Sequence record: NC_041936.1
Reading direction: 5' to 3' (one strand)
Length of the DNA stretch: 64,000 bases
DNA from: Escherichia phage ECD7
The translations under genes were made by a program, and so were the position numbers. Positions 1 through 64,000 of the stretch are shown piece by piece (positions within the stretch are counted from its first letter, which is position 1; each line of letters opens with the position of its first letter). The notes below the pieces were generated by a model. It ran no database searches. It had not been told where the DNA came from and saw only the letters and a program-made list of their open reading frames with translations.

Positions 1-94
1 CTCTGCTATTGCATCATTTGCAACGCTAAAGTTTGCAAAATCTTCTCTCGTTTTCTTATCTTTCCACTGATAGGTCACGCCAGCAACAAACATA

Positions 95-919
95 TTACCA
101 TCCTCGCTCTTTACCAATCAAAAATTCAACTTCACGACGTTTAATGTCTTCTTGAAGGTCTTTAATCTTCTGTCGATCTTGCATGATTTCATCCATCTTG
201 TCAAGTGCCGCAATGAAATCATCGAAACGTTCAAAGGTTTTACCTTCATTTGCTTCGCCAAATTTAACCATTGTCAGGCCGTAACGACTACTAAACAGAC
301 GTTTCAACTGTCCAACGATCTTAGAATCAGTGGTTATAACTTCCAATTCTTCTACTTCACGAAAGAATTTTCTATCAGAATCAATAAACCAGCTAGTTCC
401 TTTATGGTCTCTATCTTCGGTTGCGCTCATTAGAGTATGGTCTTTACCATCAATTTCAATTACATCAATTTGCCCACATGGACTAACATTTTTAACAGTA
501 AAAGGTCTATAATTTATTGCTCGTGCAATAACATAATTAAGGTTAGATACGTTTTCAGCATAATGGCAGAAGTCGGTCATAGCATTCGCATCTTTCCAAG
601 TATAAGTTTTACCAACTTCCCATTTCTGGGGAACTTCTTCAACTTCACGAAAGAATTTTCTATCGAATGGACTAAAGAAATATGTTGCCGTCCAAATGTC
701 TTTTCCTGTAGCAGTTTTCGCCGTATGATAAACACCGTCTAGCTCTATTGCATCAATCCAACCGTTACCCTCGATCTCGATGATGGTAAATGGCTTGTCA
801 CCAATAGCTGCACTGATATCGCTGTTAAGTGGAGAAAGAACACCTTCTCCGTTAGTAATAAACTCAGTTTTAGCGTTTTCGTCTTTCCAGGTGTAAGTTT
901 TACCAATTTCCCATTTCAT
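95..919 (-). CDS. hypothetical protein with two tandem copies of a KWExGKTY...DRKFFREV module
   Basis: ORF track 274 aa; internal repeat (MKWEIGKTYTWKD...FDRKFFREVEE and QKWEVGKTYTWKD...SDRKFFREVEE); paralogous to the next two genes. Confidence 0.55.
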   Translation of the reverse strand: MKWEIGKTYTWKDENAKTEFITNGEGVLSPLNSDISAAIGDKPFTIIEIEGNGWIDAIELDGVYHTAKTATGKDIWTATYFFSPFDRKFFREVEEVPQKWEVGKTYTWKDANAMTDFCHYAENVSNLNYVIARAINYRPFTVKNVSPCGQIDVIEIDGKDHTLMSATEDRDHKGTSWFIDSDRKFFREVEELEVITTDSKIVGQLKRLFSSRYGLTMVKFGEANEGKTFERFDDFIAALDKMDEIMQDRQKIKDLQEDIKRREVEFLIGKERGW

Positions 920-931
920 AATATATTCCCC

Positions 932-1417
932 TTAACCGATTTTATCAAGTTCGTTTAATGCTTTCTCTGCTTCCTGTATAGCTTGCACCCTTTCCGGCAT
1001 TTTGTCAAGAAAATCTTTCAACTCTTCAAAACTGGAGATATGACGCAAGGCGTTAGCACCGATAGCCGCATGTGATTTACATTCAAAGCGGATTTTATAA
1101 TTATCCATCGCCAACTTGAGAAGATCTATTAGATCATATTCATGACCAGGCAATAAAACTTCTTTGAAGCACGCTCGGTCGCCATCGGAAAACCATATAT
1201 TATCACCAACATCGATAGAACTAATATAATCCCCTTCGTGATTATAGATTGAACGTACATTACCCCAACGGTCTACAGTAGCGACAGTAAATGGTTTATC
1301 TAGATATGTAAACACACCATCAATATTAGGTTTTTGTTTGTAACGCCAACAATCACGCAAAATGCGCTTTTCGTCCTCACCAACCAACTTATATGTCTTC
1401 CCTTCTTCCCATTTCAT
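932..1417 (-). CDS. hypothetical protein, KWExGKTY module family
   Basis: ORF track 932..1432; likely start at internal Met (MKWEEGKTYK); C-terminal motif ACFKEV. Confidence 0.5.
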   Translation of the reverse strand: MKWEEGKTYKLVGEDEKRILRDCWRYKQKPNIDGVFTYLDKPFTVATVDRWGNVRSIYNHEGDYISSIDVGDNIWFSDGDRACFKEVLLPGHEYDLIDLLKLAMDNYKIRFECKSHAAIGANALRHISSFEELKDFLDKMPERVQAIQEAEKALNELDKIG

Positions 1418-1456
1418 AATATCATCTCTCATTTTTGATACGTGATTCTAATTGGA

Positions 1457-1948
1457 TCATACGGTCGCGCGTTTGCTTGTATTCGCGGATAGCACCGATT
1501 CGGCTAGGCATACCATCCAGTACGCTCTTAATCCTTCTAGGGTAGTGATTTTAGCAATGCTATTATGTAACCCCATCTTATCGGTCAACTGAATGTCGTA
1601 GGCTTCCATAAGCAGACCCAGACGTTCTAAAGTTAGGTCTTCTTCTTTTTCTTCCGATTCTGGAATCTTAGGTTCAATAGTAACTTCGGTAAAGAAACGA
1701 CGCTCACCCGACCAAAACCACACGCCGGAACAACCAATAGGGGATTCTTTTAACGTCATAGAGTCGTAACCACTGCCGATAATAGTAATTTCTCTAACAT
1801 CACCATCATCGTCAAGGTCTTCTACCCTAAACGGGCGACCAGCCAACAAGTCAACAATACATCTGTTAATAGACGACGAAAATTTAGTCAGTTCGGCTTT
1901 CGACGCTTCGCATTCAATCTTGTAAGTTTTACCAACTTCCCATTCCAT
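1457..1948 (-). CDS. hypothetical protein, KWExGKTY module family
   Basis: ORF track 1457..1957; MEWEVGKTYK start and ERRFFTEV motif. Confidence 0.5.
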   Translation of the reverse strand: MEWEVGKTYKIECEASKAELTKFSSSINRCIVDLLAGRPFRVEDLDDDGDVREITIIGSGYDSMTLKESPIGCSGVWFWSGERRFFTEVTIEPKIPESEEKEEDLTLERLGLLMEAYDIQLTDKMGLHNSIAKITTLEGLRAYWMVCLAESVLSANTSKRATV

Positions 1949-1958
1949 AATAATCACC

Positions 1959-2468
1959 TCAAATAATTTTCACTGGAATACTATTAACAATCTTGTATTG
2001 TACTTGATTGTCAGACCCCCGCCACGGCTTCTTCGTTGGCATATCTTTAATATAACGCCCATCGATGAACATGTCAACTGATTCTACAATTTTTCTTTGC
2101 TCATCATTCAATTGGTCAAGGGTATAACCGGACCATAGCCAAATATCTTTATTTGGCATCCATGATTTTACTTCATCGATGATCCGCTGTACACCCTTTA
2201 AATTGCGTTTATACAGTGGATCGCCACCTAAGAATGTTAGCCCCTGAATAAAATCAGGTCTAAGCAGATCCAGAATCAATCCCATTGTATCATCGGTGAA
2301 TGGTTCCCCGTTCTTAGGATTGAGTAGGCTAGCATTAAAGCAACCATCACATGCGTGTGAACATCCGGTAACGTAAAGGGAGACTCTCACTCCCTCACCG
2401 TTAACCATATCACAATCTTTAATATCGGCATAGCGTAGTTTGCCGTATGTATCAGAACTCATATTCAA
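1959..2468 (-). CDS. nrdG: anaerobic ribonucleotide reductase activating protein (radical SAM)
   Basis: 169 aa; Cys cluster GCSHACDGC of the radical-SAM activase type; immediately downstream of nrdD as in T4. Confidence 0.85.
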   Translation of the reverse strand: MNMSSDTYGKLRYADIKDCDMVNGEGVRVSLYVTGCSHACDGCFNASLLNPKNGEPFTDDTMGLILDLLRPDFIQGLTFLGGDPLYKRNLKGVQRIIDEVKSWMPNKDIWLWSGYTLDQLNDEQRKIVESVDMFIDGRYIKDMPTKKPWRGSDNQVQYKIVNSIPVKII

Positions 2469-2604
2469 TTACCCCGAACTCGTTTACAATCTGCGCTTTA
2501 TAGTAACCACCGCGAGATGCTAATAGATAAGCTGGGCTTAGGTATTCGTATTCACGGATTTCTACTTGTGCGTTTTCAGTTTCCCAAATCAGTAAAGTCC
2601 ACAT
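2452..2604 (-). CDS. small hypothetical protein (about 50 aa)
   Basis: ORF 2452..2679 trimmed to the internal Met preceded by AGGAGAATCAAAT and lying downstream of the promoter at 2647-2675. Confidence 0.35.
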   Translation of the reverse strand: MWTLLIWETENAQVEIREYEYLSPAYLLASRGGYYKAQIVNEFGVIEYEF

Positions 2605-2646
2605 ATTTGATTCTCCTGTAAAGTTGTATCTCGTCTTGATGAATAT

Positions 2647-2675
2647 AGTATAGGGGATCTCGCGATCCCCGTCAA
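2647..2675 (-). promoter_or_regulatory. early sigma70-like promoter TTGACG-17-TATACT with palindromic spacer (GGGATC..GATCCC)
   Basis: Hexamers and spacing read on the minus strand; anchored to the ATG at 2679; followed by leader and SD AGGAGAATCAAAT. Confidence 0.5.
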
Positions 2676-2679
2676 GCAT

Positions 2680-3228
2680 TTATTTTAAATTTTTTCGAAT
2701 GTATTCAGACCATTCCTTCCCTGTCATTTCGGACCCGTTCTGGAAACTGAAATATTCATACGGCATCGAGTCAAGATAAAACAGGATCATACATCGCGCC
2801 ATATAATACCAATCACGATTAAAGTAAACTACGTTATCACCAGTACCATCAACCCCTTTATCATAACCATCGCGGGTACGGGCGACCCATTGAATAGTAT
2901 CATTTTTCTCGCGGATCGTAACAGGTTCCCAATATCCAGCACATCCAGCATGACCACACAAACAAGTCAGGAAATATTGACCTTTTGCTTTGTTGTCATC
3001 CCATTCACGATGGATTGGTTCGATCTCGTGAAACAGTGCTAAGCAATCATGATTATGCAACACTGGCTTACCATCAATCAATGCATGGAATGTATACAAA
3101 CGACCAGTAGACAAATAGCTATCCTCACGCTCAACCAGTTCAATAGCAATCTTTTTAGCTCGTTCTTTGTGTCGTTGTGCTTTACGCTTACGGTTTAATG
3201 ATTTCATATTCACCTCACACATTATCAA
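2680..3228 (-). CDS. hypothetical protein
   Basis: ORF track 182 aa; no recognised motif. Confidence 0.5.
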   Translation of the reverse strand: MIMCEVNMKSLNRKRKAQRHKERAKKIAIELVEREDSYLSTGRLYTFHALIDGKPVLHNHDCLALFHEIEPIHREWDDNKAKGQYFLTCLCGHAGCAGYWEPVTIREKNDTIQWVARTRDGYDKGVDGTGDNVVYFNRDWYYMARCMILFYLDSMPYEYFSFQNGSEMTGKEWSEYIRKNLK

Positions 3229-3770
3229 AGGTCGCGATATAGTACATTATGAAAATGAGAACTTGCATTACCAATATTGTAGATAATAAATTCTTCATCC
3301 GGCGCTTGCGCTACAAATTGAGTATGAGCAACCGCCACAACCTTAAAAATACGATCCGTGATCTTGTGTTTAATTTCGGCTCCTACTTCCATAGGAACAT
3401 ATTCATGTGTTTCTGTTTCAGTCGCAAAACAGCCATCTTCTTCATAAGCACGAACAAATCGATCGCAATCAGTACGCTTAACAAATTCAAGAGTATACAA
3501 TTCTCGTGAATTGTCGGTATAGACTAATACAGAATTATTCTGATAGCGAATCACATACAGGTTATTATCATCGTCAATTACGCAAAAGCTACGGATTTGT
3601 GTTCCTTCGCCTTTACTCCAGCAGATATTAACCACAGTTCCTCTAATAAAAAAACTTTCCTTTAAATTAAAACTAGCCAATGTGCTAGCGTGCATTTTAA
3701 CAACAACACCATCGCCAATTTCCAGTTTACGAAGTTTAACTTCTTTGCTCAGTACACAAAACATCATCAT
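3225..3770 (-). CDS. hypothetical protein
   Basis: ORF track 181 aa; promoter and SD upstream; ATGATGATG start. Confidence 0.5.
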   Translation of the reverse strand: MMMFCVLSKEVKLRKLEIGDGVVVKMHASTLASFNLKESFFIRGTVVNICWSKGEGTQIRSFCVIDDDNNLYVIRYQNNSVLVYTDNSRELYTLEFVKRTDCDRFVRAYEEDGCFATETETHEYVPMEVGAEIKHKITDRIFKVVAVAHTQFVAQAPDEEFIIYNIGNASSHFHNVLYRDL

Positions 3771-3799
3771 GTTGTCCTCTCGTTGTTTTCGATGTGAGC

Positions 3800-3827
3800 A
3801 TTATACATTAGCTAATCATGTTGTCAA
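3800..3827 (-). promoter_or_regulatory. early promoter TTGACA-16-TATAAT (AT palindrome ATTAGCTAAT in spacer)
   Basis: Consensus hexamers downstream of the nrdD terminator and upstream of the 3770 start. Confidence 0.55.
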
Positions 3828-3830
3828 CAC

Positions 3831-3864
3831 CCCAAAACGAAAAAGCCGACCCTTTCGGATCGGC
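3831..3864 (-). terminator. rho-independent terminator after nrdD
   Basis: Hairpin GCCGATCCGAAAGGGTCGGC followed by TTTTTCGTTTT on the minus strand. Confidence 0.6.
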
Positions 3865-3870
3865 TGAAAT

Positions 3871-5733
3871 TTACATGTGCTTAACGCGGTTTACCATCTC
3901 GGAGTGTTTCCCGTGATTAAATGGACGCAGATCAACAGATCCAAGATATCCACTAACGCGACGGATAACATTCATCTTTTCCAGATTGTCATTGCCGCAA
4001 TCAGGACAAACAAAACCAGACTCGGTCGCTCTCATTTCCTTATTAGATCCGCATACATGACATACATCAGAAGGAGTATTAACACCGAAGTAGTGCAATT
4101 TATCCATTGCATAGTCTACTACAGTTTCAAGACCTTTCAGGTTGTTTTTCATGTCTGGGAACTCAACATAAGAGATCATGCCACCGGACGCCAGCCAGTG
4201 ATAATCTTTCTCAAAGTCGATTTTCTCAAATGGTGTGACTTTCCGGTCTACGTCAAGGTGGAATGAGTTGGTGTACCAGTCTTTATCGGTAGCACCCTTA
4301 ACAATACCAAATTGCTCTCTGTCCAGTCGATTAAATCGATAGCAAAGGCTCTCGGCTGGCGTACCGTAAAGACTAAACCCAAGTCCGGTTTCATCCTTCC
4401 ATTTTTCAGTATAATGACGCAAGATCTTAAGAATATGTTTACCGTATCGCTGCGCATCTTCCGAATCAAACGGATGAACACCAAACAGGACGCTCAATAC
4501 CTCATGTAAACCAATATATCCAAGAGAGATACTAGCGCGACCATCTTTCAGAACTTCCAAAATTTCATCGTTTTGATGAATACGGAAAAATGCACCTTCG
4601 GTATACAGCACCGGAGCAACATTGGCTTTAGCACCTTTTAAAGCGTCTACGCGACTCATGAGAGCATCAAAGCAAATAGGCAGACGATTAGCTAGCTCTT
4701 GTTCGAATAGCTCAATTCTGCGCATTACAGACGCTTTACCAGCACGACGCGCGGCAATAAGAGCAATACGCGGAAGATTCAGAGTCACAACACCCAAGTT
4801 ATTGCGTCCGTCTAATACTTCCTCGCCTTTCTCATTATGCCACACACCCAGGAAGCTACGACAACCCATCGGGCTAACCGGAACACTAGATCCAGTGATA
4901 CTACGGTTATTCTTCGCAGAGATATAATCAGGGTAAAGACGCTTACTAGAACATTCCAATGCAAGTTGCTTAATGTCGTAGTTCGGATCTTCCGGTTTAA
5001 GGTTTAATCCTTCTTCTAAGAACATCACCAGCTTAGGAAACACCGGAGTGATACCATCTTTACCTAAACCTTTAGTTCGAACGTTCAGGATCGCTTTCTG
5101 AATCAGTTTTTCTTCCCAGCTAGTACCCATACCAAAGGTTAAAGTCACAAAAGGCGTTTGACCGTTGGTGGAGAACAAAGTGTTGATTTCATATTCCAAC
5201 GCTTGATACCCGTCTAAAGTTTCTTTTTCTGTCTTCTCTTGTGCATAGAGAGTATCAGCTTTGATTCCGTAGGTTTCGGCATCAGCAAGGTGTTTATGAT
5301 ATGTTTTCTCAACATACGGTGCTAACACCTGATCGATGTTTGCGATTGTGGTCCCGCCATATTGATGACTTGCCACCTGTGCGATAATTTGAGCGGTTAC
5401 AGCACAAGCAACGCCGATCGATTTCGGACTTTCGATTTGTGCGCTACCCAATTTAAAACCATTCTCTAACATGTCTTTGAGATTAACAAGACAGCAGTTA
5501 GTAAACGGCATAGCGGGTGCATAATCCATATCATGATAATGAATATCACCGTCTACATGCGCTTTATAGATGTGCTCAGGTAACACGGTTTTAGCAATCT
5601 GTTTAGACACAGCACCAGCAATCAGATCTCGACGTGTCGGGAATGTTCGCGCGTCTTTGTTCGCGTTCTCTTTGCTTACTTCGTTTTCTTTACCCGTTGC
5701 GATCTCTGTAATGTCTTTGATTAGTTTTTCCAT
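3871..5733 (-). CDS. nrdD: anaerobic ribonucleoside-triphosphate reductase (glycyl radical enzyme), uninterrupted
   Basis: 620 aa; C-terminal glycyl-radical motif RVSGYLG and Zn-ribbon CHVCGS...CPDCGN; no intron in the ORF. Confidence 0.95.
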   Translation of the reverse strand: MEKLIKDITEIATGKENEVSKENANKDARTFPTRRDLIAGAVSKQIAKTVLPEHIYKAHVDGDIHYHDMDYAPAMPFTNCCLVNLKDMLENGFKLGSAQIESPKSIGVACAVTAQIIAQVASHQYGGTTIANIDQVLAPYVEKTYHKHLADAETYGIKADTLYAQEKTEKETLDGYQALEYEINTLFSTNGQTPFVTLTFGMGTSWEEKLIQKAILNVRTKGLGKDGITPVFPKLVMFLEEGLNLKPEDPNYDIKQLALECSSKRLYPDYISAKNNRSITGSSVPVSPMGCRSFLGVWHNEKGEEVLDGRNNLGVVTLNLPRIALIAARRAGKASVMRRIELFEQELANRLPICFDALMSRVDALKGAKANVAPVLYTEGAFFRIHQNDEILEVLKDGRASISLGYIGLHEVLSVLFGVHPFDSEDAQRYGKHILKILRHYTEKWKDETGLGFSLYGTPAESLCYRFNRLDREQFGIVKGATDKDWYTNSFHLDVDRKVTPFEKIDFEKDYHWLASGGMISYVEFPDMKNNLKGLETVVDYAMDKLHYFGVNTPSDVCHVCGSNKEMRATESGFVCPDCGNDNLEKMNVIRRVSGYLGSVDLRPFNHGKHSEMVNRVKHM

Positions 5734-5745
5734 TGTATCACCTAT

Positions 5746-5768
5746 GAAAAAGCGGGATTTCTCCCGCT
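5746..5768 (-). terminator. terminator-like hairpin plus U5 ending 13 nt upstream of the nrdD start codon
   Basis: AGCGGGAGAAATCCCGCT + TTTTT then CATAGGTGATACA-ATG on the minus strand. Confidence 0.45.
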
Positions 5769-5777
5769 CGTTGATAG

Positions 5778-6272
5778 TTATTTTACCAGTTCTGCTAATT
5801 CTTTTTCCGCCGCTTCCAGTTCAGCTTTCAGTTGTTTGATCTCTTGTCGCTTCTTATTAGCGGCTTCCTGCTTACTATTTCGGATAACCTGATCTAGATA
5901 CAACTCCCAATCCTGAATATTTTTGATAATGTAACCGTCAACATTAATTGGTCGGAGATTCAGTACAGCTTCCAGTTTAGTTGGAAAAACTTTAATTGCT
6001 GGGGTGAAGTATTCATATTCGTTATCTTCAAACCAATAACCTAGACTTGCATTATCAATACGAAGACGAAGTTCAAGATCAAGGTCTTTATCTTCGGTGT
6101 ATAGGTCTTTTACACACCCCATAGAATTAACAACAACTTTAAAACGAATTTTATCTACACCACCAAACACATCAGTAAGGATACCAGCAATTGAGCTATT
6201 AGCGCAAGATTGGTCGCTGAATGCGTCAAGGTTTTCTTTAGTTACAGTATACCAAACATCTTGTACCCACAT
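5778..6272 (-). CDS. hypothetical protein
   Basis: ORF track 164 aa; coiled-coil C-terminus. Confidence 0.5.
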   Translation of the reverse strand: MWVQDVWYTVTKENLDAFSDQSCANSSIAGILTDVFGGVDKIRFKVVVNSMGCVKDLYTEDKDLDLELRLRIDNASLGYWFEDNEYEYFTPAIKVFPTKLEAVLNLRPINVDGYIIKNIQDWELYLDQVIRNSKQEAANKKRQEIKQLKAELEAAEKELAELVK

Positions 6273-6302
6273 AATATAATCCTCTCGTTGTTAAGTGGGA
6301 GT

Positions 6303-6330
6303 ATTATAGCATACTCCCTTTGCACGTCAA
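6303..6330 (-). promoter_or_regulatory. early promoter TTGACG-16-TATAAT with stem-loop GGGAGTAT/ATACTCCC spanning the -10
   Basis: The -35 overlaps the stop of the upstream gene; leader ends GAGGATTATATT-ATG. Confidence 0.5.
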
Positions 6331-7505
6331 GCACTAACTTTTTTCTTTACTGCTTTCACCTTCTGGCGAATTGCTCGAATCTCTTCGATCTCTTTTTCAG
6401 TATCTTTAACAATTTCTTTGCGATTCTGAATATCTTTATCGAGATTATCATCAAGTTTAGGCAGCATGTCAATCAAGAACTTTTTAAGGTCTTTCAGGTT
6501 TCGGATAACAGCACCTTCACCCATTACCGCCACACCAACACCATCCGGCAGATCACCAAACAGCTTAACCAGTTCAGACAGATGATCATGATCTTCTAGT
6601 GCTTCTTCCGGTTCAGATGGCAGTTCAACAAAGTTATAACGTTCATCATTGCTGATCAAGTGATACCACCAAACCCCGAAAGATTTCGGTGTATATTCTA
6701 CACCATCAATTTCAACCGCGTCAACACTTCCATAATCATCTACTTTAGTTACCTTAAATCCTTGTCCCAGCTTTTGAACAATTTCAACAACATTACTTGA
6801 TACAGTTTCAGCGGTAAACCAATATGGCAAATTATGCTGATTTGGCTTGTAGCGTTCACCTACTTTAAATCTCTGACCAGCCGCTTGCATAGAATGAAAT
6901 TGTTGTTTCGTGATTTCCGCGAAGTATTCAAATTCGCCATCATCAAACACACAAGCCCATTGATCACAAAAACGATCTGCCTTAACAGTTTCACCTTTCG
7001 CGGTGATCATGGTAGCTGATCCGTGCAATTCTTCTTCAACTAAAAAGCCATATTCGGCAAAATCAACAAGTTTCATGGCTTCTTTATGCTCTGGGTCATG
7101 CTCTCCCCAGAATCGCTTAAATTCTTGCAAACCTTCTGGGGTAAACGAATAACATTTACCTTTTTCAAAGTAAGTCGGCATTGCATCCTCTTTCTTGTTC
7201 ATCGCTTCGTATGCCTCTTTTGAGATGCGTTTAAAGTATTTACGCTCATTGTGCATAATCATAGTAGCCCAATAATCAACAATATCATTAGCGGAATAAA
7301 CTACATCTCCAGCTTCAATAGTAATAACATGACCGTGGTCATCTTTTTCTAATACTTTAAAGCCCTTTTCGACGATTTCAGCAACCCGAATATGACCACG
7401 GCGCGAAGCATCGGTCAGAATAATTGAATAGCGAGAAAAGTCTAGAAACTCATCTTTACCGCCTTCACGGAATGCATAGTAATGACCTTCAAAGAATTTA
7501 GCCAT
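6327..7505 (-). CDS. hypothetical protein with two internal GFKV...ERKYFKRI-type modules
   Basis: ORF track 392 aa; repeats GFKVLEKDDHGHVITIEAGD...NERKYFKRI and GFKVTKVDDYGSVDAVEIDG...NDERYNFVEL. Confidence 0.55.
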   Translation of the reverse strand: MAKFFEGHYYAFREGGKDEFLDFSRYSIILTDASRRGHIRVAEIVEKGFKVLEKDDHGHVITIEAGDVVYSANDIVDYWATMIMHNERKYFKRISKEAYEAMNKKEDAMPTYFEKGKCYSFTPEGLQEFKRFWGEHDPEHKEAMKLVDFAEYGFLVEEELHGSATMITAKGETVKADRFCDQWACVFDDGEFEYFAEITKQQFHSMQAAGQRFKVGERYKPNQHNLPYWFTAETVSSNVVEIVQKLGQGFKVTKVDDYGSVDAVEIDGVEYTPKSFGVWWYHLISNDERYNFVELPSEPEEALEDHDHLSELVKLFGDLPDGVGVAVMGEGAVIRNLKDLKKFLIDMLPKLDDNLDKDIQNRKEIVKDTEKEIEEIRAIRQKVKAVKKKVSA

Positions 7506-7536
7506 AATATAATCCTCTCGTTGTTTAGATTGTAGT

Positions 7537-7565
7537 ATCTTACTACTCCCGTTTCATCATGTCAA
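7537..7565 (-). promoter_or_regulatory. early promoter TTGACA-17-TAAGAT with dyad GTAGTA/TACTAC
   Basis: Anchored between the 7562 stop and the 7505 start. Confidence 0.45.
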
Positions 7566-8128
7566 GCGTTAAATGACTTTTGGATCTCTTTCAGTTCAGC
7601 TACTTTATCGGCGCTATATTTTGCTTGATGTTCCATGCGCTTAATCTCACCTTTGATATAGGTTTCTAGCTTAGGTTTATTCTCAATCAGAAAATCTTTC
7701 AAGTCATCGGCATTTTTAAAGTATAGCTGATTATCAAAGCTAAAATCTTCCAGCGTCAATGATACCAAAGAAGACTTCGCAAACAAGTTAATCAGATCTT
7801 CCAGCGATTCTTCTTTCTTAACTGGTTTCATTTCTTCAAACTGCTTTTTAGTGATGCGTTTAAAGTATTTGCGCTCGCTTGCATCAATCATGATTGACGC
7901 GCCCTCATAATCATGAGTTTCTACCAAATACACTTTACCCATAACATTAACCGTAAGAACTTTAAAGCCCCTGTGAAGCACACCATACAGGAACTTGTTA
8001 TGTTGTGGATAGCGTTTAACAAATTCCTCTACGGACTCAGCATTACGGAAAGTGTAATAACGACCTCGTTCAAAAACAGCATCATTTGAAGACTTAGCCG
8101 GATACAATTTATACGTTTTCTGTACCAT
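7562..8128 (-). CDS. hypothetical protein, same module family
   Basis: ORF track 7562..8146; MVQKTYKLYP start; GFKVLTVNVMGKVYLVETHD...SERKYFKRI. Confidence 0.5.
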   Translation of the reverse strand: MVQKTYKLYPAKSSNDAVFERGRYYTFRNAESVEEFVKRYPQHNKFLYGVLHRGFKVLTVNVMGKVYLVETHDYEGASIMIDASERKYFKRITKKQFEEMKPVKKEESLEDLINLFAKSSLVSLTLEDFSFDNQLYFKNADDLKDFLIENKPKLETYIKGEIKRMEHQAKYSADKVAELKEIQKSFNA

Positions 8129-8142
8129 AATATAATCCTCTA

Positions 8143-8415
8143 TCATGTCACTAATTGAACAGCACGAAACAGAATGCGGTCACACGGAAGCAGCATAAAT
8201 TCCCAACGCGGATCAAAATCTTTAGCGGTGTATGTTTTCCCATCAACAGAGATTTCACTTACATAACCAATAGGTGACACTTTAAGAACAGTAAATCCAT
8301 TTTTGATTGCTTCGTAGGTATCTTTCAGACCTTCGTAGTCGTCCTCTAAGAAGTCTTTACGTGCTTGCTCAGATTTAAAAACATAGGCAACACCAGCTTT
8401 AAACATCTTACGCAT
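8143..8415 (-). CDS. hypothetical protein, related module
   Basis: ORF 8143..8475 trimmed to the Met preceded by GAAGGAGAATCAACA; GFTVLKVSPIGYVSEISVDG motif. Confidence 0.45.
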   Translation of the reverse strand: MRKMFKAGVAYVFKSEQARKDFLEDDYEGLKDTYEAIKNGFTVLKVSPIGYVSEISVDGKTYTAKDFDPRWEFMLLPCDRILFRAVQLVT

Positions 8416-8446
8416 TGTTGATTCTCCTTCTTGATTAGATGGGAGC

Positions 8447-8475
8447 ATTTTACTACTCCCATTTCTTATTGTCAA
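8447..8475 (-). promoter_or_regulatory. early promoter TTGACA-17-TAAAAT with dyad GGGAG/CTCCC
   Basis: Upstream of the 8415 start (SD GAAGGAGAATCAACA). Confidence 0.45.
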
Positions 8476-8478
8476 CTA

Positions 8479-8952
8479 CTATCTTAATCTTTGTATGAAT
8501 TGTTTCTTATACTTCTTCGTGATCTCTTCTCGTGTATCAGCGTCGCAGTAATCGAAACCTTCTGCGTCCATAATATCAACCATCTCCGCGCGTGTCAAGC
8601 GTGAAAATCGTTTTACTTTATCAACAGCATATTGAGGATGTAAATGATTGTTGGTGTAGTCTCCTTTGATGTAATTAACATAGTTTGTAGCCCAAACAAC
8701 GAAATCAGCACCTAAAGCACCAACACCAAACCGTTTAAAGTCTCCGGTCAACGATCCTTCTAGGCGGTTGCAACACGAATGAAGCAATCCCCTTACGCGG
8801 CCTTGCCCTTTACCATCTAGATCGTGGTCGTGGTCAAGATGGTTTTTGCTCATATCCTCAAAAAGTGGCAATTGACAAAGGGGGCAAATGCCCCCCTGTT
8901 TTTCGAATAGTTCTTGTTTGTACTCTTTAGCACTCTTAGCAGTCAGTAACAT
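8479..8952 (-). CDS. 49: recombination endonuclease VII (Holliday junction resolvase)
   Basis: NHLDHDHDLDG...GRVRGLLHSCCNRLEG matches the T4 gp49 Zn-binding/catalytic region; MLLTAK start parallels T4 MLLTGK. Confidence 0.85.
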   Translation of the reverse strand: MLLTAKSAKEYKQELFEKQGGICPLCQLPLFEDMSKNHLDHDHDLDGKGQGRVRGLLHSCCNRLEGSLTGDFKRFGVGALGADFVVWATNYVNYIKGDYTNNHLHPQYAVDKVKRFSRLTRAEMVDIMDAEGFDYCDADTREEITKKYKKQFIQRLR

Positions 8953-8976
8953 AAATTCACCCTCCAAAGAAGGTAT

Positions 8977-9270
8977 TTAACCATTAATCTTGTTTTTGAC
9001 TACAAAGGATCGGAACTCATCAAAGCCACCGATATAATCACCATCATAGAAAATCTGCGGCATGGTGGCAATAACTTCTACCCCTGCGCGATCCTGAATG
9101 TCGGCAATGATAGAATCAATCTTTACAGGGCGACCGTTTTCGTCCACACCATCATTGACAGGAATATAGATGTAAGGGATCTTACGCGATTCACAAAGGC
9201 GCTTTGCATTCTGGCAATACTTACAGTTGTAACCTTCAAAACCAAAAATTTCTACCATGTTGTACCTCAA
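8977..9270 (-). CDS. nrdC: phage thioredoxin/glutaredoxin (NrdC-like)
   Basis: CKYCQNAKRL redox motif and TMPQIFYDGDYIGGFD closely parallel T4 NrdC. Confidence 0.8.
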   Translation of the reverse strand: MRYNMVEIFGFEGYNCKYCQNAKRLCESRKIPYIYIPVNDGVDENGRPVKIDSIIADIQDRAGVEVIATMPQIFYDGDYIGGFDEFRSFVVKNKING

Positions 9271-10079
9271 TCTACGTTAGTTACATAAACTTCTTGTGTA
9301 TCAGAAGACTTACCACCTGAACGATCTAGGCAATAGGTCTTATTCAACAGGACGCAGTTTAAATCATTCCGCTTGATAAAGTCAAGGAGATGATCATTTA
9401 CCTTTCCCTTATGATGTGTGACATTACTGATACCAAACCGAAAACCACGCTCCATAATAGATTCTACCCACTGATAGAATTTAATCTCTTCCTCGTCACT
9501 CCAGAACTTATTATATTCCGCAGAAGTGATAAGGTACGGCGGGTCCAAATAAACGAAATCACCTGGCAAGATCTCGATCTCGTCATAACGACCAGAAGTA
9601 AAACTGATTCGACCGTCTTTGTTTTCTTCCTTAAAATTCAGGACACGCTCTACCGCGTTTTCGTTAAAAGTCCGGCGACCAAAATTAGCATTAAATTCGC
9701 CCTTCCGGTTATGGCGGTTAATGTTGCTAAAACTGTGCTGAATCAGAACAAACAGAGATAGCGGATCTGGATTCTCATTATACTTCTTACGGAATGCCAT
9801 GTAAGCATCTTTATCATCACGAGACAAATCATTTTCGGCAATAATCCGCTTGATCGTAGAAACCGGATCAGGACACTCGTCAATCGCTTTGTACGCTTCA
9901 ATTAAGCGGTGATCATAGTCATTAGCCAGCACATCCCCTTCGACGTACAGAGACACGCTCAAGCCGCCACAAAAGGCATCAACAAAGCGGTTATAGTGCT
10001 TAGGGAAATACTTACTAACACCTGGCAATAGCTTTTCCTTATTGCCAGTATAGGGAATTAAACCTAATGCTTTCTTCAT
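9267..10079 (-). CDS. dam: DNA adenine methyltransferase (Dam family)
   Basis: 270 aa; motifs YTGNK, NRFVDAFCGGLSV, DFVYLDPPY and ISNV, collinear with T4 Dam. Confidence 0.9.
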   Translation of the reverse strand: MKKALGLIPYTGNKEKLLPGVSKYFPKHYNRFVDAFCGGLSVSLYVEGDVLANDYDHRLIEAYKAIDECPDPVSTIKRIIAENDLSRDDKDAYMAFRKKYNENPDPLSLFVLIQHSFSNINRHNRKGEFNANFGRRTFNENAVERVLNFKEENKDGRISFTSGRYDEIEILPGDFVYLDPPYLITSAEYNKFWSDEEEIKFYQWVESIMERGFRFGISNVTHHKGKVNDHLLDFIKRNDLNCVLLNKTYCLDRSGGKSSDTQEVYVTNVD

Positions 10080-10510
10080 TATCCCTTCCTCAAATAAGTT
10101 CTCTCAAGCTCTACCAGTTCGAAAAATTCTTGCCAATCACACGGAAAATTGCAGTTTCCAAAATGGTCTTCGTTATAGAGTTCTTGACCGGATGGCAACT
10201 TAATATCTGTTACGCTGTAGTATCCGCAACAATCGCAATCACCCTCTGTATATTCTGTTTTGGTAGGAATATCCATCATTGCCAGATACAAAGGTACATC
10301 GTCTTGCTCAAAGTTCATGTAACCTTCATGGTCAAACGAGACAAAGTTATCATCACCACCGAAAGGGATATAATGGTCATAATCGGTTATAGGTTGACCG
10401 TGTAATTCCCATTCTACAATTTTAACATTACCACTAAACTTTATACCCATAATTTCAACAAGAAAATGAGTATCGTCAATGTAAATCTTACTAGGGGTTG
10501 GATAAACCAT
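10079..10510 (-). CDS. hypothetical protein
   Basis: ORF track 143 aa. Confidence 0.5.
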   Translation of the reverse strand: MVYPTPSKIYIDDTHFLVEIMGIKFSGNVKIVEWELHGQPITDYDHYIPFGGDDNFVSFDHEGYMNFEQDDVPLYLAMMDIPTKTEYTEGDCDCCGYYSVTDIKLPSGQELYNEDHFGNCNFPCDWQEFFELVELERTYLRKG

Positions 10511-10520
10511 TATATAATCC

Positions 10521-10817
10521 TCATATCTCAGAGAATAGAATCTCTGTTAGCTTCACTGACTGCTCTCTGAATGTTAGCGTATACTCGAAAGGAAAGTCAA
10601 CACCCAACTTCAAAAGAGAATAGCCTACCGCCTCTTTATGCTTATCGGTTAGGGCGATCCTAACCAATTCCCGTTGAATCTCTTTAGGCGGTGAATGGAT
10701 AGTAACACGGGTATCATGTAATGTCCAGTCACCATTTCGAATTAAGATTAACGGTTTATCATCATTGAAGATCACCGACCCCTTTCCGGTCGGTGAATGT
10801 TTTATATTAATCATCAA
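10521..10817 (-). CDS. hypothetical protein
   Basis: ORF track 98 aa. Confidence 0.45.
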   Translation of the reverse strand: MMINIKHSPTGKGSVIFNDDKPLILIRNGDWTLHDTRVTIHSPPKEIQRELVRIALTDKHKEAVGYSLLKLGVDFPFEYTLTFREQSVKLTEILFSEI

Positions 10818-11028
10818 ATTCTAAGAAATATTCTGGAACGATATAACCGTTAAAGTCATTGCACTTATAAAAATGTGGTGCATTTAATGCTGGATGAGCA
10901 TTAGTAAAGAGTTTACCCTCTAGAAACAGAATGTAATTAATCGGTCTAATACCGACAGAATCAGGGTCTAAACCTTTTTCTTTCAGTTCAGCCAGCGTTA
11001 AAACTCGTCCAGATCGTAACTTAGCCAT
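10807..11028 (-). CDS. hypothetical protein
   Basis: ORF track 73 aa. Confidence 0.4.
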   Translation of the reverse strand: MAKLRSGRVLTLAELKEKGLDPDSVGIRPINYILFLEGKLFTNAHPALNAPHFYKCNDFNGYIVPEYFLEFDD

Positions 11029-11314
11029 GATTTACCCCCAATTCATCAAGATTATGTCGCAGCATTTCAGAGTATTTTTCTACTTCCTTAATCTTAGTGT
11101 GGATATCCACGATCTCATCCACACTATCAGAAATTTTAATGGCATTCGCGAGCGTGCTTTTACCCGCTTTCACAGTCTCTTTCATTTCAACCAACATGTC
11201 CGCGTGTTTCAATAGTAATTCTTCACGTCGAACATAAGCGACGGTCAAAGCCTCATCAGCGATTTCTAAAGCATTTTCAGCGACACCAACAACCATTTTA
11301 CGAGTAGACAGCAT
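11021..11314 (-). CDS. hypothetical coiled-coil protein
   Basis: ORF track 97 aa. Confidence 0.45.
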   Translation of the reverse strand: MLSTRKMVVGVAENALEIADEALTVAYVRREELLLKHADMLVEMKETVKAGKSTLANAIKISDSVDEIVDIHTKIKEVEKYSEMLRHNLDELGVNHG

Positions 11315-11328
11315 AAATTCACCTCACA

Positions 11329-11637
11329 TTATTTCACATTAACGCCGTCATCAATCCAGCCGACGCTATTTGGTTTAACAGTTTTACCATAGGATGCATA
11401 CTTAATCAAGCATGGTTTAACATCATTATCAAATCTTCCTAAACGTACCCCAAGATCAGGAATATCCATGTAGGCGGCTTTATATCCCCATGTGCCATAT
11501 TCAGAATCAATCTCAACCGGACGGCCTTTAAAAGCATACACTACACCGTGACGGTCAACGATAACATAGCAATAACCAGCCGGAAGATACACAGTTTCGC
11601 CGTAAACTTTAACTGGAGTAGCAGAAGAGATAAACAT
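11329..11637 (-). CDS. hypothetical protein
   Basis: ORF 11329..11673 trimmed to the Met behind GAGGATTATATT; promoter at 11672-11700. Confidence 0.45.
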   Translation of the reverse strand: MFISSATPVKVYGETVYLPAGYCYVIVDRHGVVYAFKGRPVEIDSEYGTWGYKAAYMDIPDLGVRLGRFDNDVKPCLIKYASYGKTVKPNSVGWIDDGVNVK

Positions 11638-11671
11638 AATATAATCCTCACATCGTTCATTTGATGCGGTC

Positions 11672-11700
11672 ATTATATGATAACCGCATTTTCATGTCAA
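11672..11700 (-). promoter_or_regulatory. early promoter TTGACA-17-TATAAT with dyad ATGCGGT/ACCGCAT around the -10
   Basis: Consensus hexamers; leader GAGGATTATATT-ATG. Confidence 0.55.
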
Positions 11701-11708
11701 CAGTTTTT

Positions 11709-12071
11709 TTAAAAATCTTCGTCCGGTTTATATCGACCGTCATCGACTGGTTTTGGACTGAATCCTTTATGCGTGCGCGGCTTCGCTTCCGGTTTACCAG
11801 CAATCATCAAACCAAAACATTTCATCCCCTTATAACACATAACAATATCAACCACGGTCCACGTTATAGGCCATAAGATTGCAGCAATACAAAATGCTCC
11901 TGTATCGACCTCTTTGGTGTCCTTGTCGAATCTGGCATACAAGCAGAATACTAGATACGAGATCATTGCACCAGTAACCCAGATATAAAGTACATTAACA
12001 ATATCTTGTGTTGTCAAATTGTCCTCCTTACATGTCTTGCAGTGCATAAAAGCATTTTTCTTCGTAGTCAT
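11709..12071 (-). CDS. hypothetical membrane protein
   Basis: ORF track; two hydrophobic segments; the listed first codon is non-ATG so an internal ATG is used. Confidence 0.4.
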   Translation of the reverse strand: MTTKKNAFMHCKTCKEDNLTTQDIVNVLYIWVTGAMISYLVFCLYARFDKDTKEVDTGAFCIAAILWPITWTVVDIVMCYKGMKCFGLMIAGKPEAKPRTHKGFSPKPVDDGRYKPDEDF

Positions 12072-12306
12072 AGAAAATGTCAAAGTATGCTTTTTCTACA
12101 TACTCGCCATTGATCCAAGCGGCAGTAACAATCAGAGTGGTCCAGTTAGATCCGCTCTCAACGGTAAAGGTTTTAATACCCAGCTTCGCTGCCAAGTCGA
12201 ACGCAAACCGGACGCAACCACGGCAGGAAGTGATATTGGAAGTTTTGATTTTAAAGCCACCGCGAGTTTTAGAAATTTCTACTTTAGCGAAAGACAGGTT
12301 GCTCAT
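12028..12306 (-). CDS. hypothetical protein with CRGC motif
   Basis: ORF track 92 aa; SD AAGGAGAATCAAA; promoter at 12349-12377. Confidence 0.45.
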   Translation of the reverse strand: MSNLSFAKVEISKTRGGFKIKTSNITSCRGCVRFAFDLAAKLGIKTFTVESGSNWTTLIVTAAWINGEYVEKAYFDIFYDYEEKCFYALQDM

Positions 12307-12348
12307 TTTGATTCTCCTTAAGAAAGTGTGTTTCGTTTTGATGTGTGT

Positions 12349-12377
12349 AGTATAGGGGATACGTGATCCCCTGTCAA
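12349..12377 (-). promoter_or_regulatory. early promoter TTGACA-17-TATACT whose 17-nt spacer is the palindrome GGGGATCACGTATCCCC
   Basis: Anchored between the 12386 stop and the 12306 start. Confidence 0.55.
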
Positions 12378-12385
12378 CAACTTTT

Positions 12386-12715
12386 TTATGATTTTAGTGA
12401 ATTAACCACTACATCAAAATGATGGACAGAGCACACCTTACGAAACACATATTCATCGTGTTTCGGGATCTCCCCTAACCTCTCTATTTCGCTCGCCATA
12501 ACGATAAACTGTTTATCTGGTGCATATGCCTTGTATGCTTCAACAACGCACGGAAAACGCGTTTTAGAGAGTTCTGGATAGTTTTCTGAATCCAGAAGGA
12601 CAATGAATACTCTGTTACATTGATTGTAGAATCCTGTTTTTGATTTCATCAAGTTTTCTTCTATGTTCAAGTCGCGCAATCTTCTTTTCATGATTTCGTT
12701 GGTTCTTGTCTTCAC
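12386..12715 (-). CDS. hypothetical protein (overlaps upstream ORF by about 100 nt)
   Basis: ORF track 109 aa. Confidence 0.4.
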   Translation of the reverse strand: MKTRTNEIMKRRLRDLNIEENLMKSKTGFYNQCNRVFIVLLDSENYPELSKTRFPCVVEAYKAYAPDKQFIVMASEIERLGEIPKHDEYVFRKVCSVHHFDVVVNSLKS

Positions 12716-12956
12716 AGTTTACCCACTCAACAAGATCTTTACCTAACTCGAAAGCCCATTCTCGGTCTTGCTTTACGTTTTGTAGGTATGGACTTTCTGA
12801 CACTCTACGAAGTGATGTTGTCGTAACAAGAATGATCCCAGAAATGGTCGGATGTTCCTTTCCATATACAATAGGACGCGAGTCACGTTCAATACCCTGT
12901 AAGAAGGTGTATCCTGAATCACTTAGGATCATATACATTTTCATTTCATCCATCAC
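12615..12956 (-). CDS. hypothetical protein
   Basis: ORF track 113 aa. Confidence 0.4.
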   Translation of the reverse strand: MMDEMKMYMILSDSGYTFLQGIERDSRPIVYGKEHPTISGIILVTTTSLRRVSESPYLQNVKQDREWAFELGKDLVEWVNCEDKNQRNHEKKIARLEHRRKLDEIKNRILQSM

Positions 12957-13210
12957 AGTTTCCTCAACCAGTTATTAAAGCGAGTAAACCATGATGCTTT
13001 TCGTGCTTCTTTTACTTTATGTGCACGTAAACCACTGAAACACCATTCATAATCATCACTGAAACATGATTCAACAGGAACACCCGCATTTCGTAGTTCT
13101 CTGGTCTTTATCATGAATCCTTGACATAAGGGGCGACCTTCAACAATAATAGGAAGTTTAACTTTTTCCATGAAAGTATACCCAGCACGGTCAATAATTT
13201 CAATTTTCAT
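12953..13210 (-). CDS. hypothetical protein
   Basis: ORF track 85 aa. Confidence 0.45.
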   Translation of the reverse strand: MKIEIIDRAGYTFMEKVKLPIIVEGRPLCQGFMIKTRELRNAGVPVESCFSDDYEWCFSGLRAHKVKEARKASWFTRFNNWLRKL

Positions 13211-13454
13211 TTACATTATCTCCATAGATCTTTCCAGCAATATCAATTTCACCAGCGCGAACATCTAGGATAAGATGCGGTAGGTGTATGCAGTTTTCCC
13301 ACCCTACGCGCTTCATTTCTTCTACGGTAACGTAAGCCCATCCGTTCGCTGTAATAAAGTCTACTTCAACCTTGAGAGGAAAGAAAGACTTTTCTATGTC
13401 TTCGAATCCGACAATATGTTTTGTTGTTGAATATGGAATATATCCGGTGATCAT
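13200..13454 (-). CDS. hypothetical protein
   Basis: ORF track 84 aa. Confidence 0.45.
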   Translation of the reverse strand: MITGYIPYSTTKHIVGFEDIEKSFFPLKVEVDFITANGWAYVTVEEMKRVGWENCIHLPHLILDVRAGEIDIAGKIYGDNVNEN

Positions 13455-13885
13455 TTTGTGATCTCCTTATACTCAACACACCATAAGCGGGTAGCCCATG
13501 ATAAACGCTCATAACGCTGGCAGAAATCGGACCATAGATATTGTGCACCGTTCGGCATAGTTGAAATATGCGTTTTCTCTCCAACTTTCACGAAAGAAGT
13601 ATTCGATTTTGTGATCTCGACCGGAGTATACCCGAAAGCGGGTTCCAAGCCAACATCTGAACTAAATGCCAATTTAACAGAATTTGTTTTTCTGACCGCT
13701 GTCCGGTTTCCTTCTGGGTATAGCACAGCAGGTTTAGCGCCTAAGCGGATAAACTCAGTGTTTTTAATAAACAGAATATCATGATAACCGTCATATTCTG
13801 ACACTTCCATAGTAACAGGAAAATCGACATGTGCTAAACCCGGTAGATCTCGCATATCATGAAAGGTCGCCATCAACTTTTTCAT
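13451..13885 (-). CDS. hypothetical protein (paralog of 13896..14141)
   Basis: ORF track 144 aa; shared motif ITKSN.SFV.VGE.THI.TM...QY.WS.FC..YE.LSWA. Confidence 0.5.
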   Translation of the reverse strand: MKKLMATFHDMRDLPGLAHVDFPVTMEVSEYDGYHDILFIKNTEFIRLGAKPAVLYPEGNRTAVRKTNSVKLAFSSDVGLEPAFGYTPVEITKSNTSFVKVGEKTHISTMPNGAQYLWSDFCQRYERLSWATRLWCVEYKEITK

Positions 13886-13895
13886 TCTATATTCC

Positions 13896-14141
13896 TCACT
13901 CTTCTGTAATTACTTCATATTCAATTTTCCATACATCAATCGCCCAGCTTAAAAGCTCGTACGATTTACAGAAAGATGACCAAATATACTGTTTTCCGTA
14001 CATCGTTGTTATGTGTGTATGCTCGCCAACTTCAACGAAAGACATATTTGACTTTGTGATAACTATAGGAATGCAACCGAAAGGAGGCGGTATTACTGAT
14101 TCGTTGGTCTTCATTCTATATTCCTCACTCTTCGGTTTCAT
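13896..14141 (-). CDS. hypothetical protein (paralog of 13451..13885)
   Basis: ORF track 81 aa. Confidence 0.45.
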   Translation of the reverse strand: MKPKSEEYRMKTNESVIPPPFGCIPIVITKSNMSFVEVGEHTHITTMYGKQYIWSSFCKSYELLSWAIDVWKIEYEVITEE

Positions 14142-14322
14142 TTCTTTTATATGGTACTATAACCGGATTAATACAGCAAGCACCAATTACGTTATGAGCA
14201 CCACAATTTAAGCATTTATAATCATGGAACTTATTAAGGAATCGCCCGAACTCATAACCTACTAGCGCCGCGTGTACTTGAGTCTCGATCTCATCCATAT
14301 CAGCCAATGTTTTAACCTTCAT
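14125..14322 (-). CDS. hypothetical Cys-rich protein
   Basis: ORF 14125..14361 trimmed to the Met behind GAGGATTATATT; CLNCGAHNVIGACC. Confidence 0.4.
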   Translation of the reverse strand: MKVKTLADMDEIETQVHAALVGYEFGRFLNKFHDYKCLNCGAHNVIGACCINPVIVPYKRNETEE

Positions 14323-14332
14323 AATATAATCC

Positions 14333-14623
14333 TCAAATACTGGTTTTGCGAAGATGGTCATTACATGCTTTTAATGCATCAGTTGCTGTGTCATAACGAG
14401 TATTATCATAGCACCAATAACCATCTGTCAACTGATAAATTAATCCATCCTTTTTAGCTTCGATGAAAGATAACTCTTTGAAAGTTTCTACTTTCTTTGC
14501 TGATACTCCACGGTCACGGCGCTTATAGAGTTTAGCTAAAATGCGTTCAGCTTGTTCCTCTTTATCACCAGACAGATCCCAAATAATGTTGCGGATATGT
14601 TTGATTAATTGTTCAGTGGTCAT
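14333..14623 (-). CDS. hypothetical protein
   Basis: ORF track 96 aa; promoter at 14653-14680. Confidence 0.45.
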   Translation of the reverse strand: MTTEQLIKHIRNIIWDLSGDKEEQAERILAKLYKRRDRGVSAKKVETFKELSFIEAKKDGLIYQLTDGYWCYDNTRYDTATDALKACNDHLRKTSI

Positions 14624-14652
14624 CTTTGATTCTCCTTAGTTGGTATGTGTGC

Positions 14653-14680
14653 ATTATAGCATTGTGATTATCTTTGTCAA
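14653..14680 (-). promoter_or_regulatory. early promoter TTGACA-16-TATAAT
   Basis: Immediately downstream of the 14684-14717 terminator; SD AAGGAGAATCAAAG. Confidence 0.55.
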
Positions 14681-14683
14681 CAC

Positions 14684-14717
14684 CCAAAAACAAAAAAGGC
14701 TATCCCGAAGGATAGCC
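14684..14717 (-). terminator. rho-independent terminator after the Gly-rich gene
   Basis: Hairpin GGCTATCCTTCGGGATAGCC + TTTTTTGTTTTT on the minus strand. Confidence 0.6.
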
Positions 14718-14724
14718 CATAAAA

Positions 14725-15501
14725 TTACACGCGAGCGCCGTAGATCGTGCCTACTTTATCCCAGCGAGGGGCATTACCAGTAACAGCCTTACCAGCAGCA
14801 CCACCGTTATATTCTGTACCGTTACCTTGAGTATTACATCTTCCTCCAGCAGCACCGACGTCACCACCAGCACCACCTGTATATGCACTAAGAGACCCCT
14901 CACCAACAGATCCTTTACCCGGAGCGGAAATAGTGCCGGCGGTTGCACCAGCACTCATATTAGAGGAAGACCCACCAGCACCAAATGGACGACCGCCGCC
15001 ACCGCCAAAGGATAGTTTACCCCTGTTACCACCGCCACCGCCACCGCCGCCACCAGCGATTGCACCGTTATTCGTAATTCGTAGACGTGTACCGATAGCG
15101 TTATTGATTGCGTTTCCACCAGCAGCGCCAGCAGCGTTACTACCACCATTACCCCCACGTCCGTAGACAGTCACACCGGCGTTAATGATCAATGTTACAT
15201 ATTCGTTTGTTAACGAGCTAGGGAAGTCAAGACAAGGAACGCCAGTAGATTGGGAAACAATATTACCAGTGATAGTAATTACTACAGGAGTAGATCCTTG
15301 TGCTTTCATCCAGTTAATAAGAGTGTCTTTATTGTAAGAGTTACTAGCACCAATGCTATAATGAATCTCTTTAGAGCGTCCGACCATTGCCGACATATAC
15401 GCCGGACGACCTAAGCGTACAGCTTGCATTGCGGCGCTCATCCACCGTTGACCAGTCTCGGACACCGCAGATGATCCTACCCATCCAGAAGATATTGCCA
15501 T
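14725..15501 (-). CDS. glycine-rich protein (folded N-terminal part plus about 140-aa Gly/Ala/Ser low-complexity tail)
   Basis: ORF track 258 aa; runs such as GGGGGGGGGNRGKLSFGGGGG; bracketed by hairpin terminators on both sides. Confidence 0.55.
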   Translation of the reverse strand: MAISSGWVGSSAVSETGQRWMSAAMQAVRLGRPAYMSAMVGRSKEIHYSIGASNSYNKDTLINWMKAQGSTPVVITITGNIVSQSTGVPCLDFPSSLTNEYVTLIINAGVTVYGRGGNGGSNAAGAAGGNAINNAIGTRLRITNNGAIAGGGGGGGGGNRGKLSFGGGGGRPFGAGGSSSNMSAGATAGTISAPGKGSVGEGSLSAYTGGAGGDVGAAGGRCNTQGNGTEYNGGAAGKAVTGNAPRWDKVGTIYGARV

Positions 15502-15514
15502 AAAATTTCCTCAC

Positions 15515-15537
15515 AAGAAAAGCCCCAATTAAGGGGC
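15515..15537 (-). terminator. hairpin with short U-run upstream of the Gly-rich gene (weak terminator or attenuator)
   Basis: GCCCC-TTAATT-GGGGC + TTTTCTTG, 20 nt before the 15501 ATG. Confidence 0.35.
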
Positions 15538-15555
15538 ATTGATTGATAATATTAC

Positions 15556-15777
15556 TTAGATGACCTCTGCTTCACCATCCAGGAAGAAAGACCATGTTTT
15601 GTTAGGATAGCGAAGCGCCCATGATTCAGCAGTTTTAACACCAGATTCGAACAATTGACGACTGGTTACTTTAGCCATACCATCTTCGATGGCAACGTTT
15701 TCAATAATCATCGGGTAATTAGCGCCACGCATGAAACCGAAACCAGCGGAAGATTTGATAATTTTAACAGTTGCCAT
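15556..15777 (-). CDS. hypothetical protein
   Basis: ORF track 73 aa; promoter at 15820-15848. Confidence 0.45.
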   Translation of the reverse strand: MATVKIIKSSAGFGFMRGANYPMIIENVAIEDGMAKVTSRQLFESGVKTAESWALRYPNKTWSFFLDGEAEVI

Positions 15778-15819
15778 TTTTTGATTCTCCTAGAAAGTGT
15801 ATCTCGTTTCGATGTGTGC

Positions 15820-15848
15820 ATTATGCAATAACACCGGATCGCTGTCAA
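15820..15848 (-). promoter_or_regulatory. early promoter TTGACA-17-CATAAT
   Basis: Anchored between the 15867 stop and the 15777 start; same leader as other cassettes. Confidence 0.5.
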
Positions 15849-15866
15849 CACTTTCTAAGAAAAATT

Positions 15867-16151
15867 TTAAATTAATCGAATATAGCCCAGAATTTCAGCA
15901 CTTTTAGCCAGGTCTAAAACTTCCCATTCAAGGTCGCCGTAGTCATAATTTGCAACCATCAACTGACCATTTTTCATGCAGCAATCATGAGAGAAAATTT
16001 GCCCCGCATAAACTACGATAGTGATAAACTTTCCTGATTCTGGCGGTGTGGAAGACAAAGCGACCATATGACCATTCAGCTTAGTCACCAGTGATGGAAC
16101 AATAAAATTCGGGCTTACCTTAATACCGTTAAATTCGTTTGTGTCTTTCAT
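15867..16151 (-). CDS. hypothetical protein
   Basis: ORF track 94 aa. Confidence 0.45.
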   Translation of the reverse strand: MKDTNEFNGIKVSPNFIVPSLVTKLNGHMVALSSTPPESGKFITIVVYAGQIFSHDCCMKNGQLMVANYDYGDLEWEVLDLAKSAEILGYIRLI

Positions 16152-16498
16152 GCCAGACCTCGCAAAACACTAATAGCATAATCATGCTGGTTATTCATAA
16201 TATCAATTGCATTGTGATAACGAGCTAAACCATCAAGGATAAATTCTTGTTTATCCTGTTTCAGTTTGGTATCACGCGCAGCCATAAGAGCATCGAGAAC
16301 AGGTCCAAAGTGATTATCTAATTCATCTTCGGTTGCAATGTTTCCTATTGCCTCGTCGATCCGTGATTCTAATGCTTGCTTTTCGTTGATCACTTGCTGG
16401 GTATATTCCAACACATCAAGAATATCGCGGGTAACGTCGCCATGATAAGGTATTCCCGCATGAAGGTGATCAATTAGTCGTTGAATGTCAATGTTCAT
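16148..16498 (-). CDS. hypothetical protein
   Basis: ORF track 116 aa. Confidence 0.45.
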   Translation of the reverse strand: MNIDIQRLIDHLHAGIPYHGDVTRDILDVLEYTQQVINEKQALESRIDEAIGNIATEDELDNHFGPVLDALMAARDTKLKQDKQEFILDGLARYHNAIDIMNNQHDYAISVLRGLA

Positions 16499-16833
16499 TT
16501 GTAACCCTCCTCTGAAAGCACATCCCAGATCGTTGCGTCAAGATGCATTAAATTCCACATAATAGAATCATAACTACCGAAGCCAGAAGTAAAAATTACA
16601 TCACACTGGCGATAAGTCTTATGAAAATCGGTAGCGGTCTCTGCATCAATAGGCATATCGTCACCGGAAAGCACCAGACATTTAAGAATCATAACTCTGT
16701 TAGCCGTTGGCGCTTGCTTAGTCTTTTCAGCATATTTTTCGATGATCCGTTTTGCCTTTTCTTCTTTGATACGTCCAGACCAAATCCGGTTTCGGTATTG
16801 ATTCATAATAATTTCAATCACATCATTTTGCAT
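16495..16833 (-). CDS. hypothetical protein
   Basis: ORF track 112 aa. Confidence 0.45.
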   Translation of the reverse strand: MQNDVIEIIMNQYRNRIWSGRIKEEKAKRIIEKYAEKTKQAPTANRVMILKCLVLSGDDMPIDAETATDFHKTYRQCDVIFTSGFGSYDSIMWNLMHLDATIWDVLSEEGYK

Positions 16834-17032
16834 TCTTCACGGTCTCCATAATTGTTTTGTAAGCCAGTTTAAGATGATCACCGAAAAACTTTGCGGTGTT
16901 ACCCTTCGGATCGCGGAGCATGGTTTCTACGATCTCATCGTCAGTAACAATTTCTCCCTTCTTTGCTGCATGTTCTACCATATACTTCAAAGTTTCTTCG
17001 GAGGCAAGTGCTGCGGCTACTGGATTAATCAT
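16823..17032 (-). CDS. hypothetical protein
   Basis: ORF track 69 aa; SD AAGGAGAACCAAA; promoter at 17062-17090. Confidence 0.4.
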   Translation of the reverse strand: MINPVAAALASEETLKYMVEHAAKKGEIVTDDEIVETMLRDPKGNTAKFFGDHLKLAYKTIMETVKNAK

Positions 17033-17061
17033 TTTGGTTCTCCTTTGTTGTCGATGTGTGC

Positions 17062-17090
17062 ATTATGCTATACCCTATTCCGGTTGTCAA
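17062..17090 (-). promoter_or_regulatory. early promoter TTGACA-17-CATAAT
   Basis: Downstream of the 17094-17125 terminator; leader CAACAAAGGAGAACCAAA-ATG. Confidence 0.5.
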
Positions 17091-17093
17091 CAC

Positions 17094-17125
17094 CTAAAAA
17101 CGAAAAAGCCACCCTTTCGGATGGC
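17094..17125 (-). terminator. rho-independent terminator
   Basis: Hairpin GCCATCCGAAAGGGTGGC + TTTTTCGTTTTT on the minus strand. Confidence 0.6.
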
Positions 17126-17359
17126 TTTTGATTATATTTTATTCACGTCCATTTGTATAGTAGTGTTTGAATCGACCTTTGCTAAACTCGTTAAACATAG
17201 TAACCAATTTACCATCCCTTTCCAATGATAACCCTTCCTCGTCTTAGATGGGTCTTCCGATTCGGCAGTAATTGAACACGCGAAAGTATGAGGAAGCCAA
17301 ATGGTTGTGTTAATGCTAGTATTCTTTTACTTCTGGTATGTATCCCAATGTGACTAACA

Positions 17360-17758
17360 TTAAGCCAATCGAGTGAGTTTATAAATTGTTTTAAAGCATA
17401 GAGCTTTGATATCGTCTAAAACGCTCTGTAACGAGCTATCAACATCATTATAAATCTCACTAGCCATTTGCGTTAACTCTTGCAAATAGGCAATTTCGCT
17501 CATCTCCTTGCGGACGACCAACGTTGGCTGATAACGACCAGTGATCCCAATATTGGTTTCAGTGAAATCATCAACCAATTCTTGCATTTCAAGATAGAAC
17601 TCTTCTAGAGCCTTATGTTTTGCATAAGATCCAGGACCAGTTACCCCAAAATGCGCAGAATGCATATAAGTAACACTCATCAGACATTCACCGATAAAGC
17701 GGTCAACTTTATTAGCTTTCCCCTCTTCGGACGTCTTTCGAAAATCACTGAATTTCAT
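17360..17758 (-). CDS. Dps/ferritin-like protein (putative)
   Basis: ORF 17360..17857 trimmed to MKFSDF; HSAHFGVTGPGSYAKH...EEFYLEMQELVDDFTE has the His-x12-His and Asp/Glu spacing of a Dps ferroxidase site. Confidence 0.45.
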   Translation of the reverse strand: MKFSDFRKTSEEGKANKVDRFIGECLMSVTYMHSAHFGVTGPGSYAKHKALEEFYLEMQELVDDFTETNIGITGRYQPTLVVRKEMSEIAYLQELTQMASEIYNDVDSSLQSVLDDIKALCFKTIYKLTRLA

Positions 17759-18047
17759 GTTCTCGATTCTCCATATTATGCAACATAACAAACTGTTGTG
17801 CGGCATATTCCCCCATAATAAAACACTGCTTAGAATCCATACATTTACTACGAGCATACATCTTCATAATATGGGCATGAAATTTCTGGCTGGTTTCAAT
17901 GGAAGGAGATATTTTGTTTACATATACTATCATTGCACCGTCGAAATAATCAGTAAAGTCACCAGTTGGATCATATTGATCAGCACTGACACTTCCGACC
18001 GCAGTCAAGCATATTGCCGCTGTTAGAGTTTTACGAATAAATGACAT
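17745..18047 (-). CDS. secreted/periplasmic protein, rI-like (putative lysis-inhibition regulator)
   Basis: 100 aa; N-terminal signal peptide MSFIRKTLTAAICLTAVGSVSA; two-Cys C-terminal region resembling T4 rI; sits next to tk as rI does in T4. Confidence 0.45.
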   Translation of the reverse strand: MSFIRKTLTAAICLTAVGSVSADQYDPTGDFTDYFDGAMIVYVNKISPSIETSQKFHAHIMKMYARSKCMDSKQCFIMGEYAAQQFVMLHNMENREHEIQ

Positions 18048-18055
18048 AAGTCATT

Positions 18056-18096
18056 CCCCCAGATTAAAAATATTCAGTTATATTTATAATCTGGGG
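18056..18096 (-). promoter_or_regulatory. 10-bp stem hairpin (CCCCAGATTA..TAATCTGGGG) containing a late-promoter TATAAATA box (18081-18088) and overlapping the SD of the rI-like gene
   Basis: Inverted repeat between the tk stop and the 18047 start; TATAAATA read on the minus strand; SD GGGGGA lies in the 3' stem arm. Confidence 0.5.
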
Positions 18097-18115
18097 CTTT
18101 ATTTATGATTAACTC

Positions 18116-18712
18116 TTATTTGGTAGTACCGTCAATAAAATGTTTACGGCACACAGAGACATATTTATCCTCTGCACCAACTTCTATTTGAGCACCATCG
18201 CGAATAACATTACCCTCTTTATCTACACGAAGGACCATTGTTGCTTTCTTGCCACAATGACAAATACCCTTCATTTCGACCAGTTTATCAGCAAATGCCA
18301 TTAATGCCGCAGATCCTTCAAATAGATTGCCCTGAAAGTCGGTGCGAAGGCCATAGCACAGTACAGGGATATTTGCATCATCGACAAGCGCACACAAGCC
18401 TAAAACATGCTCTTTAGTCATAAATTGGGCTTCATCTACAAATACAGCATCAGGACGCCATCGATCCGGTCTACGCTTACCTAACGATTCACGATAAACC
18501 AAATCGAAAAGATCATCCGATTTAGTGAAGGTGATCGCTGGAGCACTTAGACCAATTCGGGAAACAACTTCACTTTCTGAATCTCGATTATCAATCGCTG
18601 GCTTAAGAATTAATACTCGCATATCACGTTCGGTATAGTTATAAGCACTTTGTAACAGAGAAGTTGATTTGCCAGCGTTCATAGATGCATAGTAGAAATA
18701 TAGTTGCGCCAT
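18116..18712 (-). CDS. tk: thymidine kinase
   Basis: 198 aa; P-loop SMNAGKST, VFVDEAQF, C-terminal Zn motif CHCGK...CRKH. Confidence 0.9.
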   Translation of the reverse strand: MAQLYFYYASMNAGKSTSLLQSAYNYTERDMRVLILKPAIDNRDSESEVVSRIGLSAPAITFTKSDDLFDLVYRESLGKRRPDRWRPDAVFVDEAQFMTKEHVLGLCALVDDANIPVLCYGLRTDFQGNLFEGSAALMAFADKLVEMKGICHCGKKATMVLRVDKEGNVIRDGAQIEVGAEDKYVSVCRKHFIDGTTK

Positions 18713-19005
18713 TAATTAATCTCCAAAAATCCAGCAAGACCTAAACCGATATAAGTCCAGATACAAAGGAAAAAGAAGCAAACACCCATAGCAAAGATAA
18801 ATCCGCGTAGTGTCTTTGGATAACCTACCCAATATTCCCGACCATCTTCTAACCGGATCAACTTATTGCCTTGCGAGTCCATATCAACTACAACATGTTT
18901 ATTTCGAGATTGCAATAGATATTGTTTTACAATCTCTACACCCGCCATAATAACAATAACGAAAATAAAAGTCCACACAACAAGATTAATGATAGTCTCA
19001 AGCAT
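18712..19005 (-). CDS. hypothetical membrane protein
   Basis: ORF track 97 aa; two hydrophobic helices. Confidence 0.45.
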   Translation of the reverse strand: MLETIINLVVWTFIFVIVIMAGVEIVKQYLLQSRNKHVVVDMDSQGNKLIRLEDGREYWVGYPKTLRGFIFAMGVCFFFLCIWTYIGLGLAGFLEIN

Positions 19006-19240
19006 TTTCTATCACCTCCACCCAATCAGGTGTTTCCTGAAAGACTCCTTCACCTTCATGATGGTCGCAACCTTTATTGCTGCAATACATCCACCAATCC
19101 CACATTCCCCACGGTAAACGCTGCATATCGTCGTTACAGCAAGTGAAGATGATAGGCCAACCACATCTACCACAACGGCAGTTTTCCTTCATGTGTGCGG
19201 TATTAGGCTTCTTCATAGATGACTCCAATATAATCGACAT
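18998..19240 (-). CDS. hypothetical Cys-rich protein
   Basis: ORF track 80 aa; CRCGRCG...CCNDD...CSNKGCDHH. Confidence 0.4.
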   Translation of the reverse strand: MSIILESSMKKPNTAHMKENCRCGRCGWPIIFTCCNDDMQRLPWGMWDWWMYCSNKGCDHHEGEGVFQETPDWVEVIENA

Positions 19241-19443
19241 TTACATTTAGGGCAATGCGGTTCTTTAATATAATACCCGTCTGTCTTTGGAACACTAACA
19301 GGAGCGGTTTTTATATTGTATTCAGTGAAACAACGAAAACAAGTTACGTTTTCTACAGACTGACGTTTCACCCAATCACCGGAATATAGATCATTTTTAT
19401 TTGTCATATTCAACCACCACAATGTTAATGTCTGGAGTAGCAA
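19213..19443 (-). CDS. hypothetical zinc-ribbon protein
   Basis: ORF track 76 aa; CFRC...CPKCKC. Confidence 0.4.
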   Translation of the reverse strand: MLLQTLTLWWLNMTNKNDLYSGDWVKRQSVENVTCFRCFTEYNIKTAPVSVPKTDGYYIKEPHCPKCKCRLYWSHL

Positions 19444-19852
19444 TATTAATGATCTCTTCTACACATTCCCACTCAAGGCCACCGATACCGCAACCGATTT
19501 TAGGAATATAGAAAGGCTGTATAGCACCCTCAAAAACATCATTGAGAGACTCAAATCCTTTCAGGATAGCACCATATTCAGCATTTGGACCCGGTCGGAA
19601 TTTGGTATAGAGATTCACCCCGCACCAGTTATAACCATTAACTTGATGCGTCCAGACACTAAACCCACCCAGCTTTTCGACCTTACCGCGAGAAGTTTGC
19701 TTGTCAATCTCTAACGCTTGCGGGAACTCTTTCGCGATCTTCGCAGCAATACCAGCGCCCATAGTATGAAAACAATTACAACCATGAATTAAATGACCGT
19801 TTCCTTGTTTAAACAGGGCGATGAGATCGCCCTTTACAGTATCAATAATCAT
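19397..19852 (-). CDS. macro-domain-like protein (putative ADP-ribose binding/processing)
   Basis: 151 aa; GDL...IHGCNCFHTMGAGIAAKIAKEFP...IPKIGCGIGGL parallels the macro-domain pattern; SD GAGGTTTATATT. Confidence 0.45.
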   Translation of the reverse strand: MIIDTVKGDLIALFKQGNGHLIHGCNCFHTMGAGIAAKIAKEFPQALEIDKQTSRGKVEKLGGFSVWTHQVNGYNWCGVNLYTKFRPGPNAEYGAILKGFESLNDVFEGAIQPFYIPKIGCGIGGLEWECVEEIINIATPDINIVVVEYDK

Positions 19853-19867
19853 AATATAAACCTCTCA

Positions 19868-20227
19868 TTAGTCACGGGAAGACAACCCAGCCATAAAACG
19901 GCTTAACAGTGTGTCGCGATAAGCAAAGCATAATTGCTTATCAGGAGCAGTATCACACAAGTTGCGTTTTGTTTTAGCAAAGCTGGCAATACTCAGATCC
20001 CATGCTCGATTTTTTCGTTTTTCGTCTCGACCTTGTTTGTATGCTTCATCAAGTTCGAGCGCGATAAAATCACTACACATGTTATCATCATCACAGAAAG
20101 TTTTAATGATCTTTTTGTTGATCTCAAATCCTTTGTATTCAAACTTTGGATAAGGGCGCTCATTACTAGCAAGCGCACCAGCAGAGAACATCATAGCAAT
20201 CATAGCAATTATTGTCAACTTTTTCAT
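19868..20227 (-). CDS. secreted hypothetical protein
   Basis: 119 aa; signal peptide MKKLTIIAMIAMMFSAGALA; several Cys. Confidence 0.45.
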   Translation of the reverse strand: MKKLTIIAMIAMMFSAGALASNERPYPKFEYKGFEINKKIIKTFCDDDNMCSDFIALELDEAYKQGRDEKRKNRAWDLSIASFAKTKRNLCDTAPDKQLCFAYRDTLLSRFMAGLSSRD

Positions 20228-20234
20228 ATATTCC

Positions 20235-20825
20235 TCAATAGCGTTTAGTCTTAAGAATGCCTTTACTCTTTAGATGGTTAGCCTTTTTTAGTACGTCATC
20301 AGCATAACCTAATCCGGCTTTATAGTTCCATCCAGCATTGTAAGAAGCTAGCGCGAGTCTGATATTACCGTTTCGAATATCCAGCCAGTATGCTAACTCA
20401 TCCATCGCGTAGAATGCAGAAACCTCGCGATTCATGATAAAGTTGATAGTCTGGCGATCACTCATTTTAACACCGCGCTTTGCATTTTTCGCTTTCACCG
20501 TTTTAAGGTAATTTTGAAATAATCCATAAGCATGATGATTTTTCTTTGGTGCTAAGTTTGCACCCGCGCTTGATTCTTGCCATGCGATACCCGCCAGGAT
20601 GTGACCTAAACCCTTTCCGTTATAGCGAATATTCGGATGGTACTTTTTCAACTTACCGCTTTTCTCAAATTGCTCGCCGTATTGATAGGCGAAATGTAAA
20701 TTATCTAGTTGGTGTGCTGTAAAGTTGTCTATCGGCGCTTTTTTGATCGGTGCGCTAGTCGATGCGTGTGTAGCACCAACGGCTAGTGACAGACTCAATA
20801 CTATCGCTTTTAGAACTTTTAACAT
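20235..20825 (-). CDS. secreted lytic transglycosylase-like protein (SLT domain)
   Basis: 196 aa; signal peptide; SLT motifs AWQESS, GLFQ and SYNAGWNY. Confidence 0.6.
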   Translation of the reverse strand: MLKVLKAIVLSLSLAVGATHASTSAPIKKAPIDNFTAHQLDNLHFAYQYGEQFEKSGKLKKYHPNIRYNGKGLGHILAGIAWQESSAGANLAPKKNHHAYGLFQNYLKTVKAKNAKRGVKMSDRQTINFIMNREVSAFYAMDELAYWLDIRNGNIRLALASYNAGWNYKAGLGYADDVLKKANHLKSKGILKTKRY

Positions 20826-20859
20826 TAATTTCTCCTGTTTGGCTTAACTTTCTGATTTC

Positions 20860-20888
20860 ATAATATAGCCCTATCACCAGAAAGTCAA
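20860..20888 (-). promoter_or_regulatory. early promoter TTGACT-17-TATTAT
   Basis: Between the regB stop and the SLT-like gene start. Confidence 0.45.
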
Positions 20889-20911
20889 GCATTATTTTTA
20901 ACCAATTTCCA

Positions 20912-21334
20912 TTATTGGTCTACCTTCAAAACAACCGCCGACATTTTACCCGCCAGTCGTTTTGGATTCTCTATAATCATTCGGCAGCATAGACCGTGAT
21001 ATGGCTTACCCTCTTCGATTAGATCTACTGTCATCCCGATCCACATGTTACCATCAGTAATTTCTAATCGATTAGGTCGGTTTTCCATTTTCAGGAAGTC
21101 GAAGATCTCCGGCAAACGAGTTTCTATCTTATTGAATAGTTCCATTGTCTTATGTTCATCGATATGACGATCGGTTAGACGGTCGATCATATGCGGACTA
21201 AAGCGAATGAAAATATACTCGCCGTAACCATCATTCAAGCACTTTTCTTTGATCTGCGCATTGGTTTTGCGCATTTCGGTTTCGAAGAATCTACGCAGCT
21301 TACTACGGCGAACATGTACGTTAATTGTTTCCAT
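20912..21334 (-). CDS. regB: RegB site-specific endoribonuclease
   Basis: ORF 20912..21376 trimmed to METINVHVRRSKLRR; RLEITDGNMW and CCRMIIENPKRLAGK match T4 RegB. Confidence 0.85.
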   Translation of the reverse strand: METINVHVRRSKLRRFFETEMRKTNAQIKEKCLNDGYGEYIFIRFSPHMIDRLTDRHIDEHKTMELFNKIETRLPEIFDFLKMENRPNRLEITDGNMWIGMTVDLIEEGKPYHGLCCRMIIENPKRLAGKMSAVVLKVDQ

Positions 21335-21338
21335 TTTA

Positions 21339-21674
21339 TTATCCTTTCTTAAACAAATTGCGAATCCAGTATACAAACGGGATCTCTTTAAACTTGAATT
21401 TCTCTATAGTTAATTCTTTAGTAGCAAGATGAATACCATAAGCATCATGTGTCACGATATGCCATTTTCTATAGTCCAAATGTGAACAACCGTCTGGATC
21501 TAGGTTAATAAGAGTTTCTCGCTCACTAGGATTATTTTTCCACAATTTTGTAATAGGATCGCACATAATTCGACCTAGCGTACCATGAATAATCTCACAA
21601 CGGTAAAGTTTTCCAGCAGTGAGATAGGCGCACCCGTCATAGTCGGTATAAACAAACACTTCTTTAACACTCAT
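21339..21674 (-). CDS. hypothetical protein (small paralog family with 21732..21992 and 21974..22168)
   Basis: ORF 21339..21731 trimmed to MSVKEV behind AAGGAG; shared GY..D..G......L...C.HLD..W motif. Confidence 0.45.
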   Translation of the reverse strand: MSVKEVFVYTDYDGCAYLTAGKLYRCEIIHGTLGRIMCDPITKLWKNNPSERETLINLDPDGCSHLDYRKWHIVTHDAYGIHLATKELTIEKFKFKEIPFVYWIRNLFKKG

Positions 21675-21702
21675 TTTAATACTCCTTTGTTTCGATGGGG
21701 GT

Positions 21703-21731
21703 ATATTACTACCCCCGTTTTGTTGTGTCAA
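21703..21731 (-). promoter_or_regulatory. early promoter TTGACA-17-TAATAT with stem-loop GGGGGTA/TACCCCC around the -10
   Basis: Upstream of the 21674 start; SD AAGGAG. Confidence 0.5.
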
Positions 21732-21992
21732 CTACTTTTTCAAGATTTTTTTAATTGCGTTCCAAAGACCTTTATTCTCAGGTTGTTTTGGTTCTTCGAT
21801 CAGTGTCCATGTTCGACCGTCTAAGTGTGCACAATTTTTAAGACAAATAAAAATCTGGTGTCCATTATCATCACGGATATAACCACTATTCGCAAATCTT
21901 TCATGTGGTGTATATTCATACAGTGTATTTGGTGTAATATACTTGCGGTTACTATAAGGTGTCATTACATATTTCATGGTACTAACTCCCAT
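21732..21992 (-). CDS. hypothetical protein (paralog)
   Basis: ORF track 86 aa. Confidence 0.4.
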   Translation of the reverse strand: MGVSTMKYVMTPYSNRKYITPNTLYEYTPHERFANSGYIRDDNGHQIFICLKNCAHLDGRTWTLIEEPKQPENKGLWNAIKKILKK

Positions 21993-22168
21993 TTATCACC
22001 GCGAAGATGAGAACATCCACCATCAAGAAGGATCGTAATACGAAACCCCGCATCATCTTCAATATACCCGATTGTCGGTGGATTTTCGTCGTCTCGTGCC
22101 GGGGTAAAATCATACATCTTTCCCGGTGTGATATCATTGCCTTTATTGCTATTGGTATAAACTTGCAT
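21974..22168 (-). CDS. hypothetical protein (paralog)
   Basis: ORF track 64 aa. Confidence 0.4.
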   Translation of the reverse strand: MQVYTNSNKGNDITPGKMYDFTPARDDENPPTIGYIEDDAGFRITILLDGGCSHLRGDKWELVP

Positions 22169-22189
22169 TTTCTTAATCTCCTATATTAA

Positions 22190-22888
22190 CTAACCACGGG
22201 TATAGTGTTCCAGAACAACTGTCAGATGAATATATTCTAATAGATCTTTCCAAAAGTCAACATCTGGTTCTTCCGGCATACCGTTTTTCTTTGCCTCTTC
22301 ACGCGCGAGTTTAACACGCTCGTAGAGGTCTTTCAATTCTTCCCGCACATTATCAAATGTTCTTTCTCCTAACTTACACGCTAAAATCGAAGAACGTCGT
22401 GCGAGCGGGAATTGTAGATCACCTGTCTGGTAGATTTCAAGTAGCTGATAACCAACACGCAGAGCATGAGAAAGATCTTTCCAGTTACTGAAATACTTTT
22501 CCGATTTGGCTACCTGTTTCTTGAGATAACCAGACAAACCCCACATACCAACATGATAGAATTTATCGCGATGTGTTCGGATGTATTCCCATTCTCTGGA
22601 GGATTCGATCAACATGTTACTAGGCGCGTGCACCATGTCAATAGCGCCGATATCGCCTTTACATGCCAGATTGATAAACCGTTTTAGACTGAACATATTA
22701 ACGTCAATATCGTCTTTGGTGTTCTTGATCCCTTGACCGCTAGTGCTTTGATCATAGTGTTCTTTCATCGATCCTAAGATAATTTCTTTCGCAGTCGGAA
22801 CAAAGATACCACGATAATCTTTATCTGAATTTTCAGTATCAAGGCCGTATAAGTGAGATCCGAAGACCATTTTAACCATTGTATGCAT
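22190..22888 (-). CDS. nucleotidyltransferase-fold protein (pol-beta-like NTase superfamily), function unknown
   Basis: 232 aa; N-terminal VFGSHLYGLDTENSDKD matches the GS-x(9-13)-DxD NTase signature. Confidence 0.5.
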   Translation of the reverse strand: MHTMVKMVFGSHLYGLDTENSDKDYRGIFVPTAKEIILGSMKEHYDQSTSGQGIKNTKDDIDVNMFSLKRFINLACKGDIGAIDMVHAPSNMLIESSREWEYIRTHRDKFYHVGMWGLSGYLKKQVAKSEKYFSNWKDLSHALRVGYQLLEIYQTGDLQFPLARRSSILACKLGERTFDNVREELKDLYERVKLAREEAKKNGMPEEPDVDFWKDLLEYIHLTVVLEHYTRG

Positions 22889-22933
22889 AATTAAACCCTC
22901 AGTTGATTAAGAGATTGCATCATATCATCATAA

Positions 22934-22963
22934 AACGAAAAAGCCAACCCTTTTCGGATTGGC
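22934..22963 (-). terminator. rho-independent terminator after the grcA-like gene
   Basis: Hairpin GCCAATCCGAAAAGGGTTGGC + TTTTTCGTT on the minus strand. Confidence 0.6.
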
Positions 22964-22974
22964 TTGATGAAAAA

Positions 22975-23391
22975 TTAGAGAGATTCGGTAAAGGTACGCG
23001 CGATAACGTCACGCTGCTGGTCTGGAGTCAGACTATTGAAGCGCACTGCGTAACCAGAAACGCGAATTGTAAGCTGCGGGTACTTCTCAGGATGTTCAAC
23101 AGCGTCCAGCAACATTTCTCGTAACAATACGTTAACATTCAAATGCTGACCACCTTCGACAACCGGAGCACCATTATCTACAATGACAGGACGGAAGCTA
23201 GTTGTGTGCAGTGCCAGCGAATCGACGTCTTCTGCGGTGATCACATGGTCTTCTGCGAAAGTTTTACTAACAATTACTTTAGCGCCGATCAGTGCTTTCG
23301 GTTCGGATACCAGAATCATAGGCGCGAAGTGTCCACCAATAATAGTACCTTTATGCTCACCTTTCATGATTTGAATTGCTTTAAATTCCAT
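22975..23391 (-). CDS. grcA: autonomous glycyl radical cofactor (GrcA/YfiD-like)
   Basis: 138 aa; C-terminal [12 protein letters not shown]...[36 protein letters not shown] is close to E. coli GrcA; T4 is known to carry a YfiD homolog. Confidence 0.85.
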
Positions 23392-23401
23392 AATTCACCT
23401 C

Positions 23402-23527
23402 TTATAGATCAGGACGTTCGTCATTAATTTTACCAACCAAAACACCATAGAGTTTATCAGGTTGGATTTTACGATTCTTTTTAATTGTAGCACGAAATCG
23501 ACGAGCTACGCTATCTTTATTTTTCAT
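23402..23527 (-). CDS. small basic hypothetical protein (41 aa, not in ORF track)
   Basis: Hand-translated MKNKDSVARRFRATIKKNRKIQPDKLYGVLVGKINDERPDL; start overlaps upstream stop (TAATG). Confidence 0.25.
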   Translation of the reverse strand: MKNKDSVARRFRATIKKNRKIQPDKLYGVLVGKINDERPDL

Positions 23528-24012
23528 TAGTTGATACCTAAGCCAATGAAAATAGGTTGGTCTTCTACACTACCCCTTCCAACACTAAATCGATTTACTT
23601 CTAAAAACTGCAATACGCTGTCAGTAAATCCGCGCATGGTAGTATCTAGGATAAAAATTGTTTTGTCAAGACTACGACCTCGCCAAGTGATCGGATTCAG
23701 GAAAGTTCGGATAGACGTACAATCTACATTTGAAATATTTACATTTTCACCGCGACCGCGATCTCGGATCGTTTTGGCATGTTCCCGCGTCGTTGAAACG
23801 ATAAAGACACTATAGCCTTTTCTAGTATAATGGTCATATAACTTGATTGTAGCGTCTGTATGCCCTGTCTGACGTCCTAAATTGATTGAGACGATGGAAT
23901 CTAGGTCATCAGCAAAATTGCGTCGCTTACGGCGTTCTATGATGCCATTTACGGCAGAAATACACGCAGCATAAATCAAATCTTTACTTTCTAATTTTAC
24001 ATCAATATTCAT
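23527..24012 (-). CDS. hypothetical protein
   Basis: ORF track 161 aa; SD GGAG; GC hairpin just upstream. Confidence 0.45.
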   Translation of the reverse strand: MNIDVKLESKDLIYAACISAVNGIIERRKRRNFADDLDSIVSINLGRQTGHTDATIKLYDHYTRKGYSVFIVSTTREHAKTIRDRGRGENVNISNVDCTSIRTFLNPITWRGRSLDKTIFILDTTMRGFTDSVLQFLEVNRFSVGRGSVEDQPIFIGLGIN

Positions 24013-24028
24013 GGTAAAGTCTCCAGTG

Positions 24029-24061
24029 AACGGGGAGAGATCCTTAGATTGTCTCCCCGTT
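24029..24061 (-). promoter_or_regulatory. GC-rich 10-bp stem-loop (AACGGGGAGA..TCTCCCCGTT) without U-tract, between the endolysin and the next gene
   Basis: Perfect inverted repeat with 13-nt loop; shares the CGGGGAGA arm with hairpins near nrdD and gene 19. Confidence 0.4.
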
Positions 24062-24074
24062 GATGGTTAATATT

Positions 24075-24464
24075 TTATTTTGGATCTGGGTATTTGCTGT
24101 GTGGTAGCTGAAAATGAACACCGTCTTTAAACGATACCCAATCCCCACCCCATTCAACAGAAACACCCAATTCTCGACCAGCTTGTTTAAATGCATCCGC
24201 GATCATGCGGTAGTATTTCATGTTCCATGTATCCTTATCTTTCGGATACGCTACAACGTCAACCGCTAAACCGTGAAGATGACGAGATTTCATAGTCTTA
24301 GATTTACCTTCCGCAACATATTTCTTTTGCGTTTCTAGACTACGTACACCTTCCGTAATACCAAAATCGACCGGAGTCAGTTCTAATGCACGATGAACGA
24401 CTTTTACCAGATCAGGATGCACACCAACAAGCCGATCTTTGCTTCTTTGAGATAATTTAAACAT
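24075..24464 (-). CDS. endolysin, L-alanyl-D-glutamate peptidase (peptidase M15 family)
   Basis: 129 aa; SRHLHGLAVDV and DGVHFQL are the Zn-binding His/Asp/His motifs of M15 peptidases (T5 endolysin type). Confidence 0.7.
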   Translation of the reverse strand: MFKLSQRSKDRLVGVHPDLVKVVHRALELTPVDFGITEGVRSLETQKKYVAEGKSKTMKSRHLHGLAVDVVAYPKDKDTWNMKYYRMIADAFKQAGRELGVSVEWGGDWVSFKDGVHFQLPHSKYPDPK

Positions 24465-24493
24465 TATTCACCCCCCTTTGTGAGTGATAATAT

Positions 24494-24685
24494 TTAGATT
24501 CCGGCGATCCTGCATATAGTTCTTGTATTAGCACCAATCAGGATCGCATTAACGACAACCATTCCCCAATCAACCCACTGATTATTATAAATGCTAAACC
24601 CGTTTGCAAGACCAAATACAAGCATTCCGGTACACATACTCAGAGCAATAATCAACATCACGGTAAAACCAAATGCAAATCTCAT
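24494..24685 (-). CDS. small hydrophobic membrane protein
   Basis: ORF track 63 aa; two TM-like segments. Confidence 0.4.
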   Translation of the reverse strand: MRFAFGFTVMLIIALSMCTGMLVFGLANGFSIYNNQWVDWGMVVVNAILIGANTRTICRIAGI

Positions 24686-24686
24686 A

Positions 24687-24953
24687 TTATTTTCCTTTTC
24701 TCTGTTTACGTTTATAAAAGTAATACATTACCTCATCGCGTCCGGTGATCCAACATGCTAGGGCGGTAAACAGGTTTACAATTCCCAACACACCTACGGA
24801 TGCGGCGCTGTCAACAGACATAGGAACAGTAAAGGCCATAGCTAACATAGCAACGCCACAAATGACATTAAGCACCATTATAATAAGACCGAAGAAAACC
24901 ATTGTCAATCCTCCCAAATAAGAAAACCAACAATCACGCCAGTGATAAGACAT
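24687..24953 (-). CDS. small hydrophobic membrane protein
   Basis: ORF track 88 aa. Confidence 0.4.
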   Translation of the reverse strand: MSYHWRDCWFSYLGGLTMVFFGLIIMVLNVICGVAMLAMAFTVPMSVDSAASVGVLGIVNLFTALACWITGRDEVMYYFYKRKQRKGK

Positions 24954-25096
24954 GATGCGCCGCTAATAAGACAACCCGCGCCAAGTGATTCCCACCAGAT
25001 CAGAGAAGCGACAATAACACAGAATCCCCATACTACCGCAATCACAACATAGGCAAGGGTCGCCCAAAACATATATTTGTTCATAATAAATCCCAT
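24905..25096 (-). CDS. small hydrophobic membrane protein
   Basis: ORF track 63 aa. Confidence 0.4.
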   Translation of the reverse strand: MGFIMNKYMFWATLAYVVIAVVWGFCVIVASLIWWESLGAGCLISGASCLITGVIVGFLIWED

Positions 25097-25254
25097 TCAC
25101 CAAACAAATAAGAAAAAAGCCATATCAACAGAAACGAGGCAATTGATCCGGCAAGCAAAATGATATTAGAGAATCCGCCGTCTATCCAGCGACAAAACAG
25201 AATACGCCAGTATAGAAGCATAAACCCAGTACAAAGCATACTATAAGCAACCAT
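25081..25254 (-). CDS. small hydrophobic protein (57 aa, not in ORF track)
   Basis: Hand-translated MVAYSMLCTGFMLLYWRILFCRW...; fills an otherwise non-coding gap. Confidence 0.3.
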   Translation of the reverse strand: MVAYSMLCTGFMLLYWRILFCRWIDGGFSNIILLAGSIASFLLIWLFSYLFGEWDLL

Positions 25255-25315
25255 AGAAAGCCCTCCAGTGAGCTAATTTAGTGCGGGTAGTACATTACCC
25301 TACCCGTATTGTTAA

Positions 25316-25474
25316 TCATCGCAGAGCTTCTTCTAGCGCGATCCCAAACCATCCACAAACAACGCCCATACAGACAGCTACAAGAAGATTCATTCTCTCT
25401 TTAGGAATCATTGCAATCATAACAACAACCATACAGAAAGCCATTACCATTGAAGTTAACATTTGTTCAACCAT
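25316..25474 (-). CDS. small hydrophobic protein (52 aa, not in ORF track)
   Basis: Hand-translated MVEQMLTSMVMAFCMVVVMIAMIPKERMNLLVAVCMGVVCGWFGIALEEALR. Confidence 0.3.
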   Translation of the reverse strand: MVEQMLTSMVMAFCMVVVMIAMIPKERMNLLVAVCMGVVCGWFGIALEEALR

Positions 25475-25476
25475 TA

Positions 25477-25815
25477 TCACACCTTTAAAGTCATAGACGC
25501 ATAAACATTAATGCCAGTCCAGTTAGGATCGCAATTATACTCAACATCCCACAAATAAAGCGGTTTAGATGTATCAGCCAAGTTTTTAAAATCTTCTACC
25601 CACATTTCAAGGCTATATGATGGATAAACTAGGCTATCATATCCGCCGTAACGTTGGCCTACTGGTCGGTCAGTAAAAACTACCTCAAGATCCGGTAATT
25701 CTTTTTCAAGGATAACCGCCAGCGCATAAATCAGACGGTCTTCCTTGTTACGCTGCCGAAGGACCGTTGTCAGTTGGGTTTTCTGGTTCACTAGCAAGCA
25801 CCTCCACATTTTCAC
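25477..25815 (-). CDS. hypothetical protein
   Basis: ORF track 112 aa; overlaps upstream ORF by 68 nt. Confidence 0.4.
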   Translation of the reverse strand: MKMWRCLLVNQKTQLTTVLRQRNKEDRLIYALAVILEKELPDLEVVFTDRPVGQRYGGYDSLVYPSYSLEMWVEDFKNLADTSKPLYLWDVEYNCDPNWTGINVYASMTLKV

Positions 25816-26068
25816 AGAATGAAATTTTCACAGACACAATTTTACCATAAGTGAAGAATGAATATACATTATCGAGATATTCAACGTCACCTACAATCAC
25901 ATCAAACTGCGGATCAGCAACTGCCGCAACATATTCTACCAGTTCATCAAGAGAATGCAACTTAATTTCATCAATTCGGCTGTATTTGGTTGCATCTTTA
26001 ATTTTAAAACCACGTTCTTTCAGCTTGTCAATCAGAATTTCACGCGGAGTTTCAAACAGTTTGCTCAT
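25748..26068 (-). CDS. hypothetical protein
   Basis: ORF track 106 aa; SD GAGGATTATATT. Confidence 0.45.
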   Translation of the reverse strand: MSKLFETPREILIDKLKERGFKIKDATKYSRIDEIKLHSLDELVEYVAAVADPQFDVIVGDVEYLDNVYSFFTYGKIVSVKISFCENVEVLASEPENPTDNGPSAA

Positions 26069-26089
26069 AATATAATCCTCACATTAAAT

Positions 26090-26290
26090 CTAAAATTTGT
26101 TAACGACGAATTGCATAATTAGACTAATCACAAACATTGCAAACCAAGTATAAATGCAACAGATAAAAGCTACATACAATTCAATCTGGTCAGAGAATAC
26201 ACCGGGTAAAAGCATTAGCAAAATAACAACAGTAAAGACGCTAGCGATACCCGCAACAAAACCAATATCATTTTTACTAATCGTCATCAA
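26090..26290 (-). CDS. small hydrophobic membrane protein
   Basis: ORF track 66 aa. Confidence 0.4.
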   Translation of the reverse strand: MMTISKNDIGFVAGIASVFTVVILLMLLPGVFSDQIELYVAFICCIYTWFAMFVISLIMQFVVNKF

Positions 26291-26496
26291 GTCACCGTTT
26301 TGTAAAGAAACACAATAAAATCCAAGACAAGAAAGACAGTGTAAATGATCATCGTCAAGACAGTAAACACTGTCAAATTTTCATCGTTAGTTAATTCATA
26401 GTCGCCCATCCATACAATAACAAGATATAGCATTGAAAGAATGGAAGCACCTACGAAGTTAAAAAACATATTCTTGAGCGTCATATTAACAACCAT
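26287..26496 (-). CDS. small hydrophobic membrane protein
   Basis: ORF track 69 aa. Confidence 0.4.
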   Translation of the reverse strand: MVVNMTLKNMFFNFVGASILSMLYLVIVWMGDYELTNDENLTVFTVLTMIIYTVFLVLDFIVFLYKTVT

Positions 26497-26668
26497 CGCG
26501 GCTTAAGTCAACAACAATTGCATACAGCATAATGAATATGCTAGCAGATCCGAGAATCAATGCACCCTCACATTTTGAAACTCGCTCATCAAAATGTAAC
26601 ATTATCCATCCGAGGATGTTAAAGGCGCAGACCGCGCCTATGTTCGCTAACCAATTAATCTTTTTCAT
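26486..26668 (-). CDS. small hydrophobic membrane protein
   Basis: ORF track 60 aa. Confidence 0.4.
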   Translation of the reverse strand: MKKINWLANIGAVCAFNILGWIMLHFDERVSKCEGALILGSASIFIMLYAIVVDLSRDGC

Positions 26669-26676
26669 AATATACC

Positions 26677-27003
26677 TTAGAAAGAAACAGTTTTCAAGAA
26701 ATCCAGATTTTTAGTACCGAAAACAGAAAAGTAGTGTTTTCCTTTTTCGGTTTTAGAGAAAGCGATTGTCTTCTCTACATGGTGACGGAAGCCAGACAGA
26801 CGATCACCCAGGTCAAGGCGGCAAGCGTAAGTAGTGCCGTTTTCGAAAGTAACCTCGATTTGAGTTTTGTCATATTCGCTTTCATAGGCTTTTGCTGCCG
26901 CGTCCTGTGCTTTACGCTCGAAGTCTTCGAAGTGGAATACTTCGTTTGCGTTAGCGAATACAGAAGATTCAGAGAAGATAACTTTAACAGATACTGGTTT
27001 CAT
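26677..27003 (-). CDS. hypothetical protein
   Basis: ORF track 108 aa; promoter cassette at 27046-27074. Confidence 0.45.
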   Translation of the reverse strand: MKPVSVKVIFSESSVFANANEVFHFEDFERKAQDAAAKAYESEYDKTQIEVTFENGTTYACRLDLGDRLSGFRHHVEKTIAFSKTEKGKHYFSVFGTKNLDFLKTVSF

Positions 27004-27045
27004 TTTGATACTCCTTAGTAGTTCGTGTTTCGTTTCGATGGGTGT

Positions 27046-27074
27046 ATTATGCTATACACCCTCTCTCGTGTCAA
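27046..27074 (-). promoter_or_regulatory. early promoter TTGACA-17-CATAAT with stem-loop GGGTGTAT/ATACACCC
   Basis: Upstream of the 27003 start. Confidence 0.5.
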
Positions 27075-27083
27075 CAACTTTTT

Positions 27084-27272
27084 TTAGTCTTTTTTCAAAA
27101 TTTTTAAGGCAGTTTCTACAGCACCTTTCCAACCCTCCCACATAATGGACATAGTAATGAAGTTAAAGCACCCGCAGGAATCAACCTTTTTAGAGATAAA
27201 CCATTCAACAAATCCTTCGCTCATACCATGCTCTTTAGCGGATTCGCGTAATTGTTCAATTTGGTCTTCCAT
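27084..27272 (-). CDS. hypothetical protein
   Basis: ORF track 62 aa. Confidence 0.4.
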   Translation of the reverse strand: MEDQIEQLRESAKEHGMSEGFVEWFISKKVDSCGCFNFITMSIMWEGWKGAVETALKILKKD

Positions 27273-27281
27273 AGTATCACC

Positions 27282-27482
27282 TCAACACTTAACGTTATTC
27301 AAACGATTTTGAAAGTACATATAGCAAGCATAATTTTGCTTTGGTTGTACCGTATCAGATAGACACGCTTTTGCAGCCTCGCGGTCCGATGGATCTACAC
27401 CCTCAGCTTTAAGTAATGCTAAAATCTGGTTATAGCGTACTCTTAGCTGTACTAATGGTTTCTCTCCCACAAAACCCTCCAA
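27282..27482 (-). CDS. hypothetical protein
   Basis: ORF track 66 aa. Confidence 0.4.
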   Translation of the reverse strand: MEGFVGEKPLVQLRVRYNQILALLKAEGVDPSDREAAKACLSDTVQPKQNYACYMYFQNRLNNVKC

Positions 27483-27710
27483 TTAAAGTTGTTCTGCAAT
27501 GTATGCGGTGCATTTGCGGAGTTTAGCCATAGCACCACCTTTCATGTCGCTTGCGCCTACAATGTTCATGATCTCTAAGCGATCAGCCGGATTCAGTCTA
27601 GTAGCCCAGATCTGGTTAGCCAGTTCCATTTTACCCATCTGCGGTTCCATCTCAAACATTTCACGCTCAAAGTCGATAATTTCTTTTGCTGCGTCTTTAA
27701 AGTTAATCAT
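27483..27710 (-). CDS. hypothetical protein
   Basis: ORF track 75 aa; promoter at 27740-27768. Confidence 0.4.
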   Translation of the reverse strand: MINFKDAAKEIIDFEREMFEMEPQMGKMELANQIWATRLNPADRLEIMNIVGASDMKGGAMAKLRKCTAYIAEQL

Positions 27711-27739
27711 TTTGGTCCTCCCGTTTCGTTGATGGTTGT

Positions 27740-27768
27740 ATTGTAGGGGAGTTATCCTCCCCTGTCAA
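27740..27768 (-). promoter_or_regulatory. early promoter TTGACA-17-TACAAT whose spacer is the palindrome GGGGAGGATAACTCCCC
   Basis: Anchored between the 27777 stop and the 27710 start. Confidence 0.5.
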
Positions 27769-27776
27769 CACTTTTA

Positions 27777-27962
27777 TCAGAAATATGCAATATAGTTTGC
27801 CAGTCCTACAGAGTCATCATTCGGCATTGCTTTTACCGCCAGTTCAAACCCTGCTTCAACTTTCTGTTTAGCGGATTCTTCGTTATAACCCCAGATGACC
27901 AGAATAGCTACTACGTTTTCTTTGCTTACTGCTTTCAGTGCTTTAGTGATGCGACGTGCCAT
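27777..27962 (-). CDS. hypothetical protein
   Basis: ORF track 61 aa; promoter at 28009-28037. Confidence 0.4.
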   Translation of the reverse strand: MARRITKALKAVSKENVVAILVIWGYNEESAKQKVEAGFELAVKAMPNDDSVGLANYIAYF

Positions 27963-28008
27963 AATTTGATTCTCCGTTTAAGAAAGTGTGTTTCGTTTCG
28001 ATGGGTGT

Positions 28009-28037
28009 ATTATGCTATAGGCGTGATCTGGTGTCAA
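28009..28037 (-). promoter_or_regulatory. early promoter TTGACA-17-CATAAT (near-identical copy of the 27046 cassette core)
   Basis: Shares about 30 nt with the cassette at 27020-27055. Confidence 0.5.
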
Positions 28038-28054
28038 CAACTTTTTTAAAAATT

Positions 28055-28088
28055 TTAGGCAATAAAAAAGCCACTCCGAAGAGTGGCT
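28055..28088 (-). terminator. rho-independent terminator
   Basis: Hairpin AGCCACTCTTCGGAGTGGCT + TTTTTTATT on the minus strand. Confidence 0.6.
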
Positions 28089-28237
28089 TATAGGGAAGGT
28101 AGCGAATCTTCCTTGTCTCCAACCTGCTAGCGGCCTAGCAAGTGAATGCTTTAGCGTACCGGATCACCCCATACGCTGTAATAAATGCGGCTAGGTGACG
28201 TCCAAATCATTCTAACCGCGCTGTCTTTAGTTCACTA

Positions 28238-28456
28238 TTATTTATATCGCTTTCTCTCGCGACGTTTTTGATCTTCTTCCTTGATAGAGTTAAACGCATC
28301 AAAAAGACACATGACACTGATAATGAACATAACCGTATTTTCTACGATATCCCACGGCTTCGCATCAGTACAGATCCCCCAAACGGTAAGAAATGCAAAT
28401 AGTGCAGAAGAGATCACAAGCATGATACTTGCTAAGATATAAAAAGTCATTTTCAT
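28238..28456 (-). CDS. small hydrophobic membrane protein
   Basis: ORF track 72 aa. Confidence 0.4.
   Translation of the reverse strand: MKMTFYILASIMLVISSALFAFLTVWGICTDAKPWDIVENTVMFIISVMCLFDAFNSIKEEDQKRRERKRYK
28239..28246 (-). promoter_or_regulatory. TATAAATA late-promoter-like box overlapping the last codons of gene 28238..28456
   Basis: Exact match to the T4 late -10 consensus on the minus strand, facing a 150-nt non-coding stretch that ends at a terminator; could be chance. Confidence 0.3.
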
Positions 28457-28647
28457 GGTTTTACCTCAATTCTTCGATATTCATCACACATCCACGCAGT
28501 AAGCAAGAATCCCAGCACATAAGCAACAAAATACGTTAATGCTTCTTCTGGTTTCGTGCTATGTATCATCAGTAAACCAGCGAGAACGGTCTTAACAATT
28601 ACATTTAAAATAATTAGCCACGCAAATAATTTCATCGTTTGCCCCAT
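28453..28647 (-). CDS. small hydrophobic membrane protein
   Basis: ORF track 64 aa. Confidence 0.4.
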   Translation of the reverse strand: MGQTMKLFAWLIILNVIVKTVLAGLLMIHSTKPEEALTYFVAYVLGFLLTAWMCDEYRRIEVKP

Positions 28648-28871
28648 TTCGGTCGAGTCTTTTCAAACTTATACATTACGTAACAATCTCGAATCATCCA
28701 CGTAACAAGAGCACCAGTCAACACAGACAACACACAGAAGAAGTAAAACGGTCCGGTTGCATTATCAACATGAGCAAGCCATGTAAAGAAAACACATGCT
28801 AAGAATGTAAAGAACATCATAAAACACAAGAAAGCAAAATATTTTATGCTACTCATAGCGCCACCATACAA
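28632..28871 (-). CDS. small hydrophobic membrane protein
   Basis: ORF track 79 aa. Confidence 0.4.
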   Translation of the reverse strand: MYGGAMSSIKYFAFLCFMMFFTFLACVFFTWLAHVDNATGPFYFFCVLSVLTGALVTWMIRDCYVMYKFEKTRPKWGKR

Positions 28872-28959
28872 CAGATCATAAGAAAACCCAACGCAATAAG
28901 AATTGCATCAAATTTAGTGAACTCCGGTCCACCTATCAACATCATTCGTTCCTGTTCAT

Positions 28960-29202
28960 TCATAGATCACAGAGCCATCTGAAAGCACCACATAAAGCGA
29001 GCAGAATACTAGGTATAAACGAGACTAAAACAAGTTGGCAAAAATCATCTAAGGTAACACCGGAATAGCTACCTACTGTAACAACACCGATCATCAGACA
29101 CAGAAAGAAAACAAATGCAATCAGAAACAAAGTATTGCTAAACAGTTTAGTGATCATTAGACACCCCACGACGATCAATTTCAAAAACTTTTTTATCATC
29201 AA
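28960..29202 (-). CDS. small hydrophobic membrane protein
   Basis: ORF track 80 aa. Confidence 0.4.
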   Translation of the reverse strand: MMIKKFLKLIVVGCLMITKLFSNTLFLIAFVFFLCLMIGVVTVGSYSGVTLDDFCQLVLVSFIPSILLALCGAFRWLCDL

Positions 29203-29350
29203 CGAAGCATGTCACAACTGCCTCGTTGACTTCCGCAAATTGTTGTGTTACCCACTTAAGGTCAGAGCGAAACAATGTTCTATTAATAACAAATGTTTTA
29301 CCGCTCTTATCCTTACCCATAAATTTTGCTTTAACCATATCCAATTCCAT
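29147..29350 (-). CDS. hypothetical protein
   Basis: ORF track 67 aa. Confidence 0.4.
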   Translation of the reverse strand: MELDMVKAKFMGKDKSGKTFVINRTLFRSDLKWVTQQFAEVNEAVVTCFVDDKKVFEIDRRGVSNDH

Positions 29351-29359
29351 ATTATCACC

Positions 29360-29518
29360 TTATTTGCTAATCGCTAAACCCAATCCGAAGAGAGCACCCG
29401 ATGCTACAGTATACACGAAAGTTTCAAAGGCAGTAAAGATATCTAAGCCACCAGCTAACAGAGTTGCAGTAAACAGAGTACCAGCTACGAACATAAAAGT
29501 TTTACCGATAAATTTCAT
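29360..29518 (-). CDS. small hydrophobic protein (52 aa, not in ORF track)
   Basis: Hand-translated MKFIGKTFMFVAGTLFTATLLAGGLDIF...; preceded by AAGGAGAATCAAG and the promoter at 29550-29578. Confidence 0.35.
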   Translation of the reverse strand: MKFIGKTFMFVAGTLFTATLLAGGLDIFTAFETFVYTVASGALFGLGLAISK

Positions 29519-29549
29519 CTTGATTCTCCTTTCGTTTGTTTGTGGGGGT

Positions 29550-29578
29550 ATCTTACTACCCCCGTTTCATGTTGTCAA
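29550..29578 (-). promoter_or_regulatory. early promoter TTGACA-17-TAAGAT with stem-loop GGGGGTA/TACCCCC
   Basis: Between the 29585 stop and the small ORF start at 29518. Confidence 0.5.
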
Positions 29579-29584
29579 CTGTTT

Positions 29585-29959
29585 TTAAGAAAATTTTACT
29601 TCGTCTACAATGTCTTTCATGACATTGATTTCCATTCCGGTCAGAACACGTTGGAACATGTGCTGAACATACGCTTTCAGGTATTCATTTGACGGCTTGC
29701 TATCAAAAGTCTTTTTAGTGTAGTAGTCATCACCGAAAGCTACTGTAATTACATTTTCGTCGTCATTCCAAGCGATATAAGCAAATTTGCCGTTATCCCA
29801 GAAGCGAGCACTAATTGCTACTTTTGTTGAATCGAATCCTAATTCGCTGTGAGATTCAAGAACTACTTGCGTGCCAGTTTCTTTATGAATGTAGTAGCGG
29901 GATACTAAGTCAAAGTTACGGGTGTAGTGACATTCGAATTTATCTTTAAACATCATCAT
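29585..29959 (-). CDS. hypothetical protein
   Basis: ORF 29585..30028 trimmed to MMMF behind AGGAGAATCAAA; promoter near 29997-30025. Confidence 0.45.
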   Translation of the reverse strand: MMMFKDKFECHYTRNFDLVSRYYIHKETGTQVVLESHSELGFDSTKVAISARFWDNGKFAYIAWNDDENVITVAFGDDYYTKKTFDSKPSNEYLKAYVQHMFQRVLTGMEINVMKDIVDEVKFS

Positions 29960-29996
29960 TTTGATTCTCCTAAGTGTGTTTCGTTTCGATATGTGT

Positions 29997-30025
29997 ATTA
30001 TTCTATAGTCGTTTATGGTTGTCAA
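29997..30025 (-). promoter_or_regulatory. early promoter TTGACA-17-AATAAT
   Basis: Downstream of the terminator after the acb1-like gene; coordinates anchored to the 30069 stop. Confidence 0.45.
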
Positions 30026-30029
30026 CACC

Positions 30030-30062
30030 TAAAAACAAAAAACCCCGAAAAATTTTCGGGGT
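30030..30062 (-). terminator. rho-independent terminator after the acb1-like gene
   Basis: Hairpin ACCCCGAAAATTTTTCGGGGT + TTTTTGTTTTT on the minus strand. Confidence 0.6.
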
Positions 30063-30068
30063 ATAAAA

Positions 30069-30539
30069 TTACAGTTTGGTCGTCCACTCCAGGTCTAGAT
30101 CTTCGACATACTCATGAGATCGGACAATCTCTAAATCGAACTCTAGGTCAGTGCCAAATTTACGCGCACCAACATCATAAGAAAGCGTGATATGCGGTAC
30201 ATATTCAGGATAATCCCACGTCGCACCTAAAGCAGTGCCGATATCGTGTCTGAATTGCATGTAGTCGCTTTCAAATGCCAACACAAGCGCATTAGTACCG
30301 GATTGAGTTTCAAACACTTTCAGATGACACAGAGAGCCTAAAAACTTTTCACCCTCTTCCGGGATAAACGGAACATAGACACGAGAATATAAGATAGTGC
30401 TATGCAGTTTATCACGAGGAACAGCATTAGGCAGATCGTAGAACTCCTGCAATTTTTCAATGCGGTCTAGTGTATCCTCAGTGAATTTAACCGCAGCATA
30501 TGTACCTTTAACGGATTCTCGAAACGGGGTCATAATCAA
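30069..30539 (-). CDS. acb1: 2H-phosphoesterase, Acb1-like (anti-CBASS; T4 gene 57B position)
   Basis: 156 aa; two H-x-T/S-x motifs (HSTILY, HITLSY) of the 2H family; lies upstream of 57A and gene 1 as T4 57B does. Confidence 0.65.
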   Translation of the reverse strand: MIMTPFRESVKGTYAAVKFTEDTLDRIEKLQEFYDLPNAVPRDKLHSTILYSRVYVPFIPEEGEKFLGSLCHLKVFETQSGTNALVLAFESDYMQFRHDIGTALGATWDYPEYVPHITLSYDVGARKFGTDLEFDLEIVRSHEYVEDLDLEWTTKL

Positions 30540-30802
30540 GCCTCCGTGATCAGTTCTACTTCCTCTTTATCGTCTTCCGCTGCTTCGTCTTTAGGGAGAA
30601 GTGCTTTCACTTCTTCGACAATCGCATCAAGGGAAACAGTGCCGTTTTCGTCTGGCTGAATACCCAGAATGCGTACCAGTTCCATCAATACACGCTCACG
30701 ATCTTTCAGTTGGCCTTCTAAGAATGCGGCCTTTTCTTGAGTGTCAAACAGACGTACTTTCAGGACATTAATCATTTGTTCATGCTGATTGGACATATTC
30801 AC
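30536..30802 (-). CDS. 57A: gp57A-like protein (by position)
   Basis: 88 aa acidic coiled-coil ORF between the 57B-like gene and gene 1; assignment by synteny only. Confidence 0.45.
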   Translation of the reverse strand: MNMSNQHEQMINVLKVRLFDTQEKAAFLEGQLKDRERVLMELVRILGIQPDENGTVSLDAIVEEVKALLPKDEAAEDDKEEVELITEA

Positions 30803-30829
30803 ATCTCCTACTTGTTGATAACTTTTTTA

Positions 30830-31486
30830 TTAAATGTTCGCGAGAATCGCGCTTTCAAATTCTTCTAATGTACCATTATTTATGATAATGGTTTCACCGT
30901 CAATAGGCAAAATTCCTTTTTCGGTGGAGTGAGTCGATACAATACCAGTATCACGATGAATATGCAACACCTTAGCACCCATAGAACGCATGAGAGCAAT
31001 TTCAATAGGCTGACGCACATCAACCACTACAAAATACCCTTCTTCATTTTTGCGCTTCATAAACTCATTCACGAAGAGATTACACCAATAAAGCGGATTG
31101 ATCAAGTTAACCATTATATCAGTACCGAGAGTGGTTAACATGAGACGAATAGACCAGACGTTATTATGTTTTTCGCCAATCTCATTAACGACCTTGTAAA
31201 TCTCAGCCAGACGATCACAAGTAAAGGAACTACCGCCATACTTCGAATCTAACATAAGCAGACACTGAATAAACCACTTATGCGCGGTATAGGTATCAAT
31301 ACCTAGATCGGCTTCTCTGTCACGCCCTAACCCGTCAAAGTCAAGATAAGTCAGACCTAAGTCTGGTTGACATTCGCATAAGATTTCTTTGATCGGTGCT
31401 GCCAGTTGATAACTGTGTCCATCAATGATTAACGCGGCAGTGTCTTTTCCTACTCGCTTTTTACCACAAAGTGCAATCAATTTCAT
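30830..31486 (-). CDS. 1: deoxynucleoside monophosphate kinase
   Basis: 218 aa; P-loop CGKKRVGKDT; T4 gene 1 position. Confidence 0.8.
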   Translation of the reverse strand: MKLIALCGKKRVGKDTAALIIDGHSYQLAAPIKEILCECQPDLGLTYLDFDGLGRDREADLGIDTYTAHKWFIQCLLMLDSKYGGSSFTCDRLAEIYKVVNEIGEKHNNVWSIRLMLTTLGTDIMVNLINPLYWCNLFVNEFMKRKNEEGYFVVVDVRQPIEIALMRSMGAKVLHIHRDTGIVSTHSTEKGILPIDGETIIINNGTLEEFESAILANI

Positions 31487-31501
31487 TATATAAGCCTCTT
31501 A

Positions 31502-32092
31502 TTACTTTCTAAAAGCAGGGTGCATAGCTTTAATACCTTCCACCCGCTGACGATCCGCCGCCTGAATTGCTGGGCGAGGAACGATCAGTTGACCATCACG
31601 TTCAATGCTCATTGTTTTAAATGGAAGAATTGCAGTACACACCAGAGATTCATGCATATCATCAGTGTATGTTAACTCAAGTTCCCCCAATTGTGAACAC
31701 CAACAACCATAAAAGTTAAAGGTGCAAACAATGTTACGGCGTTCATTGTCCATCATGTGAACTTGAACGGCTTCCGGCATTGAATCCTTCCACGCTGTGG
31801 AGTTACCGTTATTGTAGTCTACTATAGAAAGCATCCATGTGTAAAGGTTTAGATAGCTTTCCAAATGCTCATCAACGATAAACCGGACTACCAACGGGTC
31901 AAACTCCACATGACTAGACGGATAATCAGCAACCGCCAAACCATATTGACCAGCAACTTGCTTAGTCGGTGGAATGGTTATAGCAGGAAGTGTAACACAT
32001 TGACAGTTTAAAGTAAAGCCTTTTGTTAGTTGACCATCTGGAATATTGATCTGCCAGTTGCTAGGGTTAGCATAGTTAAAGAGATTAGACAT
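31502..32092 (-). CDS. 3: tail completion / sheath stabiliser protein gp3 (by position)
   Basis: 196 aa ORF between gene 1 and gene 2; call is synteny-based. Confidence 0.55.
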   Translation of the reverse strand: MSNLFNYANPSNWQINIPDGQLTKGFTLNCQCVTLPAITIPPTKQVAGQYGLAVADYPSSHVEFDPLVVRFIVDEHLESYLNLYTWMLSIVDYNNGNSTAWKDSMPEAVQVHMMDNERRNIVCTFNFYGCWCSQLGELELTYTDDMHESLVCTAILPFKTMSIERDGQLIVPRPAIQAADRQRVEGIKAMHPAFRK

Positions 32093-32282
32093 TACTGATT
32101 CCTCAAATGAAAATATTTATTAACAATTGTCGCTTTGCGACGTGCCGGAGGCACTGACTACTTTTTAACCGAAACAAATTTTCTATTATTCTAAAGATCT
32201 TTCTTCGTTTTGGTTATGTTTTAACCAATAACTATATTTTTATACAGTAATAAATAAAACGGGTACTATACGAGGACTTCTT

Positions 32283-32537
32283 ATGACAGAAGACATTTTG
32301 TTAAAACTCTATGATCGTCTGGATAACGAATTGGCAACATTGCGGGGTGAAGTTCTCTATTTGTCTAAATGCAATACAGATCTGCTTAAGCAGATTGCAG
32401 AAAGGGATGATCAAATAAAATCCCTTTCAGGTGCATTACGTGATCGCGACAAGGCATTAGAGATTTTACAGCGTGTTACCAATAAGGAAGAATTAAAAGA
32501 CTTCTTACATGGTTATGCTCATGCCATCGATCTATAA
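32283..32537 (+). CDS. hypothetical coiled-coil protein, opposite strand to neighbours
   Basis: ORF track 84 aa; only plus-strand ORF in the early block, adjacent to the HE-like gene. Confidence 0.35.
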   Translation: MTEDILLKLYDRLDNELATLRGEVLYLSKCNTDLLKQIAERDDQIKSLSGALRDRDKALEILQRVTNKEELKDFLHGYAHAIDL

Positions 32538-32567
32538 TAAAAAAGCCCGTCAATGACGGGCTTAATT

Positions 32568-33602
32568 TTAATATGTATCAGCTAATTTAATTATGTTATC
32601 AAGTTCCGTGATTGGTAAAGTTTCTGTGTATCCATCTTTCAACATGGATTTATCAACAACGCCACAATGATAAGTTCTCTTTATTTCCTTTTCAAGTTCC
32701 CACGGAATCCAGCCATCAACACTTTGTTTGACGTAAACAAGTTTGTGAACAAACTTAGATTTCTGCATATGTTGTTTCATTCTGGTTTCCGGTAATTCAT
32801 TGGTTACACCAAACTTTATAAATTTATCATCTAACGTCTGGATATAAAAATATCCCATCTCAGATGGACGATAGCCAGAAGAACTACATTTCGGACACCC
32901 TTTAGCATTTCTGTTGAACGTACAATATCTTACAGAAAATTCTGCGTCATGTTTTGTACATTTAAGTTTTATCCATGAATTTGCAGTACCTATCCATTCA
33001 CCATCGACACCTATATATTCATACCCTAACTTTTTACATTTATCTTCTATTCTAGATAGTGCATCTTCCACGGGAACGACATATTCCGTCTTAAATTGTT
33101 CAGCCGCACATTTCTTACAACCACATGTACCATGATTTTTAAAATCAAAGAACTTTGTATTCTTCCAAATGTGGTCATGTTTCTTGCATCTAAGAATCAT
33201 CTTAGTAATTTGTGATTTCCAGCCACCAACAAATCCCAAAAATTCATAATCAAGATCTTTACATTTTTCTTCAATGAATTTGGTTGCTTCCTCTTCTGTC
33301 ATAACTCCCCTACATTGAGGGCAACCAACAATAACCTTTTTAGCATAGAAACTATTACTGGAAACATCATAGACAGTTCCATGCTTATTGCATTGGATAA
33401 CAGATCTAGTCAATTTTCCTTTCCATTCTCCAGAAAATCCTAAGAATGTATGGTCGACAAGTTTACATCTTTCAATAACTTTATCCGCAAATTCTCTAGG
33501 AGATTTTGTTACCTTGTTTACTCTGTATTCTATTTCTTCCGGTTGACGAAGATAATAAACGTGGGGATTGCTCCCCACGGAATTAATATTAATATTAAGC
33601 AT
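32568..33602 (-). CDS. putative homing-endonuclease-like protein: three Cys-containing repeats plus C-terminal T5orf172/GIY-YIG-like domain
   Basis: ORF 32568..33704 trimmed to the Met overlapping the gene 2 stop; three ~55-aa repeats (..C.KHG...GCP.C..); C-terminal GYFYIQTLDDKFIKFGVTNELPETR...ELEKEI. Confidence 0.45.
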   Translation of the reverse strand: MLNININSVGSNPHVYYLRQPEEIEYRVNKVTKSPREFADKVIERCKLVDHTFLGFSGEWKGKLTRSVIQCNKHGTVYDVSSNSFYAKKVIVGCPQCRGVMTEEEATKFIEEKCKDLDYEFLGFVGGWKSQITKMILRCKKHDHIWKNTKFFDFKNHGTCGCKKCAAEQFKTEYVVPVEDALSRIEDKCKKLGYEYIGVDGEWIGTANSWIKLKCTKHDAEFSVRYCTFNRNAKGCPKCSSSGYRPSEMGYFYIQTLDDKFIKFGVTNELPETRMKQHMQKSKFVHKLVYVKQSVDGWIPWELEKEIKRTYHCGVVDKSMLKDGYTETLPITELDNIIKLADTY

Positions 33603-34416
33603 CCTTCCACACCTTCCTTGCATCATAGTTTTTACCTTTAGAAACAAATTTATATGTGTTAAGGTAGATAATATTGCTCCAGTCTTTCGGGCTAATCTCA
33701 ACAAGTTTTGTTTTAATGTGTCCAGGTAGATATGCTTTGATCATGTGGTCACTACCACGCATACCTTTTACATCGCTCCATTTGATTTTTAAGCGTGTTT
33801 TATTGCTCAAGGTAGGAGTAGATGCATATTGCTTTAAAAGTGCCTCTAAAAACTGCTGACGGGCTTTAGGCGTTACATAGTGTAAGTTAAGACCCAGCAT
33901 TACAGTATTACCCGCCTTTGTCTTAGAATCACCCAGACAAATGATCAGCGGGAAAACATCCCAATATGGCAAAGTGTCTTTATACTTCGCATCATACATA
34001 AAGGTATAGATTCGCCCTACTTGCGGTTTTACAATCTGGTGTCCCTTTATTCCCGCTTTTATTGTTTTAGTAAACCACTCCTGTGATTTTTCTTTAGGGC
34101 GACTCTTTGATACAGCACGCATAGACGCACGAAAATCATTAATCATCATCATTGCGCGTTGCTGCTTATTGAGACCCTTTGCGCCTTTCCCTTTTAGTTT
34201 TTCAACTTCTATTGCTGTTTTAATTTCGCTGGCATAACGAGACATACTTTTAGTGAAAGTCGCATAGGCTATTCCCTTAGAATCTGCAAATGCTTTAGCT
34301 GTCATTCCTTTGGCTTTTGCTTTCGCAAATTCTACACCCAATTCGACCCACTGTTTAGACTTTCTTTTTTGGGGAGACGGCTTTTCGTCTTCTGTGATTA
34401 TTTCAAATACGCTCAT
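33595..34416 (-). CDS. 2: DNA end protector protein gp2
   Basis: 273 aa, T4 gp2 size; position between gp3 and gp4. Confidence 0.75.
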   Translation of the reverse strand: MSVFEIITEDEKPSPQKRKSKQWVELGVEFAKAKAKGMTAKAFADSKGIAYATFTKSMSRYASEIKTAIEVEKLKGKGAKGLNKQQRAMMMINDFRASMRAVSKSRPKEKSQEWFTKTIKAGIKGHQIVKPQVGRIYTFMYDAKYKDTLPYWDVFPLIICLGDSKTKAGNTVMLGLNLHYVTPKARQQFLEALLKQYASTPTLSNKTRLKIKWSDVKGMRGSDHMIKAYLPGHIKTKLVEISPKDWSNIIYLNTYKFVSKGKNYDARKVWKDA

Positions 34417-34427
34417 AATATTATCCT

Positions 34428-34901
34428 CTATTTGTTAAGCCCTTTAAAGCCAAACACTTTCTTTAATGCATGTTCGGTTATGATCTTAAACTCCATGTTA
34501 TGCTTTTGGCATAATTTCACGGCAGCTAACCATTTTTCAGTATTTTTTGTGTACGTCCATACTTCATGCATATATCGTTGCTTTGTCTTCGCGGTCATTC
34601 TTTTTGGCTTTTCCGGTGGCCTTGTCTCTTTAGCTGGTTTAACTTCCCATAAATGCTCCTTGCCATCATCAAACTTAACGTAAAAATCCATAAAGTATCT
34701 GTGTCTTTTCCCGTCTGTTGATGACTCATAAGGAATTACTACGGTCTCAGATCCCCATTTTGCAACTCTAGGATTGCGGTCTAGCCACTGCATGATCCAT
34801 CTTTCCCAGCTTGAACGGTATGTGATCTTACGTATATCCCCTTTATACTTTTCCTTATTCTCAGGAACATACTTGCCCTTATAAGTGTTAGATCCTCCCA
34901 T
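34428..34901 (-). CDS. 4: head completion protein gp4
   Basis: 157 aa starting MGGSNTYKGKYVPENK; T4 gp4 position opposite gene 53. Confidence 0.75.
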   Translation of the reverse strand: MGGSNTYKGKYVPENKEKYKGDIRKITYRSSWERWIMQWLDRNPRVAKWGSETVVIPYESSTDGKRHRYFMDFYVKFDDGKEHLWEVKPAKETRPPEKPKRMTAKTKQRYMHEVWTYTKNTEKWLAAVKLCQKHNMEFKIITEHALKKVFGFKGLNK

Positions 34902-34916
34902 TTTAGCACCCTTTAT

Positions 34917-34924
34917 TATAAATA
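34917..34924 (+). promoter_or_regulatory. late promoter box TATAAATA upstream of gene 53
   Basis: Exact T4 late consensus about 32 nt before the ATG, in the divergent 4/53 intergenic region. Confidence 0.55.
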
Positions 34925-34956
34925 CATAATACTATTTATCAATTGAGGGTGATAAA

Positions 34957-35511
34957 ATGCTCTTTTCTTTCTTCCCTGCCATTGAATACAACGGCAAGAT
35001 GATTACTGACATTGTGCGCAATTACCGCGCATATTTCAACGCAATAATTTCTGATTATAACATACAAACATATTACATTCAAGGTAGTCCACGACCGGAA
35101 CAAGTTGCATATGAAGTATACGGAAACCAACAACTTTATTGGATCTTGCTGATGCTTAATGACGTATACGATCCGTTCCATGACTGGATCACCGATCAAG
35201 AGACAGCATATGAATCAGCCGAACAACGATATGCAAATGTAGGAGGAAATCAAGTATTATACCACGTTGATATTGACGGAAACAAGTATTGGAATCTTAC
35301 CGAATATCCGAAAGGATCAAGCAATTGGTATGATAAAGGGGATATTCATCACCGTCATTTGCAGTTTCAGGGTGCATTATCGGCAGTAGACACACTGGAA
35401 GATGCGATCCTCCGTAATGAGGAACGACGCAAGATCAAGATCATAGATCCTACACAAATTAAACAATTTATTAACGCATTCATTCGAGAAATGGAAAAGG
35501 CTGATGTGTAA
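34957..35511 (+). CDS. 53: baseplate wedge protein gp53
   Basis: 184 aa; first gene of the late block ahead of gp5; TATAAATA late promoter upstream. Confidence 0.75.
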   Translation: MLFSFFPAIEYNGKMITDIVRNYRAYFNAIISDYNIQTYYIQGSPRPEQVAYEVYGNQQLYWILLMLNDVYDPFHDWITDQETAYESAEQRYANVGGNQVLYHVDIDGNKYWNLTEYPKGSSNWYDKGDIHHRHLQFQGALSAVDTLEDAILRNEERRKIKIIDPTQIKQFINAFIREMEKADV

Positions 35512-35522
35512 GGTGATTAATT

Positions 35523-37322
35523 ATGCTAATGTTTAATAACTCCGTTAAATGGTTTACCGGAATTGTAGAAAACAGGGAAGACCCATTAATGCTGGGGCGT
35601 GTTCAGGTTAGGATTCATGGTATACATCCCTCGCTATCCGCACACGGTGACATTCAAGGTCTTCCAACCGAAGATCTATTATGGATTACGCCAGTACAAG
35701 ATATTACAAGCGCGGCGATCTCCGGTATAGGTCAAAGCCCTACTGGTATTGTTGAAGGTTCAATGGTATTTGGTTTGGCTTTAGATGAACGCTATTTAAA
35801 CTGCGTTATTCTGGGTACTATTGCCGGACAATATACAGAGAAACCACTCACTACAGAGGGTTTTTGCGACCCTTCTGGTGCATATCCTCGTTATATTGGT
35901 AATGATGTTAATATTCTTGCTCGTGGCGGTATTAACCCAGAAACCGGACAAACAACAAAACCTGATAGTGTCTATATTCGAGATGAAAACACTGGAGTTG
36001 CAGTAAATCCAGACGACGAGCCATTAGACCAAATTCCGGTTGATGATAATCCTGATTTTACAATCGAAAAAATGCTGCGGGGCGATGAGGGATATCGCGA
36101 GAAATGGTATCTTGATTCAGAAGGATATCCGACAATAGGCATCGGGCATTTGATCATTTATAAGAAAACCAGTGATCTGGGTATTATCAATAATGAACTT
36201 TCTAAGCTGGTAGGGCGTGAAGTTACAAACGGAAGACTTACCGCCGAAGAAGTTAGTAAAGTATTTGCCGACGATATAGAAAAGACTCGTCGTGATATGC
36301 GCAAGCATCCACGAATTGCACCTGTCTATAATAAATGTAATGCCTCACGTCGTATGGCATTAGAAAATATGGCGTTTCAAATGGGTGTTGGTGGATTGGG
36401 TAAATTTAAGAATAGTCTTGCTGCGATGTTAGCGGAAGAATGGAAACAAGCCTATGATGGATTACGTCAATCTGTATGGGCTAACCAAACTCCAGGACGA
36501 TCCAGCCGTGTTTCTAAAATTATTCTGACTGGTAACTTAGAATCATATGGCGTAATTGCTCCAAAGAAAGAGGAATCAATTTCGGATGACCCGCGAGCAC
36601 GTTTGAGAAATGCCCGTATTGCTGCCTATAAGACGCAGAGAGCAGAAGAAGACCCAGAAGCACCGTTTACCCCACAAGACACACGAATCATGTTTAAAGA
36701 GCCTAAGAGTTCGTATTCTGCGAGGTATCCTTATAACCATGTTTACGAGTCAGAGAGCGGTCATATTATCGAGATTGATGATACTCCTTCTCATGAGCGT
36801 TATCACCGCAAACATCCTTCTGGTACATTTGAAGAAACCAGACCGGACGGAACGAGGGTAGAAAAGATTGAAGGCGATGATTATCTGATCGTTAAACAAG
36901 GCCGGAAAGTAAACGTTAAGGGTAATTTGCAAGTTGTTGTTGAAGGTGACGCGCAAGTTTATTATATGGGTAATGTGATGCAAACCGTTGATGGTAACGT
37001 CACGGAATTTATTCGTGGCAATGTTAATCAGACCGTTGAAGGCACTGCTAACATGCATGTTGTAGGTGATGTTACCGCTCAGCTTGACGCTAATTTGACG
37101 GCTAATGTCAAGGGTAATGCTGAATTAATGATCGAGGGTAACACTACAGAGACAATTAAAGGTAACTATGATTTAACCGTTGAGGGTAATTTTAATATGA
37201 CCGTCAATGGCACTAAATCAGATCAGGTTAATGGTGATTGGTCCCGTAATTGTGGTGCAAGCGTTAAAGATATTGCATCTGGTACAGTTAAAATTGATGG
37301 TAGCCGTATTGATCTTGGGTGA
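35523..37322 (+). CDS. 5: baseplate hub / cell-puncturing protein with lysozyme domain gp5
   Basis: 599 aa; N-terminus DPLMLGRVQVRIHG, lysozyme core GYPTIGIGHL, C-terminal VxGxxxxx beta-helix repeats and SGTVKIDGSRIDLG. Confidence 0.95.
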   Translation: MLMFNNSVKWFTGIVENREDPLMLGRVQVRIHGIHPSLSAHGDIQGLPTEDLLWITPVQDITSAAISGIGQSPTGIVEGSMVFGLALDERYLNCVILGTIAGQYTEKPLTTEGFCDPSGAYPRYIGNDVNILARGGINPETGQTTKPDSVYIRDENTGVAVNPDDEPLDQIPVDDNPDFTIEKMLRGDEGYREKWYLDSEGYPTIGIGHLIIYKKTSDLGIINNELSKLVGREVTNGRLTAEEVSKVFADDIEKTRRDMRKHPRIAPVYNKCNASRRMALENMAFQMGVGGLGKFKNSLAAMLAEEWKQAYDGLRQSVWANQTPGRSSRVSKIILTGNLESYGVIAPKKEESISDDPRARLRNARIAAYKTQRAEEDPEAPFTPQDTRIMFKEPKSSYSARYPYNHVYESESGHIIEIDDTPSHERYHRKHPSGTFEETRPDGTRVEKIEGDDYLIVKQGRKVNVKGNLQVVVEGDAQVYYMGNVMQTVDGNVTEFIRGNVNQTVEGTANMHVVGDVTAQLDANLTANVKGNAELMIEGNTTETIKGNYDLTVEGNFNMTVNGTKSDQVNGDWSRNCGASVKDIASGTVKIDGSRIDLG

Positions 37323-37330
37323 GGTAACTA

Positions 37331-37897
37331 ATGGTTGAAATTCTTCCGATGAGTTCAAAATTGGAGGATATCAGCGAGCGAGAAATCTTTGAGGTGGTGT
37401 TCTCTTATAAAGCAACGCCACCGGATGCAAATACCACATACACGATTAAAGAGTTTAAGATCAGCGAGTATCGCCCTAATAAGGGCGTTACCGTTGAAGA
37501 AACTAAAATATCTGGTGAGTATCTGGATAGTTTTTCGCTTGGCGCGGATTCTCTTAAATATATAACGAAAGATCGAATTAAAAAATCTGCCGGAAGTTTT
37601 GATGATTTACCAGATCCAACTACCGCAGATCTATATTATTTTAACGCTCCTACACATCTACAGGAGGTTTATACTTATAAAGTAACCCTAACCTATATCC
37701 AATCTGTTTCAGAGTCTTCTGGGGGGTCTGGTGAAGGAAATAGTGGTGGTTCCAATAGCCGAGAGGGTGCTGGTGAAACTAATCCGCCTCCGGTAGTAAC
37801 CGAGCACACAATAGAGAAAGTTTATACTCAAACCGTTTTTGGAAATTGGGATGTGTGGAGTAAACAGTTAAGAGATTATGTACATAGGGGTGTTTAA
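37331..37897 (+). CDS. 5.1: gp5.1-like baseplate-associated protein (by position)
   Basis: 188 aa ORF between gp5 and gp5.4. Confidence 0.5.
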
Positions 37898-38190
37898 TGG
37901 CTGGATTATCCTACGATAAAGCTAAAACTACAGGGCACGGAAACTACCCACCTACGGTAATTAATGCAACTCAATCTAAGGTATTTGTTGAGGGTATCCC
38001 TGTATTAGTCGAAGGAGACCCAATTACACCACACACAAAAACAACAAAGCCTTATGATACACACGGGGGAACTACGGTCGCCAGTACCCCGAAAGTATTT
38101 GTTACCGGAAAGAAAGCAATTCAAATGGCAGATCGTATTAGCTGTGGCGATACCGTCGCTATGGCATCACCGAAGGTATTCATAAAATGA
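37897..38190 (+). CDS. 5.4: PAAR-repeat spike-tip protein gp5.4
   Basis: 97 aa; [32 protein letters not shown] matches T4 gp5.4. Confidence 0.85.
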
Positions 38191-40091
38191 CAAAGCAAAA
38201 GATTACACAAATTCCTGATATTTTTAATGCTGCTACATTCGATGAAATTAAAAGCGCATTAACAGACTGGATGAGAAACCAGGAAGAATTTAAAGATTTT
38301 GATTTTAATGGTGCTGGTATTAACGTATTGATGGACTTGCTCGCATATAATACCCTTTATATTCAGCAATTCGCCAACGCCGCGCTATATGAATCTTTTA
38401 TCAGAACGGCAATTAAGCGTAGTTCAGTTGTTCAAGCCGCGCAAGATTTAGGATATTTGCCAGCGAGCAAAACGAGTGCATCGACTACAATTATGTTGCA
38501 TGTATCACATCCGCGAAATCCGGCAAGTATTCGAATCCCACGAGGAACTAAATTTATTGCAAGTGTGGATCGCCAGACGTCTTATCCGTTTGTGACTACA
38601 GAAGACGTTGTGAGCGTTTTAGGTTCAAATGGTTTATATACGCCTATGCTTAAAGTCGCACAAGGTCGTATTGTTCGTACAGAAATGTTATTTGATCCGA
38701 AGAAACAAATTCTGATCCGTGATCCTGATATTGACCGCGCTCAGGTTAAGTTGTGGGTAGACGGTGCTGAATGGAAAGACTGGACGCGAGAAAGTATTGT
38801 TAATGCAACTGGCGCTAGTAATATTTTCTATCTGCGTGAAACCGTAGACGGACATACTGAAATTTTCTTTGGTGAGGGTGAATCAACTTTATCTGCTGCT
38901 GGCGGTGCACTGGAAGCAAATTATATTGGTGGACTTAAGCCGTCAACTGGCGCTAATATTGTTATTGAATATATCAGCACTAAGGGCGCGGAAGCAAACG
39001 GTTCAGTTAATTTCACATACGCGGATACCCTTGCATCTATCTCTATTGTTAAAATTATTGAGAATCCGACAAATGATCGTGATTATGTCGGTGCAGATGG
39101 TGGTGGTGATCCTGAATCAATCGAACGTATTCGTGAACTTGCTCCGGTAATGCGTGAATCTCAGCGTCGTTGTGTAACTGCGTCCGACTATGAGGCTTTT
39201 GTATCTAGCCGTTTTGGTAGTATTGTTCAGGCGGTACAATGTTTCACCGACCGAGAAAAACCGGGTTATGCTTTTGTTGCTGTTAAGCCTAAATCTGGCT
39301 TGCGCTTGACAACTGTTCAAAAAGAAGATATGCGGGATTATCTGGCAAAATATAATCTTGCCCCTATCACTCCGAGCATCATTGACCCTAACTATCTGTA
39401 TATTAAACAGAATATTAAAGTTTCCTATTCAATCAATGACTTGTCAGAATCAGAGCAGTGGTTGCGCGGTGCGGTTATTGATCAGATTGATGCATATTAT
39501 ACCGACGAAGTGGAAATTTTTAACCAGACCTTTAGTAAGTCTAAAATGCTTGCGCGTATTGACAAAGCTGATGTATCTGTGATAGGTTCTAGTGCAGAAA
39601 TAGAGATGGTGCGAGAGATCGACAACTTCTATAAAGCACCGATGGCTGGAATCAAGTTTTTAAACCAGTATAAGAGCGGAATCAAGTCTAGTTCATTCAA
39701 CTTCGAAAAGGACGACAAGCAATATCCAATCCATTATGTAAGTACAGAAATGAACAAAGAATCCGGTTTAGCTAAATTGCTGGTTGGACCTTTCCCTGTT
39801 GATTCTACAATCGCTTTACCGCACTATTCCGGCACTGATTTTGATAAAGAGGTTATCGACGGTGCGGACCTATACTTTGAGGTTGGAGAGGTTCAGCATT
39901 ATGACGACCTTATTTCATGGGATCTGGGTAAACTGAATATCAATAGCGATCGCTTTACTGGTTCATATATTGAGTTGACAGCTAAACCGATTGCTGATAA
40001 CATCTTTACTAAAGACGGTTCTTTGATCGTGTTTGAAAACGATCTCCGTCCTCAGTACACAACTATTAGTCTGGAGGCAATTGCTCAATGA
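38187..40091 (+). CDS. 6: baseplate wedge protein gp6
   Basis: 634 aa (T4 gp6 is about 660 aa); synteny. Confidence 0.85.
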
Positions 40092-43000
40092 TTAAAGCGC
40101 CTAGTGTAACTAGCTTGACAATAGAAAAATTGTCTGCTAATCAGGCGTATATCACATGGGATGACGTAGGCGAAAACTTCTTTTATTTTGTGGAGTTAGC
40201 CGAAACCAGAACGCGAGACGGGGAGATCATCCCCGTCGATGAGTTAAGCTGGGTAAACCTGGGATATACTGCCGATCAAAACTGGTTTGAGGATAAAAAC
40301 CTTTTTCCAGAATATTATTACAAGTTTCGTGTAGCAGTAGCCGCAGAAGGATTTGAACAAAGTAAATGGGTTGAGACAGAAGAGTTTCAGACATTTAAAA
40401 CAAACGCATATAATTTTTCTATGATGCGAGAGTTCAACCTTGCAAACGAGTTTATAAAGGAAAAATTTACATACGATAATCGAGAGTATGTCAAGTTTAA
40501 TACTGACCTGATTCAAGCATCATTGATGAAGGAAGATTTTGTCTTTAGTCCTGAATATGCAAACATGACAAATATCTCAAACTACATTGTAGTTGATGAG
40601 AACTTTCATGAAATACAGGATCACATAGAAAAAGTTTGTACTGATATAAACCGCACAATGTTAGCGGAAATGAACGGTGTTTTGTACCTTTTCGAACGGT
40701 TCCAGCCGATCGTGAAAGTGTCAAATGATAAAGGTCAATCATGGAAAGCATACAAGGCTTTTAATGATCGTGTAGGCAATCCGGTTTCCCGCACATGCGT
40801 TTATCAGTCTAAAACCACTACTTACGTTTTAGGATATGACCGAATCTTTTACGGACGACAAGCTAGCGATACTCGATGGAGCGCGGACGATGTTCGATTT
40901 AGTGATGATACGATCACTTTTGCAAAGGTTGGTGACGAGAACGATTTAGGCTTTGATGTTGAGGTCTTTGGTGTATTTTCCAGATTAACAGGTGATACCA
41001 CAAAATACGCCGAAGCTATGGCGTGCAGTGATGACTATTTGTGGGTTGGTGCTAAAGATGTTATTCGCCGGATTCGTCTTAAGAATACTCCTGTTGATAC
41101 CGTACAGGGTTCGCCTACGTTTGGAGAAAAAATATTCGATCCTGATGTTATACGAGTAACAGGAAATGATAAAGCTGTCATTCAGAAAATGGATGTGATC
41201 GACGGTAAATTGCTTGTATTTGTTACGGGTGAAGTTAAACAGCGTTATCAAGATCCAACTAAACCAGAAAACGTTGTTCCGTCAGATGATGCGGGTGTAT
41301 ACTTAATAGGGAGTGATGGTCTGTCTTTTCAGAGAGTATTTGGCAACACTCCGCAGGAAAGGGAATATATTCAGCACGGGTTCAGTAATATGTCAACCAA
41401 TGGTGATGAGGTGTTCATAAGCCATTATAATCATCACTTCGAAAGCATTTTACCTGATCCAGAAACTGCCGCAAAATATGAATTAGGCGAAGCTGTAAAA
41501 TATTCTCAGGAGCCAACTTATCTAACTGATAAGAAAATACATCAAACTACTTTCAGAGCAAGTTATGATGATTTGCGTATTTGGGAGTTAGGACCGCAAG
41601 CGTATTATAACGAGGCTGATTATACATGGATGCGTCGAAACGGTGTCCGTGTGTGGATCACAAATGATAATCGCCCGTTGGTTGTTTATCCAGAGGTTGT
41701 CTATACTCAAGAAGTTGATACATCTGGCATTCTTGACCAAAATAGGGTTAACCGAGAAGTTTATGATAAAGGGACCGTGACCTGTTATCTTAACAATGTT
41801 AAATTTGAAGGATTCAAACAATATGCATCCGGTGTAATGTTCCATAAAAACACAGGAGAGATCATTGGATTCTATCAATTTAATTATCGTGTTCGTGATC
41901 AGGTTGGTGTATATTGGAAACCTACAAATGTAGCATTTGTTGCTGAATTGCAAAATCAGGTTAGAGAGGTTCCCTGGGTTCCGGTTCACTACGATCGAGA
42001 GCAAGATCCAGATTTGCGGCCTTTACTGAATAAGATGACCCCTGATAGCTTTTTACTTGAGAACGAAAATTTCAGAAAATTCTCTGAATATTATCTGCAA
42101 TTCTTAAGCGATGGTTCAGGAACATATTATAATAAACTAAAAAATCTGATTAAAAACAAATATCCACGCGAGAAAGATGCATATGAGTATCTTTGGTCAG
42201 AGATGAACAAACGAAACATCTATGCAGATAAAAACAAGCGAGATGCGGTAGTAAGATTCTTTGAATCCCGCAAATCAGATTTTTATTCCACTAAGGGCGT
42301 GGAGGCTTCTTATAAGTTCTTGTTTAAGTTACTTTATAATGAAGATGTGGAAATTGAGGTTGAATCACAAGCCGGACTAGAGTATGATATTGTTGTTAGT
42401 TCAACGAACATTGACGAGGATATCGTAGGTCGCACGATTTATACTCCAACCGGACGGGCTAACGTGACGTATCTTGAAAGGGAATATGAAGGTGGTCGCC
42501 TACGCTGGCGAGTAACCATTCATAACCTGATCGGGCGGTTCGAAGAAGGTCAAGTGATCAAATCAGAGAAAACAGCGTTTGAAGGGATGATCCTTGTTGG
42601 TGTACGTGGTAAAGAGTTGTTGAGTAGTTCAATCGACTATATCAACCGCTCACGAAGCCAATACACCATGAAGATTAAAAGTGCATTGCCAGTTTCGCGC
42701 TATGCAAATGATGTAATGCGATTCGTTCATCCTGTCGGCTTTGGGTTTATCGGTGTTACCCTGCTTACAATGTTCATTAACAGCGGGTTAAGCATGAAGC
42801 ACACCGAGACTATAATTCAATCTCTGAAAAATTATAAGTTTGACAGCGGATTGCCTAGCGTGTATCCTGATCGGGTGGCAGACCTTGACGTTGACGGAAA
42901 CATTAAGAAAGACCCGCTTACCGGAAAAGCATTATATTTGACTTCACCTTTAATTGGTGAAGAATTTCCGGTTCCTCCTGAATATGATCAGGAGAACAGC

Positions 43001-43174
43001 GAATTGTTCCACGGACTTAAAGCAAGCGAACGAAGATTTGCAATGAGTCCACTGTTTGACCAGTCGGCGGTAACATTCTCTATGTTCCGTGAACTTGTAG
43101 ATAAACGGTTGAAGGATAATATAGGGAATCCACGCGATCCGAAGAATCCGACACAGAGGAAAATTAATGGCTAA
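40088..43174 (+). CDS. 7: baseplate wedge protein gp7
   Basis: 1028 aa (T4 gp7 is about 1032 aa); synteny. Confidence 0.85.
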   Translation: MIKAPSVTSLTIEKLSANQAYITWDDVGENFFYFVELAETRTRDGEIIPVDELSWVNLGYTADQNWFEDKNLFPEYYYKFRVAVAAEGFEQSKWVETEEFQTFKTNAYNFSMMREFNLANEFIKEKFTYDNREYVKFNTDLIQASLMKEDFVFSPEYANMTNISNYIVVDENFHEIQDHIEKVCTDINRTMLAEMNGVLYLFERFQPIVKVSNDKGQSWKAYKAFNDRVGNPVSRTCVYQSKTTTYVLGYDRIFYGRQASDTRWSADDVRFSDDTITFAKVGDENDLGFDVEVFGVFSRLTGDTTKYAEAMACSDDYLWVGAKDVIRRIRLKNTPVDTVQGSPTFGEKIFDPDVIRVTGNDKAVIQKMDVIDGKLLVFVTGEVKQRYQDPTKPENVVPSDDAGVYLIGSDGLSFQRVFGNTPQEREYIQHGFSNMSTNGDEVFISHYNHHFESILPDPETAAKYELGEAVKYSQEPTYLTDKKIHQTTFRASYDDLRIWELGPQAYYNEADYTWMRRNGVRVWITNDNRPLVVYPEVVYTQEVDTSGILDQNRVNREVYDKGTVTCYLNNVKFEGFKQYASGVMFHKNTGEIIGFYQFNYRVRDQVGVYWKPTNVAFVAELQNQVREVPWVPVHYDREQDPDLRPLLNKMTPDSFLLENENFRKFSEYYLQFLSDGSGTYYNKLKNLIKNKYPREKDAYEYLWSEMNKRNIYADKNKRDAVVRFFESRKSDFYSTKGVEASYKFLFKLLYNEDVEIEVESQAGLEYDIVVSSTNIDEDIVGRTIYTPTGRANVTYLEREYEGGRLRWRVTIHNLIGRFEEGQVIKSEKTAFEGMILVGVRGKELLSSSIDYINRSRSQYTMKIKSALPVSRYANDVMRFVHPVGFGFIGVTLLTMFINSGLSMKHTETIIQSLKNYKFDSGLPSVYPDRVADLDVDGNIKKDPLTGKALYLTSPLIGEEFPVPPEYDQENSELFHGLKASERRFAMSPLFDQSAVTFSMFRELVDKRLKDNIGNPRDPKNPTQRKING

Positions 43175-44162
43175 TGAAAATAGTGTGATCTATCGCTCAA
43201 TCATTACTAGTAAATTCAGAACGGAAAAACTTCTGAATTTCTATAATTCTGTAGGCGATGAGGCAAATCAAATTACAATTTATGGAACGTTTGGACGTTC
43301 GGAGCCGTGGTCAGAAAACGAAAAAGAGGTGGGCTTTGCCCCACCTTATCCGACCGATTCAACGGCTGGTGTTGTTGACATGTGGACCCATATGATGGGG
43401 GCGGTTAAGATTAACAAATCACTTCTTGATGCGGTTATCCCTCGTAAAGATTGGGGTGATACCGGACAGGATAACCCGCGCACATTCTTTATCAATGACA
43501 TTGTTGTTGTCAACTCAGCACCATATAACAGAACTGATGTTGGTAGCGGCTGGATGGTGTATCGCGTAACCGATGTTCCTGATCGCGGTTACTGCTCGAT
43601 TTCAAGCATTGACGCTAAAGTGGAGTGTTTGAAGTTGGGCGGAAAGTGGACCCCCACTCATGAATCAATTGCGCCACCTGTAGGAAAGGGCGATTCTATT
43701 GATATGGGTGATGGGTATCGTTGGGAATATCTGTACACAATTCCACCTGATGCGGCGATCAACCGTTGCACCAATGAACATATTGTTGTACCGTTCCCCG
43801 ATGAACTGCGACAAGATCCGGCGCGTTGGGGTTATGACAATGTGATCACCTGGTATAATGACTATAATCTGCTTTATCGGCTGAAAGTAGTAACTTTGCG
43901 TTTTCAGGCTTATATGGACTCTGCGCAATTCCCAACTACCGCGTTAGTGGGTAATACTGGTTTCCGTCAGTTAAGCATTATCCTTAACCCATTGGAAAAG
44001 AAAGCACGCCCTAGCGATCCAGACGTTAAAGCGGTCAAAGATAAGTACCGACCGCAAGACTTAGAGCCACACTCAGGCGAAATGATCTACATGGAAAACC
44101 GACAACCTATCGTTCGGTCATTAGATCAAACAGAACTTGTTTCTGTATTGTTTGAGTTCTAA
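43167..44162 (+). CDS. 8: baseplate wedge protein gp8
   Basis: 331 aa (T4 gp8 is about 334 aa); synteny. Confidence 0.85.
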   Translation: MANENSVIYRSIITSKFRTEKLLNFYNSVGDEANQITIYGTFGRSEPWSENEKEVGFAPPYPTDSTAGVVDMWTHMMGAVKINKSLLDAVIPRKDWGDTGQDNPRTFFINDIVVVNSAPYNRTDVGSGWMVYRVTDVPDRGYCSISSIDAKVECLKLGGKWTPTHESIAPPVGKGDSIDMGDGYRWEYLYTIPPDAAINRCTNEHIVVPFPDELRQDPARWGYDNVITWYNDYNLLYRLKVVTLRFQAYMDSAQFPTTALVGNTGFRQLSIILNPLEKKARPSDPDVKAVKDKYRPQDLEPHSGEMIYMENRQPIVRSLDQTELVSVLFEF

Positions 44163-44174
44163 GTGTATGATTTA

Positions 44175-44205
44175 AAAGCCAATTCGAGAGAGTTGGCTTT
44201 TTCTA
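44175..44205 (+). terminator. rho-independent terminator after gene 8
   Basis: Hairpin AAAGCCAA-ttcgagagag-TTGGCTTT + TTTCTATTTT. Confidence 0.5.
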
Positions 44206-44214
44206 TTTTGGGTG

Positions 44215-44242
44215 TTGACAATCTTGTCTGATAAGGTATAAT
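44215..44242 (+). promoter_or_regulatory. early sigma70-like promoter TTGACA-16-TATAAT inside the late block
   Basis: Consensus hexamers then SD GGAGG and the ATG at 44272. Confidence 0.6.
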
Positions 44243-44271
44243 GATCACATCTAAACAACGGAGGATAAATT

Positions 44272-44529
44272 ATGGCACGTCGTAAATTTACAGATAATTG
44301 TGAAGCAATTCAGGTATCCCCTTGCGGTTGGGATGTGATCGCGAACGGTGAAAAGATCGGAGAGATCATCGATCATACTCATTCATCACTAGCCGATTAC
44401 ACCGATGAACTATTGGAGGGTATCAACTTCATGAATGACACTAAACGATTCAAGACTATCGACGAAGCTATCTATTTTGTGTATAATCCAACTTTCGGTA
44501 TGTGGGGTAATAGAAAATGGCACGCGTAA
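44272..44529 (+). CDS. hypothetical protein, first gene of the inserted early cassette
   Basis: 85 aa; MAR start shared by all three cassette genes; SD GGAGG; own early promoter. Confidence 0.5.
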   Translation: MARRKFTDNCEAIQVSPCGWDVIANGEKIGEIIDHTHSSLADYTDELLEGINFMNDTKRFKTIDEAIYFVYNPTFGMWGNRKWHA

Positions 44530-44849
44530 ATATTAAATTGCATTACACAATGAATAAAGCTAAGTTCCCAATGCAAAAGCATTACTATGGTCTACGTGCA
44601 CAAGATCCTAAACTCTATGGTACTCATTGGTTTTGTAAACATGATAACCAATGGCACACATACGAAGAAATGCACGAGATGATGAAACAGGGTATTGAAT
44701 TTAGTTATTCTAATTATGACCATCGTATAACTTGCATTCGAAAATTGAAACGATGGATTCGTAAGAATCCGCAATTTAAAAACTTTGTGTTCTTTATGTC
44801 TCATGTTTATTTGGGACATAGCGTTACCGTCACAGCAAAGGTTAAATAA
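44517..44849 (+). CDS. hypothetical protein, second cassette gene
   Basis: 110 aa; start overlaps upstream stop. Confidence 0.5.
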   Translation: MARVNIKLHYTMNKAKFPMQKHYYGLRAQDPKLYGTHWFCKHDNQWHTYEEMHEMMKQGIEFSYSNYDHRITCIRKLKRWIRKNPQFKNFVFFMSHVYLGHSVTVTAKVK

Positions 44850-45688
44850 TGGCACGACTTTCTAAACAAGAACAAAAATTACACGATCGGGTGATGGAGT
44901 TGATTAATTCAGATCGCCCATTGACATATGAAGAAAAAGAATTTTGCTATAATAACTATCATGGCGATGGTCTAGGCGGTTCAGGTGCATTCTTTACCCC
45001 AGAAGGGCTTGCATGGGATTTTACCATCGATGCACATTGCACAGGAAAAGTATTAGATCTTTGTGCTGGGATCGGTCGCTTATCTTTTTGTATGTTACAT
45101 CGTTGTAAGCCAGAAAAGATCGTATGCGTCGAACTCAATCCAGAATTTGCGCGGATTGGCAAGAGACTATTACCGGAGGCAGAATGGATCACCAGCGATG
45201 TATTCGAATTTGAGTCAAACGAAAAATTCGATGTGGTGATCAGCAATCCACCTTTCGGGAAAATCAATACAACCAACACAAAGGATGTATTTGAGTACAC
45301 TGGCGGCGAATTTGAATTTAAGGTTATGACATTAGGCCAGAAGTTTGCCGATGTTGGCTATTTTATTGTTCCTGTGGGTTCCGCTGGTTTTGCTTATTCC
45401 GGCAGACCTTATTATGACGGGACCATGAAGTCTAATAAATATCTAAAATGGAGCAAACAAACTGGTTTGGTGACTTATGCCGGATGTGGTATCGATACAT
45501 CAATCTATCGCGATGAATGGCACAGTACCAACGTTTTAACAGAAGTGGTTGAGGTTCGGTATTACGAGAAAGAAGCCGTAGAAGCGCCTAAATCACGCCC
45601 TAACGAACAAATAGAAGAAAGTAAGGAGATTACCTTACCGAAACAGGAAAGCGAGTCTGGGACGCTCTCAGATTTGTTTGACATTTAA
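44849..45688 (+). CDS. N6-adenine methyltransferase-like protein (gamma-class motif order, NPPF)
   Basis: 279 aa; FFTPEGLAWDF, AdoMet motif VLDLCAGIGRL, catalytic DVVISNPPFGK; no obvious target-recognition domain. Confidence 0.65.
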   Translation: MARLSKQEQKLHDRVMELINSDRPLTYEEKEFCYNNYHGDGLGGSGAFFTPEGLAWDFTIDAHCTGKVLDLCAGIGRLSFCMLHRCKPEKIVCVELNPEFARIGKRLLPEAEWITSDVFEFESNEKFDVVISNPPFGKINTTNTKDVFEYTGGEFEFKVMTLGQKFADVGYFIVPVGSAGFAYSGRPYYDGTMKSNKYLKWSKQTGLVTYAGCGIDTSIYRDEWHSTNVLTEVVEVRYYEKEAVEAPKSRPNEQIEESKEITLPKQESESGTLSDLFDI

Positions 45689-45693
45689 TTATA

Positions 45694-45718
45694 AGCCGTC
45701 CTCGTGGGCGGCTTTTTT
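45694..45718 (+). terminator. rho-independent terminator after the methyltransferase-like gene
   Basis: Hairpin AGCCGTCC-tcgt-GGGCGGCT + TTTTTT. Confidence 0.55.
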
Positions 45719-45728
45719 GTATGTATTT

Positions 45729-45736
45729 TATAAATA
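45729..45736 (+). promoter_or_regulatory. late promoter box TATAAATA upstream of gene 9
   Basis: Exact late consensus 28 nt before the gp9 ATG; SD GAGGA. Confidence 0.55.
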
Positions 45737-45763
45737 ATACATCATAACATGAGGAATTAAACA

Positions 45764-46618
45764 ATGGCACAAGTTCCAAAGAAAAGAATAGACACAGGTA
45801 CTGTCGGCAATCCATCGACTGGCGATATCTTATATGATGGCGGTAATAAAATTAACGATAACTTTGATTCAATATATGACGCATTTGCTGATCAGCGGTT
45901 TAAAGACGTAGACCACGGCGTGGGAAGAATGGTTATTCATGCAACCGGATACTATCAGAAGCATCCACGTCAAAGCTACGCTGGTTCCGCTGTTGAGATT
46001 GGGAGTCTACACGATATCGATACAACTCAAGGCGCACTTATTGCTATTCTACCTAAAGCGAAGGTTGGTGAGGGTGTTGTATTCATAAATAGTAACGGTA
46101 GCCTTTCAACGACGACACCGCTCAATATTCGAACTCAAGCAGGTGATTCTATTAGCGGGTATTCCGGTGATGCTACAATAACACAACCATTTTCAAAAGT
46201 CACTGTTTGGTGTACTGCCGTTGAAGGTAGTCGCGTAACATGGCGATTGGGTATCGAAAGTATGTTTACCGATACAACAACGCCATTAGATAAAACAGTT
46301 AACGTAACTGGAGTAGCAACAAACGTTGCTATTGCCGCAAAAACAGAATACGTTTCCATCAAATTATTAACTACCGCTAGCAATACATCCGGTTCAAAAA
46401 TGCGTTCAAGTGAAACGCTACTAATGATTGATTCTAAAGCCGGAAAAGTTTATGCGACGGAATATGCAGTTTTGCAGAAGACAGAAGATGAACTATACAC
46501 GGTTCGTTATTTCATCGGTTCCGGCGATAAAGTATATGCAGAGTATAAGGCTACTGGCGAAAATATTCGTTTAGCAGTTAAAGCCGTAGACACTATTAAA
46601 ATCGGGGTTGCTACATGA
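45764..46618 (+). CDS. 9: baseplate wedge / long tail fiber connector gp9
   Basis: 284 aa; N-terminus PKKRIDTGTVGNPSTGDILYDGGNKINDNFDSIYDAF parallels T4 gp9. Confidence 0.85.
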   Translation: MAQVPKKRIDTGTVGNPSTGDILYDGGNKINDNFDSIYDAFADQRFKDVDHGVGRMVIHATGYYQKHPRQSYAGSAVEIGSLHDIDTTQGALIAILPKAKVGEGVVFINSNGSLSTTTPLNIRTQAGDSISGYSGDATITQPFSKVTVWCTAVEGSRVTWRLGIESMFTDTTTPLDKTVNVTGVATNVAIAAKTEYVSIKLLTTASNTSGSKMRSSETLLMIDSKAGKVYATEYAVLQKTEDELYTVRYFIGSGDKVYAEYKATGENIRLAVKAVDTIKIGVAT

Positions 46619-48417
46619 AACAATTAATTAATATCGGTAACGTTGTTGATGACGGTACAGGTGATTATCTAAGAAAAGGTGGTCAAAAGATTAATGACAA
46701 CTTTTCTGAACTTTACACTAAGCTGGGGGATGGTGATATCCCTCATGCATCCGGCGCGTGGAAAACTCACACACAACCAGTATTAAAACCAAATTTTGGT
46801 GATGCATGGGCGATTAATACAACGAACAACGCTGTTTCTGTTGAATTGCCTAAAGGAAGCGCGAGTGATTATAATAAAACAATTAAACTTCGTGATGTTT
46901 GGCGCTCATGGGCTGCACATAACGTAACGTTGAAGCCAGCACAAGGTGATACCATTAAGGGATCTCCAATCGACCGTGAGTTGTATAAAGATTTCATGGA
47001 TGTTGAATTGGTTTATTGTGCGCCTGGACGTTGGGAATATGTCGAAAATAAACGAGTAGATACTATCACCACTTCCGATTTAAGCACAGTCGCTAAGGAA
47101 GTTTATATTGCAACCGAAGGACAAACAGACTTCCCCAATGTGTTTGGTTCCAATACTTACAACATTCGAAATGTTGAAGTGTATTATCGCGGTAACTTGC
47201 TTTATTATGGCAAGGATTTAACCGATGATTCTAACTATGGTTCAATCGGTGAAAATGGTGATATTGTTCCGCTGGACGGTAAAAGCATTAAATTACGCTT
47301 CCCTTGTTCGGCGGGTGATACCATTCAAATCATCACTTATATGGACGGTATCGCATCCTTCCGGTCAAGCTATATTACTCATACAATCCGCGTTTATGAA
47401 ACAGGAATGACCACTTTGGAATCCATCCCAGGTGAAGTTTGGGTTGGTGAACTAGCTAATAAGAAAGAATTTACTAATGCTGAATTAGGCGTAAGTAAGC
47501 GAGATCTTATTAATCCAAATTCATTTGAATTGCTGATCAACGGCACACAAATGATTAAAGCGGGCGATGCGGATTTACCTTTCTTTATTTGTGAAGGTGC
47601 TGACGGTGAAACAGAAGAAACCTGCGTACTTGCTGGCGGTCAATGGGTGGAATCTGGCGAAGATTATTCATTGATGTTCGACGAAAACAGCGTGGTGACT
47701 GGTATTAAATTATCTAAAGCACTAGATAACCGAGACACTATCACAATTCGCTGGTTTAATAATGATATCGGAACATTAATGGAATGGGACGGTGTAGGTG
47801 GTATTAAAGAAAAAGCAGATAAAATCTATCTTAATAACGAAGATGAAGTTACTCTGACAAATCGAATTGAATATACCGATTTCCAGAATCCAAGCCAAGC
47901 GACTAAACGCCCAATGGAAGATTATACAGGTCGTGTGATGGATATCTATTCCATATTCGATATTTTCTATCCTATAGGCACAATTTATGAAAATGCGCAT
48001 AACCCAGCTAACCCAGCGACCTATATGGGATTTGGTACATGGGTACGTTATGCAGAAAAAGAATTTTTAGTTGGTTGGTCCTCTGACGCAAGCGATCAAA
48101 ACTTCGCACTAAACAACAACGATCTTGATACACATGGTCAACCTACACACACCGCAGGTGGTAACGGTGGTGATGTTGCATACCAGATCAAGAAAAATAT
48201 GATTCCTGAATTACAGAGCGACGATCGAGTTCTTGTAAAAGATGATAACGGAAATATTATTATCGGTGGTTGTCAGGTAGACCCTGATGCAGTAGGTCCA
48301 GCGTTTACCAAATATCGCGAAGATAATGTTAAAGTTAATCAGGGAAATACCGATCCATCAATGATTGGTATTCTTCCTCCATACAGAACTGTCTATCGTT
48401 GGCTAAGGGTAGGTTAA
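46615..48417 (+). CDS. 10: baseplate wedge / short tail fiber attachment protein gp10
   Basis: 600 aa (T4 gp10 is about 602 aa); synteny. Confidence 0.85.
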   Translation: MKQLINIGNVVDDGTGDYLRKGGQKINDNFSELYTKLGDGDIPHASGAWKTHTQPVLKPNFGDAWAINTTNNAVSVELPKGSASDYNKTIKLRDVWRSWAAHNVTLKPAQGDTIKGSPIDRELYKDFMDVELVYCAPGRWEYVENKRVDTITTSDLSTVAKEVYIATEGQTDFPNVFGSNTYNIRNVEVYYRGNLLYYGKDLTDDSNYGSIGENGDIVPLDGKSIKLRFPCSAGDTIQIITYMDGIASFRSSYITHTIRVYETGMTTLESIPGEVWVGELANKKEFTNAELGVSKRDLINPNSFELLINGTQMIKAGDADLPFFICEGADGETEETCVLAGGQWVESGEDYSLMFDENSVVTGIKLSKALDNRDTITIRWFNNDIGTLMEWDGVGGIKEKADKIYLNNEDEVTLTNRIEYTDFQNPSQATKRPMEDYTGRVMDIYSIFDIFYPIGTIYENAHNPANPATYMGFGTWVRYAEKEFLVGWSSDASDQNFALNNNDLDTHGQPTHTAGGNGGDVAYQIKKNMIPELQSDDRVLVKDDNGNIIIGGCQVDPDAVGPAFTKYREDNVKVNQGNTDPSMIGILPPYRTVYRWLRVG

Positions 48418-48418
48418 T

Positions 48419-49063
48419 ATGATTTCGAAAACACGTTCAAAAGCTAGTGTATTTTCCAGCGATGCGGCGTTTATTTCATACGATCCAGGATCGAAAGATC
48501 CTGTTATCGGTGGTTCTCGTCCAATTGGTGGCGTTAATGTCGATCAATCAAGAAAAGGTTCCTATGTAAACAACGTTCAATCTGCAATTGATGACCTTTA
48601 TTCGTTGTCAATGATCCGAATTGGTGACGTTTTAGTAACAACAAATTCAACTGCACCACAATCGGCAGGGCAAATTGAAACATTAACATTTGCAGGAAGC
48701 GTTAATAATCAACATAACCCAGAAGCAAAGAAAGTATTAATTGATGTTTTGGGTTATCCATTTATTGTTGATGTTGGGTCTTCCGGCGTTTCTCTATGTG
48801 AGAAAGTAACGGAAAAATTTACCGAACTAATGAATAAAAACATTATGTTCAAAGAAGTAAAAAGAAAAGGAAGTAGCAACGACCAATTAGAAATTCATTA
48901 TATCGATTCTCTTGAACATCAACCAACCGATATTAACAAGTACGGAATTACAATCACAGGAAATGTTGATTCTCCTGCTCGTGTTGGTTATGGTTCATGG
49001 TCTCGCATGGGTACAGAAGAGAAATTTGGAACTACCCTATATTATTTCAAACGTATTGCATAA
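48419..49063 (+). CDS. 11: baseplate wedge protein gp11
   Basis: 214 aa (T4 gp11 is about 219 aa); synteny. Confidence 0.8.
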   Translation: MISKTRSKASVFSSDAAFISYDPGSKDPVIGGSRPIGGVNVDQSRKGSYVNNVQSAIDDLYSLSMIRIGDVLVTTNSTAPQSAGQIETLTFAGSVNNQHNPEAKKVLIDVLGYPFIVDVGSSGVSLCEKVTEKFTELMNKNIMFKEVKRKGSSNDQLEIHYIDSLEHQPTDINKYGITITGNVDSPARVGYGSWSRMGTEEKFGTTLYYFKRIA

Positions 49064-49074
49064 GGTGATGTATA

Positions 49075-50475
49075 ATGGCAAACAATACTATTAACCACGT
49101 AAAAGACGATGCTCAATACGTCAAGTTTAACCCTGTAAATGATTGGCCTCAAAACATTACCAACGTACAAGCGGCTTTAGCCGCTATTAACGGCTTTGCT
49201 GTAAATGGATTGCCGGACGCTACGGAAGATACAGCCGGGATCGCTGCAATCGCAACTCAGGAAGAAGTAAACGACGGTACTGTAGATAATAAGATCGTGA
49301 CTCCAAAAACACTGGCTGTTAAAATGTCACGTCCAGATGCTACAAAAGAAGTAAAGGGTATCACCCGATTTGCCACGATGGAAGAATCGCTGCAAGAGAG
49401 CAACGAGAACATGGCAATCGGTCCAGACACACTAAACCATTACTTCACCACTAAAAAGGCGTCAGAGAGCGTTCAGGGGACTATTAAGATATGTTCTCTT
49501 GAGGCAGCAAAGATTGGCAGTGATGACACAATGGCAGTAACACCGAAAAAGATGCACACTGCCATTGCACAGATTGTGCCGGGATTAATTCCAGATCAAA
49601 ACACAGCAACCGAAAGCGCACAGGGTTTAGTTCAGTTAGCAACTAATGCGCAGGTTTTACAAGGCCAGATTCGAGAAGGTTTTGCAATTAGCCCTTATGC
49701 ATTTGCAAATGCTCGCGCCAATGAGAATCAGGCGGGTACTGTTAAGATCGCCAGCCAGTCACAGATGAATGCTGGTTCAGATGATACTGTAGTTGTTTCT
49801 GCTAAGAAGTTTGCAAGCACTAAGGCAACAACGTCTCAATACGGCATTGTTAAACTACGAGACACCGTAGGAAGTGAGGCTAACGCTGCACTATCAGCAA
49901 ATGCTAAGGTTCTTCCTAGCACTGGCGGTACGGTAAGCGGAAACGTCTATAAAGGTTCAAACTCAGACGGCAACCAGTTTGTTACTAAAAATGAATTAGC
50001 GAATCACGCAATGCCAATTGGTGGTATTATCCTTTCTGGATTCAATGCCGATCGAGGTGACTTTCTGATCTGTAATGGTCGTTCACTGAATAAAAATCAA
50101 TATCCGCAATTATTTTCTGCGATTGGTTATACCTTTGGTGGTTCAGGTGACAATTTTAATATTCCTGATATGCGCGGTTTAGTTGCTCGTGGTTGCGATC
50201 ATGGAAGAAACCTTGATCCAGGTCGTCGATTTGGTTCTTATCAAGAAGATGCAATGCAGAGAATTACTGGTAAATTCCCTGTAGCTGACCGCTGGCGCGG
50301 TTGGTATGGTGGCGCATTTACTGCACAGCGCGGTCAATGGAGCACGAACTATAAAAACGGTGGTGGTGATGATTGGGGTTCTACTGTTAACTTTGATTCA
50401 GGAAGATCCGTAAGAACGGCTAACGAGACTCGCGTCAAGAGTCTGGCATTAAACTATATCATAAGGGTGCGCTAA
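49075..50475 (+). CDS. 12: short tail fiber protein gp12
   Basis: 466 aa; N-terminus NNTINHVKDDAQYVKFNPVNDWPQNITNVQAALAAI and C-terminal NIPDMRGLVARG collinear with T4 gp12. Confidence 0.9.
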   Translation: MANNTINHVKDDAQYVKFNPVNDWPQNITNVQAALAAINGFAVNGLPDATEDTAGIAAIATQEEVNDGTVDNKIVTPKTLAVKMSRPDATKEVKGITRFATMEESLQESNENMAIGPDTLNHYFTTKKASESVQGTIKICSLEAAKIGSDDTMAVTPKKMHTAIAQIVPGLIPDQNTATESAQGLVQLATNAQVLQGQIREGFAISPYAFANARANENQAGTVKIASQSQMNAGSDDTVVVSAKKFASTKATTSQYGIVKLRDTVGSEANAALSANAKVLPSTGGTVSGNVYKGSNSDGNQFVTKNELANHAMPIGGIILSGFNADRGDFLICNGRSLNKNQYPQLFSAIGYTFGGSGDNFNIPDMRGLVARGCDHGRNLDPGRRFGSYQEDAMQRITGKFPVADRWRGWYGGAFTAQRGQWSTNYKNGGGDDWGSTVNFDSGRSVRTANETRVKSLALNYIIRVR

Positions 50476-52244
50476 TGATTGAACAATTAAACATCCACGA
50501 GATCCCACATGTTGACGGTGTACCAAGCGAAGGACAGCACCGTATTAACTGGATCAAGAATGGCGAATGTTTAAGCGCAGCAACGACACAGACGGGCAAT
50601 GACGGGACGCTTAACCGCGCCCCGGTTGCAATTCAAGAAAACGTTGCACGCGTAAACGAAAACGCAAAATCAACCGTCGCTAAAGTTAACGAGGTTGTAA
50701 CGGCGGTTAACGATATTAAAACAACTTTAGGGGTAATTTCTGACGGAAGTATCATTGATGTGGTTAACCAGACTGTCGCAAAAGTTGAATCCGTCGAAGA
50801 GAACTTAGGAGAAACAGCAAGAACTCTGCAAACAACGGTAGACGCTGTATCAGAACTTAACATCAAGATTGGTGATCGCCCCGCTGCCGATCCGAGCACA
50901 AGAACAATCTATGATGACATTTCTTTCATCAAACAAGAAATGGGTTCTTATCCTAACTTTAATATCAATGGTTCCCCTGATGCTGGCAGTTCCGGTTCTG
51001 GCATCAAATACCGAGTTATTCAGAATACCGCAGCATTAAATGACCACGGTCGCCGAATCATTCAGCTTGAAAACGACTGGCAAGATTCTGACGTAGGCGA
51101 GTTAACAAGACAAGTTAACAAAATGCGCAGTGAGATCGGCGACACGTCTCTTGCAACACAAGAAAATGTGTATGTTCGTCTCCGCACCAACGCAAGAAAC
51201 ATTGCTAACTTATCAAACGAAGTTCTAGAAGTCAAGAAAGCAATTTTGTTTGATTCAATCCCTGATATCGGGACTAAAGTCACTACGCTGGGAACTAATT
51301 ATGAACGTCTAAACAATGATGTTAATGGTGTAGATTCCGGTATTCGTCCTCGTCTTCTGGCTGTCGAGAATAAGATCGGAACGCCTCAATCGGCTGGAAG
51401 CATTGACTATCGATTAACCAACACAGAGCGAGAATTTTTAGATCTTAAACAGGTTGTTGGTGTAAGCGGTGCTGACGGTTTGCGCGGTGAAGTTGTTCGA
51501 CTTTCCAATGAGATTGGCACTGACAGCGATCGACATACTCTAGCCGGACGTATTAAAGTTGTAGAAAACACTCAGGGTCGGTTAGAAGCAAGCGTACAGG
51601 ACATGGAACAGATTGTAGGTGATCGCGAATCAGGTTTGACCGCTGGCGTTATTAAACTATCAAGTGATATCTATGGCGATGATGGTTCAGAAGATCCATT
51701 TACTCAGAAAGGCGTGATTAAAATCGTCAAAGAGCTACAAACATCTAACGGAAACAAAGTAGATGATGTACCTGATGACGGTTTCCATTATCTGCGTAAG
51801 CGCGGAGAATGGGTGCAAGTTGCATATGCTGCTGGAGCATTTAAAAATACCGCAGATATTACGGTTGAACTTGACGAACAGGATGTTTATAAACCGATTC
51901 CGCTAAACGATATGACCGAAGAAGTTCCTGCGCGTGGAATGGTTAAGAGCGAATCTCTTGTTACGGTTAACGACAAAGGATTATTCCGTTGTGATTTCCG
52001 TTGTTCTGTAAATGCGGCACATAACGCTACTTTCGTAGTCGGTATTGCTAAAAATGGTCTGATTGTACATGAGGTACGAAATGGTCATTATGGAGCTGAT
52101 GATTTAATTAGCTATTCTACCAGTGCTTTCCTAAATATTGAAAAGGGCGACCGGATCGATATTCGCATTAAGGGCGTATCCGAAGAAGCATTAGCGCAAC
52201 AGCTACAAATTAAAGAGTTCCTCTTTGGGATTTCTCCGGTATAA
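50475..52244 (+). CDS. wac: fibritin (whisker/neck fibre) with extra C-terminal domain
   Basis: 589 aa; N-terminus VDGVPSEGQHRINWIKNGE as in T4 wac; foldon-like YLRKRGEWVQV followed by about 140 additional residues. Confidence 0.85.
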   Translation: MIEQLNIHEIPHVDGVPSEGQHRINWIKNGECLSAATTQTGNDGTLNRAPVAIQENVARVNENAKSTVAKVNEVVTAVNDIKTTLGVISDGSIIDVVNQTVAKVESVEENLGETARTLQTTVDAVSELNIKIGDRPAADPSTRTIYDDISFIKQEMGSYPNFNINGSPDAGSSGSGIKYRVIQNTAALNDHGRRIIQLENDWQDSDVGELTRQVNKMRSEIGDTSLATQENVYVRLRTNARNIANLSNEVLEVKKAILFDSIPDIGTKVTTLGTNYERLNNDVNGVDSGIRPRLLAVENKIGTPQSAGSIDYRLTNTEREFLDLKQVVGVSGADGLRGEVVRLSNEIGTDSDRHTLAGRIKVVENTQGRLEASVQDMEQIVGDRESGLTAGVIKLSSDIYGDDGSEDPFTQKGVIKIVKELQTSNGNKVDDVPDDGFHYLRKRGEWVQVAYAAGAFKNTADITVELDEQDVYKPIPLNDMTEEVPARGMVKSESLVTVNDKGLFRCDFRCSVNAAHNATFVVGIAKNGLIVHEVRNGHYGADDLISYSTSAFLNIEKGDRIDIRIKGVSEEALAQQLQIKEFLFGISPV

Positions 52245-52251
52245 GAAATTA

Positions 52252-52278
52252 AAGGGGCGTTAAGCCCCTTTTTCGTTT
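52252..52278 (+). terminator. rho-independent terminator after wac
   Basis: Hairpin GGGGC-gttaa-GCCCC + TTTTTCGTTT. Confidence 0.55.
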
Positions 52279-52290
52279 ATAGGTGATATT

Positions 52291-53223
52291 ATGTCAGGAT
52301 ATGTAACAAATAACCCAAGAGAATTAAAAGACGCTATTCTGCGTCGTTTAGGCGCACCAGTAATTAACGTAGAAGTAACAGAAGACCAGATTTACGATTG
52401 TATTCAGAGAGCATTAGAACTCTATGGGGAATATCATTTCGATGGTGTGAATAAAGGATATAAAGTATTTCGTGTTAGTGCAGAGCAAGCTCAACACGGG
52501 GTATTTGATTTGAGCGATTCTGGAGTATTCGCAGTAACTAAAATAATTCGAACAAACGTAGGTAGCGCGGCTACGATGGATGGCACTGCCGTTTATCCGT
52601 GGTTTACTGACTTTCTGTTGGGTTTAGCTGGTGTAAATGGCGGTTTAGGATCTGGCTGTAGTAAATTTTATGGTCCAAATGCAATGGGCGGTGATCTAGG
52701 ATATTTCGAACAGCTTATGAGCTATCGAGCCACTATGCAAAATATGCTCAATCCGCTTCCAGACTATTGGTATAATAGCGCAAACGGACAACTTAAGATA
52801 ACAGGAAACTTCCGAGAAGGTGATCTCATTGTTGTTGAATTATATGTTAAAAGCTATGTAGACGTTCCTGATATGATCGGCGCGGTTGCTGGTTATGCTC
52901 ATGCTGGAGGATGTTCTACCGCTGGCGGGATTAGCGCCGTTTATGATAATCCAACTGCTGGTTTAAGCGGGATTGTTGCTGGCATGGGACCGATCAGTGA
53001 GAACAAGCAGGGCGCATATAATAACCGTTGGGTTAAAGACATGGCAACCGCTTTCACTAAGGAGGTGTGGGGGTCCATCATGGCTAAACATCAAGGTCTG
53101 CAATTACCCGGCGGTGTCACTGTTGATGGTATCCGAATCATTGAAGAAGCACGCGCCGACATTGAGAAATTGCGACAAGAACTAGAATTATTAGATCCTC
53201 CGTTCGGCATCCTCATGATTTGA
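52291..53223 (+). CDS. 13: neck protein gp13
   Basis: 310 aa (T4 gp13 is about 309 aa); synteny. Confidence 0.8.
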
Positions 53224-53232
53224 TTAAATGTG

Positions 53233-53275
53233 TTGACTAATATGTTCTCGTTAGTGTATGATCTGACGAGAACAT
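53233..53275 (+). promoter_or_regulatory. sigma70-like promoter (TTGACT...TATGAT) embedded in a 10-bp stem-loop ATGTTCTCGT/ACGAGAACAT upstream of the GIY-YIG gene
   Basis: Inverted repeat with the -10 in the loop; SD AAGGAG; same promoter-plus-stem-loop architecture as the early-region cassettes. Confidence 0.45.
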
Positions 53276-53289
53276 AAAAGGAGAATCAT

Positions 53290-53874
53290 ATGGCATATTA
53301 TTATCTATATCAAATAACAAATAATTTAAATGGGATGGTCTATGTTGGTATGAGAACGTCCAAAAAACCAATAGAAAAGGATTCTTATTGGGGGAGCGGA
53401 AAACGAATTAAAAGAGCAATAAAAAAGTATGGAATAGAGAACTTCACAAAAACTATTCTTTCCACACACAACACGTTAGAAGAACTAGCTTTAGCAGAAA
53501 AAAAGATAGTGACTAAGGAATTTGTAGAAAGAGAAGATACATATAATATTGCTCTGGGTGGAGTGAATAGAGGTTCTTTGTGGGATGACATGGACGAAGA
53601 AACAAAAAATGAAGCAAGAAGAAAAATATCTGAAAAAGCATCCAGTCGAAAAAGAGAATCTCACTCAGACGAGACTAAAAATAAAATGAGTCAATCGGCA
53701 AAAAATAGAAAGAGAGATTGGGAAAATTTTAAAGGCGCAAGAAAAATTATGGCAGAAGGTGTTCTATACCTAACCACTCAAGAATGTTGTAGAAAGTATG
53801 GGATATCAGCCGCTTCTATGAGGAAACGAGTAAAGTCAACCGCAGAAAAATGGAAGGAGTTTTATTATGTTTGA
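53290..53874 (+). CDS. free-standing GIY-YIG homing endonuclease (Seg/I-TevI-like)
   Basis: 194 aa; N-terminal [23 protein letters not shown]...[16 protein letters not shown]...EELALAEKK fits the GIY-(x10)-YIG, Arg, Glu layout; AT-rich; between genes 13 and 14. Confidence 0.8.
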
Positions 53875-54619
53875 CTCTACATTATTTGCCAGATTGGAGT
53901 CACAGAAGGATTATGAGAACACTAGACAAACAGAAATTCTCAATCCTTATGTGAATTTCAATTCACATACAAATACACAAACTCTAGCCGATATTATGGT
54001 TGCCGAGTCTATACAAATGCGCGGCGTCGAGATGTACTACATACCGAGAGAATTTGTTAAACCTGATATGATATTTGGGGAGGACGTACAAAGCAAATTC
54101 ACTAAGGCGTGGAAGTTTGCAGCGTACATAAATTCTTTCGATGGGTATGAGGGTGCTGGCAATTTCTTTCAATCTTTCGGTTATACCGCTAATGATGAAT
54201 TAACCATAACCATAAATCCAAATTTATTCAAACATCAAGTAGACAACCAAGAGCCTAAATCCGGCGATTTGTTTTACATTCCTATGAGCAACGATTTATT
54301 CGAAATCTCATACGTCGAGCCATATCAGCCGTTTTTTCAGGCTGGCAAAAATGCCATGCGTAAAATTATTGCAGAGAAATTCGTGTATAGCGGCGAGGAA
54401 TTGCGACCAGAATTACAACGCAATGATGGAATTAATGTTGATGAGTTTGCGGATCTGGATCTTGCACCGATCACTAATCTGGACGGGTTAACAGATATCA
54501 ACTTAGATCAGTACAAAGAAGATAAGCAATTCAGAAGCGAAGGACAAGATTTTATTGATCCGTTTGATCCTATTAATGCAAGGGTTCACCTTTCGCCGAT
54601 TTTTGATAAATACTCATAA
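53867..54619 (+). CDS. 14: neck protein gp14
   Basis: 250 aa (T4 gp14 is about 256 aa); synteny. Confidence 0.8.
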
Positions 54620-54632
54620 ACAAGGGGGTCAA

Positions 54633-55466
54633 ATGTTCGGTTGGCACTATAATTCGTCAATTAGACGGTATATTGTATTGCTGGGTAATTTATTCTCCGG
54701 CGTACAAATTAAAAGGGTGCGTAGCGACGGTGAGCGTTTTATTAAAGTTCCTATCACCTACGCAAAGAAAGAAAAATTCATGATGAGTCTGGACAAATAT
54801 AACAACATCTCAAGTGAGGAAGACGTAGCAAAGGTAGAAACTATTTTACCGCGTATGTGTCTTTCTTTGATTGATATGACATACGCCCAGAACTTTAAAA
54901 CAAATATTGCAAATAAGACAGTACCAAAATATACGGCTGATGGAATCAGGAGCATAACACAATATAACCCTGTACCATATAAGTTTACTTTCGAGTTAGG
55001 GATTTATACGCGTAACGAAGATGATATGTTTCAGATAATTGAACAGATTCTTCCTTACTTCCAGCCTCATTTTAACTGTAAGATTAAAGAACTACACGGT
55101 AATGATGTATGGATTGATCGAGATATTCAGGTCACAATTAGTTCTATTACTCCAGATGAACAGGTAGGCGAAGATAAGTTTTCTCGTCGTCGTCTTGAGT
55201 GGACCATTATGTTCGAATTTATCGGGTTTATATATCCTCCAGCTACCGACGTTAAGGGGGAAATCAGAACGATTTATCTTGATTTTCATGCCAATTCTCG
55301 TGAATTGAATCCTAGCGGTAATTTTGAATCAGTGGATCACGAGGTCGTTAAACGTGACGTCGAGCAAGAAGAATGGGATGGAACAATCAAAGAATCATAT
55401 TCTAGTGATATTCCAATACCAGTTGCACCGACCCCACCGGGTCCACGTATTGTAAGAGAATTTTAA
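54633..55466 (+). CDS. 15: tail sheath stabiliser / tail terminator gp15
   Basis: ORF 54555..55466 trimmed to MFGWHYNSS downstream of the gp14 stop; 278 aa (T4 gp15 is about 272 aa). Confidence 0.8.
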   Translation: MFGWHYNSSIRRYIVLLGNLFSGVQIKRVRSDGERFIKVPITYAKKEKFMMSLDKYNNISSEEDVAKVETILPRMCLSLIDMTYAQNFKTNIANKTVPKYTADGIRSITQYNPVPYKFTFELGIYTRNEDDMFQIIEQILPYFQPHFNCKIKELHGNDVWIDRDIQVTISSITPDEQVGEDKFSRRRLEWTIMFEFIGFIYPPATDVKGEIRTIYLDFHANSRELNPSGNFESVDHEVVKRDVEQEEWDGTIKESYSSDIPIPVAPTPPGPRIVREF

Positions 55467-55479
55467 GAGGTAATTTATT

Positions 55480-58793
<3,314 letters not shown>

Positions 58794-58824
58794 CGATAAT
58801 GCATAAAAAGATGAGGAAATTCTA

Positions 58825-60825
58825 ATGACTCTATTATCACCGGGTTTCGAAACGAAAGAAACTACTCTCTCCACTACCATTGTGCAATCTGCGACTGGTC
58901 GCGCGGCACTGGTAGGTAAATTCCAATGGGGTCCAGCTTTCCAGATTATTCAAGTAACTAATGAAGTTGAATTAGTTAATAAATTTGGTCAGCCGGATAA
59001 TAACACCGCAGACTATTTCATGAGCGGGGCTAACTTCCTCCAGTACGGTAATGATCTGCGTGTTGTTCGTGTATTGAATAAAGAAAAAGCGAAAAACGCA
59101 ACTGCCCTAGCTGGTAACGTCGAGTTTGAAATCACAAACGAAGGTTCAAACTATGAAGTAGGCGATACCATCAAGATTAAACATAACCGTCAAGATATTG
59201 AAACGGCAGGTAAAGTAACTAAAGTTGATGGTGATGGTAAAGTTAAGGGTGTATTTATCCCAACTGGTAAAATTATCGCTCACGCTAAAGCAATCGGTGT
59301 ATATCCAGAACTTGATGGCGATTGGACGGCAGAGTTCACTTCTTCGTCGGGTAACGGTAGTGCGGCGCTGTCAGTAACGAAAATTGTTACTGATTCCGGT
59401 CTTCTGTTAACGGATCTGGAAACTTCCCGCGCCAATATCACAAATCAAACTTTCTTGACTAAACTCAAGAAGTATGATATGCCAGCGGTAAGCGCGATCT
59501 ATGCTGGTGAGATTGGCAACTCGCTGGAAGTTGAAATTCTGGCGCGTAGTGCGTTTAAGAACACAGCACCGGAACTGACCATGTATCCTTATGGTGGCGA
59601 GCGCACCGCAGCACGCAACCTGATTCCATATGCACCGCAGAATGATAATCAATATGCATTTATTGTTCGTCGCGATGGTGTTGTGGTAGAATCCTATGTA
59701 CTGTCTACTCTGAAAGGGGATAAAGACGTATATGGCAATTCTATCTACATGGACGACTTCTTTGGTCGTGGTTCTAGCCAGTACATCTATGCAACCGCTC
59801 AAGGGTGGGTAGATGGTTTCAGTGGTATTATCTCTCTTGCCGGTGGTGTTTCTGCTAACGAAGCAACGACTGGTGGAGTTGGTGCTGATCCGTTCATCGG
59901 TGCGATGATGCAAGGTTGGGATCTGTTTGCTGAACGAGAATCTATTCACGTAAACCTGTTGATCGCTGGTGCATGTGCTGGCGAAGGCGATGCGTTCTCT
60001 ACCGTACAGAAACATGCTGTTTCCATCGGTGATGAGCGTCAGGATTGCTTAGTAATGGTTTCTCCGCCACGTAGCACTGTTGTTAATATTCCGGTGACTA
60101 CTGCAATTGATAACCTGATTGCATGGCGCGAAGGTTCAGGAAACTATAATGAAAACAACATGAACATTAATACCACTTACGCGGTTATTGATGGTAACTA
60201 CAAATATCAGTATGACAAATACAACGACGTAAACCGTTGGGTTCCGTTGGCTGCTGATATTGCTGGTTTGTGCGCTCGTACTGATGCTGTATCCCAGCCG
60301 TGGATGAGTCCGGCAGGTTATAACCGTGGTCAGATCATGAACGTGGTTAAACTGGCAATTGAGCCTCGCAAGGCGCACCGCGATCGTCTGTATCAGGCTG
60401 CAATTAACCCGGTGATCGGTGCTGGTGGTGAAGGGTTTATCCTGATGGGTGATAAAACCGCTACGACTGTTCCTAGCCCGTTTGACCGCATTAACGTTCG
60501 TCGTCTGTTTAACATGCTGAAAAAGAATATCGGTGATTCAAGCAAATACAAACTGTTTGAAAACAACGATAACTTTACTCGCGCTTCCTTCCGTATGGAG
60601 GTTTCGCAATATCTCAGCACGATTCGCTCTCTGGGTGGCATTTATGACTTCCGAGTACAATGCGACACCACGAATAACACGCCGGATGTAATTGATCGTA
60701 ACGAATTTGTTGCTAGTATGTTCATCAAACCAGCAAAATCGATCAACTATATCATGCTCAATTTCACTGCTGTTGCAACTGGTTCTGATTTTGACGAAAT
60801 TATCGGTCCAGTTAACCAGGCATAA
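58825..60825 (+). CDS. 18: tail sheath protein gp18
   Basis: 666 aa (T4 gp18 is about 659 aa); TATAAATA late promoter upstream. Confidence 0.95.
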   Translation: MTLLSPGFETKETTLSTTIVQSATGRAALVGKFQWGPAFQIIQVTNEVELVNKFGQPDNNTADYFMSGANFLQYGNDLRVVRVLNKEKAKNATALAGNVEFEITNEGSNYEVGDTIKIKHNRQDIETAGKVTKVDGDGKVKGVFIPTGKIIAHAKAIGVYPELDGDWTAEFTSSSGNGSAALSVTKIVTDSGLLLTDLETSRANITNQTFLTKLKKYDMPAVSAIYAGEIGNSLEVEILARSAFKNTAPELTMYPYGGERTAARNLIPYAPQNDNQYAFIVRRDGVVVESYVLSTLKGDKDVYGNSIYMDDFFGRGSSQYIYATAQGWVDGFSGIISLAGGVSANEATTGGVGADPFIGAMMQGWDLFAERESIHVNLLIAGACAGEGDAFSTVQKHAVSIGDERQDCLVMVSPPRSTVVNIPVTTAIDNLIAWREGSGNYNENNMNINTTYAVIDGNYKYQYDKYNDVNRWVPLAADIAGLCARTDAVSQPWMSPAGYNRGQIMNVVKLAIEPRKAHRDRLYQAAINPVIGAGGEGFILMGDKTATTVPSPFDRINVRRLFNMLKKNIGDSSKYKLFENNDNFTRASFRMEVSQYLSTIRSLGGIYDFRVQCDTTNNTPDVIDRNEFVASMFIKPAKSINYIMLNFTAVATGSDFDEIIGPVNQA

Positions 60826-60858
60826 TCAGTAAATTAGCATAGATTAAAAGTTAAATCA

Positions 60859-60879
60859 AGCGGGGAGAAAATCCCCGCT
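60859..60879 (+). promoter_or_regulatory. RNA stem-loop AGCGGGGA-gaaaa-TCCCCGCT between genes 18 and 19
   Basis: 8-bp GC-rich stem, weak U-tract; likely transcript-stability or attenuator element. Confidence 0.4.
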
Positions 60880-60898
60880 CTATTAAGGAATATCAATT

Positions 60899-61393
60899 AT
60901 GGCACTCGATTTGAATGATATTACACGCGGTTTCGAGTCTGGCGATTTTGCTCGTCCCAACCTGTTTGAAGTTGAGATCCCGTATCTGGGGCAAAACTTT
61001 AAGCTGATGTGTAAGGCTGCGACTGTCCCGGCTGCTACCGTAGAAAAAATTGCTATAGGCTATCAAAACCGTAAAATTAACATCGCTGGCGACCGTGTAT
61101 ACGACGACTGGACCATCACTGTATTCAACGATGACGCACACAAGATCCGTGATGCTATCGTTGCATGGAGCGATCAGACACACGGCACTGGTTCGGCGAT
61201 CACGGGTGCAACTCCTGCACAATATAAGAAACAAGCTATTGTTCGTCAACTTAACCGTAACACCGAATCAACTAGCGAAAAAACATTGTACGGTATTTTC
61301 CCGACCAACGTTGGTGAAGTAACCCTCGATTGGGAACAAAACAACGAAGTTGAAACGTTTGAAGTTACTTTTGCTATCGATTGGGTAGAATAA
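60899..61393 (+). CDS. 19: tail tube protein gp19
   Basis: 164 aa (T4 gp19 is about 163 aa); flanked by GC hairpins. Confidence 0.9.
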   Translation: MALDLNDITRGFESGDFARPNLFEVEIPYLGQNFKLMCKAATVPAATVEKIAIGYQNRKINIAGDRVYDDWTITVFNDDAHKIRDAIVAWSDQTHGTGSAITGATPAQYKKQAIVRQLNRNTESTSEKTLYGIFPTNVGEVTLDWEQNNEVETFEVTFAIDWVE

Positions 61394-61405
61394 ATATATT
61401 ATCAT

Positions 61406-61424
61406 GCGGGGAGAAGTTCCCCGC
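61406..61424 (+). promoter_or_regulatory. RNA stem-loop GCGGGGA-gaagt-TCCCCGC between genes 19 and 20
   Basis: Near-identical stem to the 60859 hairpin; followed by CTAATTTCTCCC. Confidence 0.4.
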
Positions 61425-61451
61425 CTAATTTCTCCCAATTCGAGGTGAATA

Positions 61452-63017
61452 ATGTTTAGTAGATTAAAAATGCTTGCGCGTTGGGCTGATTTTGACAACG
61501 ACAAATACGAAGAACAAATTAAAGATAAAGCAGAGTCTATCGCCGCACCTAAAAACAATGATGGTGCTACGGAAGTAGAAATTAATGATAATTTACCTGC
61601 TAGCGCGTGGAACTCTCTTACCCAGCAATTTTACAGCACCGACCAGAAAATCAGCACAACTAAGCAATTAGTTAACACATATCGCGGTTTGATGAATAAC
61701 CATGAAGTCGAAAACGCTGTACAAAATATCGTTAACGATGCGATTGTATTTGAAGAAGGTCATGAAGTTGTTTCATTAAATCTTGAGGCGACTGGCTTTA
61801 GTGAATCTGTAAAAGAGCGCATTCATGAAGAATTTAAAGATCTTTTAAACACTATCCAGTTTGATAGGCGCGGTCAGGATATGTTCCGTCGCTGGTATGT
61901 CGATTCGCGTATTTTCTTCCATAAAATAATCGGCAAAAATCCAAAAGATGGTATCGTAGAATTACGCCAGCTTGACCCACGTAATCTTGAATATGTTCGC
62001 GAGATCATTACAGAAGACACACCGGAAGGTAAAATTTATAAAGCAACGAAAGAATATTTCATTTACACTGTAGGCAATAGTTCTTATTGCGCGGGTGGTC
62101 AAGTATTCTCTCCTAATAGTCGCGTTAAAATCCCGCGTAGTGCTATTACATACGCTCACAGCGGCTTAATGGATTGCGATGATAAATATATCATTGGTTA
62201 TTTGCATCGGGCTGTTAAGCCAGCAAACCAGCTTAAATTGTTGGAAGACGCAATGGTCGTTTATCGTATCACGCGTGCACCGGAACGCCGAGTGTTCTTT
62301 ATTGATACCGGAAACATGAACAACCGCAAGGCTGCACAGCACATGAACTCAGTGGCACAGTCTTTTAAAAACCGCGTTGTTTATGATGCATCGACTGGTA
62401 AACTTAAAAACCAGCAAGCAAATCTATCAATGACAGAGGACTACTGGTTACAGCGTCGAGATGGTAAAGCAATCACCGACGTTACTACTTTACCAGGTGC
62501 ATCCGGTATGAGTGATATCGATGATATTCGCTACTTTAACCGTAAATTGTATGAAGCGTTACGCGTTCCATTGTCACGCAGCAATCTCTCCGATGCTAAT
62601 ATGGTGATCGGTGGTGATGGTTCAGAAATTACTCGCGATGAGTTGGAATTTTCGAAATTCATTAGAACTCTGCAATCACAGTTTTCGGAAGTATTGCGCG
62701 ATCCTCTGAAATATAATCTGATTCTCAAAAATGTAATTACGGAAGATGATTGGGATCGTGAAATAAATAATATCAAGGTGGTTTTCCATCGGGACTCTTA
62801 CTATACAGAAGTTAAAGACGCGGAAATTTTAGAACGTCGAATCGGTCTAATCGAACGTATTACACCTTACATTGGTAAGTATTTCTCTAACCAGACAGTG
62901 ATGCGTGACATTCTGAAATATACCGATGACCAGATGGACACCGAGAAGAAACAGATCGAAGAAGAAGCGAACGATCCGCGCTTTAAACAAACTCCCGATG
63001 AAATAGAGGATTTTTAA
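61452..63017 (+). CDS. 20: portal vertex protein gp20
   Basis: 521 aa (T4 gp20 is about 524 aa); synteny. Confidence 0.95.
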   Translation: MFSRLKMLARWADFDNDKYEEQIKDKAESIAAPKNNDGATEVEINDNLPASAWNSLTQQFYSTDQKISTTKQLVNTYRGLMNNHEVENAVQNIVNDAIVFEEGHEVVSLNLEATGFSESVKERIHEEFKDLLNTIQFDRRGQDMFRRWYVDSRIFFHKIIGKNPKDGIVELRQLDPRNLEYVREIITEDTPEGKIYKATKEYFIYTVGNSSYCAGGQVFSPNSRVKIPRSAITYAHSGLMDCDDKYIIGYLHRAVKPANQLKLLEDAMVVYRITRAPERRVFFIDTGNMNNRKAAQHMNSVAQSFKNRVVYDASTGKLKNQQANLSMTEDYWLQRRDGKAITDVTTLPGASGMSDIDDIRYFNRKLYEALRVPLSRSNLSDANMVIGGDGSEITRDELEFSKFIRTLQSQFSEVLRDPLKYNLILKNVITEDDWDREINNIKVVFHRDSYYTEVKDAEILERRIGLIERITPYIGKYFSNQTVMRDILKYTDDQMDTEKKQIEEEANDPRFKQTPDEIEDF

Positions 63018-63259
63018 ATGAAACAATTTATCGAAGCAATTAAAACTCGCGATCTAACGCTGATCGAAAAAGAATTTGATAAGATCATGGAGGCTAAAAA
63101 AGCCAGATCATCGAATCCCAGCGTGTCGAAATCGCATCCAGTATCATGATCGAAGGTGAAGAAGAAAAAGACCGCGATGATGAAGAAGATATGGAAGATG
63201 AGGACGACGAAGACGAAGATCGCAAAGAAGATAAAAAAGACAAAGAAGACGACGAATAA
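63018..63259 (+). pseudogene. 67: prohead core protein gp67 homolog disrupted by a -1 frameshift in an A6 run
   Basis: Frame 0 MKQFIEAIKTRDLTLIEKEFDKIMEAKK stops at 63147-63149; the -1 frame continues SQIIESQRVEIASSIMIEGEEEKDRDDEEDMEDEDD... to 63259; together about 80 aa, the T4 gp67 size. Confidence 0.6.
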
Positions 63260-63271
63260 TAGGAAGCCAAC

Positions 63272-63679
63272 ATGATTAAAGATTTTACTCCTAAAGCTGA
63301 CTTAGAAACTTTTCTGCCGGAAGCACAGGAAAAATTGGACATGTTGGCTATGTTTGAGTCAGAAGAACTATTGAAAATCGTTGAAGGTATCTCCGAGGAT
63401 GAGCCGGAACTGGCGGTAGCAATGCTGTCTATCATCGACGGAATTACTGTAAATGAAGCAATGGTTAAACATGTAAACGCACGCGGGGAAGTTGCACGTA
63501 AGAAAGATCGCAAAACCCGTGAGCGTAATGCTTACATGACTACTGGCCTAAGCAAAGCTAAACGCCGTCAAATTGCCCGTCGTGCTGCAAAAACCAAACG
63601 TGCAAATCCATCTATCGAACGTCATGCGGAACGTAAGCGCAAAAAAGCAATGCGTAAACGTAAGGCGTTAGGATTATAA
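63272..63679 (+). CDS. 68: prohead core protein gp68
   Basis: 135 aa basic C-terminus; between 67 and 21 as in T4. Confidence 0.75.
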   Translation: MIKDFTPKADLETFLPEAQEKLDMLAMFESEELLKIVEGISEDEPELAVAMLSIIDGITVNEAMVKHVNARGEVARKKDRKTRERNAYMTTGLSKAKRRQIARRAAKTKRANPSIERHAERKRKKAMRKRKALGL

Positions 63680-63690
63680 CAGGAAACAAC

Positions 63691-64000
63691 ATGGAAAAGA
63701 ACGAATTACTGATCGAACAATGGGGCGTTCCTTGTGCTCGCGGTAGTTCGTCATTGCTTGAATCATTTGATGATAAGGCTACAGGAAATCTCTATATTCA
63801 AGGGATTTTCCTGCAAGCCGAAACGGTAAACCGCAATAAACGCTGGTATCCTCGCAGTGTTCTAGAAAATGCGGTTACTAAATACATACATGAACAAGTT
63901 GAGACACATCAAGCTCTAGGCGAACTTAATCACCCAGCAAGAGCAATGCCAGATCCATCTAATGCTTGCATCATAATTGAAAAATTATGGTGGGAAGGTA
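63691..64000 (+). CDS. 21: prohead core scaffold protein and protease gp21 (5' part; runs off the window)
   Basis: Hand-translated MEKNELLIEQWGVP...IQGIFLQAETVNRNKRWYPRSVLENAV...ALGELNHP parallels the T4 gp21 N-terminus. Confidence 0.85.
   Translation, partial: MEKNELLIEQWGVPCARGSSSLLESFDDKATGNLYIQGIFLQAETVNRNKRWYPRSVLENAVTKYIHEQVETHQALGELNHPARAMPDPSNACIIIEKLWWEG

Follow-up and report, generated by a model that had tools for sequence, protein, structure and literature searches.

What is encoded by the run of small genes at positions 95-8415 of the analysed window, a 64-kb stretch of DNA from Escherichia phage ECD7 (a Krischvirus, i.e. an RB49-like, T4-type coliphage), and why are there so many of them? 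A sequence-only reading had reported that at least seven ORFs flanking nrdD and nrdG share a module of ~90 aa, present in nine or more copies. BLASTP and leave-one-gene-out HMM searches bear this out: the seven ORFs are all present on the minus strand and all contain the module, of which the window has 10 complete copies and, at 1-93, one more that is truncated by the window edge. The genes form two blocks, separated by nrdG, three unrelated ORFs and nrdD, and six of the seven also carry a C-terminal tail. The features are as follows.

1-93, minus strand: ortholog of RB49 ORF048c, an eighth family gene; first 31 codons, translated as MFVAGVTYQWKDKKTREDFANFSVANDAIAE, with the module cut by the edge
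95-919, minus strand: RB49 ORF049c, 274 aa; modules 629-919 and 338-628, C-terminal tail 95-337
347-376 and 635-664, no strand: 30-nt direct repeat, 97% identical, encoding DRKFFREVEE
932-1417, minus strand: RB49 ORF050c, 161 aa; single module 1142-1417, then tail
1457-1948, minus strand: RB49 ORF051c, 163 aa; single module 1664-1948, then tail
5778-6272, minus strand: RB49 ORF057c, 164 aa; divergent single module at about 5988-6272 and a coiled-coil tail
6303-6330: second sigma-70-type promoter-like site (consensus scan), upstream of 5778-6272
6327-7505, minus strand: RB49 'frd.2' (ORF058c), 392 aa; modules 7191-7505, 6882-7181 and 6597-6881, tail 6327-6596
7562-8128, minus strand: RB49 ORF059c, 188 aa; single module 7793-8086, then tail
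8143-8415, minus strand: RB49 ORF060c, 90 aa; module without tail
8447-8475, minus strand: sigma-70-type promoter-like site, TTGACA-17-TAAAAT (consensus scan), upstream of the 8415-6327 gene run

The seven ORFs are linked by all-against-all BLASTP at 25-44 bits. In searches covering all 601 six-frame window ORFs, each with an HMM trained on the modules of the remaining genes, the gene left out was recovered at E 4e-28 (95-919), 1e-22 (6327-7505), 5e-14 (1457-1948), 9e-13 (8143-8415), 1.5e-12 (932-1417) and 5e-11 (7562-8128), the next unrelated ORFs having E > 0.009. The ORF at 5778-6272, formerly listed as a possible member, scores marginally against the nine-module HMM (E 0.002-0.14) but clearly against broader HMMs from which it was excluded (full-length E 1e-10, hhalign 97%, module-only E 7.8e-9), and is thus a divergent member. 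Two other marginal ORFs (25751-26083 and 29588-30028, E 0.007-0.8) belong to PHROGs of their own with no link to the family and were excluded. Full-length RB49 ORF048c, which was outside the training set, scores 42.9 bits with the window-module HMM; it belongs to phrog_5347, which 95-919 matches at E 1e-92, and also matches phrog_622.

The motifs named from the sequence were recovered in the alignment, at the start ((K/R)(W/F)E.GK.Y), in the middle ((P/G)F.V) and at the end ((D/E)R..F.(E/R)(V/I)), with G8, Y11, F41, G50 and F83 as invariant columns; conservation is confined to residues of the module core, and the surfaces vary. The claim that two of the ORFs contain two tandem copies holds for 95-919 (aa 1-97 and 98-194, 51% identical to each other), whereas 6327-7505 contains three (aa 1-105, 109-208 and 209-303). 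The 'VQKTYKLY' at the N-terminus of the 7562-8128 product was rejected as a module start, the sole module of this protein beginning at F19. Searches of the seven proteins against Pfam and NCBIfam gave nothing meaningful (RecT, LYR and HALZ matches were weak and below threshold), and a PDB sequence search gave nothing significant. A word-indexed protein search with the module profile found close Krischvirus relatives only, and an exhaustive search gave 53 clusters, about eight of which were dropped as spurious, being long repetitive proteins (FN3-like and similar) with repeated matches to profile positions ~31-87 only.

The cluster is almost certainly a lineage-specific expansion of the T4 GoF/Frd.2 family, the module corresponding to the N-terminal domain of both proteins (PHROG 622). 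T4 GoF and Frd.2 match phrog_622 at E 5e-38 and 4e-46, and six window genes match it at E 3e-4 to 4e-19, with two stretches in 95-919 (E 7.5e-19) and three in 6327-7505 (E 3.7e-19). For 5778-6272, profile homology to this domain was found through phrog_3710 (E 4e-4; GoF matches it at E 8e-12) and the HMMs that exclude this ORF. The window-module HMM scores 30.5 bits against GoF (aa 3-91) and 18.5 bits against Frd.2, hhalign of the window module with GoF gives a probability of 94.9%, and in single-sequence phmmer searches of a whole Krischvirus genome the cluster genes are the best matches of GoF and Frd.2. PF03197 (FRD2) has no match at E <= 1 among the seven window proteins, which do not reach its gathering threshold, and is matched by only two of 34 distant relatives (best E 3.4e-6). 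The sequence-only reading had concluded that no function could be assigned, a statement that is not supported: the module is homologous to that of GoF/Frd.2, for which genetics point to mRNA stability (PMC12152347). The RefSeq label 'goF mRNA metabolism modulator' is already attached to two of the genes, and the GoF/Frd.2/MotB.1 family has been published by Kim et al. 2025 as having an 'LSm-like fold' (PMC12152347). The finding is therefore only moderately novel: the family itself is known, although its multi-module architecture, shared tail and nrd-linked arrays are absent from the literature that was searched.

AlphaFold2 models (mean pLDDT ~81) predict for the module an SH3/FeoA-like barrel, a bent five-stranded antiparallel beta-sheet of the SH3/LSm-like type ordered b1, two helices, b2-b5, which would be repeated three times in the 392-aa protein. 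The model of 932-1417 (m4a9d2bab7c9f) has a mean pLDDT of 80.8 and that of 6327-7505 (mdcc8efb5b9f0) a mean pLDDT of 81 and a pTM of 0.41, the latter with low-confidence linkers and no confident arrangement of the modules relative to one another. The predicted layout is that of the family, i.e. a barrel, a flexible linker (low pLDDT) and a variable C-terminal domain, with 8143-8415 lacking the tail. In the six other genes the shared tail is modelled as a helix, a beta-hairpin, a helix and then a long helix, which reaches ~55 residues in 6327-7505 and probably mediates self-association.

T4 GoF (ComC-alpha, 141 aa) has a homologous ~90-aa N-terminal barrel with the motifs KFEVNKWYQFK, EPFKIL and EAGFFDEV, shares the layout of barrel, linker and small tail, and is an early gene (PMC12152347), as the window genes appear to be. 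It differs in having one module and a short strand-helix tail, whereas the window genes have one to three modules and a longer helix-hairpin-helix/coiled-coil tail, and in where it is encoded: its gene separates gene 39 from motB, and the corresponding site of RB49 is empty. T4 Frd.2 (128 aa; PF03197) shares the PHROG of GoF, and RB49 annotators gave its name to the 392-aa gene, which is the only significant match of Frd.2 by phmmer (E 3e-4); this window gene, however, has three modules instead of one and no synteny to T4 frd.2. T4 MotB.1, the third published member, gives a weak match over the full module length (9.2 bits; phrog_622 E 1.3e-3) but lies on a separate branch (phrog_2333), and phmmer found no relative of it in the Krischvirus genome.

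With FeoA and the C-terminal domain of DtxR/IdeR, which are SH3-like barrels carrying inserted helices, the resemblance is confined to the fold (12-17% identity). A Pfam search for FeoA (PF04023) membership was negative, and neither metal ligands nor an association with FeoB iron transport is seen. Hfq and the Sm/LSm proteins also have a bent antiparallel sheet of five strands with SH3-like topology, and for GoF a connection with RNA is suspected. Their helix, however, precedes strand 1, whereas the window helices lie between strands 1 and 2; Sm1 and Sm2 motifs are absent, and neither Hfq nor any Sm protein is found among the top structural matches. Modelling of GoF multimers by Kim et al. gave no confident model (PMC12152347). 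The label 'Hfq-like' was rejected in view of the structural neighbours, namely FeoA, Tudor, KOW and the Mib repeat; the nearest folds include RNA-polymerase-binding Tudor-like domains (the C-terminal domain of PcrA/UvrD, CarD and RapA) and KOW domains.

Consensus matches suggest early transcription of the genes from sigma-70-type promoters: the sites predicted at 8447-8475 and 6303-6330 coincide with promoters annotated in GEC-3S, and the late-promoter motif TATAAATA is absent from 1-9300. T4 GoF is an abundant early protein (PMC12152347).

The sequence-only reading had taken the copy number as a sign of ongoing duplication and diversification, which is correct in part. With module identities of 18-51% the paralogs are to be regarded as old, and dN/dS across nine Krischvirus genomes is 0.13-0.35 and never above 1, indicating that the genes are maintained by selection; the cluster is kept in 57 of 57 Krischvirus records. 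The locus is nevertheless still being reshuffled. A one-module allele of 95-919 occurs in three of 57 genomes, with footprints in E26, ELT4 and AV108; in E26, module 1 is joined to the tail at the DRKFFREVEE motif. The two copies of the 30-nt repeat are 288 nt apart, exactly one module, and are likely a substrate for module loss or gain. ORFs 048c, 050c and 059c occur with divergent alleles of the module or the tail, in every combination: in 932-1417 the module allele differs from that of RB49 and Phi1 and the tail is identical, and in 7562-8128 (059c) the allele of the module varies independently of that of the tail from one Krischvirus genome to another. One metagenomic relative carries a 051c::049c chimera in place of three genes. 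In 1457-1948, a DNA alignment with RB49 and GEC-3S reveals a 1-nt deletion near 1532 that shifts the frame of the last ~33 codons; the original tail can still be read in another frame at 1425-1550 (HMM positions 128-161, E 1.6e-4); ORF050c is broken in FL15, and the array has collapsed in the metagenomic contig L011.

T4-type phages have a variable early region between genes 55 and 49. Multi-module arrays adjoining nrd genes are also present in a very distant, uncultivated T4-like phage; a three-module protein from contig L015 had no tblastn match among phage genomes, and the nrdD of the same contig is at most 69% identical to that of any deposited phage. Arrays next to nrd genes in so distant a phage suggest that the expansion is recurrent and not the oddity of a single genus. 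A functional link to nrdD/nrdG was considered and has no support beyond adjacency.

The reading preferred here, tentatively and mostly by analogy, is that these are early, non-enzymatic, multivalent binding proteins acting on the fate of phage mRNA. Each gene product would present one to three SH3-like barrels of ~90 aa, which, by extension from GoF, would work post-transcriptionally as binding modules, attaching to RNA or protecting it against decay or the premature formation of 3' ends, and tandem modules together with the tail would raise valency. GoF(D25Y), the one mutant of the family for which an effect on mRNA level or stability has been shown, lengthens the half-life of mRNA with the gene 41 leader, GoF D25Y and G84R rescue T4 on rho mutants (PMC12152347), and in a T4 knock-down screen frd.2 was the only 'Fit' gene of unknown function (PMC11879866). 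Several window modules differ from GoF in natively carrying residues like those gained by its suppressors: K or R occupies the G84 column in five of nine modules, with R in the preceding column in eight of nine, and Y or F occupies the D25 column in four of nine, an equivalence that is soft because this column adjoins an alignment gap. Against action on mRNA, wild-type GoF and MotB.1 had little effect on the reporter, and direct RNA binding has never been demonstrated for any member (PMC12152347). The proteins are also mostly acidic, which is unusual for RNA binders (pI < 7 in six of seven and 4.6-5.3 in five); only the product of 7562-8128 is clearly basic (pI 8.95).

SH3, Tudor, KOW and FeoA domains are usually protein-binding. 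It is thus possible, though doubtful, that the barrels are protein-binding adaptors that dock on host machinery for transcription, termination or RNA decay (such as Rho, RNA polymerase or RNase E), different paralogs or alleles recognising different targets or target variants. The Tudor-like and KOW neighbours, the acidity of most members, the variable surfaces around a conserved core and the ties of GoF genetics to rho alleles (PMC12152347) would all agree with this, and module allele swapping would fit the tracking of targets; however, a GoF-His pull-down from uninfected E. coli gave essentially GoF alone (PMC12152347), and there is no known partner for any member. It is unlikely that the family serves anti-defence or acts as a decoy, with a copy number and alleles that reflect an arms race against host immunity. 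Multicopy genes in an accessory region, apparently expressed early, with divergent alleles, module-number polymorphism and a chimera would suit such a role, as would a dN 5-35 times that of nrdD, nrdG and endoVII. Nonetheless, dN/dS is below 0.36 in every gene and similar in the unrelated neighbours 054c and 055c, the high dS of the variable genes suggests that old alleles are being exchanged and not that adaptive change is rapid, none of the 57 Krischvirus records has lost the cluster, and the literature found ties no member to a defence system. It is very unlikely that the array is mostly cargo in a recombination-prone region, dispensable, weakly selected and with no coherent role: the frameshifted, broken and collapsed copies stand against purifying selection on all members, retention in all 57 genomes, arrays in the same neighbourhood of very distant T4-like phages and the knock-down fitness effect of frd.2 (PMC11879866).

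A bolder reading, which must be considered a long shot, is that the proteins with several modules are multivalent scaffolds, active in their native form, that protect RNA: tandem GoF-type barrels, joined by the coiled-coil tail, would coat phage transcripts or act as their chaperones. A dimer of a three-barrel protein, for example, would have six barrels, an Hfq-like valency; transcripts would be shielded from Rho-dependent 3' end formation or host RNases, and the swapping of alleles would stem from conflict with functions of the host that target RNA. If true, a phage-encoded multi-domain RNA chaperone system of the Sm/SH3 type would be without precedent.

The puzzle of GoF dates from the 1970s: its mutants rescue T4 on rho-mutant hosts, yet the wild-type protein has no known activity. 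The Krischviruses offer a natural series of 11-12 diverged modules in one-, two- and three-module formats, several with suppressor-like residues, that constitutes a ready panel for testing module binding. In addition, the locus illustrates cleanly how a lytic phage shuffles domains among its paralogs, and the expansion that it represents is probably a useful feature of T4-type early regions.

Over its first 8.5 kb the window shares 96-97% identity with 54 genomes of Krischvirus, among them those of RB49, Phi1, JSE and GEC-3S, T4-type E. coli phages that the taxonomy in their records places in the Straboviridae, outside the Tevenvirinae. The minus strand carries every gene in 1-12000, and the order of transcription (from high to low coordinates, with RB49 names) is endoVII (gene 49), ORF060c, ORF059c, ORF058c ('frd.2'), ORF057c, nrdD, ORF055c, ORF054c, ORF053c, nrdG, ORF051c, ORF050c, ORF049c, ORF048c and nrdH. 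The genes that share a module of about 90 aa are the following:

8143-8415, minus strand, ORF060c
7562-8128, minus strand, ORF059c
6327-7505, minus strand, ORF058c
5778-6272, minus strand, ORF057c
1457-1948, minus strand, ORF051c
932-1417, minus strand, ORF050c
95-919, minus strand, ORF049c
1-93, minus strand, first 31 residues of ORF048c (by translation)

PHROG and module-HMM searches place ORFs 053c, 054c and 055c, which separate nrdG from nrdD, outside the module family. A further ORF of 75 aa (2452-2679, minus strand) overlaps the start of nrdG and matches Pfam DUF7170 (E 2.4e-17); only its final 50 codons are included in the annotations of the RB49 group. Comparison with window 8977-10079 also showed that in GEC-3S nrdC and dam are separated by a gene for an HNH homing endonuclease (locus L001, 12205-12960), which is lacking in the window and RB49, where dam directly follows nrdC.

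The sequence-only reading had proposed a repeated module in this region, and the feature is real and correctly placed, apart from small miscounts. In BLASTP comparisons the ORFs match one another with 25-44 bits over the unit, which is repeated within two proteins. An HMM made from nine excised modules was rebuilt with each gene omitted in turn and searched against the 601 six-frame ORFs of the window; the omitted genes were recovered with E-values between 5e-11 and 4e-28, no unrelated ORF scored better than E 0.009, and the alignment contains the described motifs, with five invariant columns (G8, Y11, F41, G50 and F83). Of the two proteins credited with two tandem copies, the 274-aa one has two modules and the 392-aa one three. 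The 188-aa product of 7562-8128 has a single module that begins only after an 18-aa leader, and 5778-6272, listed as a possible member, is a true but divergent one, detected by profiles built without it (E 1e-10 and 97% hhalign probability with a full-length profile of 34 sequences; E 7.8e-9 with a module-only profile of 57). Full-length RB49 ORF048c, outside the training set, scores 42.9 bits with the window-module HMM and is a further member. Two small ORFs with recurrent marginal matches (25751-26083 and 29588-30028, minus strand; E 0.007-0.8) are treated as non-members, with PHROGs of their own (16584 and 15253) and no link to the family.

Searches of Pfam and NCBIfam assigned no family to the seven cluster proteins. 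PHROGs tie the window genes to one another and to families that carry the label 'goF mRNA metabolism modulator': six of them match phrog_622, which holds both GoF (E 5e-38) and Frd.2 (E 4e-46). The window-module HMM matches GoF residues 3-91 with 30.5 bits and Frd.2 with 18.5 bits, the hhalign probability for GoF is 94.9%, and when GoF or Frd.2 was used as a single-sequence phmmer query against one whole Krischvirus genome, the cluster genes ranked first. The 2025 paper on the GoF/Frd.2/MotB.1 family (Kim et al., PMC12152347) nowhere mentions RB49, Krischvirus, paralogs or multi-module proteins, and a 2006 comparison of five genomes mentions neither goF nor frd.2. The cluster is a new architectural variant and an expansion of this recently described GoF/Frd.2 family.

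The 161-aa protein was modelled with AlphaFold2 from an alignment of 35 family members (mean pLDDT 80.8); the model shows strand 1, two helices and strands 2-5, followed by a tail composed of a helix, a beta-hairpin, a helix and a long helix. In the 392-aa protein the barrel pattern is modelled three times, with low-confidence linkers and a terminal helix of about 55 residues (pLDDT 81); its pTM of 0.41 indicates beads on a string, without reliable packing between domains. A Foldseek search of the PDB gave no match below E 0.07, and no solved structure of a family member was found there. Hfq and Sm proteins are absent from the lists of structural neighbours, making SH3/FeoA-like barrel the safer description, in agreement with Kim et al. 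(PMC12152347), who also found FeoA to be the closest fold. At E ≤ 1e-3, 54 predicted structures of viral proteins match, and the named ones belong mostly to T4-type phages of many hosts.

The family proteins have no catalytic features, and in the alignment the conserved module residues are core residues while the surfaces vary. In the favoured reading, the modules may be GoF-type binding units influencing the fate of mRNA after transcription, and tandem modules together with a self-associating tail would raise the valency of binding. The variant GoF(D25Y) stabilises mRNA with the gene 41 leader, whereas wild-type GoF does not (Kim et al., PMC12152347). The column of the suppressor G84R holds K or R in five of nine modules, and the preceding column R in eight of nine; this equivalence is firm, because the (D/E)R.(F/Y)F motif, in which the position falls, is aligned. 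In four of nine modules the column of D25Y holds Y or F, an equivalence that is soft because the column adjoins an alignment gap. Three modules (338-628, 1664-1948 and 7191-7505) combine an aromatic residue in the D25 column with K or R in the G84 column. These residues would support a GoF-type action on mRNA fate. Against it count the near inertness of wild-type GoF in a reporter assay (Kim et al., PMC12152347), the unproven binding of RNA by family members, the acidic pI of five of the seven proteins (4.6-5.3; 8143-8415 has 6.2, and 7562-8128 is basic, 8.95) and fold neighbours that are mainly protein-binding domains. For these reasons the main rival reading casts the barrels as protein adaptors that would engage Rho, RNA polymerase or the machinery of RNA decay. 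Less likely is that the cluster serves in anti-defence, one of the family contexts in which the sequence-only reading noted such a pattern of duplication.

The cluster genes have good ribosome-binding sites, and promoters annotated in GEC-3S fall at their sigma-70-type promoter-like sites; the cluster region contains no late-promoter motifs. As with goF, early expression of these genes is probable. The signals are:

6270-6295, 7503-7528 and 3765-3790, near-identical leader and ribosome-binding site, AACAACGAGAGGATTATATT-ATG, before three genes
6303-6330, 8447-8475 and 3800-3827, strong sigma-70-like promoter-like sites
3844-3865, stem-loop

Arbiol and colleagues reportedly described, in 2010, mobile 'promoter-early stem-loop' cassettes in phages of the RB49 group, which this combination of leader, promoters and stem-loop appears to resemble.

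Duplication had been proposed to be ongoing. Pairwise module identity is only 18-51%, making the duplications ancient, and the two module subgroups, left block 048c-051c (KWE.GKTY, PF.V) versus right block 057c-060c (F..G.YY.F, GFKV), are consistent with old local duplications; what is still changing is copy number and allele content. Across nine Krischvirus genomes, the family genes (dN 0.014-0.11, dN/dS 0.13-0.35) are under purifying selection, relaxed with respect to the enzymes nrdD, nrdG and endoVII (dN 0.002-0.003, dN/dS 0.03-0.07), and no gene-wide positive selection was found among them; the unrelated ORFs 054c and 055c have dN of about 0.011 and dN/dS of 0.13-0.24. That the cluster is near-neutral cargo is likewise a less likely reading.

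Variation clusters in exchangeable blocks: both ORF048c and ORF050c occur with either of two highly divergent module alleles on near-identical or identical tails, and all four combinations of two module and two tail alleles are seen in ORF059c. A 30-nt repeat (97% identity), its copies spaced exactly one module apart, accounts for the one-module ORF049c of E26, ELT4 and AV108; 32-nt stretches shared by module 5' ends (78-94% identical) could drive such losses and exchanges. In a Krischvirus-like metagenomic contig (L011, Logan SRR11185258, 5001-5465), a single 154-aa chimera stands in place of ORF051c, ORF050c and ORF049c, combining the 051c module's N-terminal half with the end of the 049c module plus the 049c tail; 048c, downstream, is split there into two ORFs. 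In phage FL15 the annotation of the ORF050c ortholog (L010, 1532-2012) consists of two short ORFs that overlap, suggesting a frameshifted or disrupted copy. Gene 1457-1948 has a one-base deletion near 1532 (within 1425-1640, minus strand) relative to RB49 and GEC-3S (GAAGG-ATT versus GAAGGTATT or GAAGGGATT), a real mutation or possibly a sequencing error, that frameshifts its final 33 or so codons; the normal coiled-coil tail remains readable in another frame (1425-1550).

When 1.84 billion representative proteins were searched exhaustively with a profile, only 53 clusters came out at E ≤ 1e-3, about 45 of them genuine (83-392 aa, with one to three N-terminal modules and a tail that takes one of a few forms). 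Within one Krischvirus genome the family is restricted to the nrd-flanking cluster, with one probable exception outside the window, dc2 (RB49 NC_005066 11993-12628, locus L012), immediately upstream of the helicase gene 41, which is probably a ninth member. It matches a broad module HMM (E 2.9e-8), a Foldseek search of predicted viral structures reaches ECD7 Dc2 (E 2.6e-6), and the gene has the barrel at aa 16-110 followed by the same kind of tail as the cluster genes; in PHROGs it belongs only to its own family, 16187. Its position is curious, as it adjoins the gene whose mRNA in T4 is acted on by GoF(D25Y). In a very divergent, uncultivated T4-like phage contig (L015), five consecutive two- or three-module genes (7887-13566) lie directly upstream of an nrdD that is split by a homing endonuclease and shares no more than 69% identity with any deposited phage, and in a distant metagenomic T4-like contig (L016) a two-module gene (323-1147) adjoins nrdH. 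Krischvirus is therefore not alone in having the nrd-linked multi-module array, which is conserved far beyond this genus.

Follow-up and report, generated by a model that had tools for sequence, protein, structure and literature searches.

The g38 locus

The window analysed here is a 64,000 nt stretch of the Escherichia phage ECD7 genome (NC_041936.1). [quoted passage not shown] A putative Shine–Dalgarno element read from the sequence, GAGG (15509–15512, minus strand), lies 7 nt 5′ of the ATG.

Two small early ORFs flank g38 on the same strand. The upstream ORF (15556–15777; 73 aa) is a homologue of RB49 ORF080c, belongs to PHROG 7345 (function unknown) and is probably co-transcribed with g38; the downstream ORF (14333–14623; 96 aa) is a homologue of RB49 ORF078c and belongs to PHROG 14129 (function unknown). 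No informative family was found for these neighbouring small ORFs, and no tRNA or Rfam family was detected anywhere within the 64-kb window.

A preliminary description, made from the sequence alone, had noted about 115 ordinary residues followed by about 140 rich in Gly, Ala, Ser and Asn. The ORF and its composition confirm this division: the four amino acids make up 37 % of residues 1–115 and 65 % of residues 116–258 (Gly 34 %, Ala 15 %), with uninterrupted runs of nine glycines at 150–158 and five at 166–170. The same description called the codons locally GC-rich, which holds in so far as g38 has the highest GC content of all 1265 sliding windows of 777 bp (0.505, versus 0.404 for the window), but is true only of the GGN and GCN codons. 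The excess exists because of these Gly and Ala codons, and the amino-acid composition accounts for it in full, giving an expectation of 0.509 with the codon usage of the window; GC3 is ordinary (0.341, versus 0.365±0.054). A foreign origin of g38 was considered on compositional grounds and rejected, as the GC content equals the amino-acid expectation and GC3 is typical. Nor is the frame an artefact of low-complexity, GC-rich DNA lacking an orthologue: orthologues of gp38 are abundant in database searches, and the 37 synonymous versus nine non-synonymous codon differences from RB49 g38 indicate that the gene is functional and under purifying selection.

Identity and predicted fold of gp38

Both Pfam families that define the gp38 adhesins (PF05268 and PF21721) are matched above their curated thresholds, and together over the full length of the protein. 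The GP38 match covers residues 45–258 and the whole profile (positions 1–218 of 218; 8.5e-73, 245.2 bits, cut-off 25), and the Gp38_N match covers residues 1–40 (3.9e-18, 65.6 bits, cut-off 25). The protein also matches PHROG 2056, ‘tail fiber protein; host specificity’ (5e-99), and aligns over residues 1–256 with the S16 adhesin structure (PDB 6F45_D; 4.6e-52), as well as with the receptor-binding domain of PP01 gp38 (9v85). On this sequence evidence, the ORF at 14725–15501 is a gp38 adhesin, a full-length member of a known family. The earlier guess that the product might be virion-associated, with a fibre or adhesin protein among the options, was thus right, and the accompanying remark that none of those options was an obvious fit was wrong, given that the corresponding gene is annotated as gene 38 in RB49, Phi1 and JSE.

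An AlphaFold (AF2) model built with 40 homologues has a pLDDT of 93 and a pTM of 0.84, and its glycine-rich half is confidently predicted too (pLDDT 88–98). Foldseek matched the model to 6F45_D (E=6e-23, TM 0.82/0.85) and to 9v85_C (TM 0.76/0.88), and to no other PDB entry with E<1. Profile searches and disorder prediction had been proposed as checks; the profile searches returned gp38 families, the pLDDT values predict an ordered glycine-rich region, and the model predicts that what had been taken for a glycine-rich tail is a folded polyglycine-II sandwich domain.

The S16 adhesin provides the structural reference. Its N-terminal helical attachment domain plugs three tryptophans into the gp37 trimer, its middle is a five-ring beta-helix, and two long excursions carry ten glycine-rich motifs that form a three-layer polyglycine-II sandwich, the distal hypervariable loops of which set the host range (PMC6851490). 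Across the 40 homologues of the window protein, W7 is invariant and W20 nearly so; the third docking position is Tyr35, aligned with W36 of S16. Invariant or nearly invariant glycine columns lie at 114–129, 150–156, 166–170, 174–177, 195–197, 210–219 and 234–242, and are separated by variable stretches at about 159–165, 178–192, 198–208 and 221–231, the alternation typical of the family. The G150–G158 run corresponds to polyglycine-II helix 3 of S16, described as 151-GGGGGGGG-158 (PMC6851490).

Transcription signals around g38

The preliminary description had the gene insulated by a hairpin with a U-run about 20 nt upstream and a strong terminator downstream, and lacking the early promoter that its neighbours have. 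All three observations stand. The downstream element, GGGCTATCC-TTCG-GGATAGCC followed by a T-run (14687–14718, minus strand; hairpin 14718–14697), is a strong intrinsic terminator with a 9-bp stem and a UUCG loop, 7 nt past the g38 stop codon; it folds with −15.3 kcal/mol (z −4.7), which none of 200 shuffled sequences equalled. The upstream element found in the terminator scan, a G/C stem-loop GCCCC-TTAATT-GGGGC followed by TTTTCTT (15515–15537, minus strand; stem 15537–15522), ends its stem 21 nt 5′ of the ATG and folds only weakly (−11.5 kcal/mol, z −2.4), and is probably an attenuator. This stem-loop is nearly identical in six phages with g38 at the same site (filled-site phages), with one substitution in RB49 and a 3-nt insertion in Makalu3, and is annotated as a terminator in GEC-3S.

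No sigma70-like site is present in the 54-nt spacer before the g38 ATG. The nearest upstream promoter on the strand is an early promoter, TTGACA-17-CATAAT (15820–15848, minus strand; 11/12 match), and the gene that follows g38 has a sigma70 early promoter of its own, TTGACA-16-TATAAT (14653–14680, minus strand), with a 12/12 match and an extended TG, which together with the terminator forms a cassette of the promoter-early stem-loop (PeSL) type. The nearest T4-type late promoter motif on the strand, TATAAATA (18081–18088, minus strand), lies 2.6 kb upstream of g38, in front of rI. It is the only exact copy on the g38 strand, and neither the motif nor a one-mismatch variant occurs within 690 nt upstream of g38. 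The site equals Pl:48756 of RB49, the only late promoter predicted upstream of g38 on this strand (Nolan et al. 2006), and between it and g38 lie a strong terminator (17129–17104; −16.6 kcal/mol) and the weak hairpin described above. A dedicated late promoter for g38 is rejected on present evidence, as the motif scan and the RB49 predictions of Nolan et al. agree. RB49 has neither MotA nor middle promoters.

Compared with shuffled sequence, the 13.5–17.5 kb region holds 5 terminator-like sites versus 3.1±1.9, and 18 promoter-like sites versus 11±3.3. This enrichment is modest; the case for the signals rests on individual strong sites. The Shine–Dalgarno sequence was considered as a possible mark of a non-early gene. 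In g38 it is GAGG, and in its neighbours GGAG, the RegB cleavage motif; GGAG precedes 29 of the 81 early-strand genes and four of the 25 late-side genes (Fisher P=0.08), and 27 of the early-strand genes have GAGG, a common form there.

A displaced gene in RB49-like phages

Positions 13000–17500 of the window are 93–97.5 % identical to RB49, JSE, Phi1 and other RB49-like phages (genus Krischvirus). The RB49 record has a CDS at the same position and between the same neighbours, annotated as gene 38 with the note ‘similar to T2 and RB69 gp38 adhesin’; an orthologue at this locus, which the preliminary description had suggested looking for, is likewise annotated as gene 38 in Phi1 and JSE. The usual synteny, which does not define the protein and in which g38 directly follows the 3′ end of g37 in the late fibre operon, does not hold at this locus, where early ORFs surround g38 and it is read from the early strand. 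The RB49 genes g34–g37 occupy 145–154.7 kb (g37 151.7–154.7 kb) and are followed by ORF251w and the holin gene t, and g38 lies on the opposite strand at 45.4–46.1 kb, about 55 kb from g37.

The displacement of RB49 g38 from g37 has already been stated (PMC3157838), Trojet et al. are a source on its odd position, and a 2026 preprint (10.64898/2026.04.02.716166) finds gp37 and gp38 to be some 55 kb apart in five Krischviruses. A 2025 paper reported gp38 away from the holin gene in Krischviruses FL37 and FL38, and beside it in FL04, FL15 and FL20 (PMC12032242). The position of g38 in the window is thus an already known exception of this lineage.

Boundaries of the insert and the empty site

Comparison with relatives delimits the g38 segment to the base. 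The segment replaced in relatives spans 14647–15555 (minus strand) and measures 909 bp here versus 38 bp in the Krischviruses examined that have no g38 at the locus. The 909 bp comprise a spacer, the weak hairpin, g38, the strong terminator and a different copy of the promoter. The 38-bp sequence of the empty site, TTG-TTGACA-CGGGGAGAAATCCCCG-TATAAT-GATAACC, directly follows the ORF080c stop codon and is itself a PeSL, an early promoter with a G/C stem-loop inside its spacer. Junctions were aligned in three loci, L009 (KMB43), L010 (LF73P4) and L011 (kvi), in which the ORF080c and ORF078c homologues are 61 bp apart; homology to the window breaks off precisely where the ORF080c homologue has its stop codon, and sets in again at ATACCAACTAAGGAG/ATACCAACTAAGGAGAATCAAA, in the promoter/5′UTR. 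Among the matches listed, at least 11 Krischvirus records (LF73P4, KMB43, kvi, MIZ5, G2248, G5211, G2494, FL15, FL20, Skers and UPWr_E1) match upstream of g38 only from this stop codon onwards.

Arbiol et al. (2010, PMC2839356) proposed that units in the hyperplastic regions of RB49 and Phi1 are inserted, deleted and replaced with PeSLs as the substrate; that paper neither mentions g38 nor lists a PeSL by these ORF numbers. The defining combination of a strong sigma70 promoter and a stem-loop, in repeated copies, is present at the downstream flank of g38; at the upstream flank the GCCCC/GGGGC stem-loop stands alone. The downstream promoter/5′UTR unit shares GTGTTGACA..YATAATGCACACAT..AGGAGAAYCAAA with copies at about 15780–15850 and 17030–17130. 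Indel or replacement polymorphism with its junctions at a PeSL, the other mark of such elements, is seen in the exchange of 909 bp for 38 bp. The apparent insulation of g38 is the boundary of a 909-bp, PeSL-bounded insert between two small early genes.

The displaced g38 and the type of fibre tip

The fibre genes of the empty-site phages, Skers and UPWr_E1 aside, indicate what accompanies the absence of the displaced gene. In eight of them (LF73P4, KMB43, kvi, MIZ5, FL15, FL20, G2494 and G5211), the distal end of g37 and a g38 stand directly before ORF251w and t; the 79-aa ORF that follows g38 in LF73P4 is 96 % identical to RB49 ORF251w. MIZ4, FL04 and phiS also have a g37 tip and g38 before ORF251w and t, and in these three the displaced site is outside the matches listed. 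G2248 represents a third configuration, with an empty site and a g37 with an S74 domain followed by three ORFs of about 100 aa; no gp38 adjoins its g37, and the three ORFs have no informative family. The presence of the displaced g38 therefore appears, from these sequences, to track the type of fibre tip, and the two types of gp38 are less than 50 % identical in the attachment domain.

The g37-tip/g38 module of these Krischviruses has 92–93 % DNA identity to Tequatrovirus phages. This homologous stretch runs as far as the end of g38. RB49-like sequence sets in again 13 nt ahead of the position of the RB49 g37 stop codon, so that a remnant of the RB49-type g37 end (AAAAAGAATTAA) is retained behind the incoming g38. 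This pattern suggests that the ‘canonical’ arrangement was re-acquired from Tequatrovirus in these Krischviruses, and that the old displaced g38, mismatched to the new tip, would then have been lost; the direction of these events is inferred. Filled-site phages hardly vary in the flanks or in residues 1–106 of gp38; their differences are strong in the hypervariable segments and lie almost only there. The loops of GEC-3S and E26 (YYSPFSQMRLTF and CNIRGQGSEYNGG) are identical to loops of Tequatrovirus-type g38, which indicates that loop segments are still being exchanged between the displaced g38 and the shared pool of gp38 alleles.

Interpretation of the locus

Taken as a whole, the locus is very probably explained as the g38 of an RB49-like phage, encoding an adhesin of the T2/T6/S16 type at a displaced, PeSL-bounded locus inside an early hyperplastic region; no observation speaks against the identity. 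Identity, fold, locus, junctions and signals come from the present analysis, and the docking mechanism and the receptors are carried over from the literature. By analogy with S16, one gp38 monomer would dock by its N-terminal helical domain on the tip of the gp37 trimer, after cleavage of the C-terminal S74 chaperone domain of gp37; two long excursions from the central beta-helix would stack their glycine-rich motifs into a three-layer polyglycine-II sandwich, and the hypervariable loops at its distal end would bind the host receptor. The g37 of ECD7 lies outside the window, and the type of gp37 tip was checked in the relative RB49, where a Peptidase_S74 domain at residues 871–930 of 979 is as expected for a fibre capped by gp38 and distinguishes this gp37 from one with a T4-type needle tip.

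RB49 gp38 has been described as a receptor-binding protein that recognises OmpA and certain O antigens, and its mutations E230K/Y231S change host range (Golomidova et al. 2022, PMC9569957); the preprint 10.64898/2026.04.02.716166 also assigns it to OmpA. Because the window protein is nearly identical to RB49 gp38, its predicted receptors are OmpA on rough E. coli and certain O antigens. Both E230 and Y231 are conserved in it, and five of its nine substitutions relative to RB49 (162, 164, 183, 184 and 190) map to variable stretches of the receptor-binding domain, and D214 has conserved glycines on either side.

The name gp38 invites a different reading, in which the product is a tail-fibre assembly chaperone of the T4 type and not part of the virion. 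The evidence for it consists of legacy names in GenBank (‘distal long tail fiber assembly catalyst’ in the RB49, JSE and GEC-3S records), against which stand the full-length matches to adhesin families and solved adhesin structures, the RB49 note naming ‘T2 and RB69 gp38 adhesin’ and the mapping of RB49 host-range mutations in gp38 (PMC9569957). T4 gp38 is, moreover, very different in sequence from S16 gp38 (PMC6851490). We regard this reading as already effectively refuted and give it very little probability. Even less credible is a secreted or bacteriocin-like effector with the glycine-rich region as a disordered translocation domain. The preliminary description had pointed this way through a likeness to colicins, pyocins and microcins, and the Gly/Ser/Asn-rich composition does fit such a protein; however, the Pfam, PHROG and PDB matches are to gp38 adhesins only, and the region is predicted to be ordered and superposes on the polyglycine-II sandwich.

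It could also be argued that the displaced g38 is a decaying or redundant relic and that the working adhesin is encoded elsewhere, as the gene sits among non-essential early ORFs without a late promoter and some Krischviruses have no g38 at the displaced site. However, tblastn found a single gp38 place per record in all 60 of the sampled rows, RB49-type genomes included, and no adhesin gene follows g37 in RB49, where ORF251w and t come next. The intact frame under purifying selection, an N-terminal part of 106 residues that hardly varies among filled-site phages, against diversifying hypervariable segments, and the RB49 host-range mutants that map in the product of the displaced gene likewise speak for a working adhesin. 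Of the phages without the displaced g38, nine (the eight empty-site phages and MIZ4, whose displaced site is outside the matches listed) have a different g37 tip with an adjacent g38, and G2248 has another arrangement. That the gene is a relic is accordingly very unlikely.

For the working adhesin, the simplest reading of the signals is that g38 is most likely expressed by read-through from an early promoter, because it has neither a dedicated promoter nor, within 2.6 kb, a late one. In this model a bicistronic ORF080c–g38 transcript would start at the early promoter at 15848–15820, pass the weak upstream hairpin, which would act as an attenuator and leave a low level of g38 transcription, and end at the strong terminator after g38; the late promoter of rI may make a further contribution. 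PeSL stem-loops are reported to be effective terminators (PMC2839356), and read-through into g38 could therefore be low. Low expression would suffice, as only about six copies are needed per virion. A literature search for Krischvirus transcriptomes and virion proteomes found none.

A stronger version holds that in RB49-type phages g38, the host-range determinant, is a mobile, PeSL-bounded cassette, gained, lost or swapped by PeSL recombination (perhaps as mini-circles), uncoupled from the fibre operon and expressed early by terminator read-through instead of from a gp55-dependent late promoter. We think this version unlikely; if it were true, a virion adhesin would be made as an ‘early’ protein.

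The identity of g38 and its displaced locus are already known, and the finding is real but ordinary. What is added here are the junctions at base level, the tracking of fibre-tip type and the lack of a late promoter within 2.6 kb. gp38 is the main host-range determinant in most T-even-like phages, and a target of current work on receptor prediction and phage engineering; the window contributes only one new allele, nine substitutions from RB49 gp38. What interest is left concerns the timing of expression of a virion protein in an early, terminator-insulated slot, the cassette-like behaviour of its gene, and whether adhesins are more easily exchanged from such a slot. Answers on timing and exchange would be of interest to specialists in the T4 family and would leave the general picture unchanged.

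Comparison with known systems

The closest named system is RB49 gp38 (AAL15128.2), which, like the gp38 of Phi1, JSE, Cognac49 and Whisky49, has the same locus, flanks and length; the upstream hairpin, terminator and promoter of the RB49 locus are the same as here. RB49 gp38 is identical at 249 of 258 residues (96.5 %), the nine substitutions being K4S, A5S, S108A, R162K, V164S, G183S, S184A, S190T and N214D. The closest public proteins are 97–98 % identical to the window gp38, and the best phage record 97.7 %. Judged by sequence, the window g38 represents a new allele and not a new gene.

At greater distance, S16 gp38 (6F45 chain D; 43 % identity) has the three-domain architecture that is predicted for the window protein, with a glycine run at the matching position, but its gene adjoins g37, W36 stands where the window protein has Tyr35, and the receptor loops differ. 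The gp38 proteins of T2, T6 and PP01 (Tequatrovirus; PDB 9v85), about 50–55 % identical, belong to the same family and share the modular layout of glycine motifs and hypervariable segments; their genes, unlike the one described here, occupy the canonical g37–g38–t position with late-operon expression, and their receptors are FadL/OmpF, Tsx and OmpC. T4 gp38 shares only the gene name, being a non-virion chaperone of very different sequence (PMC6851490, PMC12032242), and the ‘assembly catalyst’ labels on records of the RB49 group are a carry-over from it.

The insert itself is best compared with the PeSL cassettes of RB49 and Phi1, which likewise consist of a near-consensus sigma70 promoter and an adjacent stem-loop, are repeated in the hyperplastic region and flank units that are indel-polymorphic between close relatives. 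The g38 insert differs from them in that its cargo is a virion adhesin and not an ORFan, and in that its upstream side has a stem-loop without a promoter.

Tail-fibre tip configurations

Comparison of the 909 bp g38 segment of ECD7 (window 14647-15555) with loci L005 and L009-L012, the last four from phages KMB43, LF73P4, kvi and G2248, shows that the fibre tips of Krischviruses fall into at least three configurations. In configuration A, a displaced g38 occurs together with an RB49-type g37. Configuration B has g38 adjoining the g37 tip and an empty displaced site; the g37 tip and g38 are 92-93% identical at the DNA level to those of Tequatrovirus, and the incoming g38 is followed by a 13 nt remnant of the RB49-type g37 end. 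In configuration C, represented by G2248, the displaced site is empty and no gp38 is encoded beside g37. Both g38 locations were touched on in passing in a 2025 paper, and we found no description in the literature of the junctions or of the co-variation of g38 location with tip type.

The place of g38 in G2248, between g37 with its S74 chaperone domain and the homologue of ORF251w, is filled by three consecutive ORFs of approximately 100 aa downstream of g37 (L012:3233-4139), none of which had a Pfam or PHROG family. These ORFs could be an adhesin or chaperone set of a new kind; the absence of gp38 was seen at the displaced site and beside g37.

For some displaced Krischvirus g38 alleles, those of GEC-3S and E26 (L003 and L007), the hypervariable loops YYSPFSQMRLTF and CNIRGQGSEYNGG are identical to those of a Tequatrovirus-type g38 (L005:2480-3262). 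This identity indicates that loop segments are swapped both between genera and between loci.

Sequence context of g38

Three promoter/5′UTR units on the minus strand (window 14620-14720, 15780-15850 and 17030-17130), two of them preceded by a stem-loop, have in common GTGTTGACA..(C/T)ATAATGCACACAT..AGGAGAAYCAAA; they are copies of the PeSL element, approximately 1.2 kb apart, around g38. Nearby, approximately 200 bp (13908-14109) are present in the window, E26 and Makalu and missing from RB49, kaaroe and OZ035808. A 27 nt direct repeat (13881-13907 and 14110-14136; copies 96% identical) flanks the segment, and since a paralogous region is found at the C-terminus of both neighbouring ORFs (13451-13885 and 13896-14141), 13881-14136 looks like the site of a tandem partial duplication, or of a deletion.

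The antisense and out-of-frame ORFs overlapping g38, including 14933-15166 (+), are Pro-rich (PPPPPPPPPPA...), Val-rich or Leu-rich, and were rejected as genes, being mirror artefacts of GGN/GCN codon runs.

Comparison with S16 and T4 gp38

Of the three tryptophans by which S16 gp38 docks, the third is W36, whereas RB49-type alleles have Tyr at this position (g38 codon 35, window 15397-15399), possibly reflecting a gp37 tip of different shape. Trp is kept there in the majority of 40 aligned homologues, and in the Tequatrovirus-type Krischvirus allele. In several public records g38 is a 'hypothetical protein' or 'tail assembly protein'; AY343333 (RB49), EU863408 (JSE) and HE978309 (GEC-3S) give 'distal long tail fiber assembly catalyst'. 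The 'assembly catalyst' label is a carry-over from T4 gp38, a chaperone whose function differs from that of RB49-type gp38.

Follow-up and report, generated by a model that had tools for sequence, protein, structure and literature searches.

The antiholin gene rI of the RB49-like Krischvirus phages is probably controlled by a translation switch of the kind known from T4 gene e, in which RNA read through from the upstream tk gene would fold into a hairpin that buries the Shine-Dalgarno (SD) sequence of rI, whereas transcripts begun at a late promoter lying inside the hairpin would lack its 5' arm and leave the SD free. This reading is drawn from a 64,000-nt stretch of the genome of Escherichia phage ECD7 (NC_041936.1; hereafter the window, meaning the whole stretch that was analysed), a Krischvirus with 97–99.5% identity to RB49-type phages, and from comparison with its relatives. 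It would extend a mechanism well known from T4 to an antiholin gene in a different genus, and brings in no new principle. The annotation of rI and the prediction of a late promoter in RB49 have likewise been published before. A search of the literature found no statement linking rI to such a hairpin, and rI is absent from the lists of genes with this device, though an earlier mention in Paddison 1998, Miller 2003 or Desplats 2002 is possible.

Between about 14.7 and 20.8 kb of the window every gene lies on the minus strand, on which tk is followed by a 68-nt spacer, rI, the overlapping rI.-1 and an intrinsic terminator:

18116–18712, minus strand: tk, thymidine kinase (Pfam TK PF00265, E 9.6e-52; named tk in the annotation of RB49 and its relatives)
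17745–18047, minus strand: rI, antiholin or lysis-inhibition protein of 100 aa (Pfam, PHROG and 6PSK matches; RB49 annotation)
17360–17758, minus strand: homologue of rI.-1 (DUF5856), 132 aa (Pfam PF19174, E 3.1e-21; PHROG 858, 1e-43; RB49 annotation)
17104–17129, minus strand: intrinsic terminator closing the rI/rI.-1 unit (11-bp stem, then a T-run)

The tk gene is an early gene, upstream of rI and co-directional with it. At the other end, rI.-1 overlaps the end of rI by 14 nt and forms the second gene of the late unit; its product is uncharacterised and carries the label 'transcriptional regulator' by homology alone. The published RB49 predictions list the terminator of the unit as 'RB49ORF084c<--rI'.

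The original prediction had taken the ORF at 17745–18047 for a protein with a signal peptide, resembling T4 RI in a two-cysteine C-terminal pattern and in its position next to tk, and formal alignment bears this out. The protein matches the Pfam Antiholin family PF24205 with an E-value of 1.6e-23 and 82.8 bits (cut-off 27), residues 4–97 aligning to positions 3–94 of the 96 in the profile; it further matches PHROG 1246, 'lysis inhibition' (3.7e-26), and the chain 6PSK_R of the solved T4 RI structure (E 0.009), and the RB49 record names the ORF rI (RB49p086). Its N-terminus, MSFIRKTLTAAICLTAVGSVSA, is hydrophobic and signal-like, and Nolan et al. 2006 report a SignalP site at residues 1–23 for RB49ORF086c, which from the matching numbering we infer to be rI. 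Cys69 and Cys75 are invariant across 11 RI sequences from 10 genera, in an alignment with eight invariant columns. The surroundings follow T4, whose transcribed strand carries tk, rI.1, rI and rI.-1 in succession: here too rI lies downstream of tk and directly upstream of rI.-1, which it overlaps, the difference being that rI.1 is absent in Krischvirus. A tk.1-type gene was considered for this ORF and discarded, as in T4 too one meets rI after tk in the direction of transcription, and as the profile matches leave no ambiguity. RB49 encodes t as well, the gene being named in its published terminator list. Judged by sequence homology, then, the 100-aa ORF is rI, a T4-type antiholin, and binding of the holin T and lysis inhibition are attributed to its product on the same ground.

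The spacer between tk and rI, which reads ...UAA GAGUUAAUCAUAAAUAAAG-CCCCAGAUUAUAAAUAU-AACUGA-AUAUUUUUAAUCUGGGG-GAAUGACUU-AUG, holds the elements of the putative switch, and a search for repeats found a single inverted repeat in it, with 17-nt arms (18096–18080 and 18073–18057 on the minus strand) that are 94% complementary, with one mismatch, around a 6-nt loop:

18080–18096, minus strand: 5' arm of hairpin I, CCCCAGATTATAAATAT, present only in RNA begun upstream (tk read-through)
18081–18088, minus strand: predicted T4-type, gp55-dependent late promoter box TATAAATA, 33 nt upstream of the rI ATG
18074–18079, minus strand: loop of hairpin I, AACUGA, holding the predicted late start G18075
18057–18073, minus strand: 3' arm of hairpin I, AUAUUUUUAAUCUGGGG, which includes the first four G's of the SD
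18056–18060, minus strand: SD, GGGGG, 8 nt ahead of the AUG (read from the sequence; the Makalu_002 record annotates a ribosome-binding site)
18039–18056, minus strand: small hairpin II, GAAUGAC-UUAU-GUCAUUU, abutting hairpin I and present in both RNA forms

The perfect 10-bp repeat first noticed at this site, CCCCAGATTA/TAATCTGGGG, is real and makes up the lower part of the longer repeat, but its perfection is specific to the allele of the window. As RNA, hairpin I has a folding energy of -20.1 kcal/mol (z = -5.5), against -6.7 ± 2.4 for dinucleotide shuffles, none of 200 of which was as stable; it is kept in the minimum-energy folds of read-through RNAs of 129–311 nt, which include 70, 120 or 250 nt of upstream tk RNA. 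An Rfam search returned no family at the hairpin and two sub-threshold chance matches elsewhere. The box sits in the loop-proximal part of the 5' arm, where it had been placed at the outset. The SD was rightly expected to be occluded, but it had been drawn as a partner of the 3' arm; it lies in that arm itself, the first four of its five G's forming the last four bases of the arm and pairing with the CCCC of the 5' arm. Hairpin II joins the spacer to the G of the AUG and to codons 2–3, so that the AUG is partly in its loop and partly in its stem; counterparts with other sequences occur at the rI start of T4, RB69, VP8, 4S and Rgz1. Two features count against a switch: the AUG stays outside hairpin I while four of the five SD bases are inside it, and GGGGG is a non-canonical SD. 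Translation from a short upstream ATG at 18053 can be set aside, as this lies 1 nt from the G-run.

That the box is a late promoter is supported by the company it keeps. The bare TATAAATA motif is not enriched in the window (five copies found, 6.3 expected), but its placement is non-random: four of the five copies, that of rI included, stand 27–33 nt upstream of an SD-preceded ATG opening an ORF of at least 100 aa, the other three of these at 27–32 nt. The late promoters that Nolan et al. 2006 predicted for RB49 number just 17, and one of them, Pl:48756 (minus strand, tk/rI), is at the site of the rI box. According to Golec et al. 2010, citing Paddison et al. 1998, the T4 rI operon has a late promoter between tk and rI.1, and also an early promoter 3.3 kb upstream. 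Among the loci compared, an exact TATAAATA precedes the first gene of the rI unit by 24–33 nt (49 nt in Miro) in Krischvirus and in seven other T4-like genera, represented by T4, RB69, Morganella phage Rgz1, Cronobacter phage VP8, Serratia phage 4S, Enterobacter phage PG7 and Klebsiella phage Miro, and the segment directly downstream of the Krischvirus box is AT-rich, matching the description of T4 late promoters. These last four lines of evidence mark the box as a late promoter, as far as sequence can predict one. With the box set at -13 to -6, after the geometry of T4 promoters, the predicted +1 is G18075, a position given by geometry and not a mapped end. This start falls within the hairpin loop, and the late RNA would therefore have a 28-nt leader with the 3' arm and without the 5' arm.

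Other promoter assignments fared less well. A sigma-70 promoter with TATAAA as its -10 element finds a best -35 candidate with three of six matches, and a promoter scan made no call; a divergent late promoter on the plus strand, as at genes 4/53, is at odds with the variation of the plus-strand arm among alleles (TAAAAATA, TTAAAATA or TGAAAATA) and with there being no plus-strand gene to follow it. When the same arrangement was sought at the other exact late boxes (five in the window, and three more in an additional 38.5 kb of RB49), the one similar place was the divergent 4/53 region. A second box within an inverted repeat, at 34905–34950, is accounted for simply by a pair of divergent genes with similar SDs.

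The centre of the repeat lies near the promoter and the start site, and operators overlapping late promoters are known in T4 introns, where I-TevI binds at its own late promoter (Edgell et al. 2010); one might hence suppose that the repeat acts as DNA, either as the operator of a late-promoter repressor or as a cruciform modulating promoter opening. This appears highly improbable, given that RI.-1, by homology, is the sole linked candidate for a DNA-binding regulator, and that the repeat reaches precisely to the SD, which points to a role at the level of RNA.

Such an RNA-level role is in keeping with the computed accessibility of the rI start. Opening the SD costs 13.5–14.4 kcal/mol in read-through leaders versus 3.0–3.5 in late leaders, and opening the start region (-18 to +12) costs 25.6–26.8 versus 9.3–9.8 kcal/mol, computed differences of about 11 and about 16 kcal/mol, respectively. 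The predicted release of the SD in a leader started within the hairpin, a further part of the original prediction, thus holds up in computation. For calibration, the 92 other long ORFs in the window were scored with 90 nt of upstream RNA each, giving a median of 4.0 and a maximum of 16.1 for opening of the SD window, and a median of 7.8 and a maximum of 17.7 for the start region. On the read-through leader the values for rI are 23.3 and 26.7, above those of every other start among the 93 compared in the window; on the late leader they are 8.0 and 9.5, inside the range of the other genes.

Read-through from tk would be needed for the closed form to arise. A scan of the window called no terminator-like site between tk and rI on the gene strand, nor do the RB49 TransTerm predictions, and the nearest upstream early promoter predicted in RB49, Pe:52389, is about 3.6 kb from rI, which mirrors T4. 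By our estimate, a ribosome terminating on tk would not melt the stem, since the tk stop codon is 19 nt ahead of it. From these elements we infer tk read-through, a late start within the loop and an effect on translation, which would combine as follows. Early in infection, RNA polymerase from the upstream early promoter would read through tk into rI, and the resulting RNA would form a hairpin of 15–16 bp as soon as the 3' arm is made, pairing four of the five SD G's; with this hairpin abutting hairpin II and its AUG, the 30S subunit could not bind, and no RI would be made early. Late in infection, RNA polymerase with gp55 would begin at TATAAATA within the 5' arm and start the transcript in the loop, at about 18075; having the 3' arm alone, this RNA would keep its SD single-stranded, and RI and RI.-1 would be translated. 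RI would then be synthesised at the same time as its target, the late holin T. On the cited account of the T4 operon rI is transcribed early there too, so early silence of rI would be no family-wide requirement.

Of the sequence comparisons at this site, that with the most diverged relative is the more informative. The hairpin stretch was aligned from 13 phage alleles and three metagenome alleles, with at least 93% identity. In all of them CCCCAGAUU and AAUCUGGGG, which form the lower stem, are unchanged, as are the box, GGGGGAAUGAC and the 6 bp of the upper stem, the lower 9–10 nt of the 3' arm being invariant throughout. The sole substitution in the stem is at the base facing A10, where the window has T, JSE has C, and RB49 like the majority of the alleles has A; GEC-3S has an inserted T at the site of this tenth pair. 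The pair is consequently broken in most Krischvirus genomes, RB49, JSE and GEC-3S among them, and their hairpins of 9 + 6 bp have energies between -16.6 and -18.4 kcal/mol. All 13 phage alleles nonetheless keep the hairpin (-16.6 to -20.1 kcal/mol), with an SD-opening cost of 14.3–14.8 kcal/mol, and the three metagenome alleles carry the same variants as the phage alleles. Compensatory changes were absent from the 13 phage and three metagenome alleles, sequences too similar to give such a test power; as the stem substitution is uncompensated, the case for the structure is one of thermodynamics and conservation only. In JK32, the most diverged relative, identity is 77% over rI (57% at third codon positions) and 47% over the spacer from the tk stop to the stem, which has a 6-nt indel. 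Both lower stem arms, including CCCCAGAT, the lower part of the 5' arm, are 100% identical there, as are the box and the stretch from SD to AUG. CCCCAGAU is not known to contribute to T4-type late promoters, and that it is conserved fits what selection on pairing would produce. A search of IMG/VR by RI protein found no more diverged relatives; a 20-mer from the 5' coding part of rI had no match in IMG/VR and four in the metagenome collection, namely three near-identical alleles and one unrelated sequence.

It might be argued that the palindrome is a chance by-product of an AT-rich box and a G-run SD meeting an upstream CCCC, a structure under no selection for any function, with rI translated from any RNA: TATAAATA is nearly self-complementary, covariation is lacking while one stem position drifts freely, and the box within an inverted repeat at 34905–34950 has a simple explanation. 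Such an accident is nevertheless quite improbable in view of the z of -5.5 with 0 of 200 shuffles as stable, the perfect retention in JK32 of CCCCAGAT, a segment with no known promoter function, beside a spacer of 47% identity, and the rank of the rI start region as the most occluded of 93 scored. Irrespective of how it arose, a helix of -17 to -20 kcal/mol on the SD ought to make a difference.

The translation switch proposed here has well-described parallels. Uzan and Miller 2010 review four T4 genes, e, soc, 49 and I-TevI, in which read-through RNA forms a helix sequestering the ribosome-binding site (RBS) and a late promoter lies in the 5' half of that helix, and the same device occurs in I-TevI, I-TevII, I-TevIII, segB and Aeh1 mobE (Edgell et al. 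2010). The likeness to e, soc and I-TevI that had been proposed for this locus is borne out by the geometry of box, hairpin and SD, which is that of the reviewed cases. Like rI, T4 gene e is a late gene of the lysis pathway on an early-transcribed strand, with a helix over its RBS in read-through RNA; it encodes an endolysin, however, and rI an antiholin, and unlike in T4 e the main helix of Krischvirus covers the SD only, the AUG being held in the second, small hairpin. For T4 e a 100-fold effect has been shown (Uzan and Miller 2010), and for Krischvirus the difference is a computed one. According to the same review, no gene e is apparent in RB49. In I-TevI, I-TevII, I-TevIII, segB and mobE, as would be the case in rI, the hairpin hides the RBS on early or middle read-through RNA and the late RNA is too short to fold. 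These genes differ in being homing endonucleases embedded in essential genes, whereas the rI locus is without a mobile element, and I-TevI in addition represses its own late promoter.

The closest comparison is with the orthologous operon of T4, which shares with Krischvirus tk upstream, rI.-1 downstream, the same late box 25–33 nt ahead of the first gene of the unit and, probably, both early and late transcription. In T4, however, rI.1 lies between promoter and rI and the promoter has no hairpin (z +0.8), the SD of rI being inside a small local hairpin with codons 2–3; Krischvirus lacks rI.1 and has the large promoter-containing hairpin. When the 90 nt leading up to the rI unit were folded for the several phages, T4, RB69 and Rgz1 showed no significant structure, although the late promoter is present in each, and this counts against the switch. 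VP8, 4S, PG7 and Miro each have, ending immediately ahead of the box, a canonical terminator hairpin and its T-run, and so does RB43 by the published predictions. Thus, Muldoonvirus VP8, Serratia 4S, Karamvirus PG7, Slopekvirus Miro and RB43 resemble Krischvirus in having a G+C-rich hairpin at the late promoter of the rI unit that would limit early rI; theirs acts on transcription and leaves the SD untouched, whereas that of Krischvirus has no T-run, takes the SD into its stem and would act on translation. Among the genera compared, only Krischvirus has the box inside a hairpin that covers the SD.

The frequency of such insulators at this junction, with a terminator right before the late promoter of the rI unit in VP8, 4S, PG7, Miro and RB43, suggests another reading, namely that the Krischvirus hairpin is mainly a transcript-boundary element, be it an antisense late terminator for the plus strand, a weak or atypical terminator, or a stabiliser of the 3' end of the tk early message, with the late promoter just happening to lie beside or within it and occlusion of the SD incidental. 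On the plus strand the stem is indeed followed by the T-rich CTTTATTTAT; in the TB34 record a terminator is annotated at this place, on the strand that does not carry the genes, and in three further records the stretch has a terminator feature, counted here irrespective of strand. We regard this as unlikely. The stem has no T-run after it on the gene strand (GGGGGAAUGACUU), in keeping with the absence of a terminator call there; no plus-strand gene within several kb has a transcript that needs stopping; and a boundary role accounts neither for a 3' arm that runs exactly into the SD nor for a box inside the 5' arm. The boundary and translation-switch roles may also coexist, as they are not mutually exclusive.

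Returning to the translation switch, its counterparts in related phages make it seem that insulation of rI from upstream early transcription is common in the T4-like phages. Time-resolved multi-omics of T4 place rI.1 in the class 'early-RNA_late-Protein', which it shares with e, and rI among the late proteins with middle RNA; these classes are consistent with delayed translation of the rI unit even in T4. One may go further, tentatively and at odds that we think lean against it, and suppose that the antiholin is throttled post-transcriptionally throughout the T4-like phages by interchangeable devices: a small hairpin over the SD and codons 2–3 of the T4 type, probably opened by ribosomes finishing rI.1; terminators ahead of the late promoter in several other genera; and in Krischvirus, following the loss of rI.1, a single fused switch that would render RI strictly late. 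If this were true, it would explain the pattern of early or middle RNA and late protein seen for rI.1 and rI of T4, and the timing of RI supply, besides the instability of RI, would set the window for lysis inhibition triggered by superinfection.

Lysis inhibition is a classic case of a virus sensing other viruses, and it depends on a very short-lived antiholin that needs continuous synthesis. If RI is made only from late transcripts in Krischvirus, the supply of antiholin would be tied to that of holin by RNA structure. The part of the 5' arm outside the box would offer a simple mutable handle on how the timing and dose of RI shape the timing of lysis. With this locus, the few T4-family genes listed so far with a promoter inside a hairpin would be joined by a regulator of lysis, and by one from a different genus, and the related phages taken together would present three alternative ways of insulating rI from early expression.

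In several genera, folding of the fetched loci of the antiholin gene rI places its AUG within a small local hairpin, in which the bases immediately 5' of the AUG pair with its G and with codons 2–3. In T4, RB69, VP8, 4S and Rgz1, the upstream strand of this hairpin is the SD GAGG itself.

Hairpins at the rI start codon (L numbers denote the fetched rI loci)
Window 18039-18056, (-): ECD7
L004, about 1483-1510, (-): T4
L023: RB69
L005, about 888-909: VP8
L006, about 876-897: 4S
L018, about 661-685: Rgz1

The stems vary by genus—GAGGCC/GGCCUU, GAGGGAC/GUCCCUU, GAGGGCC/GGUCCUU and GAAUGAC/GUCAUUU—and these differences look like covariation. The same comparison of rI loci found no such hairpin in PG7, Acj61, 133 and Miro. 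The rI allele of Escherichia phage Skers (L014, about 150-165) lacks 13 nt (TTATGTCATTTAT), the usual rI ATG among them, and its annotated start is the ATG immediately after the G-run (MTRKTL...), which leaves hardly any SD spacing. The 13-nt loss comes from a sequencing error, or else the allele is a natural low-RI variant.

The late box TATAAATA of the rI unit comes 0–6 nt after the end of a G+C-rich terminator hairpin and its T-run in VP8, 4S, PG7 and Miro, and in PG7 the T-run continues into the box.

Terminators before the rI-unit late box
L005, 614-650: VP8
L006, 602-640: 4S
L017, about 392-418: PG7
L022, about 531-560: Miro

Three of the other late boxes in the window are listed below.

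Other late boxes
34905-34950, (+): second box within an inverted repeat, CACCCUUUAU-UAUAAAUA...UAUUUAU..AGGGUG
28239-28246, (-): exact TATAAATA, overlapping the stop codon of a 72-aa ORF
45690-45770, (+): strong terminator (AAGCCGUCC...GGGCGGCUUUUUU) followed by a box

The first of these was considered as a further read-through switch and rejected. The repeat separates two divergent genes, 4 (34428-34901, -) and 53 (34957-35511, +), both named from their size and neighbors only; because its two arms are the SDs of these opposed genes and its opposite strand bears GATAAATA, the symmetry is explained instead by divergent late promoters. The roughly 275 nt that follow the box at 28239-28246 (27963-28237) hold neither a tRNA nor any ORF that reaches 50 aa, and this box may be a late promoter whose product is a small RNA or a very small protein. 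A small AT hairpin (AUGUAUU...AAUACAU) holds the third box in its loop, 27 nt 5' of a 284-aa ORF whose SD stays free.

Immediately 5' of tk, window 18712-19005 (-) encodes a protein of 97 aa that is predicted to span the membrane twice, and the stop of this gene overlaps the tk start. The protein has no Pfam match and strongly matches a PHROG of unknown function (3.4e-63); by numbering, its RB49 counterpart is RB49ORF088c, for which two transmembrane segments are listed (Nolan et al.).

Multi-omics tables for T4 (PMC9697503 supplement) class tk as a middle protein with early RNA, rI as a late protein with middle RNA, and rI.1 as 'early-RNA_late-Protein', along with e, ipII, ipIII and segB. Shortly 5' of the rI start hairpin, the T4-type phages have the stop codon of rI.1, a position that suggests translational coupling between rI.1 and rI.

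T4 RI has been described as carrying an uncleaved releasable signal anchor, whereas the N-terminus of Krischvirus RI (17745-18047, -) resembles a signal peptide with a VSA|DQ site. For RB49ORF086c, taken here as rI, a SignalP site is listed at 1-23 (Nolan et al.). This signal-peptide-like N-terminus, together with the lack of rI.1, suggests that the lysis-inhibition module of the RB49-type phages differs from that of T4 beyond its regulation.

What the first reader, a model, noticed from the sequence alone, without database searches (positions are those of the whole stretch)
17360..17758. Phage-encoded Dps/ferritin-like protein with apparently intact ferroxidase residues
The 132-aa ORF has HSAHFGVTGPGSYAKH followed by EEFYLEMQELVDDFTE. 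This reproduces the His-x12-His and Asp-x3/4-Glu spacing of the dinuclear iron site of Dps (E. coli HWNMRGANFIAVH ... DTMAE). A Dps-like protein is not part of the canonical T4 gene set. It could modulate iron or peroxide stress during infection, or protect DNA.
Basis: partly seen in the sequence, partly recalled or inferred. Interest (0 to 1): 0.45.

Follow-up and report, generated by a model that had tools for sequence, protein, structure and literature searches.

The report
T4 rI.-1 is a mini-Dps
The ORF is the RB49-type copy of the long-known but unexplained phage T4 gene rI.-1, and it encodes a stripped-down Dps-like (mini-ferritin) four-helix bundle whose iron-site residues are conserved across a very large phage family. 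It is a catalogued gene with a well-supported but still untested biochemical prediction, not a new gene.

Summary
Window 17360..17758 (-) encodes a 132-aa protein with H36-x11-H48-x3-E52-x10-D63-x3-E67. This motif occurs once in the window's six-frame translation and in 2 of 200,000 shuffles of the protein.

The window is an RB49-like Krischvirus. The ORF is the ortholog of T4 rI.-1 (33% identity). It lies directly downstream of the antiholin gene rI and overlaps it. So the claim "not part of the canonical T4 gene set" is wrong.

It is not a canonical Dps. It has no BC helix and no conserved Trp or basic tail, and it fails the curated Ferritin and Dps models.

The most likely function is a cytoplasmic inter-subunit ferroxidase that limits Fenton damage during late or lysis-inhibited infection. 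This is inferred, not shown. A Kuttervirus homolog was already called "ferritin" in a 2024 paper. Interest is moderate.

The parts
17360..17758 (-). rI.-1 ortholog: 132-aa DUF5856 / PHROG 858 protein, a minimal Dps-like four-helix bundle (coordinates include the stop codon)
17558..17653 (-). Codons for the Dps-type ferroxidase ligand block: H36 (17653-17651), H48 (17617-17615), E52 (17605-17603), D63 (17572-17570), E67 (17560-17558)
   Evidence: Aligned in register with Dps ligands. H36, H48, D63 and E67 are invariant in 120 homologs and kept in 147 of 149 diverse representatives. The motif is unique in the window.
17769..17772 (-). Shine-Dalgarno-like GGAG, 10 nt upstream of the rI.-1 ATG and inside the 3' end of rI
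   Evidence: Read from the sequence.
17745..18047 (-). rI (antiholin, lysis inhibition) gene. Its last 14 nt overlap the start of rI.-1, so the two form an operon
   Evidence: ORF. PHROG 1246 'lysis inhibition' at 3.7e-26. RB49 annotation. The same gene order is found in T4, Aeromonas phage Aes012 and Cronobacter phage leB.
18081..18088 (-). T4-type late-promoter consensus TATAAATA in the tk-rI gap, 33 nt upstream of the rI ATG
   Evidence: The motif count across the whole window is not above chance, so this is a positional argument only. It matches the late promoter reported upstream of the T4 rI operon (PMC2962797).
17104..17129 (-). Intrinsic-terminator-like hairpin (11 pairs, followed by a T run) about 230 nt downstream of the rI.-1 stop. 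Probable end of the transcription unit

Best explanation
The ORF is the RB49-group ortholog of phage T4 rI.-1. It encodes a cytoplasmic, acidic, ~15-kDa minimal Dps-like member of the ferritin superfamily (Pfam DUF5856).

Proposed mechanism: as in Dps, two chains pack around a two-fold axis. H36 and H48 (plus E52 in this clade) of one chain face D63 and E67 of the other, giving two inter-subunit di-iron ferroxidase centres per dimer. These centres bind Fe(II) and oxidise it with H2O2 or O2, which removes both Fenton reagents.

Proposed role: the gene is co-transcribed with the antiholin gene rI from a late promoter. The protein is therefore made when infection is late or prolonged by lysis inhibition, a state in which the host can no longer induce its own Dps/OxyR response. 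Its job would be to protect replicating and packaging phage DNA and to keep the infected cell viable.

Shown here: the ORF, orthology to T4 rI.-1, operon anatomy, homology to Dps, the four-helix ferritin-like fold, and family-wide invariance of four ligand positions.

Inferred: dimer or cage assembly, iron binding, catalysis, and the physiological role.
For: Orthology and synteny with T4 rI.-1.

Homology to Dps: phmmer against PDB gives Dps family proteins as 22 of 23 matches, best E = 3.6e-5, with ligands in register.

Ligand conservation: H36, H48, D63 and E67 are invariant in 120 homologs. They are kept in 147 of 149 representatives that are at most 50% identical to each other. They are among only 11 positions conserved at 85% or more.

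Site type: there is no ExxH motif, and all three His residues of the protein sit at the helix A / helix B end. A classical intrasubunit ferritin site is therefore absent, and only a Dps-type inter-subunit site is possible.

Expression context: a late-promoter consensus lies upstream of rI and a terminator follows rI.-1.

Genetics: overexpressing T4 rI.-1 slightly delays lysis-inhibition collapse (PMC2962797). This fits a protein that keeps long infections viable.

Independent call: the Kuttervirus homolog gp217 (43% identity) was called ferritin by Phyre2 and detected by mass spectrometry (PMC10892097).
Against: No biochemical data exist for any family member.

Curated models do not recognise the protein. 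Pfam Ferritin PF00210 gives no hit for it and hits only 2 of 120 family members at E about 0.04. The NCBIfam Dps model scores 16 bits against a cutoff of 114. hhalign against an enterobacterial Dps profile is weak (E = 0.022, probability 2%).

Several Dps features are missing:
- The model has no BC helix. In Dps, from general knowledge, this helix sits at the two-fold axis.
- The Trp next to the first His is Phe here and Leu in most of the family.
- The fifth ligand position (E52, equivalent to E. coli D67) varies across the family as N, D, E, G or Q.
- Most members, T4 included, have H-x8-H rather than H-x11-H.

Oligomeric state could not be modelled. The published genetic effect is small and depends on rIII, which an iron-detoxification role does not obviously explain.
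Confidence: 0.55

Rival explanations
1. Lysis-inhibition accessory factor. RI.-1 acts mainly through protein-protein contacts, for example with the cytoplasmic antiholin cofactor RIII or the cytoplasmic domain of holin T. The conserved metal site would be structural, or would act as a sensor that tunes the length of lysis inhibition to the redox or iron state of the cell.
For: The rI to rI.-1 gene pair, with overlapping or nearly adjacent genes, is kept across four Straboviridae genera. Overexpression of rI.-1 prolongs lysis inhibition in wild-type T4 but not in an rIII mutant, and it relieves RIII toxicity (PMC2962797; reviewed in PMC6832632). The N-terminal MKFSDF is conserved between RB49-type and T4 proteins despite only 33% overall identity, and the bundle fold does not need it.
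Against: The family extends far beyond phages with rI. The Ackermannviridae copy has no rI neighbour. There are 1,911 representative clusters, and the domain also occurs fused inside large proteins. What is invariant family-wide is the metal-ligand set, not a surface patch or the N-terminus. The genetic effects are small and come from plasmid overexpression only.
Confidence: 0.2
2. Iron handling for the virion, or a virion-associated protein. The mini-ferritin supplies or buffers Fe(II) for phage components that need iron. From general knowledge, the T4 long tail fibre tip gp37 holds seven His-coordinated iron ions, and phage ribonucleotide reductase NrdB needs a di-iron cofactor. Alternatively, the protein is itself packaged and injected with the DNA.
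For: The Kuttervirus homolog gp217 was detected by mass spectrometry of a purified phage preparation, and its authors proposed a 'Ferrojan horse' role (PMC10892097; homology). A ferritin-like protein of Bacillus phage G was detected in particles (PMC12484599), and it appears as a weak structural match. Dps-like domains are fused to proteins named prohead protease, ParB/sulfiredoxin and NUDIX in BFVD, and they sit inside 687-1934-aa proteins. The gene has a late promoter and lies about 2 kb from the gp38 adhesin gene.
Against: The Sajous1 authors themselves note that low peptide counts cannot exclude contamination, and TonB/FeoB host mutants showed no effect. RI.-1 is not among the known T4 virion proteins (general knowledge). 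The N-terminus holds no recognisable capsid-targeting or cleavage signal.
Confidence: 0.12
3. DNA-binding protein or transcriptional regulator, as the database labels say ('starvation-inducible transcriptional regulator', 'DNA-binding ferritin-like protein').
For: The PHROG 858 label and GenBank, RefSeq and JGI names. There is also a weaker match to PHROG 3636 'DNA binding protein'. Some Dps proteins bind DNA.
Against: The label is inherited from the name of Dps, not from any test. The protein is acidic (pI 5.2, with 15 K+R against 20 D+E). Nothing in the four-helix model or the Pfam scan suggests a dedicated DNA-binding domain. The short N-terminal extension is not conserved across the family, and many members start at helix A. 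From general knowledge, Dps proteins without basic tails, such as Listeria Dps, do not bind DNA.
Confidence: 0.05

Closest known systems
Dps / mini-ferritin family (E. coli Dps, S. aureus Dps 2d5k, B. anthracis Dlp-1/Dlp-2, M. smegmatis Dps2 4m32)
   Different: The protein is 132 aa, and the family runs 117-132 aa, against about 145-210 aa for Dps. The model has no BC helix, and helix C is short at 16 residues. The Trp after the first His is replaced by Phe or Leu. The fifth ligand is not conserved in the family, and most members have a shorter A-B loop (H-x8-H). It falls below the curated Pfam and NCBIfam thresholds. It shows no significant similarity to the host's own Dps (BLASTP E = 18). 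Dodecamer formation is unknown.
Phage T4 RI.-1 (T4p103, MobD.6, 14.6 kDa)
   Same: Ortholog: 33% identity, E = 1e-25. It occupies the same slot downstream of rI. It has the same ligand set (H33, H42, D46, D57, E61 in T4 numbering) and the same predicted fold.
   Different: T4 has a 3-residue shorter A-B loop, and on its own it gives no detectable sequence match to any solved Dps. This is probably why the Dps link is absent from the T4 literature I could search. T4 also has rI.1 upstream of rI, which this phage lacks.
Kuttervirus (Ackermannviridae) gp217 of Salmonella phage Sajous1 / SP38_164 of phage 38
   Same: Same family (43% identity, E = 1e-29; PHROG 858). It was already predicted to be 'ferritin' by Phyre2 and shown to be expressed (PMC10892097).
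   Different: It is 117 aa, starts directly at helix A, is not next to an rI gene, and lies near tail-completion and primase genes.
Other small ferritin-like proteins (mini-bacterioferritin 9qq4; XCC3681 3hiu; Rv2844 2ib0; PA2169 4etr)
   Different: There is no sequence-level match. Where those proteins have a metal site, it is placed differently. The window protein's conserved residues match the Dps pattern specifically.
Dps-like genes reported in Lactobacillus phages and gut phages ('Gratiaviridae')
   Same: Phage-borne ferritin-superfamily genes proposed to lower oxidative and iron stress during infection (PMC6669764; PMC8008677).
   Different: Those are described as recognisable DPS-family or DNA-binding ferritin-like proteins. 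PMC8008677 states that DPS-like enzymes had been documented only in seven Lactobacillus phages before its own finds, so the T4-group family was not counted.

Membership tests
Dps (mini-ferritin) family | Ferritin-like four-helix bundle subunit | tested here: met
Dps (mini-ferritin) family | Inter-subunit ferroxidase ligands: His (helix A), His-x3-Asp/Glu (start of helix B), and Asp-x3-Glu (middle of helix B) | tested here: met
   H36, H48, E52, D63 and E67 align in register with Dps. Four of them are invariant in the family. The E52 position is variable in the family.
Dps (mini-ferritin) family | Short BC helix in the long B-C loop | tested here: not met
   Residues 74-87 are modelled as loop with pLDDT about 87-92. 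T4 RI.-1 shows only a 3-residue turn there. This rests on models only.
Dps (mini-ferritin) family | Passes curated family models (Pfam PF00210 Ferritin; NCBIfam Dps equivalog) and the PROSITE-type DPS signatures | tested here: not met
   No PF00210 hit even at E <= 10, and only 2 of 120 family members hit it at E about 0.04. NCBIfam Dps scores 16 bits against a cutoff of 114. The DPS_1 and DPS_2 patterns, written from memory, match E. coli Dps but not this protein. DPS_1 fails at one position, K47.
Dps (mini-ferritin) family | Conserved Trp adjacent to the first ligand His (HW) | tested here: not met
   F37 in this protein. In the family the position is L in 116, F in 23 and W in 8 of 149 representatives.
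Dps (mini-ferritin) family | Dodecameric hollow cage with 23 symmetry | not testable with these tools
   Only monomers can be modelled.
Dps (mini-ferritin) family | Fe(II) oxidation by H2O2/O2 and iron-core formation | not testable with these tools
   Needs purified protein.
Pfam DUF5856 / PHROG 858 (T4 RI.-1 family) | Scores above the curated or family threshold | tested here: met
   DUF5856 scores 76.7 bits against a cutoff of 34.6. PHROG 858 matches at 1e-43 over its full length.
Pfam DUF5856 / PHROG 858 (T4 RI.-1 family) | Orthologous position downstream of rI in T4-like phages | tested here: met
Classical ferritin / bacterioferritin | Intrasubunit di-iron site (Glu, and ExxH on helices B and D) | tested here: not met
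   The protein has no ExxH motif, and its only His residues are 33, 36 and 48. D115 is the only acidic residue conserved in helices C and D.
Transcriptional regulator / DNA-binding Dps subclass | Basic DNA-binding tail or a DNA-binding domain | tested here: not met
   pI 5.19. The N-terminal extension is mixed in charge, has low pLDDT, and is not conserved across the family. There is no other Pfam domain.

The most novel reading that the evidence does not exclude
RI.-1 is not just an antioxidant. It is a Dps-derived iron/peroxide-sensing module that couples the physiological state of the infected cell to lysis timing, acting through RIII and holin T. Metal loading or oxidation at the dimer-interface site would then decide how long lysis inhibition is held and when it collapses. 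A second, distinct novel reading is that members of this family are packaged into or fused to virion proteins and delivered with the DNA, a phage counterpart of ferritin cargo in encapsulins.
Probability: 0.12. Interest if true: 0.7.

Novelty: new variant of a known kind. Interest (0 to 1): 0.4.

Why it matters
rI.-1 has sat next to the classic rI gene on the T4 map for decades with no biochemical assignment. The only functional data are weak overexpression effects on lysis inhibition.

Recognising it as a minimal Dps-like protein with an invariant ferroxidase-type site turns "function unknown" into specific tests: iron binding, H2O2-dependent Fe(II) oxidation, ligand mutants, and deletion phenotypes under oxidative or iron stress and during prolonged lysis inhibition.

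It would also mean that iron and peroxide management is a widespread phage-encoded function. The family occurs in 1,413 sequenced phages and about 1,900 clusters at 50% identity. The smallest members, at about 117 aa, would be among the smallest ferritin-like units, which is of interest for how such proteins assemble.

The current database label, "starvation-inducible transcriptional regulator", is probably misleading. It is being propagated by automatic annotation.

Tried and rejected
- Profile searches did not strengthen the Dps link. The 120-sequence family profile against PDB gave weaker E-values (0.0019, HP-NAP) than the single RB49-type sequence. hhalign against a shallow enterobacterial Dps alignment gave E = 0.022 and probability 2%. 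The third homolog search returned only Dps more than 80% identical to E. coli Dps, so no diverse Dps profile could be built.
- Direct BLASTP against E. coli Dps was not significant (E = 18). Recent capture from the host is therefore rejected.
- T4 RI.-1 alone against PDB gave no Dps hit.
- The plasmid collection gave no hit.
- The bacterial genome scan gave one hit, on a 178-kb contig that looks like a T4-like phage genome. The A2 alignment was too diverse for that tool.
- Large fusion proteins containing the domain showed no other Pfam or PHROG domain.
- An Rfam scan of 16500-18300 found nothing credible. No convincing small ORF lies in the 328-nt gap downstream.
- A chance motif is rejected.
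- An intrasubunit ferritin or Bfr site is rejected because there is no ExxH.
- The upstream in-frame ATG at 17857 (165-aa ORF) is rejected as the start. It lies inside rI, and both the RB49 annotation and all homolog lengths support 17758.

Full report
**1. The observation**

Window 17360..17758 on the minus strand is an ATG-initiated ORF of 132 codons plus a stop codon. In residue numbers the pattern is H33-x2-H36-x11-H48-x3-E52-x10-D63-x3-E67.

The E. coli K-12 Dps sequence was fetched and translated. It has H51-x11-H63-x3-D67-x10-D78-x3-E82. These are the residues that the Dps literature names as ferroxidase-centre ligands (established knowledge). The spacing is therefore identical.

The composite motif occurs once in all six frames of the 64-kb window. 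It occurs in 2 of 200,000 shuffles of the protein.

**2. What the gene is**

The region is 97-99% identical to RB49-like phages (genus Krischvirus, Straboviridae). In RB49 the ORF is annotated as gene rI.-1 (alias MobD.6). It lies directly downstream of rI, the antiholin gene of lysis inhibition, which in turn follows tk.

Phage T4 has the same arrangement: tk, rI.1, rI, rI.-1. T4 RI.-1 (128 aa) is 33% identical to the window protein (E = 1e-25). The claim that this protein is outside the canonical T4 gene set is therefore wrong.

Other points on distribution and context:
- tblastn finds homologs in 1,413 of 50,697 phage records. They are mostly phages of Escherichia, Klebsiella, Salmonella, Shigella, Enterobacter, Aeromonas and Yersinia.
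- The rI to rI.-1 pair is kept in Tequatrovirus, Krischvirus, Pseudotevenvirus and Tulanevirus.
- Ackermannviridae (Kuttervirus) carry a 117-aa homolog with no rI neighbour.
- There is no hit in plasmids.
- The only hit in one-genome-per-species bacterial contigs is a 178-kb contig that looks like a T4-like phage genome.

**3. Local anatomy**

- rI (17745..18047, PHROG "lysis inhibition") overlaps the rI.-1 start by 14 nt.
- A GGAG lies 10 nt upstream of the rI.-1 ATG.
- The T4 late-promoter consensus TATAAATA sits at 18088..18081 in the tk-rI gap. By count alone it is not above chance in the window. Its position matches the late promoter described for the T4 rI operon (PMC2962797).
- A terminator-like hairpin lies at 17129..17104, followed by a strong sigma-70-like promoter.

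So rI and rI.-1 form a two-gene unit with rI.-1 last.

**4. Family and homology**

The protein matches Pfam DUF5856 (76.7 bits against a cutoff of 34.6). That model begins only at helix B, so it omits the helix-A histidine. The protein also matches PHROG 858, whose label is "starvation-inducible transcriptional regulator". The family is large:
- 439 clusters at 90% identity were reached from a small profile.
- 1,911 clusters at 50% identity were found in an exhaustive HMMER scan.
- Most members are 113-140 aa. Some carry the domain inside proteins of 200-1,934 aa.

phmmer against PDB sequences returns 23 matches, of which 22 are Dps family proteins. The best are S. aureus Dps 2d5k (3.6e-5), Dlp-2 (4.2e-5), Dlp-1 and B. 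brevis Dps. The five ligand positions are aligned.

The link is remote. Pfam Ferritin does not detect the protein and hits only 2 of 120 family members. NCBIfam Dps gives 16 bits against a cutoff of 114. The family profile scores lower against PDB than the RB49-type sequence alone. hhalign against enterobacterial Dps is weak, although in the same register.

T4 RI.-1 alone finds no Dps at all. The RB49-type sequence is thus the bridge between T4 RI.-1 and Dps. Part of the reason is a 3-residue insert (GPG) that restores the Dps-length A-B loop. T4 and most members have H-x8-H instead.

**5. Fold**

AlphaFold2 with a 120-sequence alignment gives pLDDT 91.5 and pTM 0.85. The model has a short, low-confidence N-terminal helix (3-11) and four long helices: A 17-37, B 44-73, C 88-103 and D 108-130. 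Between B and C is a 14-residue loop with no BC helix.

T4 RI.-1 models to the same architecture, with pLDDT 92.4.

**6. Is the site under selection?**

| Position(s) | Conservation | Source |
|---|---|---|
| H36, H48, D63, E67 | Invariant in 120 homologs; all four present in 147 of 149 representatives at most 50% identical to each other (one exception is a 48-aa fragment) | |
| D115 | Invariant in 120 homologs; 137 of 149 representatives | |
| Y126 | Invariant in 120 homologs; 149 of 149 representatives | |
| E52 (E. coli D67) | Not conserved: N 49, D 32, E 24, G 22, Q 16 | |
| F37 (the Dps Trp) | Mostly Leu | |

Only 11 positions are conserved at 85% or more: H36, H48, A50, L51, Y55, D63, E67, G71, D115, T124 and Y126.

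The protein has only three His residues, all at the A/B end, and no ExxH motif. It cannot form the intrasubunit ferritin or Bfr site. The conserved residues fit only the Dps-type site, which in Dps is built across the two-fold dimer interface (established knowledge).

Such strict retention of four metal-ligand positions over a very diverse family is the strongest argument that metal binding is the family's function. Metal binding itself was not tested.

**7. Where it departs from Dps**

- It is 20-40% shorter.
- The model has no BC helix.
- It has no HW motif.
- The second-site ligand is variable.
- It is acidic (pI 5.2), with no conserved basic tail.
- It fails the curated Dps and Ferritin thresholds.
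- It is unrelated to the host's own Dps at the sequence level (E = 18).

I therefore file it as a distinct, minimal Dps-like family within the ferritin superfamily, not as a Dps. Whether it forms a 12-mer cage or stops at a dimer is unknown.

**8. What is already known**

- Golec et al. 2010 (PMC2962797) treat RI.-1 as a protein of unknown function. Plasmid overexpression slightly prolongs lysis inhibition, needs rIII, and relieves RIII toxicity.
- Abedon's 2019 review calls the role "as yet undefined" (PMC6832632).
- No held paper links rI.-1 with Dps, ferritin or ferroxidase (one search lists none). No held paper mentions DUF5856.
- Benler et al. 2021 state that DPS-like enzymes had only been documented in seven Lactobacillus phages before their gut-phage finds (PMC8008677).
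- The resemblance is nevertheless present in databases, through the PHROG label, the JGI name "DNA-binding ferritin-like protein", and one GenBank name "metalloregulation DNA-binding stress protein".
- A 2024 paper on Vi01-like phages called Sajous1 gp217 "ferritin" by Phyre2 (96.7% confidence) and detected it by mass spectrometry (PMC10892097). I verified that gp217 is a homolog of the window protein (43% identity, E = 1e-29).

The idea is therefore not new at the annotation level. What appears to be new is the explicit link to T4 rI.-1, the invariance of the ligand set, and the minimal architecture.

**9. Mechanism**

Best-supported reading (confidence 0.55): a cytoplasmic inter-subunit ferroxidase that consumes Fe(II) and H2O2. 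It would be made with RI from a late promoter, at a time when a T4-type infection has shut down host gene expression (established knowledge for T4) and the cell cannot induce dps or katG. It would matter most when lysis inhibition stretches the latent period to hours. This fits the slight delay of lysis-inhibition collapse seen on overexpression.

Rivals:
- A lysis-inhibition accessory factor acting through RIII, with the metal site structural or sensory (0.2).
- Iron supply for virion or enzyme components, or a virion-associated protein (0.12). Support comes from the Sajous1 and phage G particle proteomics and from fusions to proteins named prohead protease or polyvalent-type proteins. Against it, RI.-1 is not among the known T4 virion proteins.
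- A DNA-binding regulator, as labelled (0.05).
- Chance resemblance is rejected.

**10. Verdict**

The gene is a known, catalogued T4-group gene, not an addition to the T4 gene set. Its function is a well-founded but untested prediction. I rate it as a new (uncharacterised, minimal) variant of a known kind, with moderate interest (0.4).

Noticed in passing
window 17741-17758 (-), residues 1-6; L002 (T4) 1689-1706 (-): The N-terminal hexapeptide MKFSDF is identical in the RB49-type and T4 RI.-1 proteins, although they are only 33% identical overall. The Kuttervirus homolog lacks it and starts at helix A. It lies outside the bundle and has low pLDDT. It might be a partner-binding or translational-coupling element.
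   Followed up: partly
window 17441-17416 (-): codons D115 (17416-17414) and Y126 (17383-17381): Two helix-D residues, D115 and Y126, are as invariant as the metal ligands (Y126 in 149 of 149 representatives, D115 in 137 of 149). They have no obvious counterpart in the Dps ligand set.
   Followed up: partly
proteins P0171 (1934 aa), P0242 (1439 aa), P0240, P0225, P0268, P0194; BFVD entries A0A6J7WIS1, A0A6J7XDU5, A0A6J5LAB8, A0A8S5MNG7: The DUF5856 / Dps-like domain also occurs embedded in very large phage or metagenomic proteins that have no other Pfam or PHROG domain. It also occurs in proteins named prohead protease, ParB/sulfiredoxin and NUDIX hydrolase. This suggests that some versions are packaged in capsids or belong to injected polyvalent proteins.
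   Followed up: partly
L008 (Salmonella phage Sajous1 MW021757) 4448-4801; L004 (Salmonella phage 38) 2516-2869: The Kuttervirus homolog (gp217 / SP38_164) sits after a 795-aa protein (gp214, which the paper calls tail completion) and two small proteins, and before the primase. It was detected by mass spectrometry in a phage preparation (PMC10892097). It has no rI neighbour.
   Followed up: yes
L007 (NZ_JBHSCL010000010.1, 'Flagellimonas marina' assembly) 3001-3387: The only hit in the bacterial genome collection is on a 178,077-bp contig and is 57% identical to the window protein. The contig has the size of a T4-like phage genome. It is probably a phage genome or a contaminant inside a bacterial assembly.
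   Followed up: no
window 17033-17359: A 328-nt gap with no convincing ORF follows rI.-1. It holds a terminator-like hairpin (17129..17104, -) followed by a near-consensus sigma-70 promoter (TTGACA-17-CATAAT, 17090..17062, -) for the next gene block. The roughly 230-nt 3' UTR gave no Rfam match.
   Followed up: partly
window 17745-18116: This phage has no rI.1 gene between tk and rI, whereas T4 does. Cronobacter phage leB has a different 130-aa ORF in that slot. The accessory gene content of the rI operon therefore varies, while rI.-1 is kept.
   Followed up: no
Pfam PF19174 (DUF5856) model against residues 44-128 of the window protein: The Pfam model covers only helices B-D (94 positions). 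It leaves out helix A with the invariant His36. The PHROG 858 functional label 'transcription regulation' appears to be inherited from the name of Dps and not from evidence.
   Followed up: partly
window 14725-15501 (-): A Gly-rich 258-aa ORF corresponds to the RB49 gp38-type tail-fibre adhesin. It lies about 2 kb downstream of rI.-1 on the same strand.
   Followed up: no
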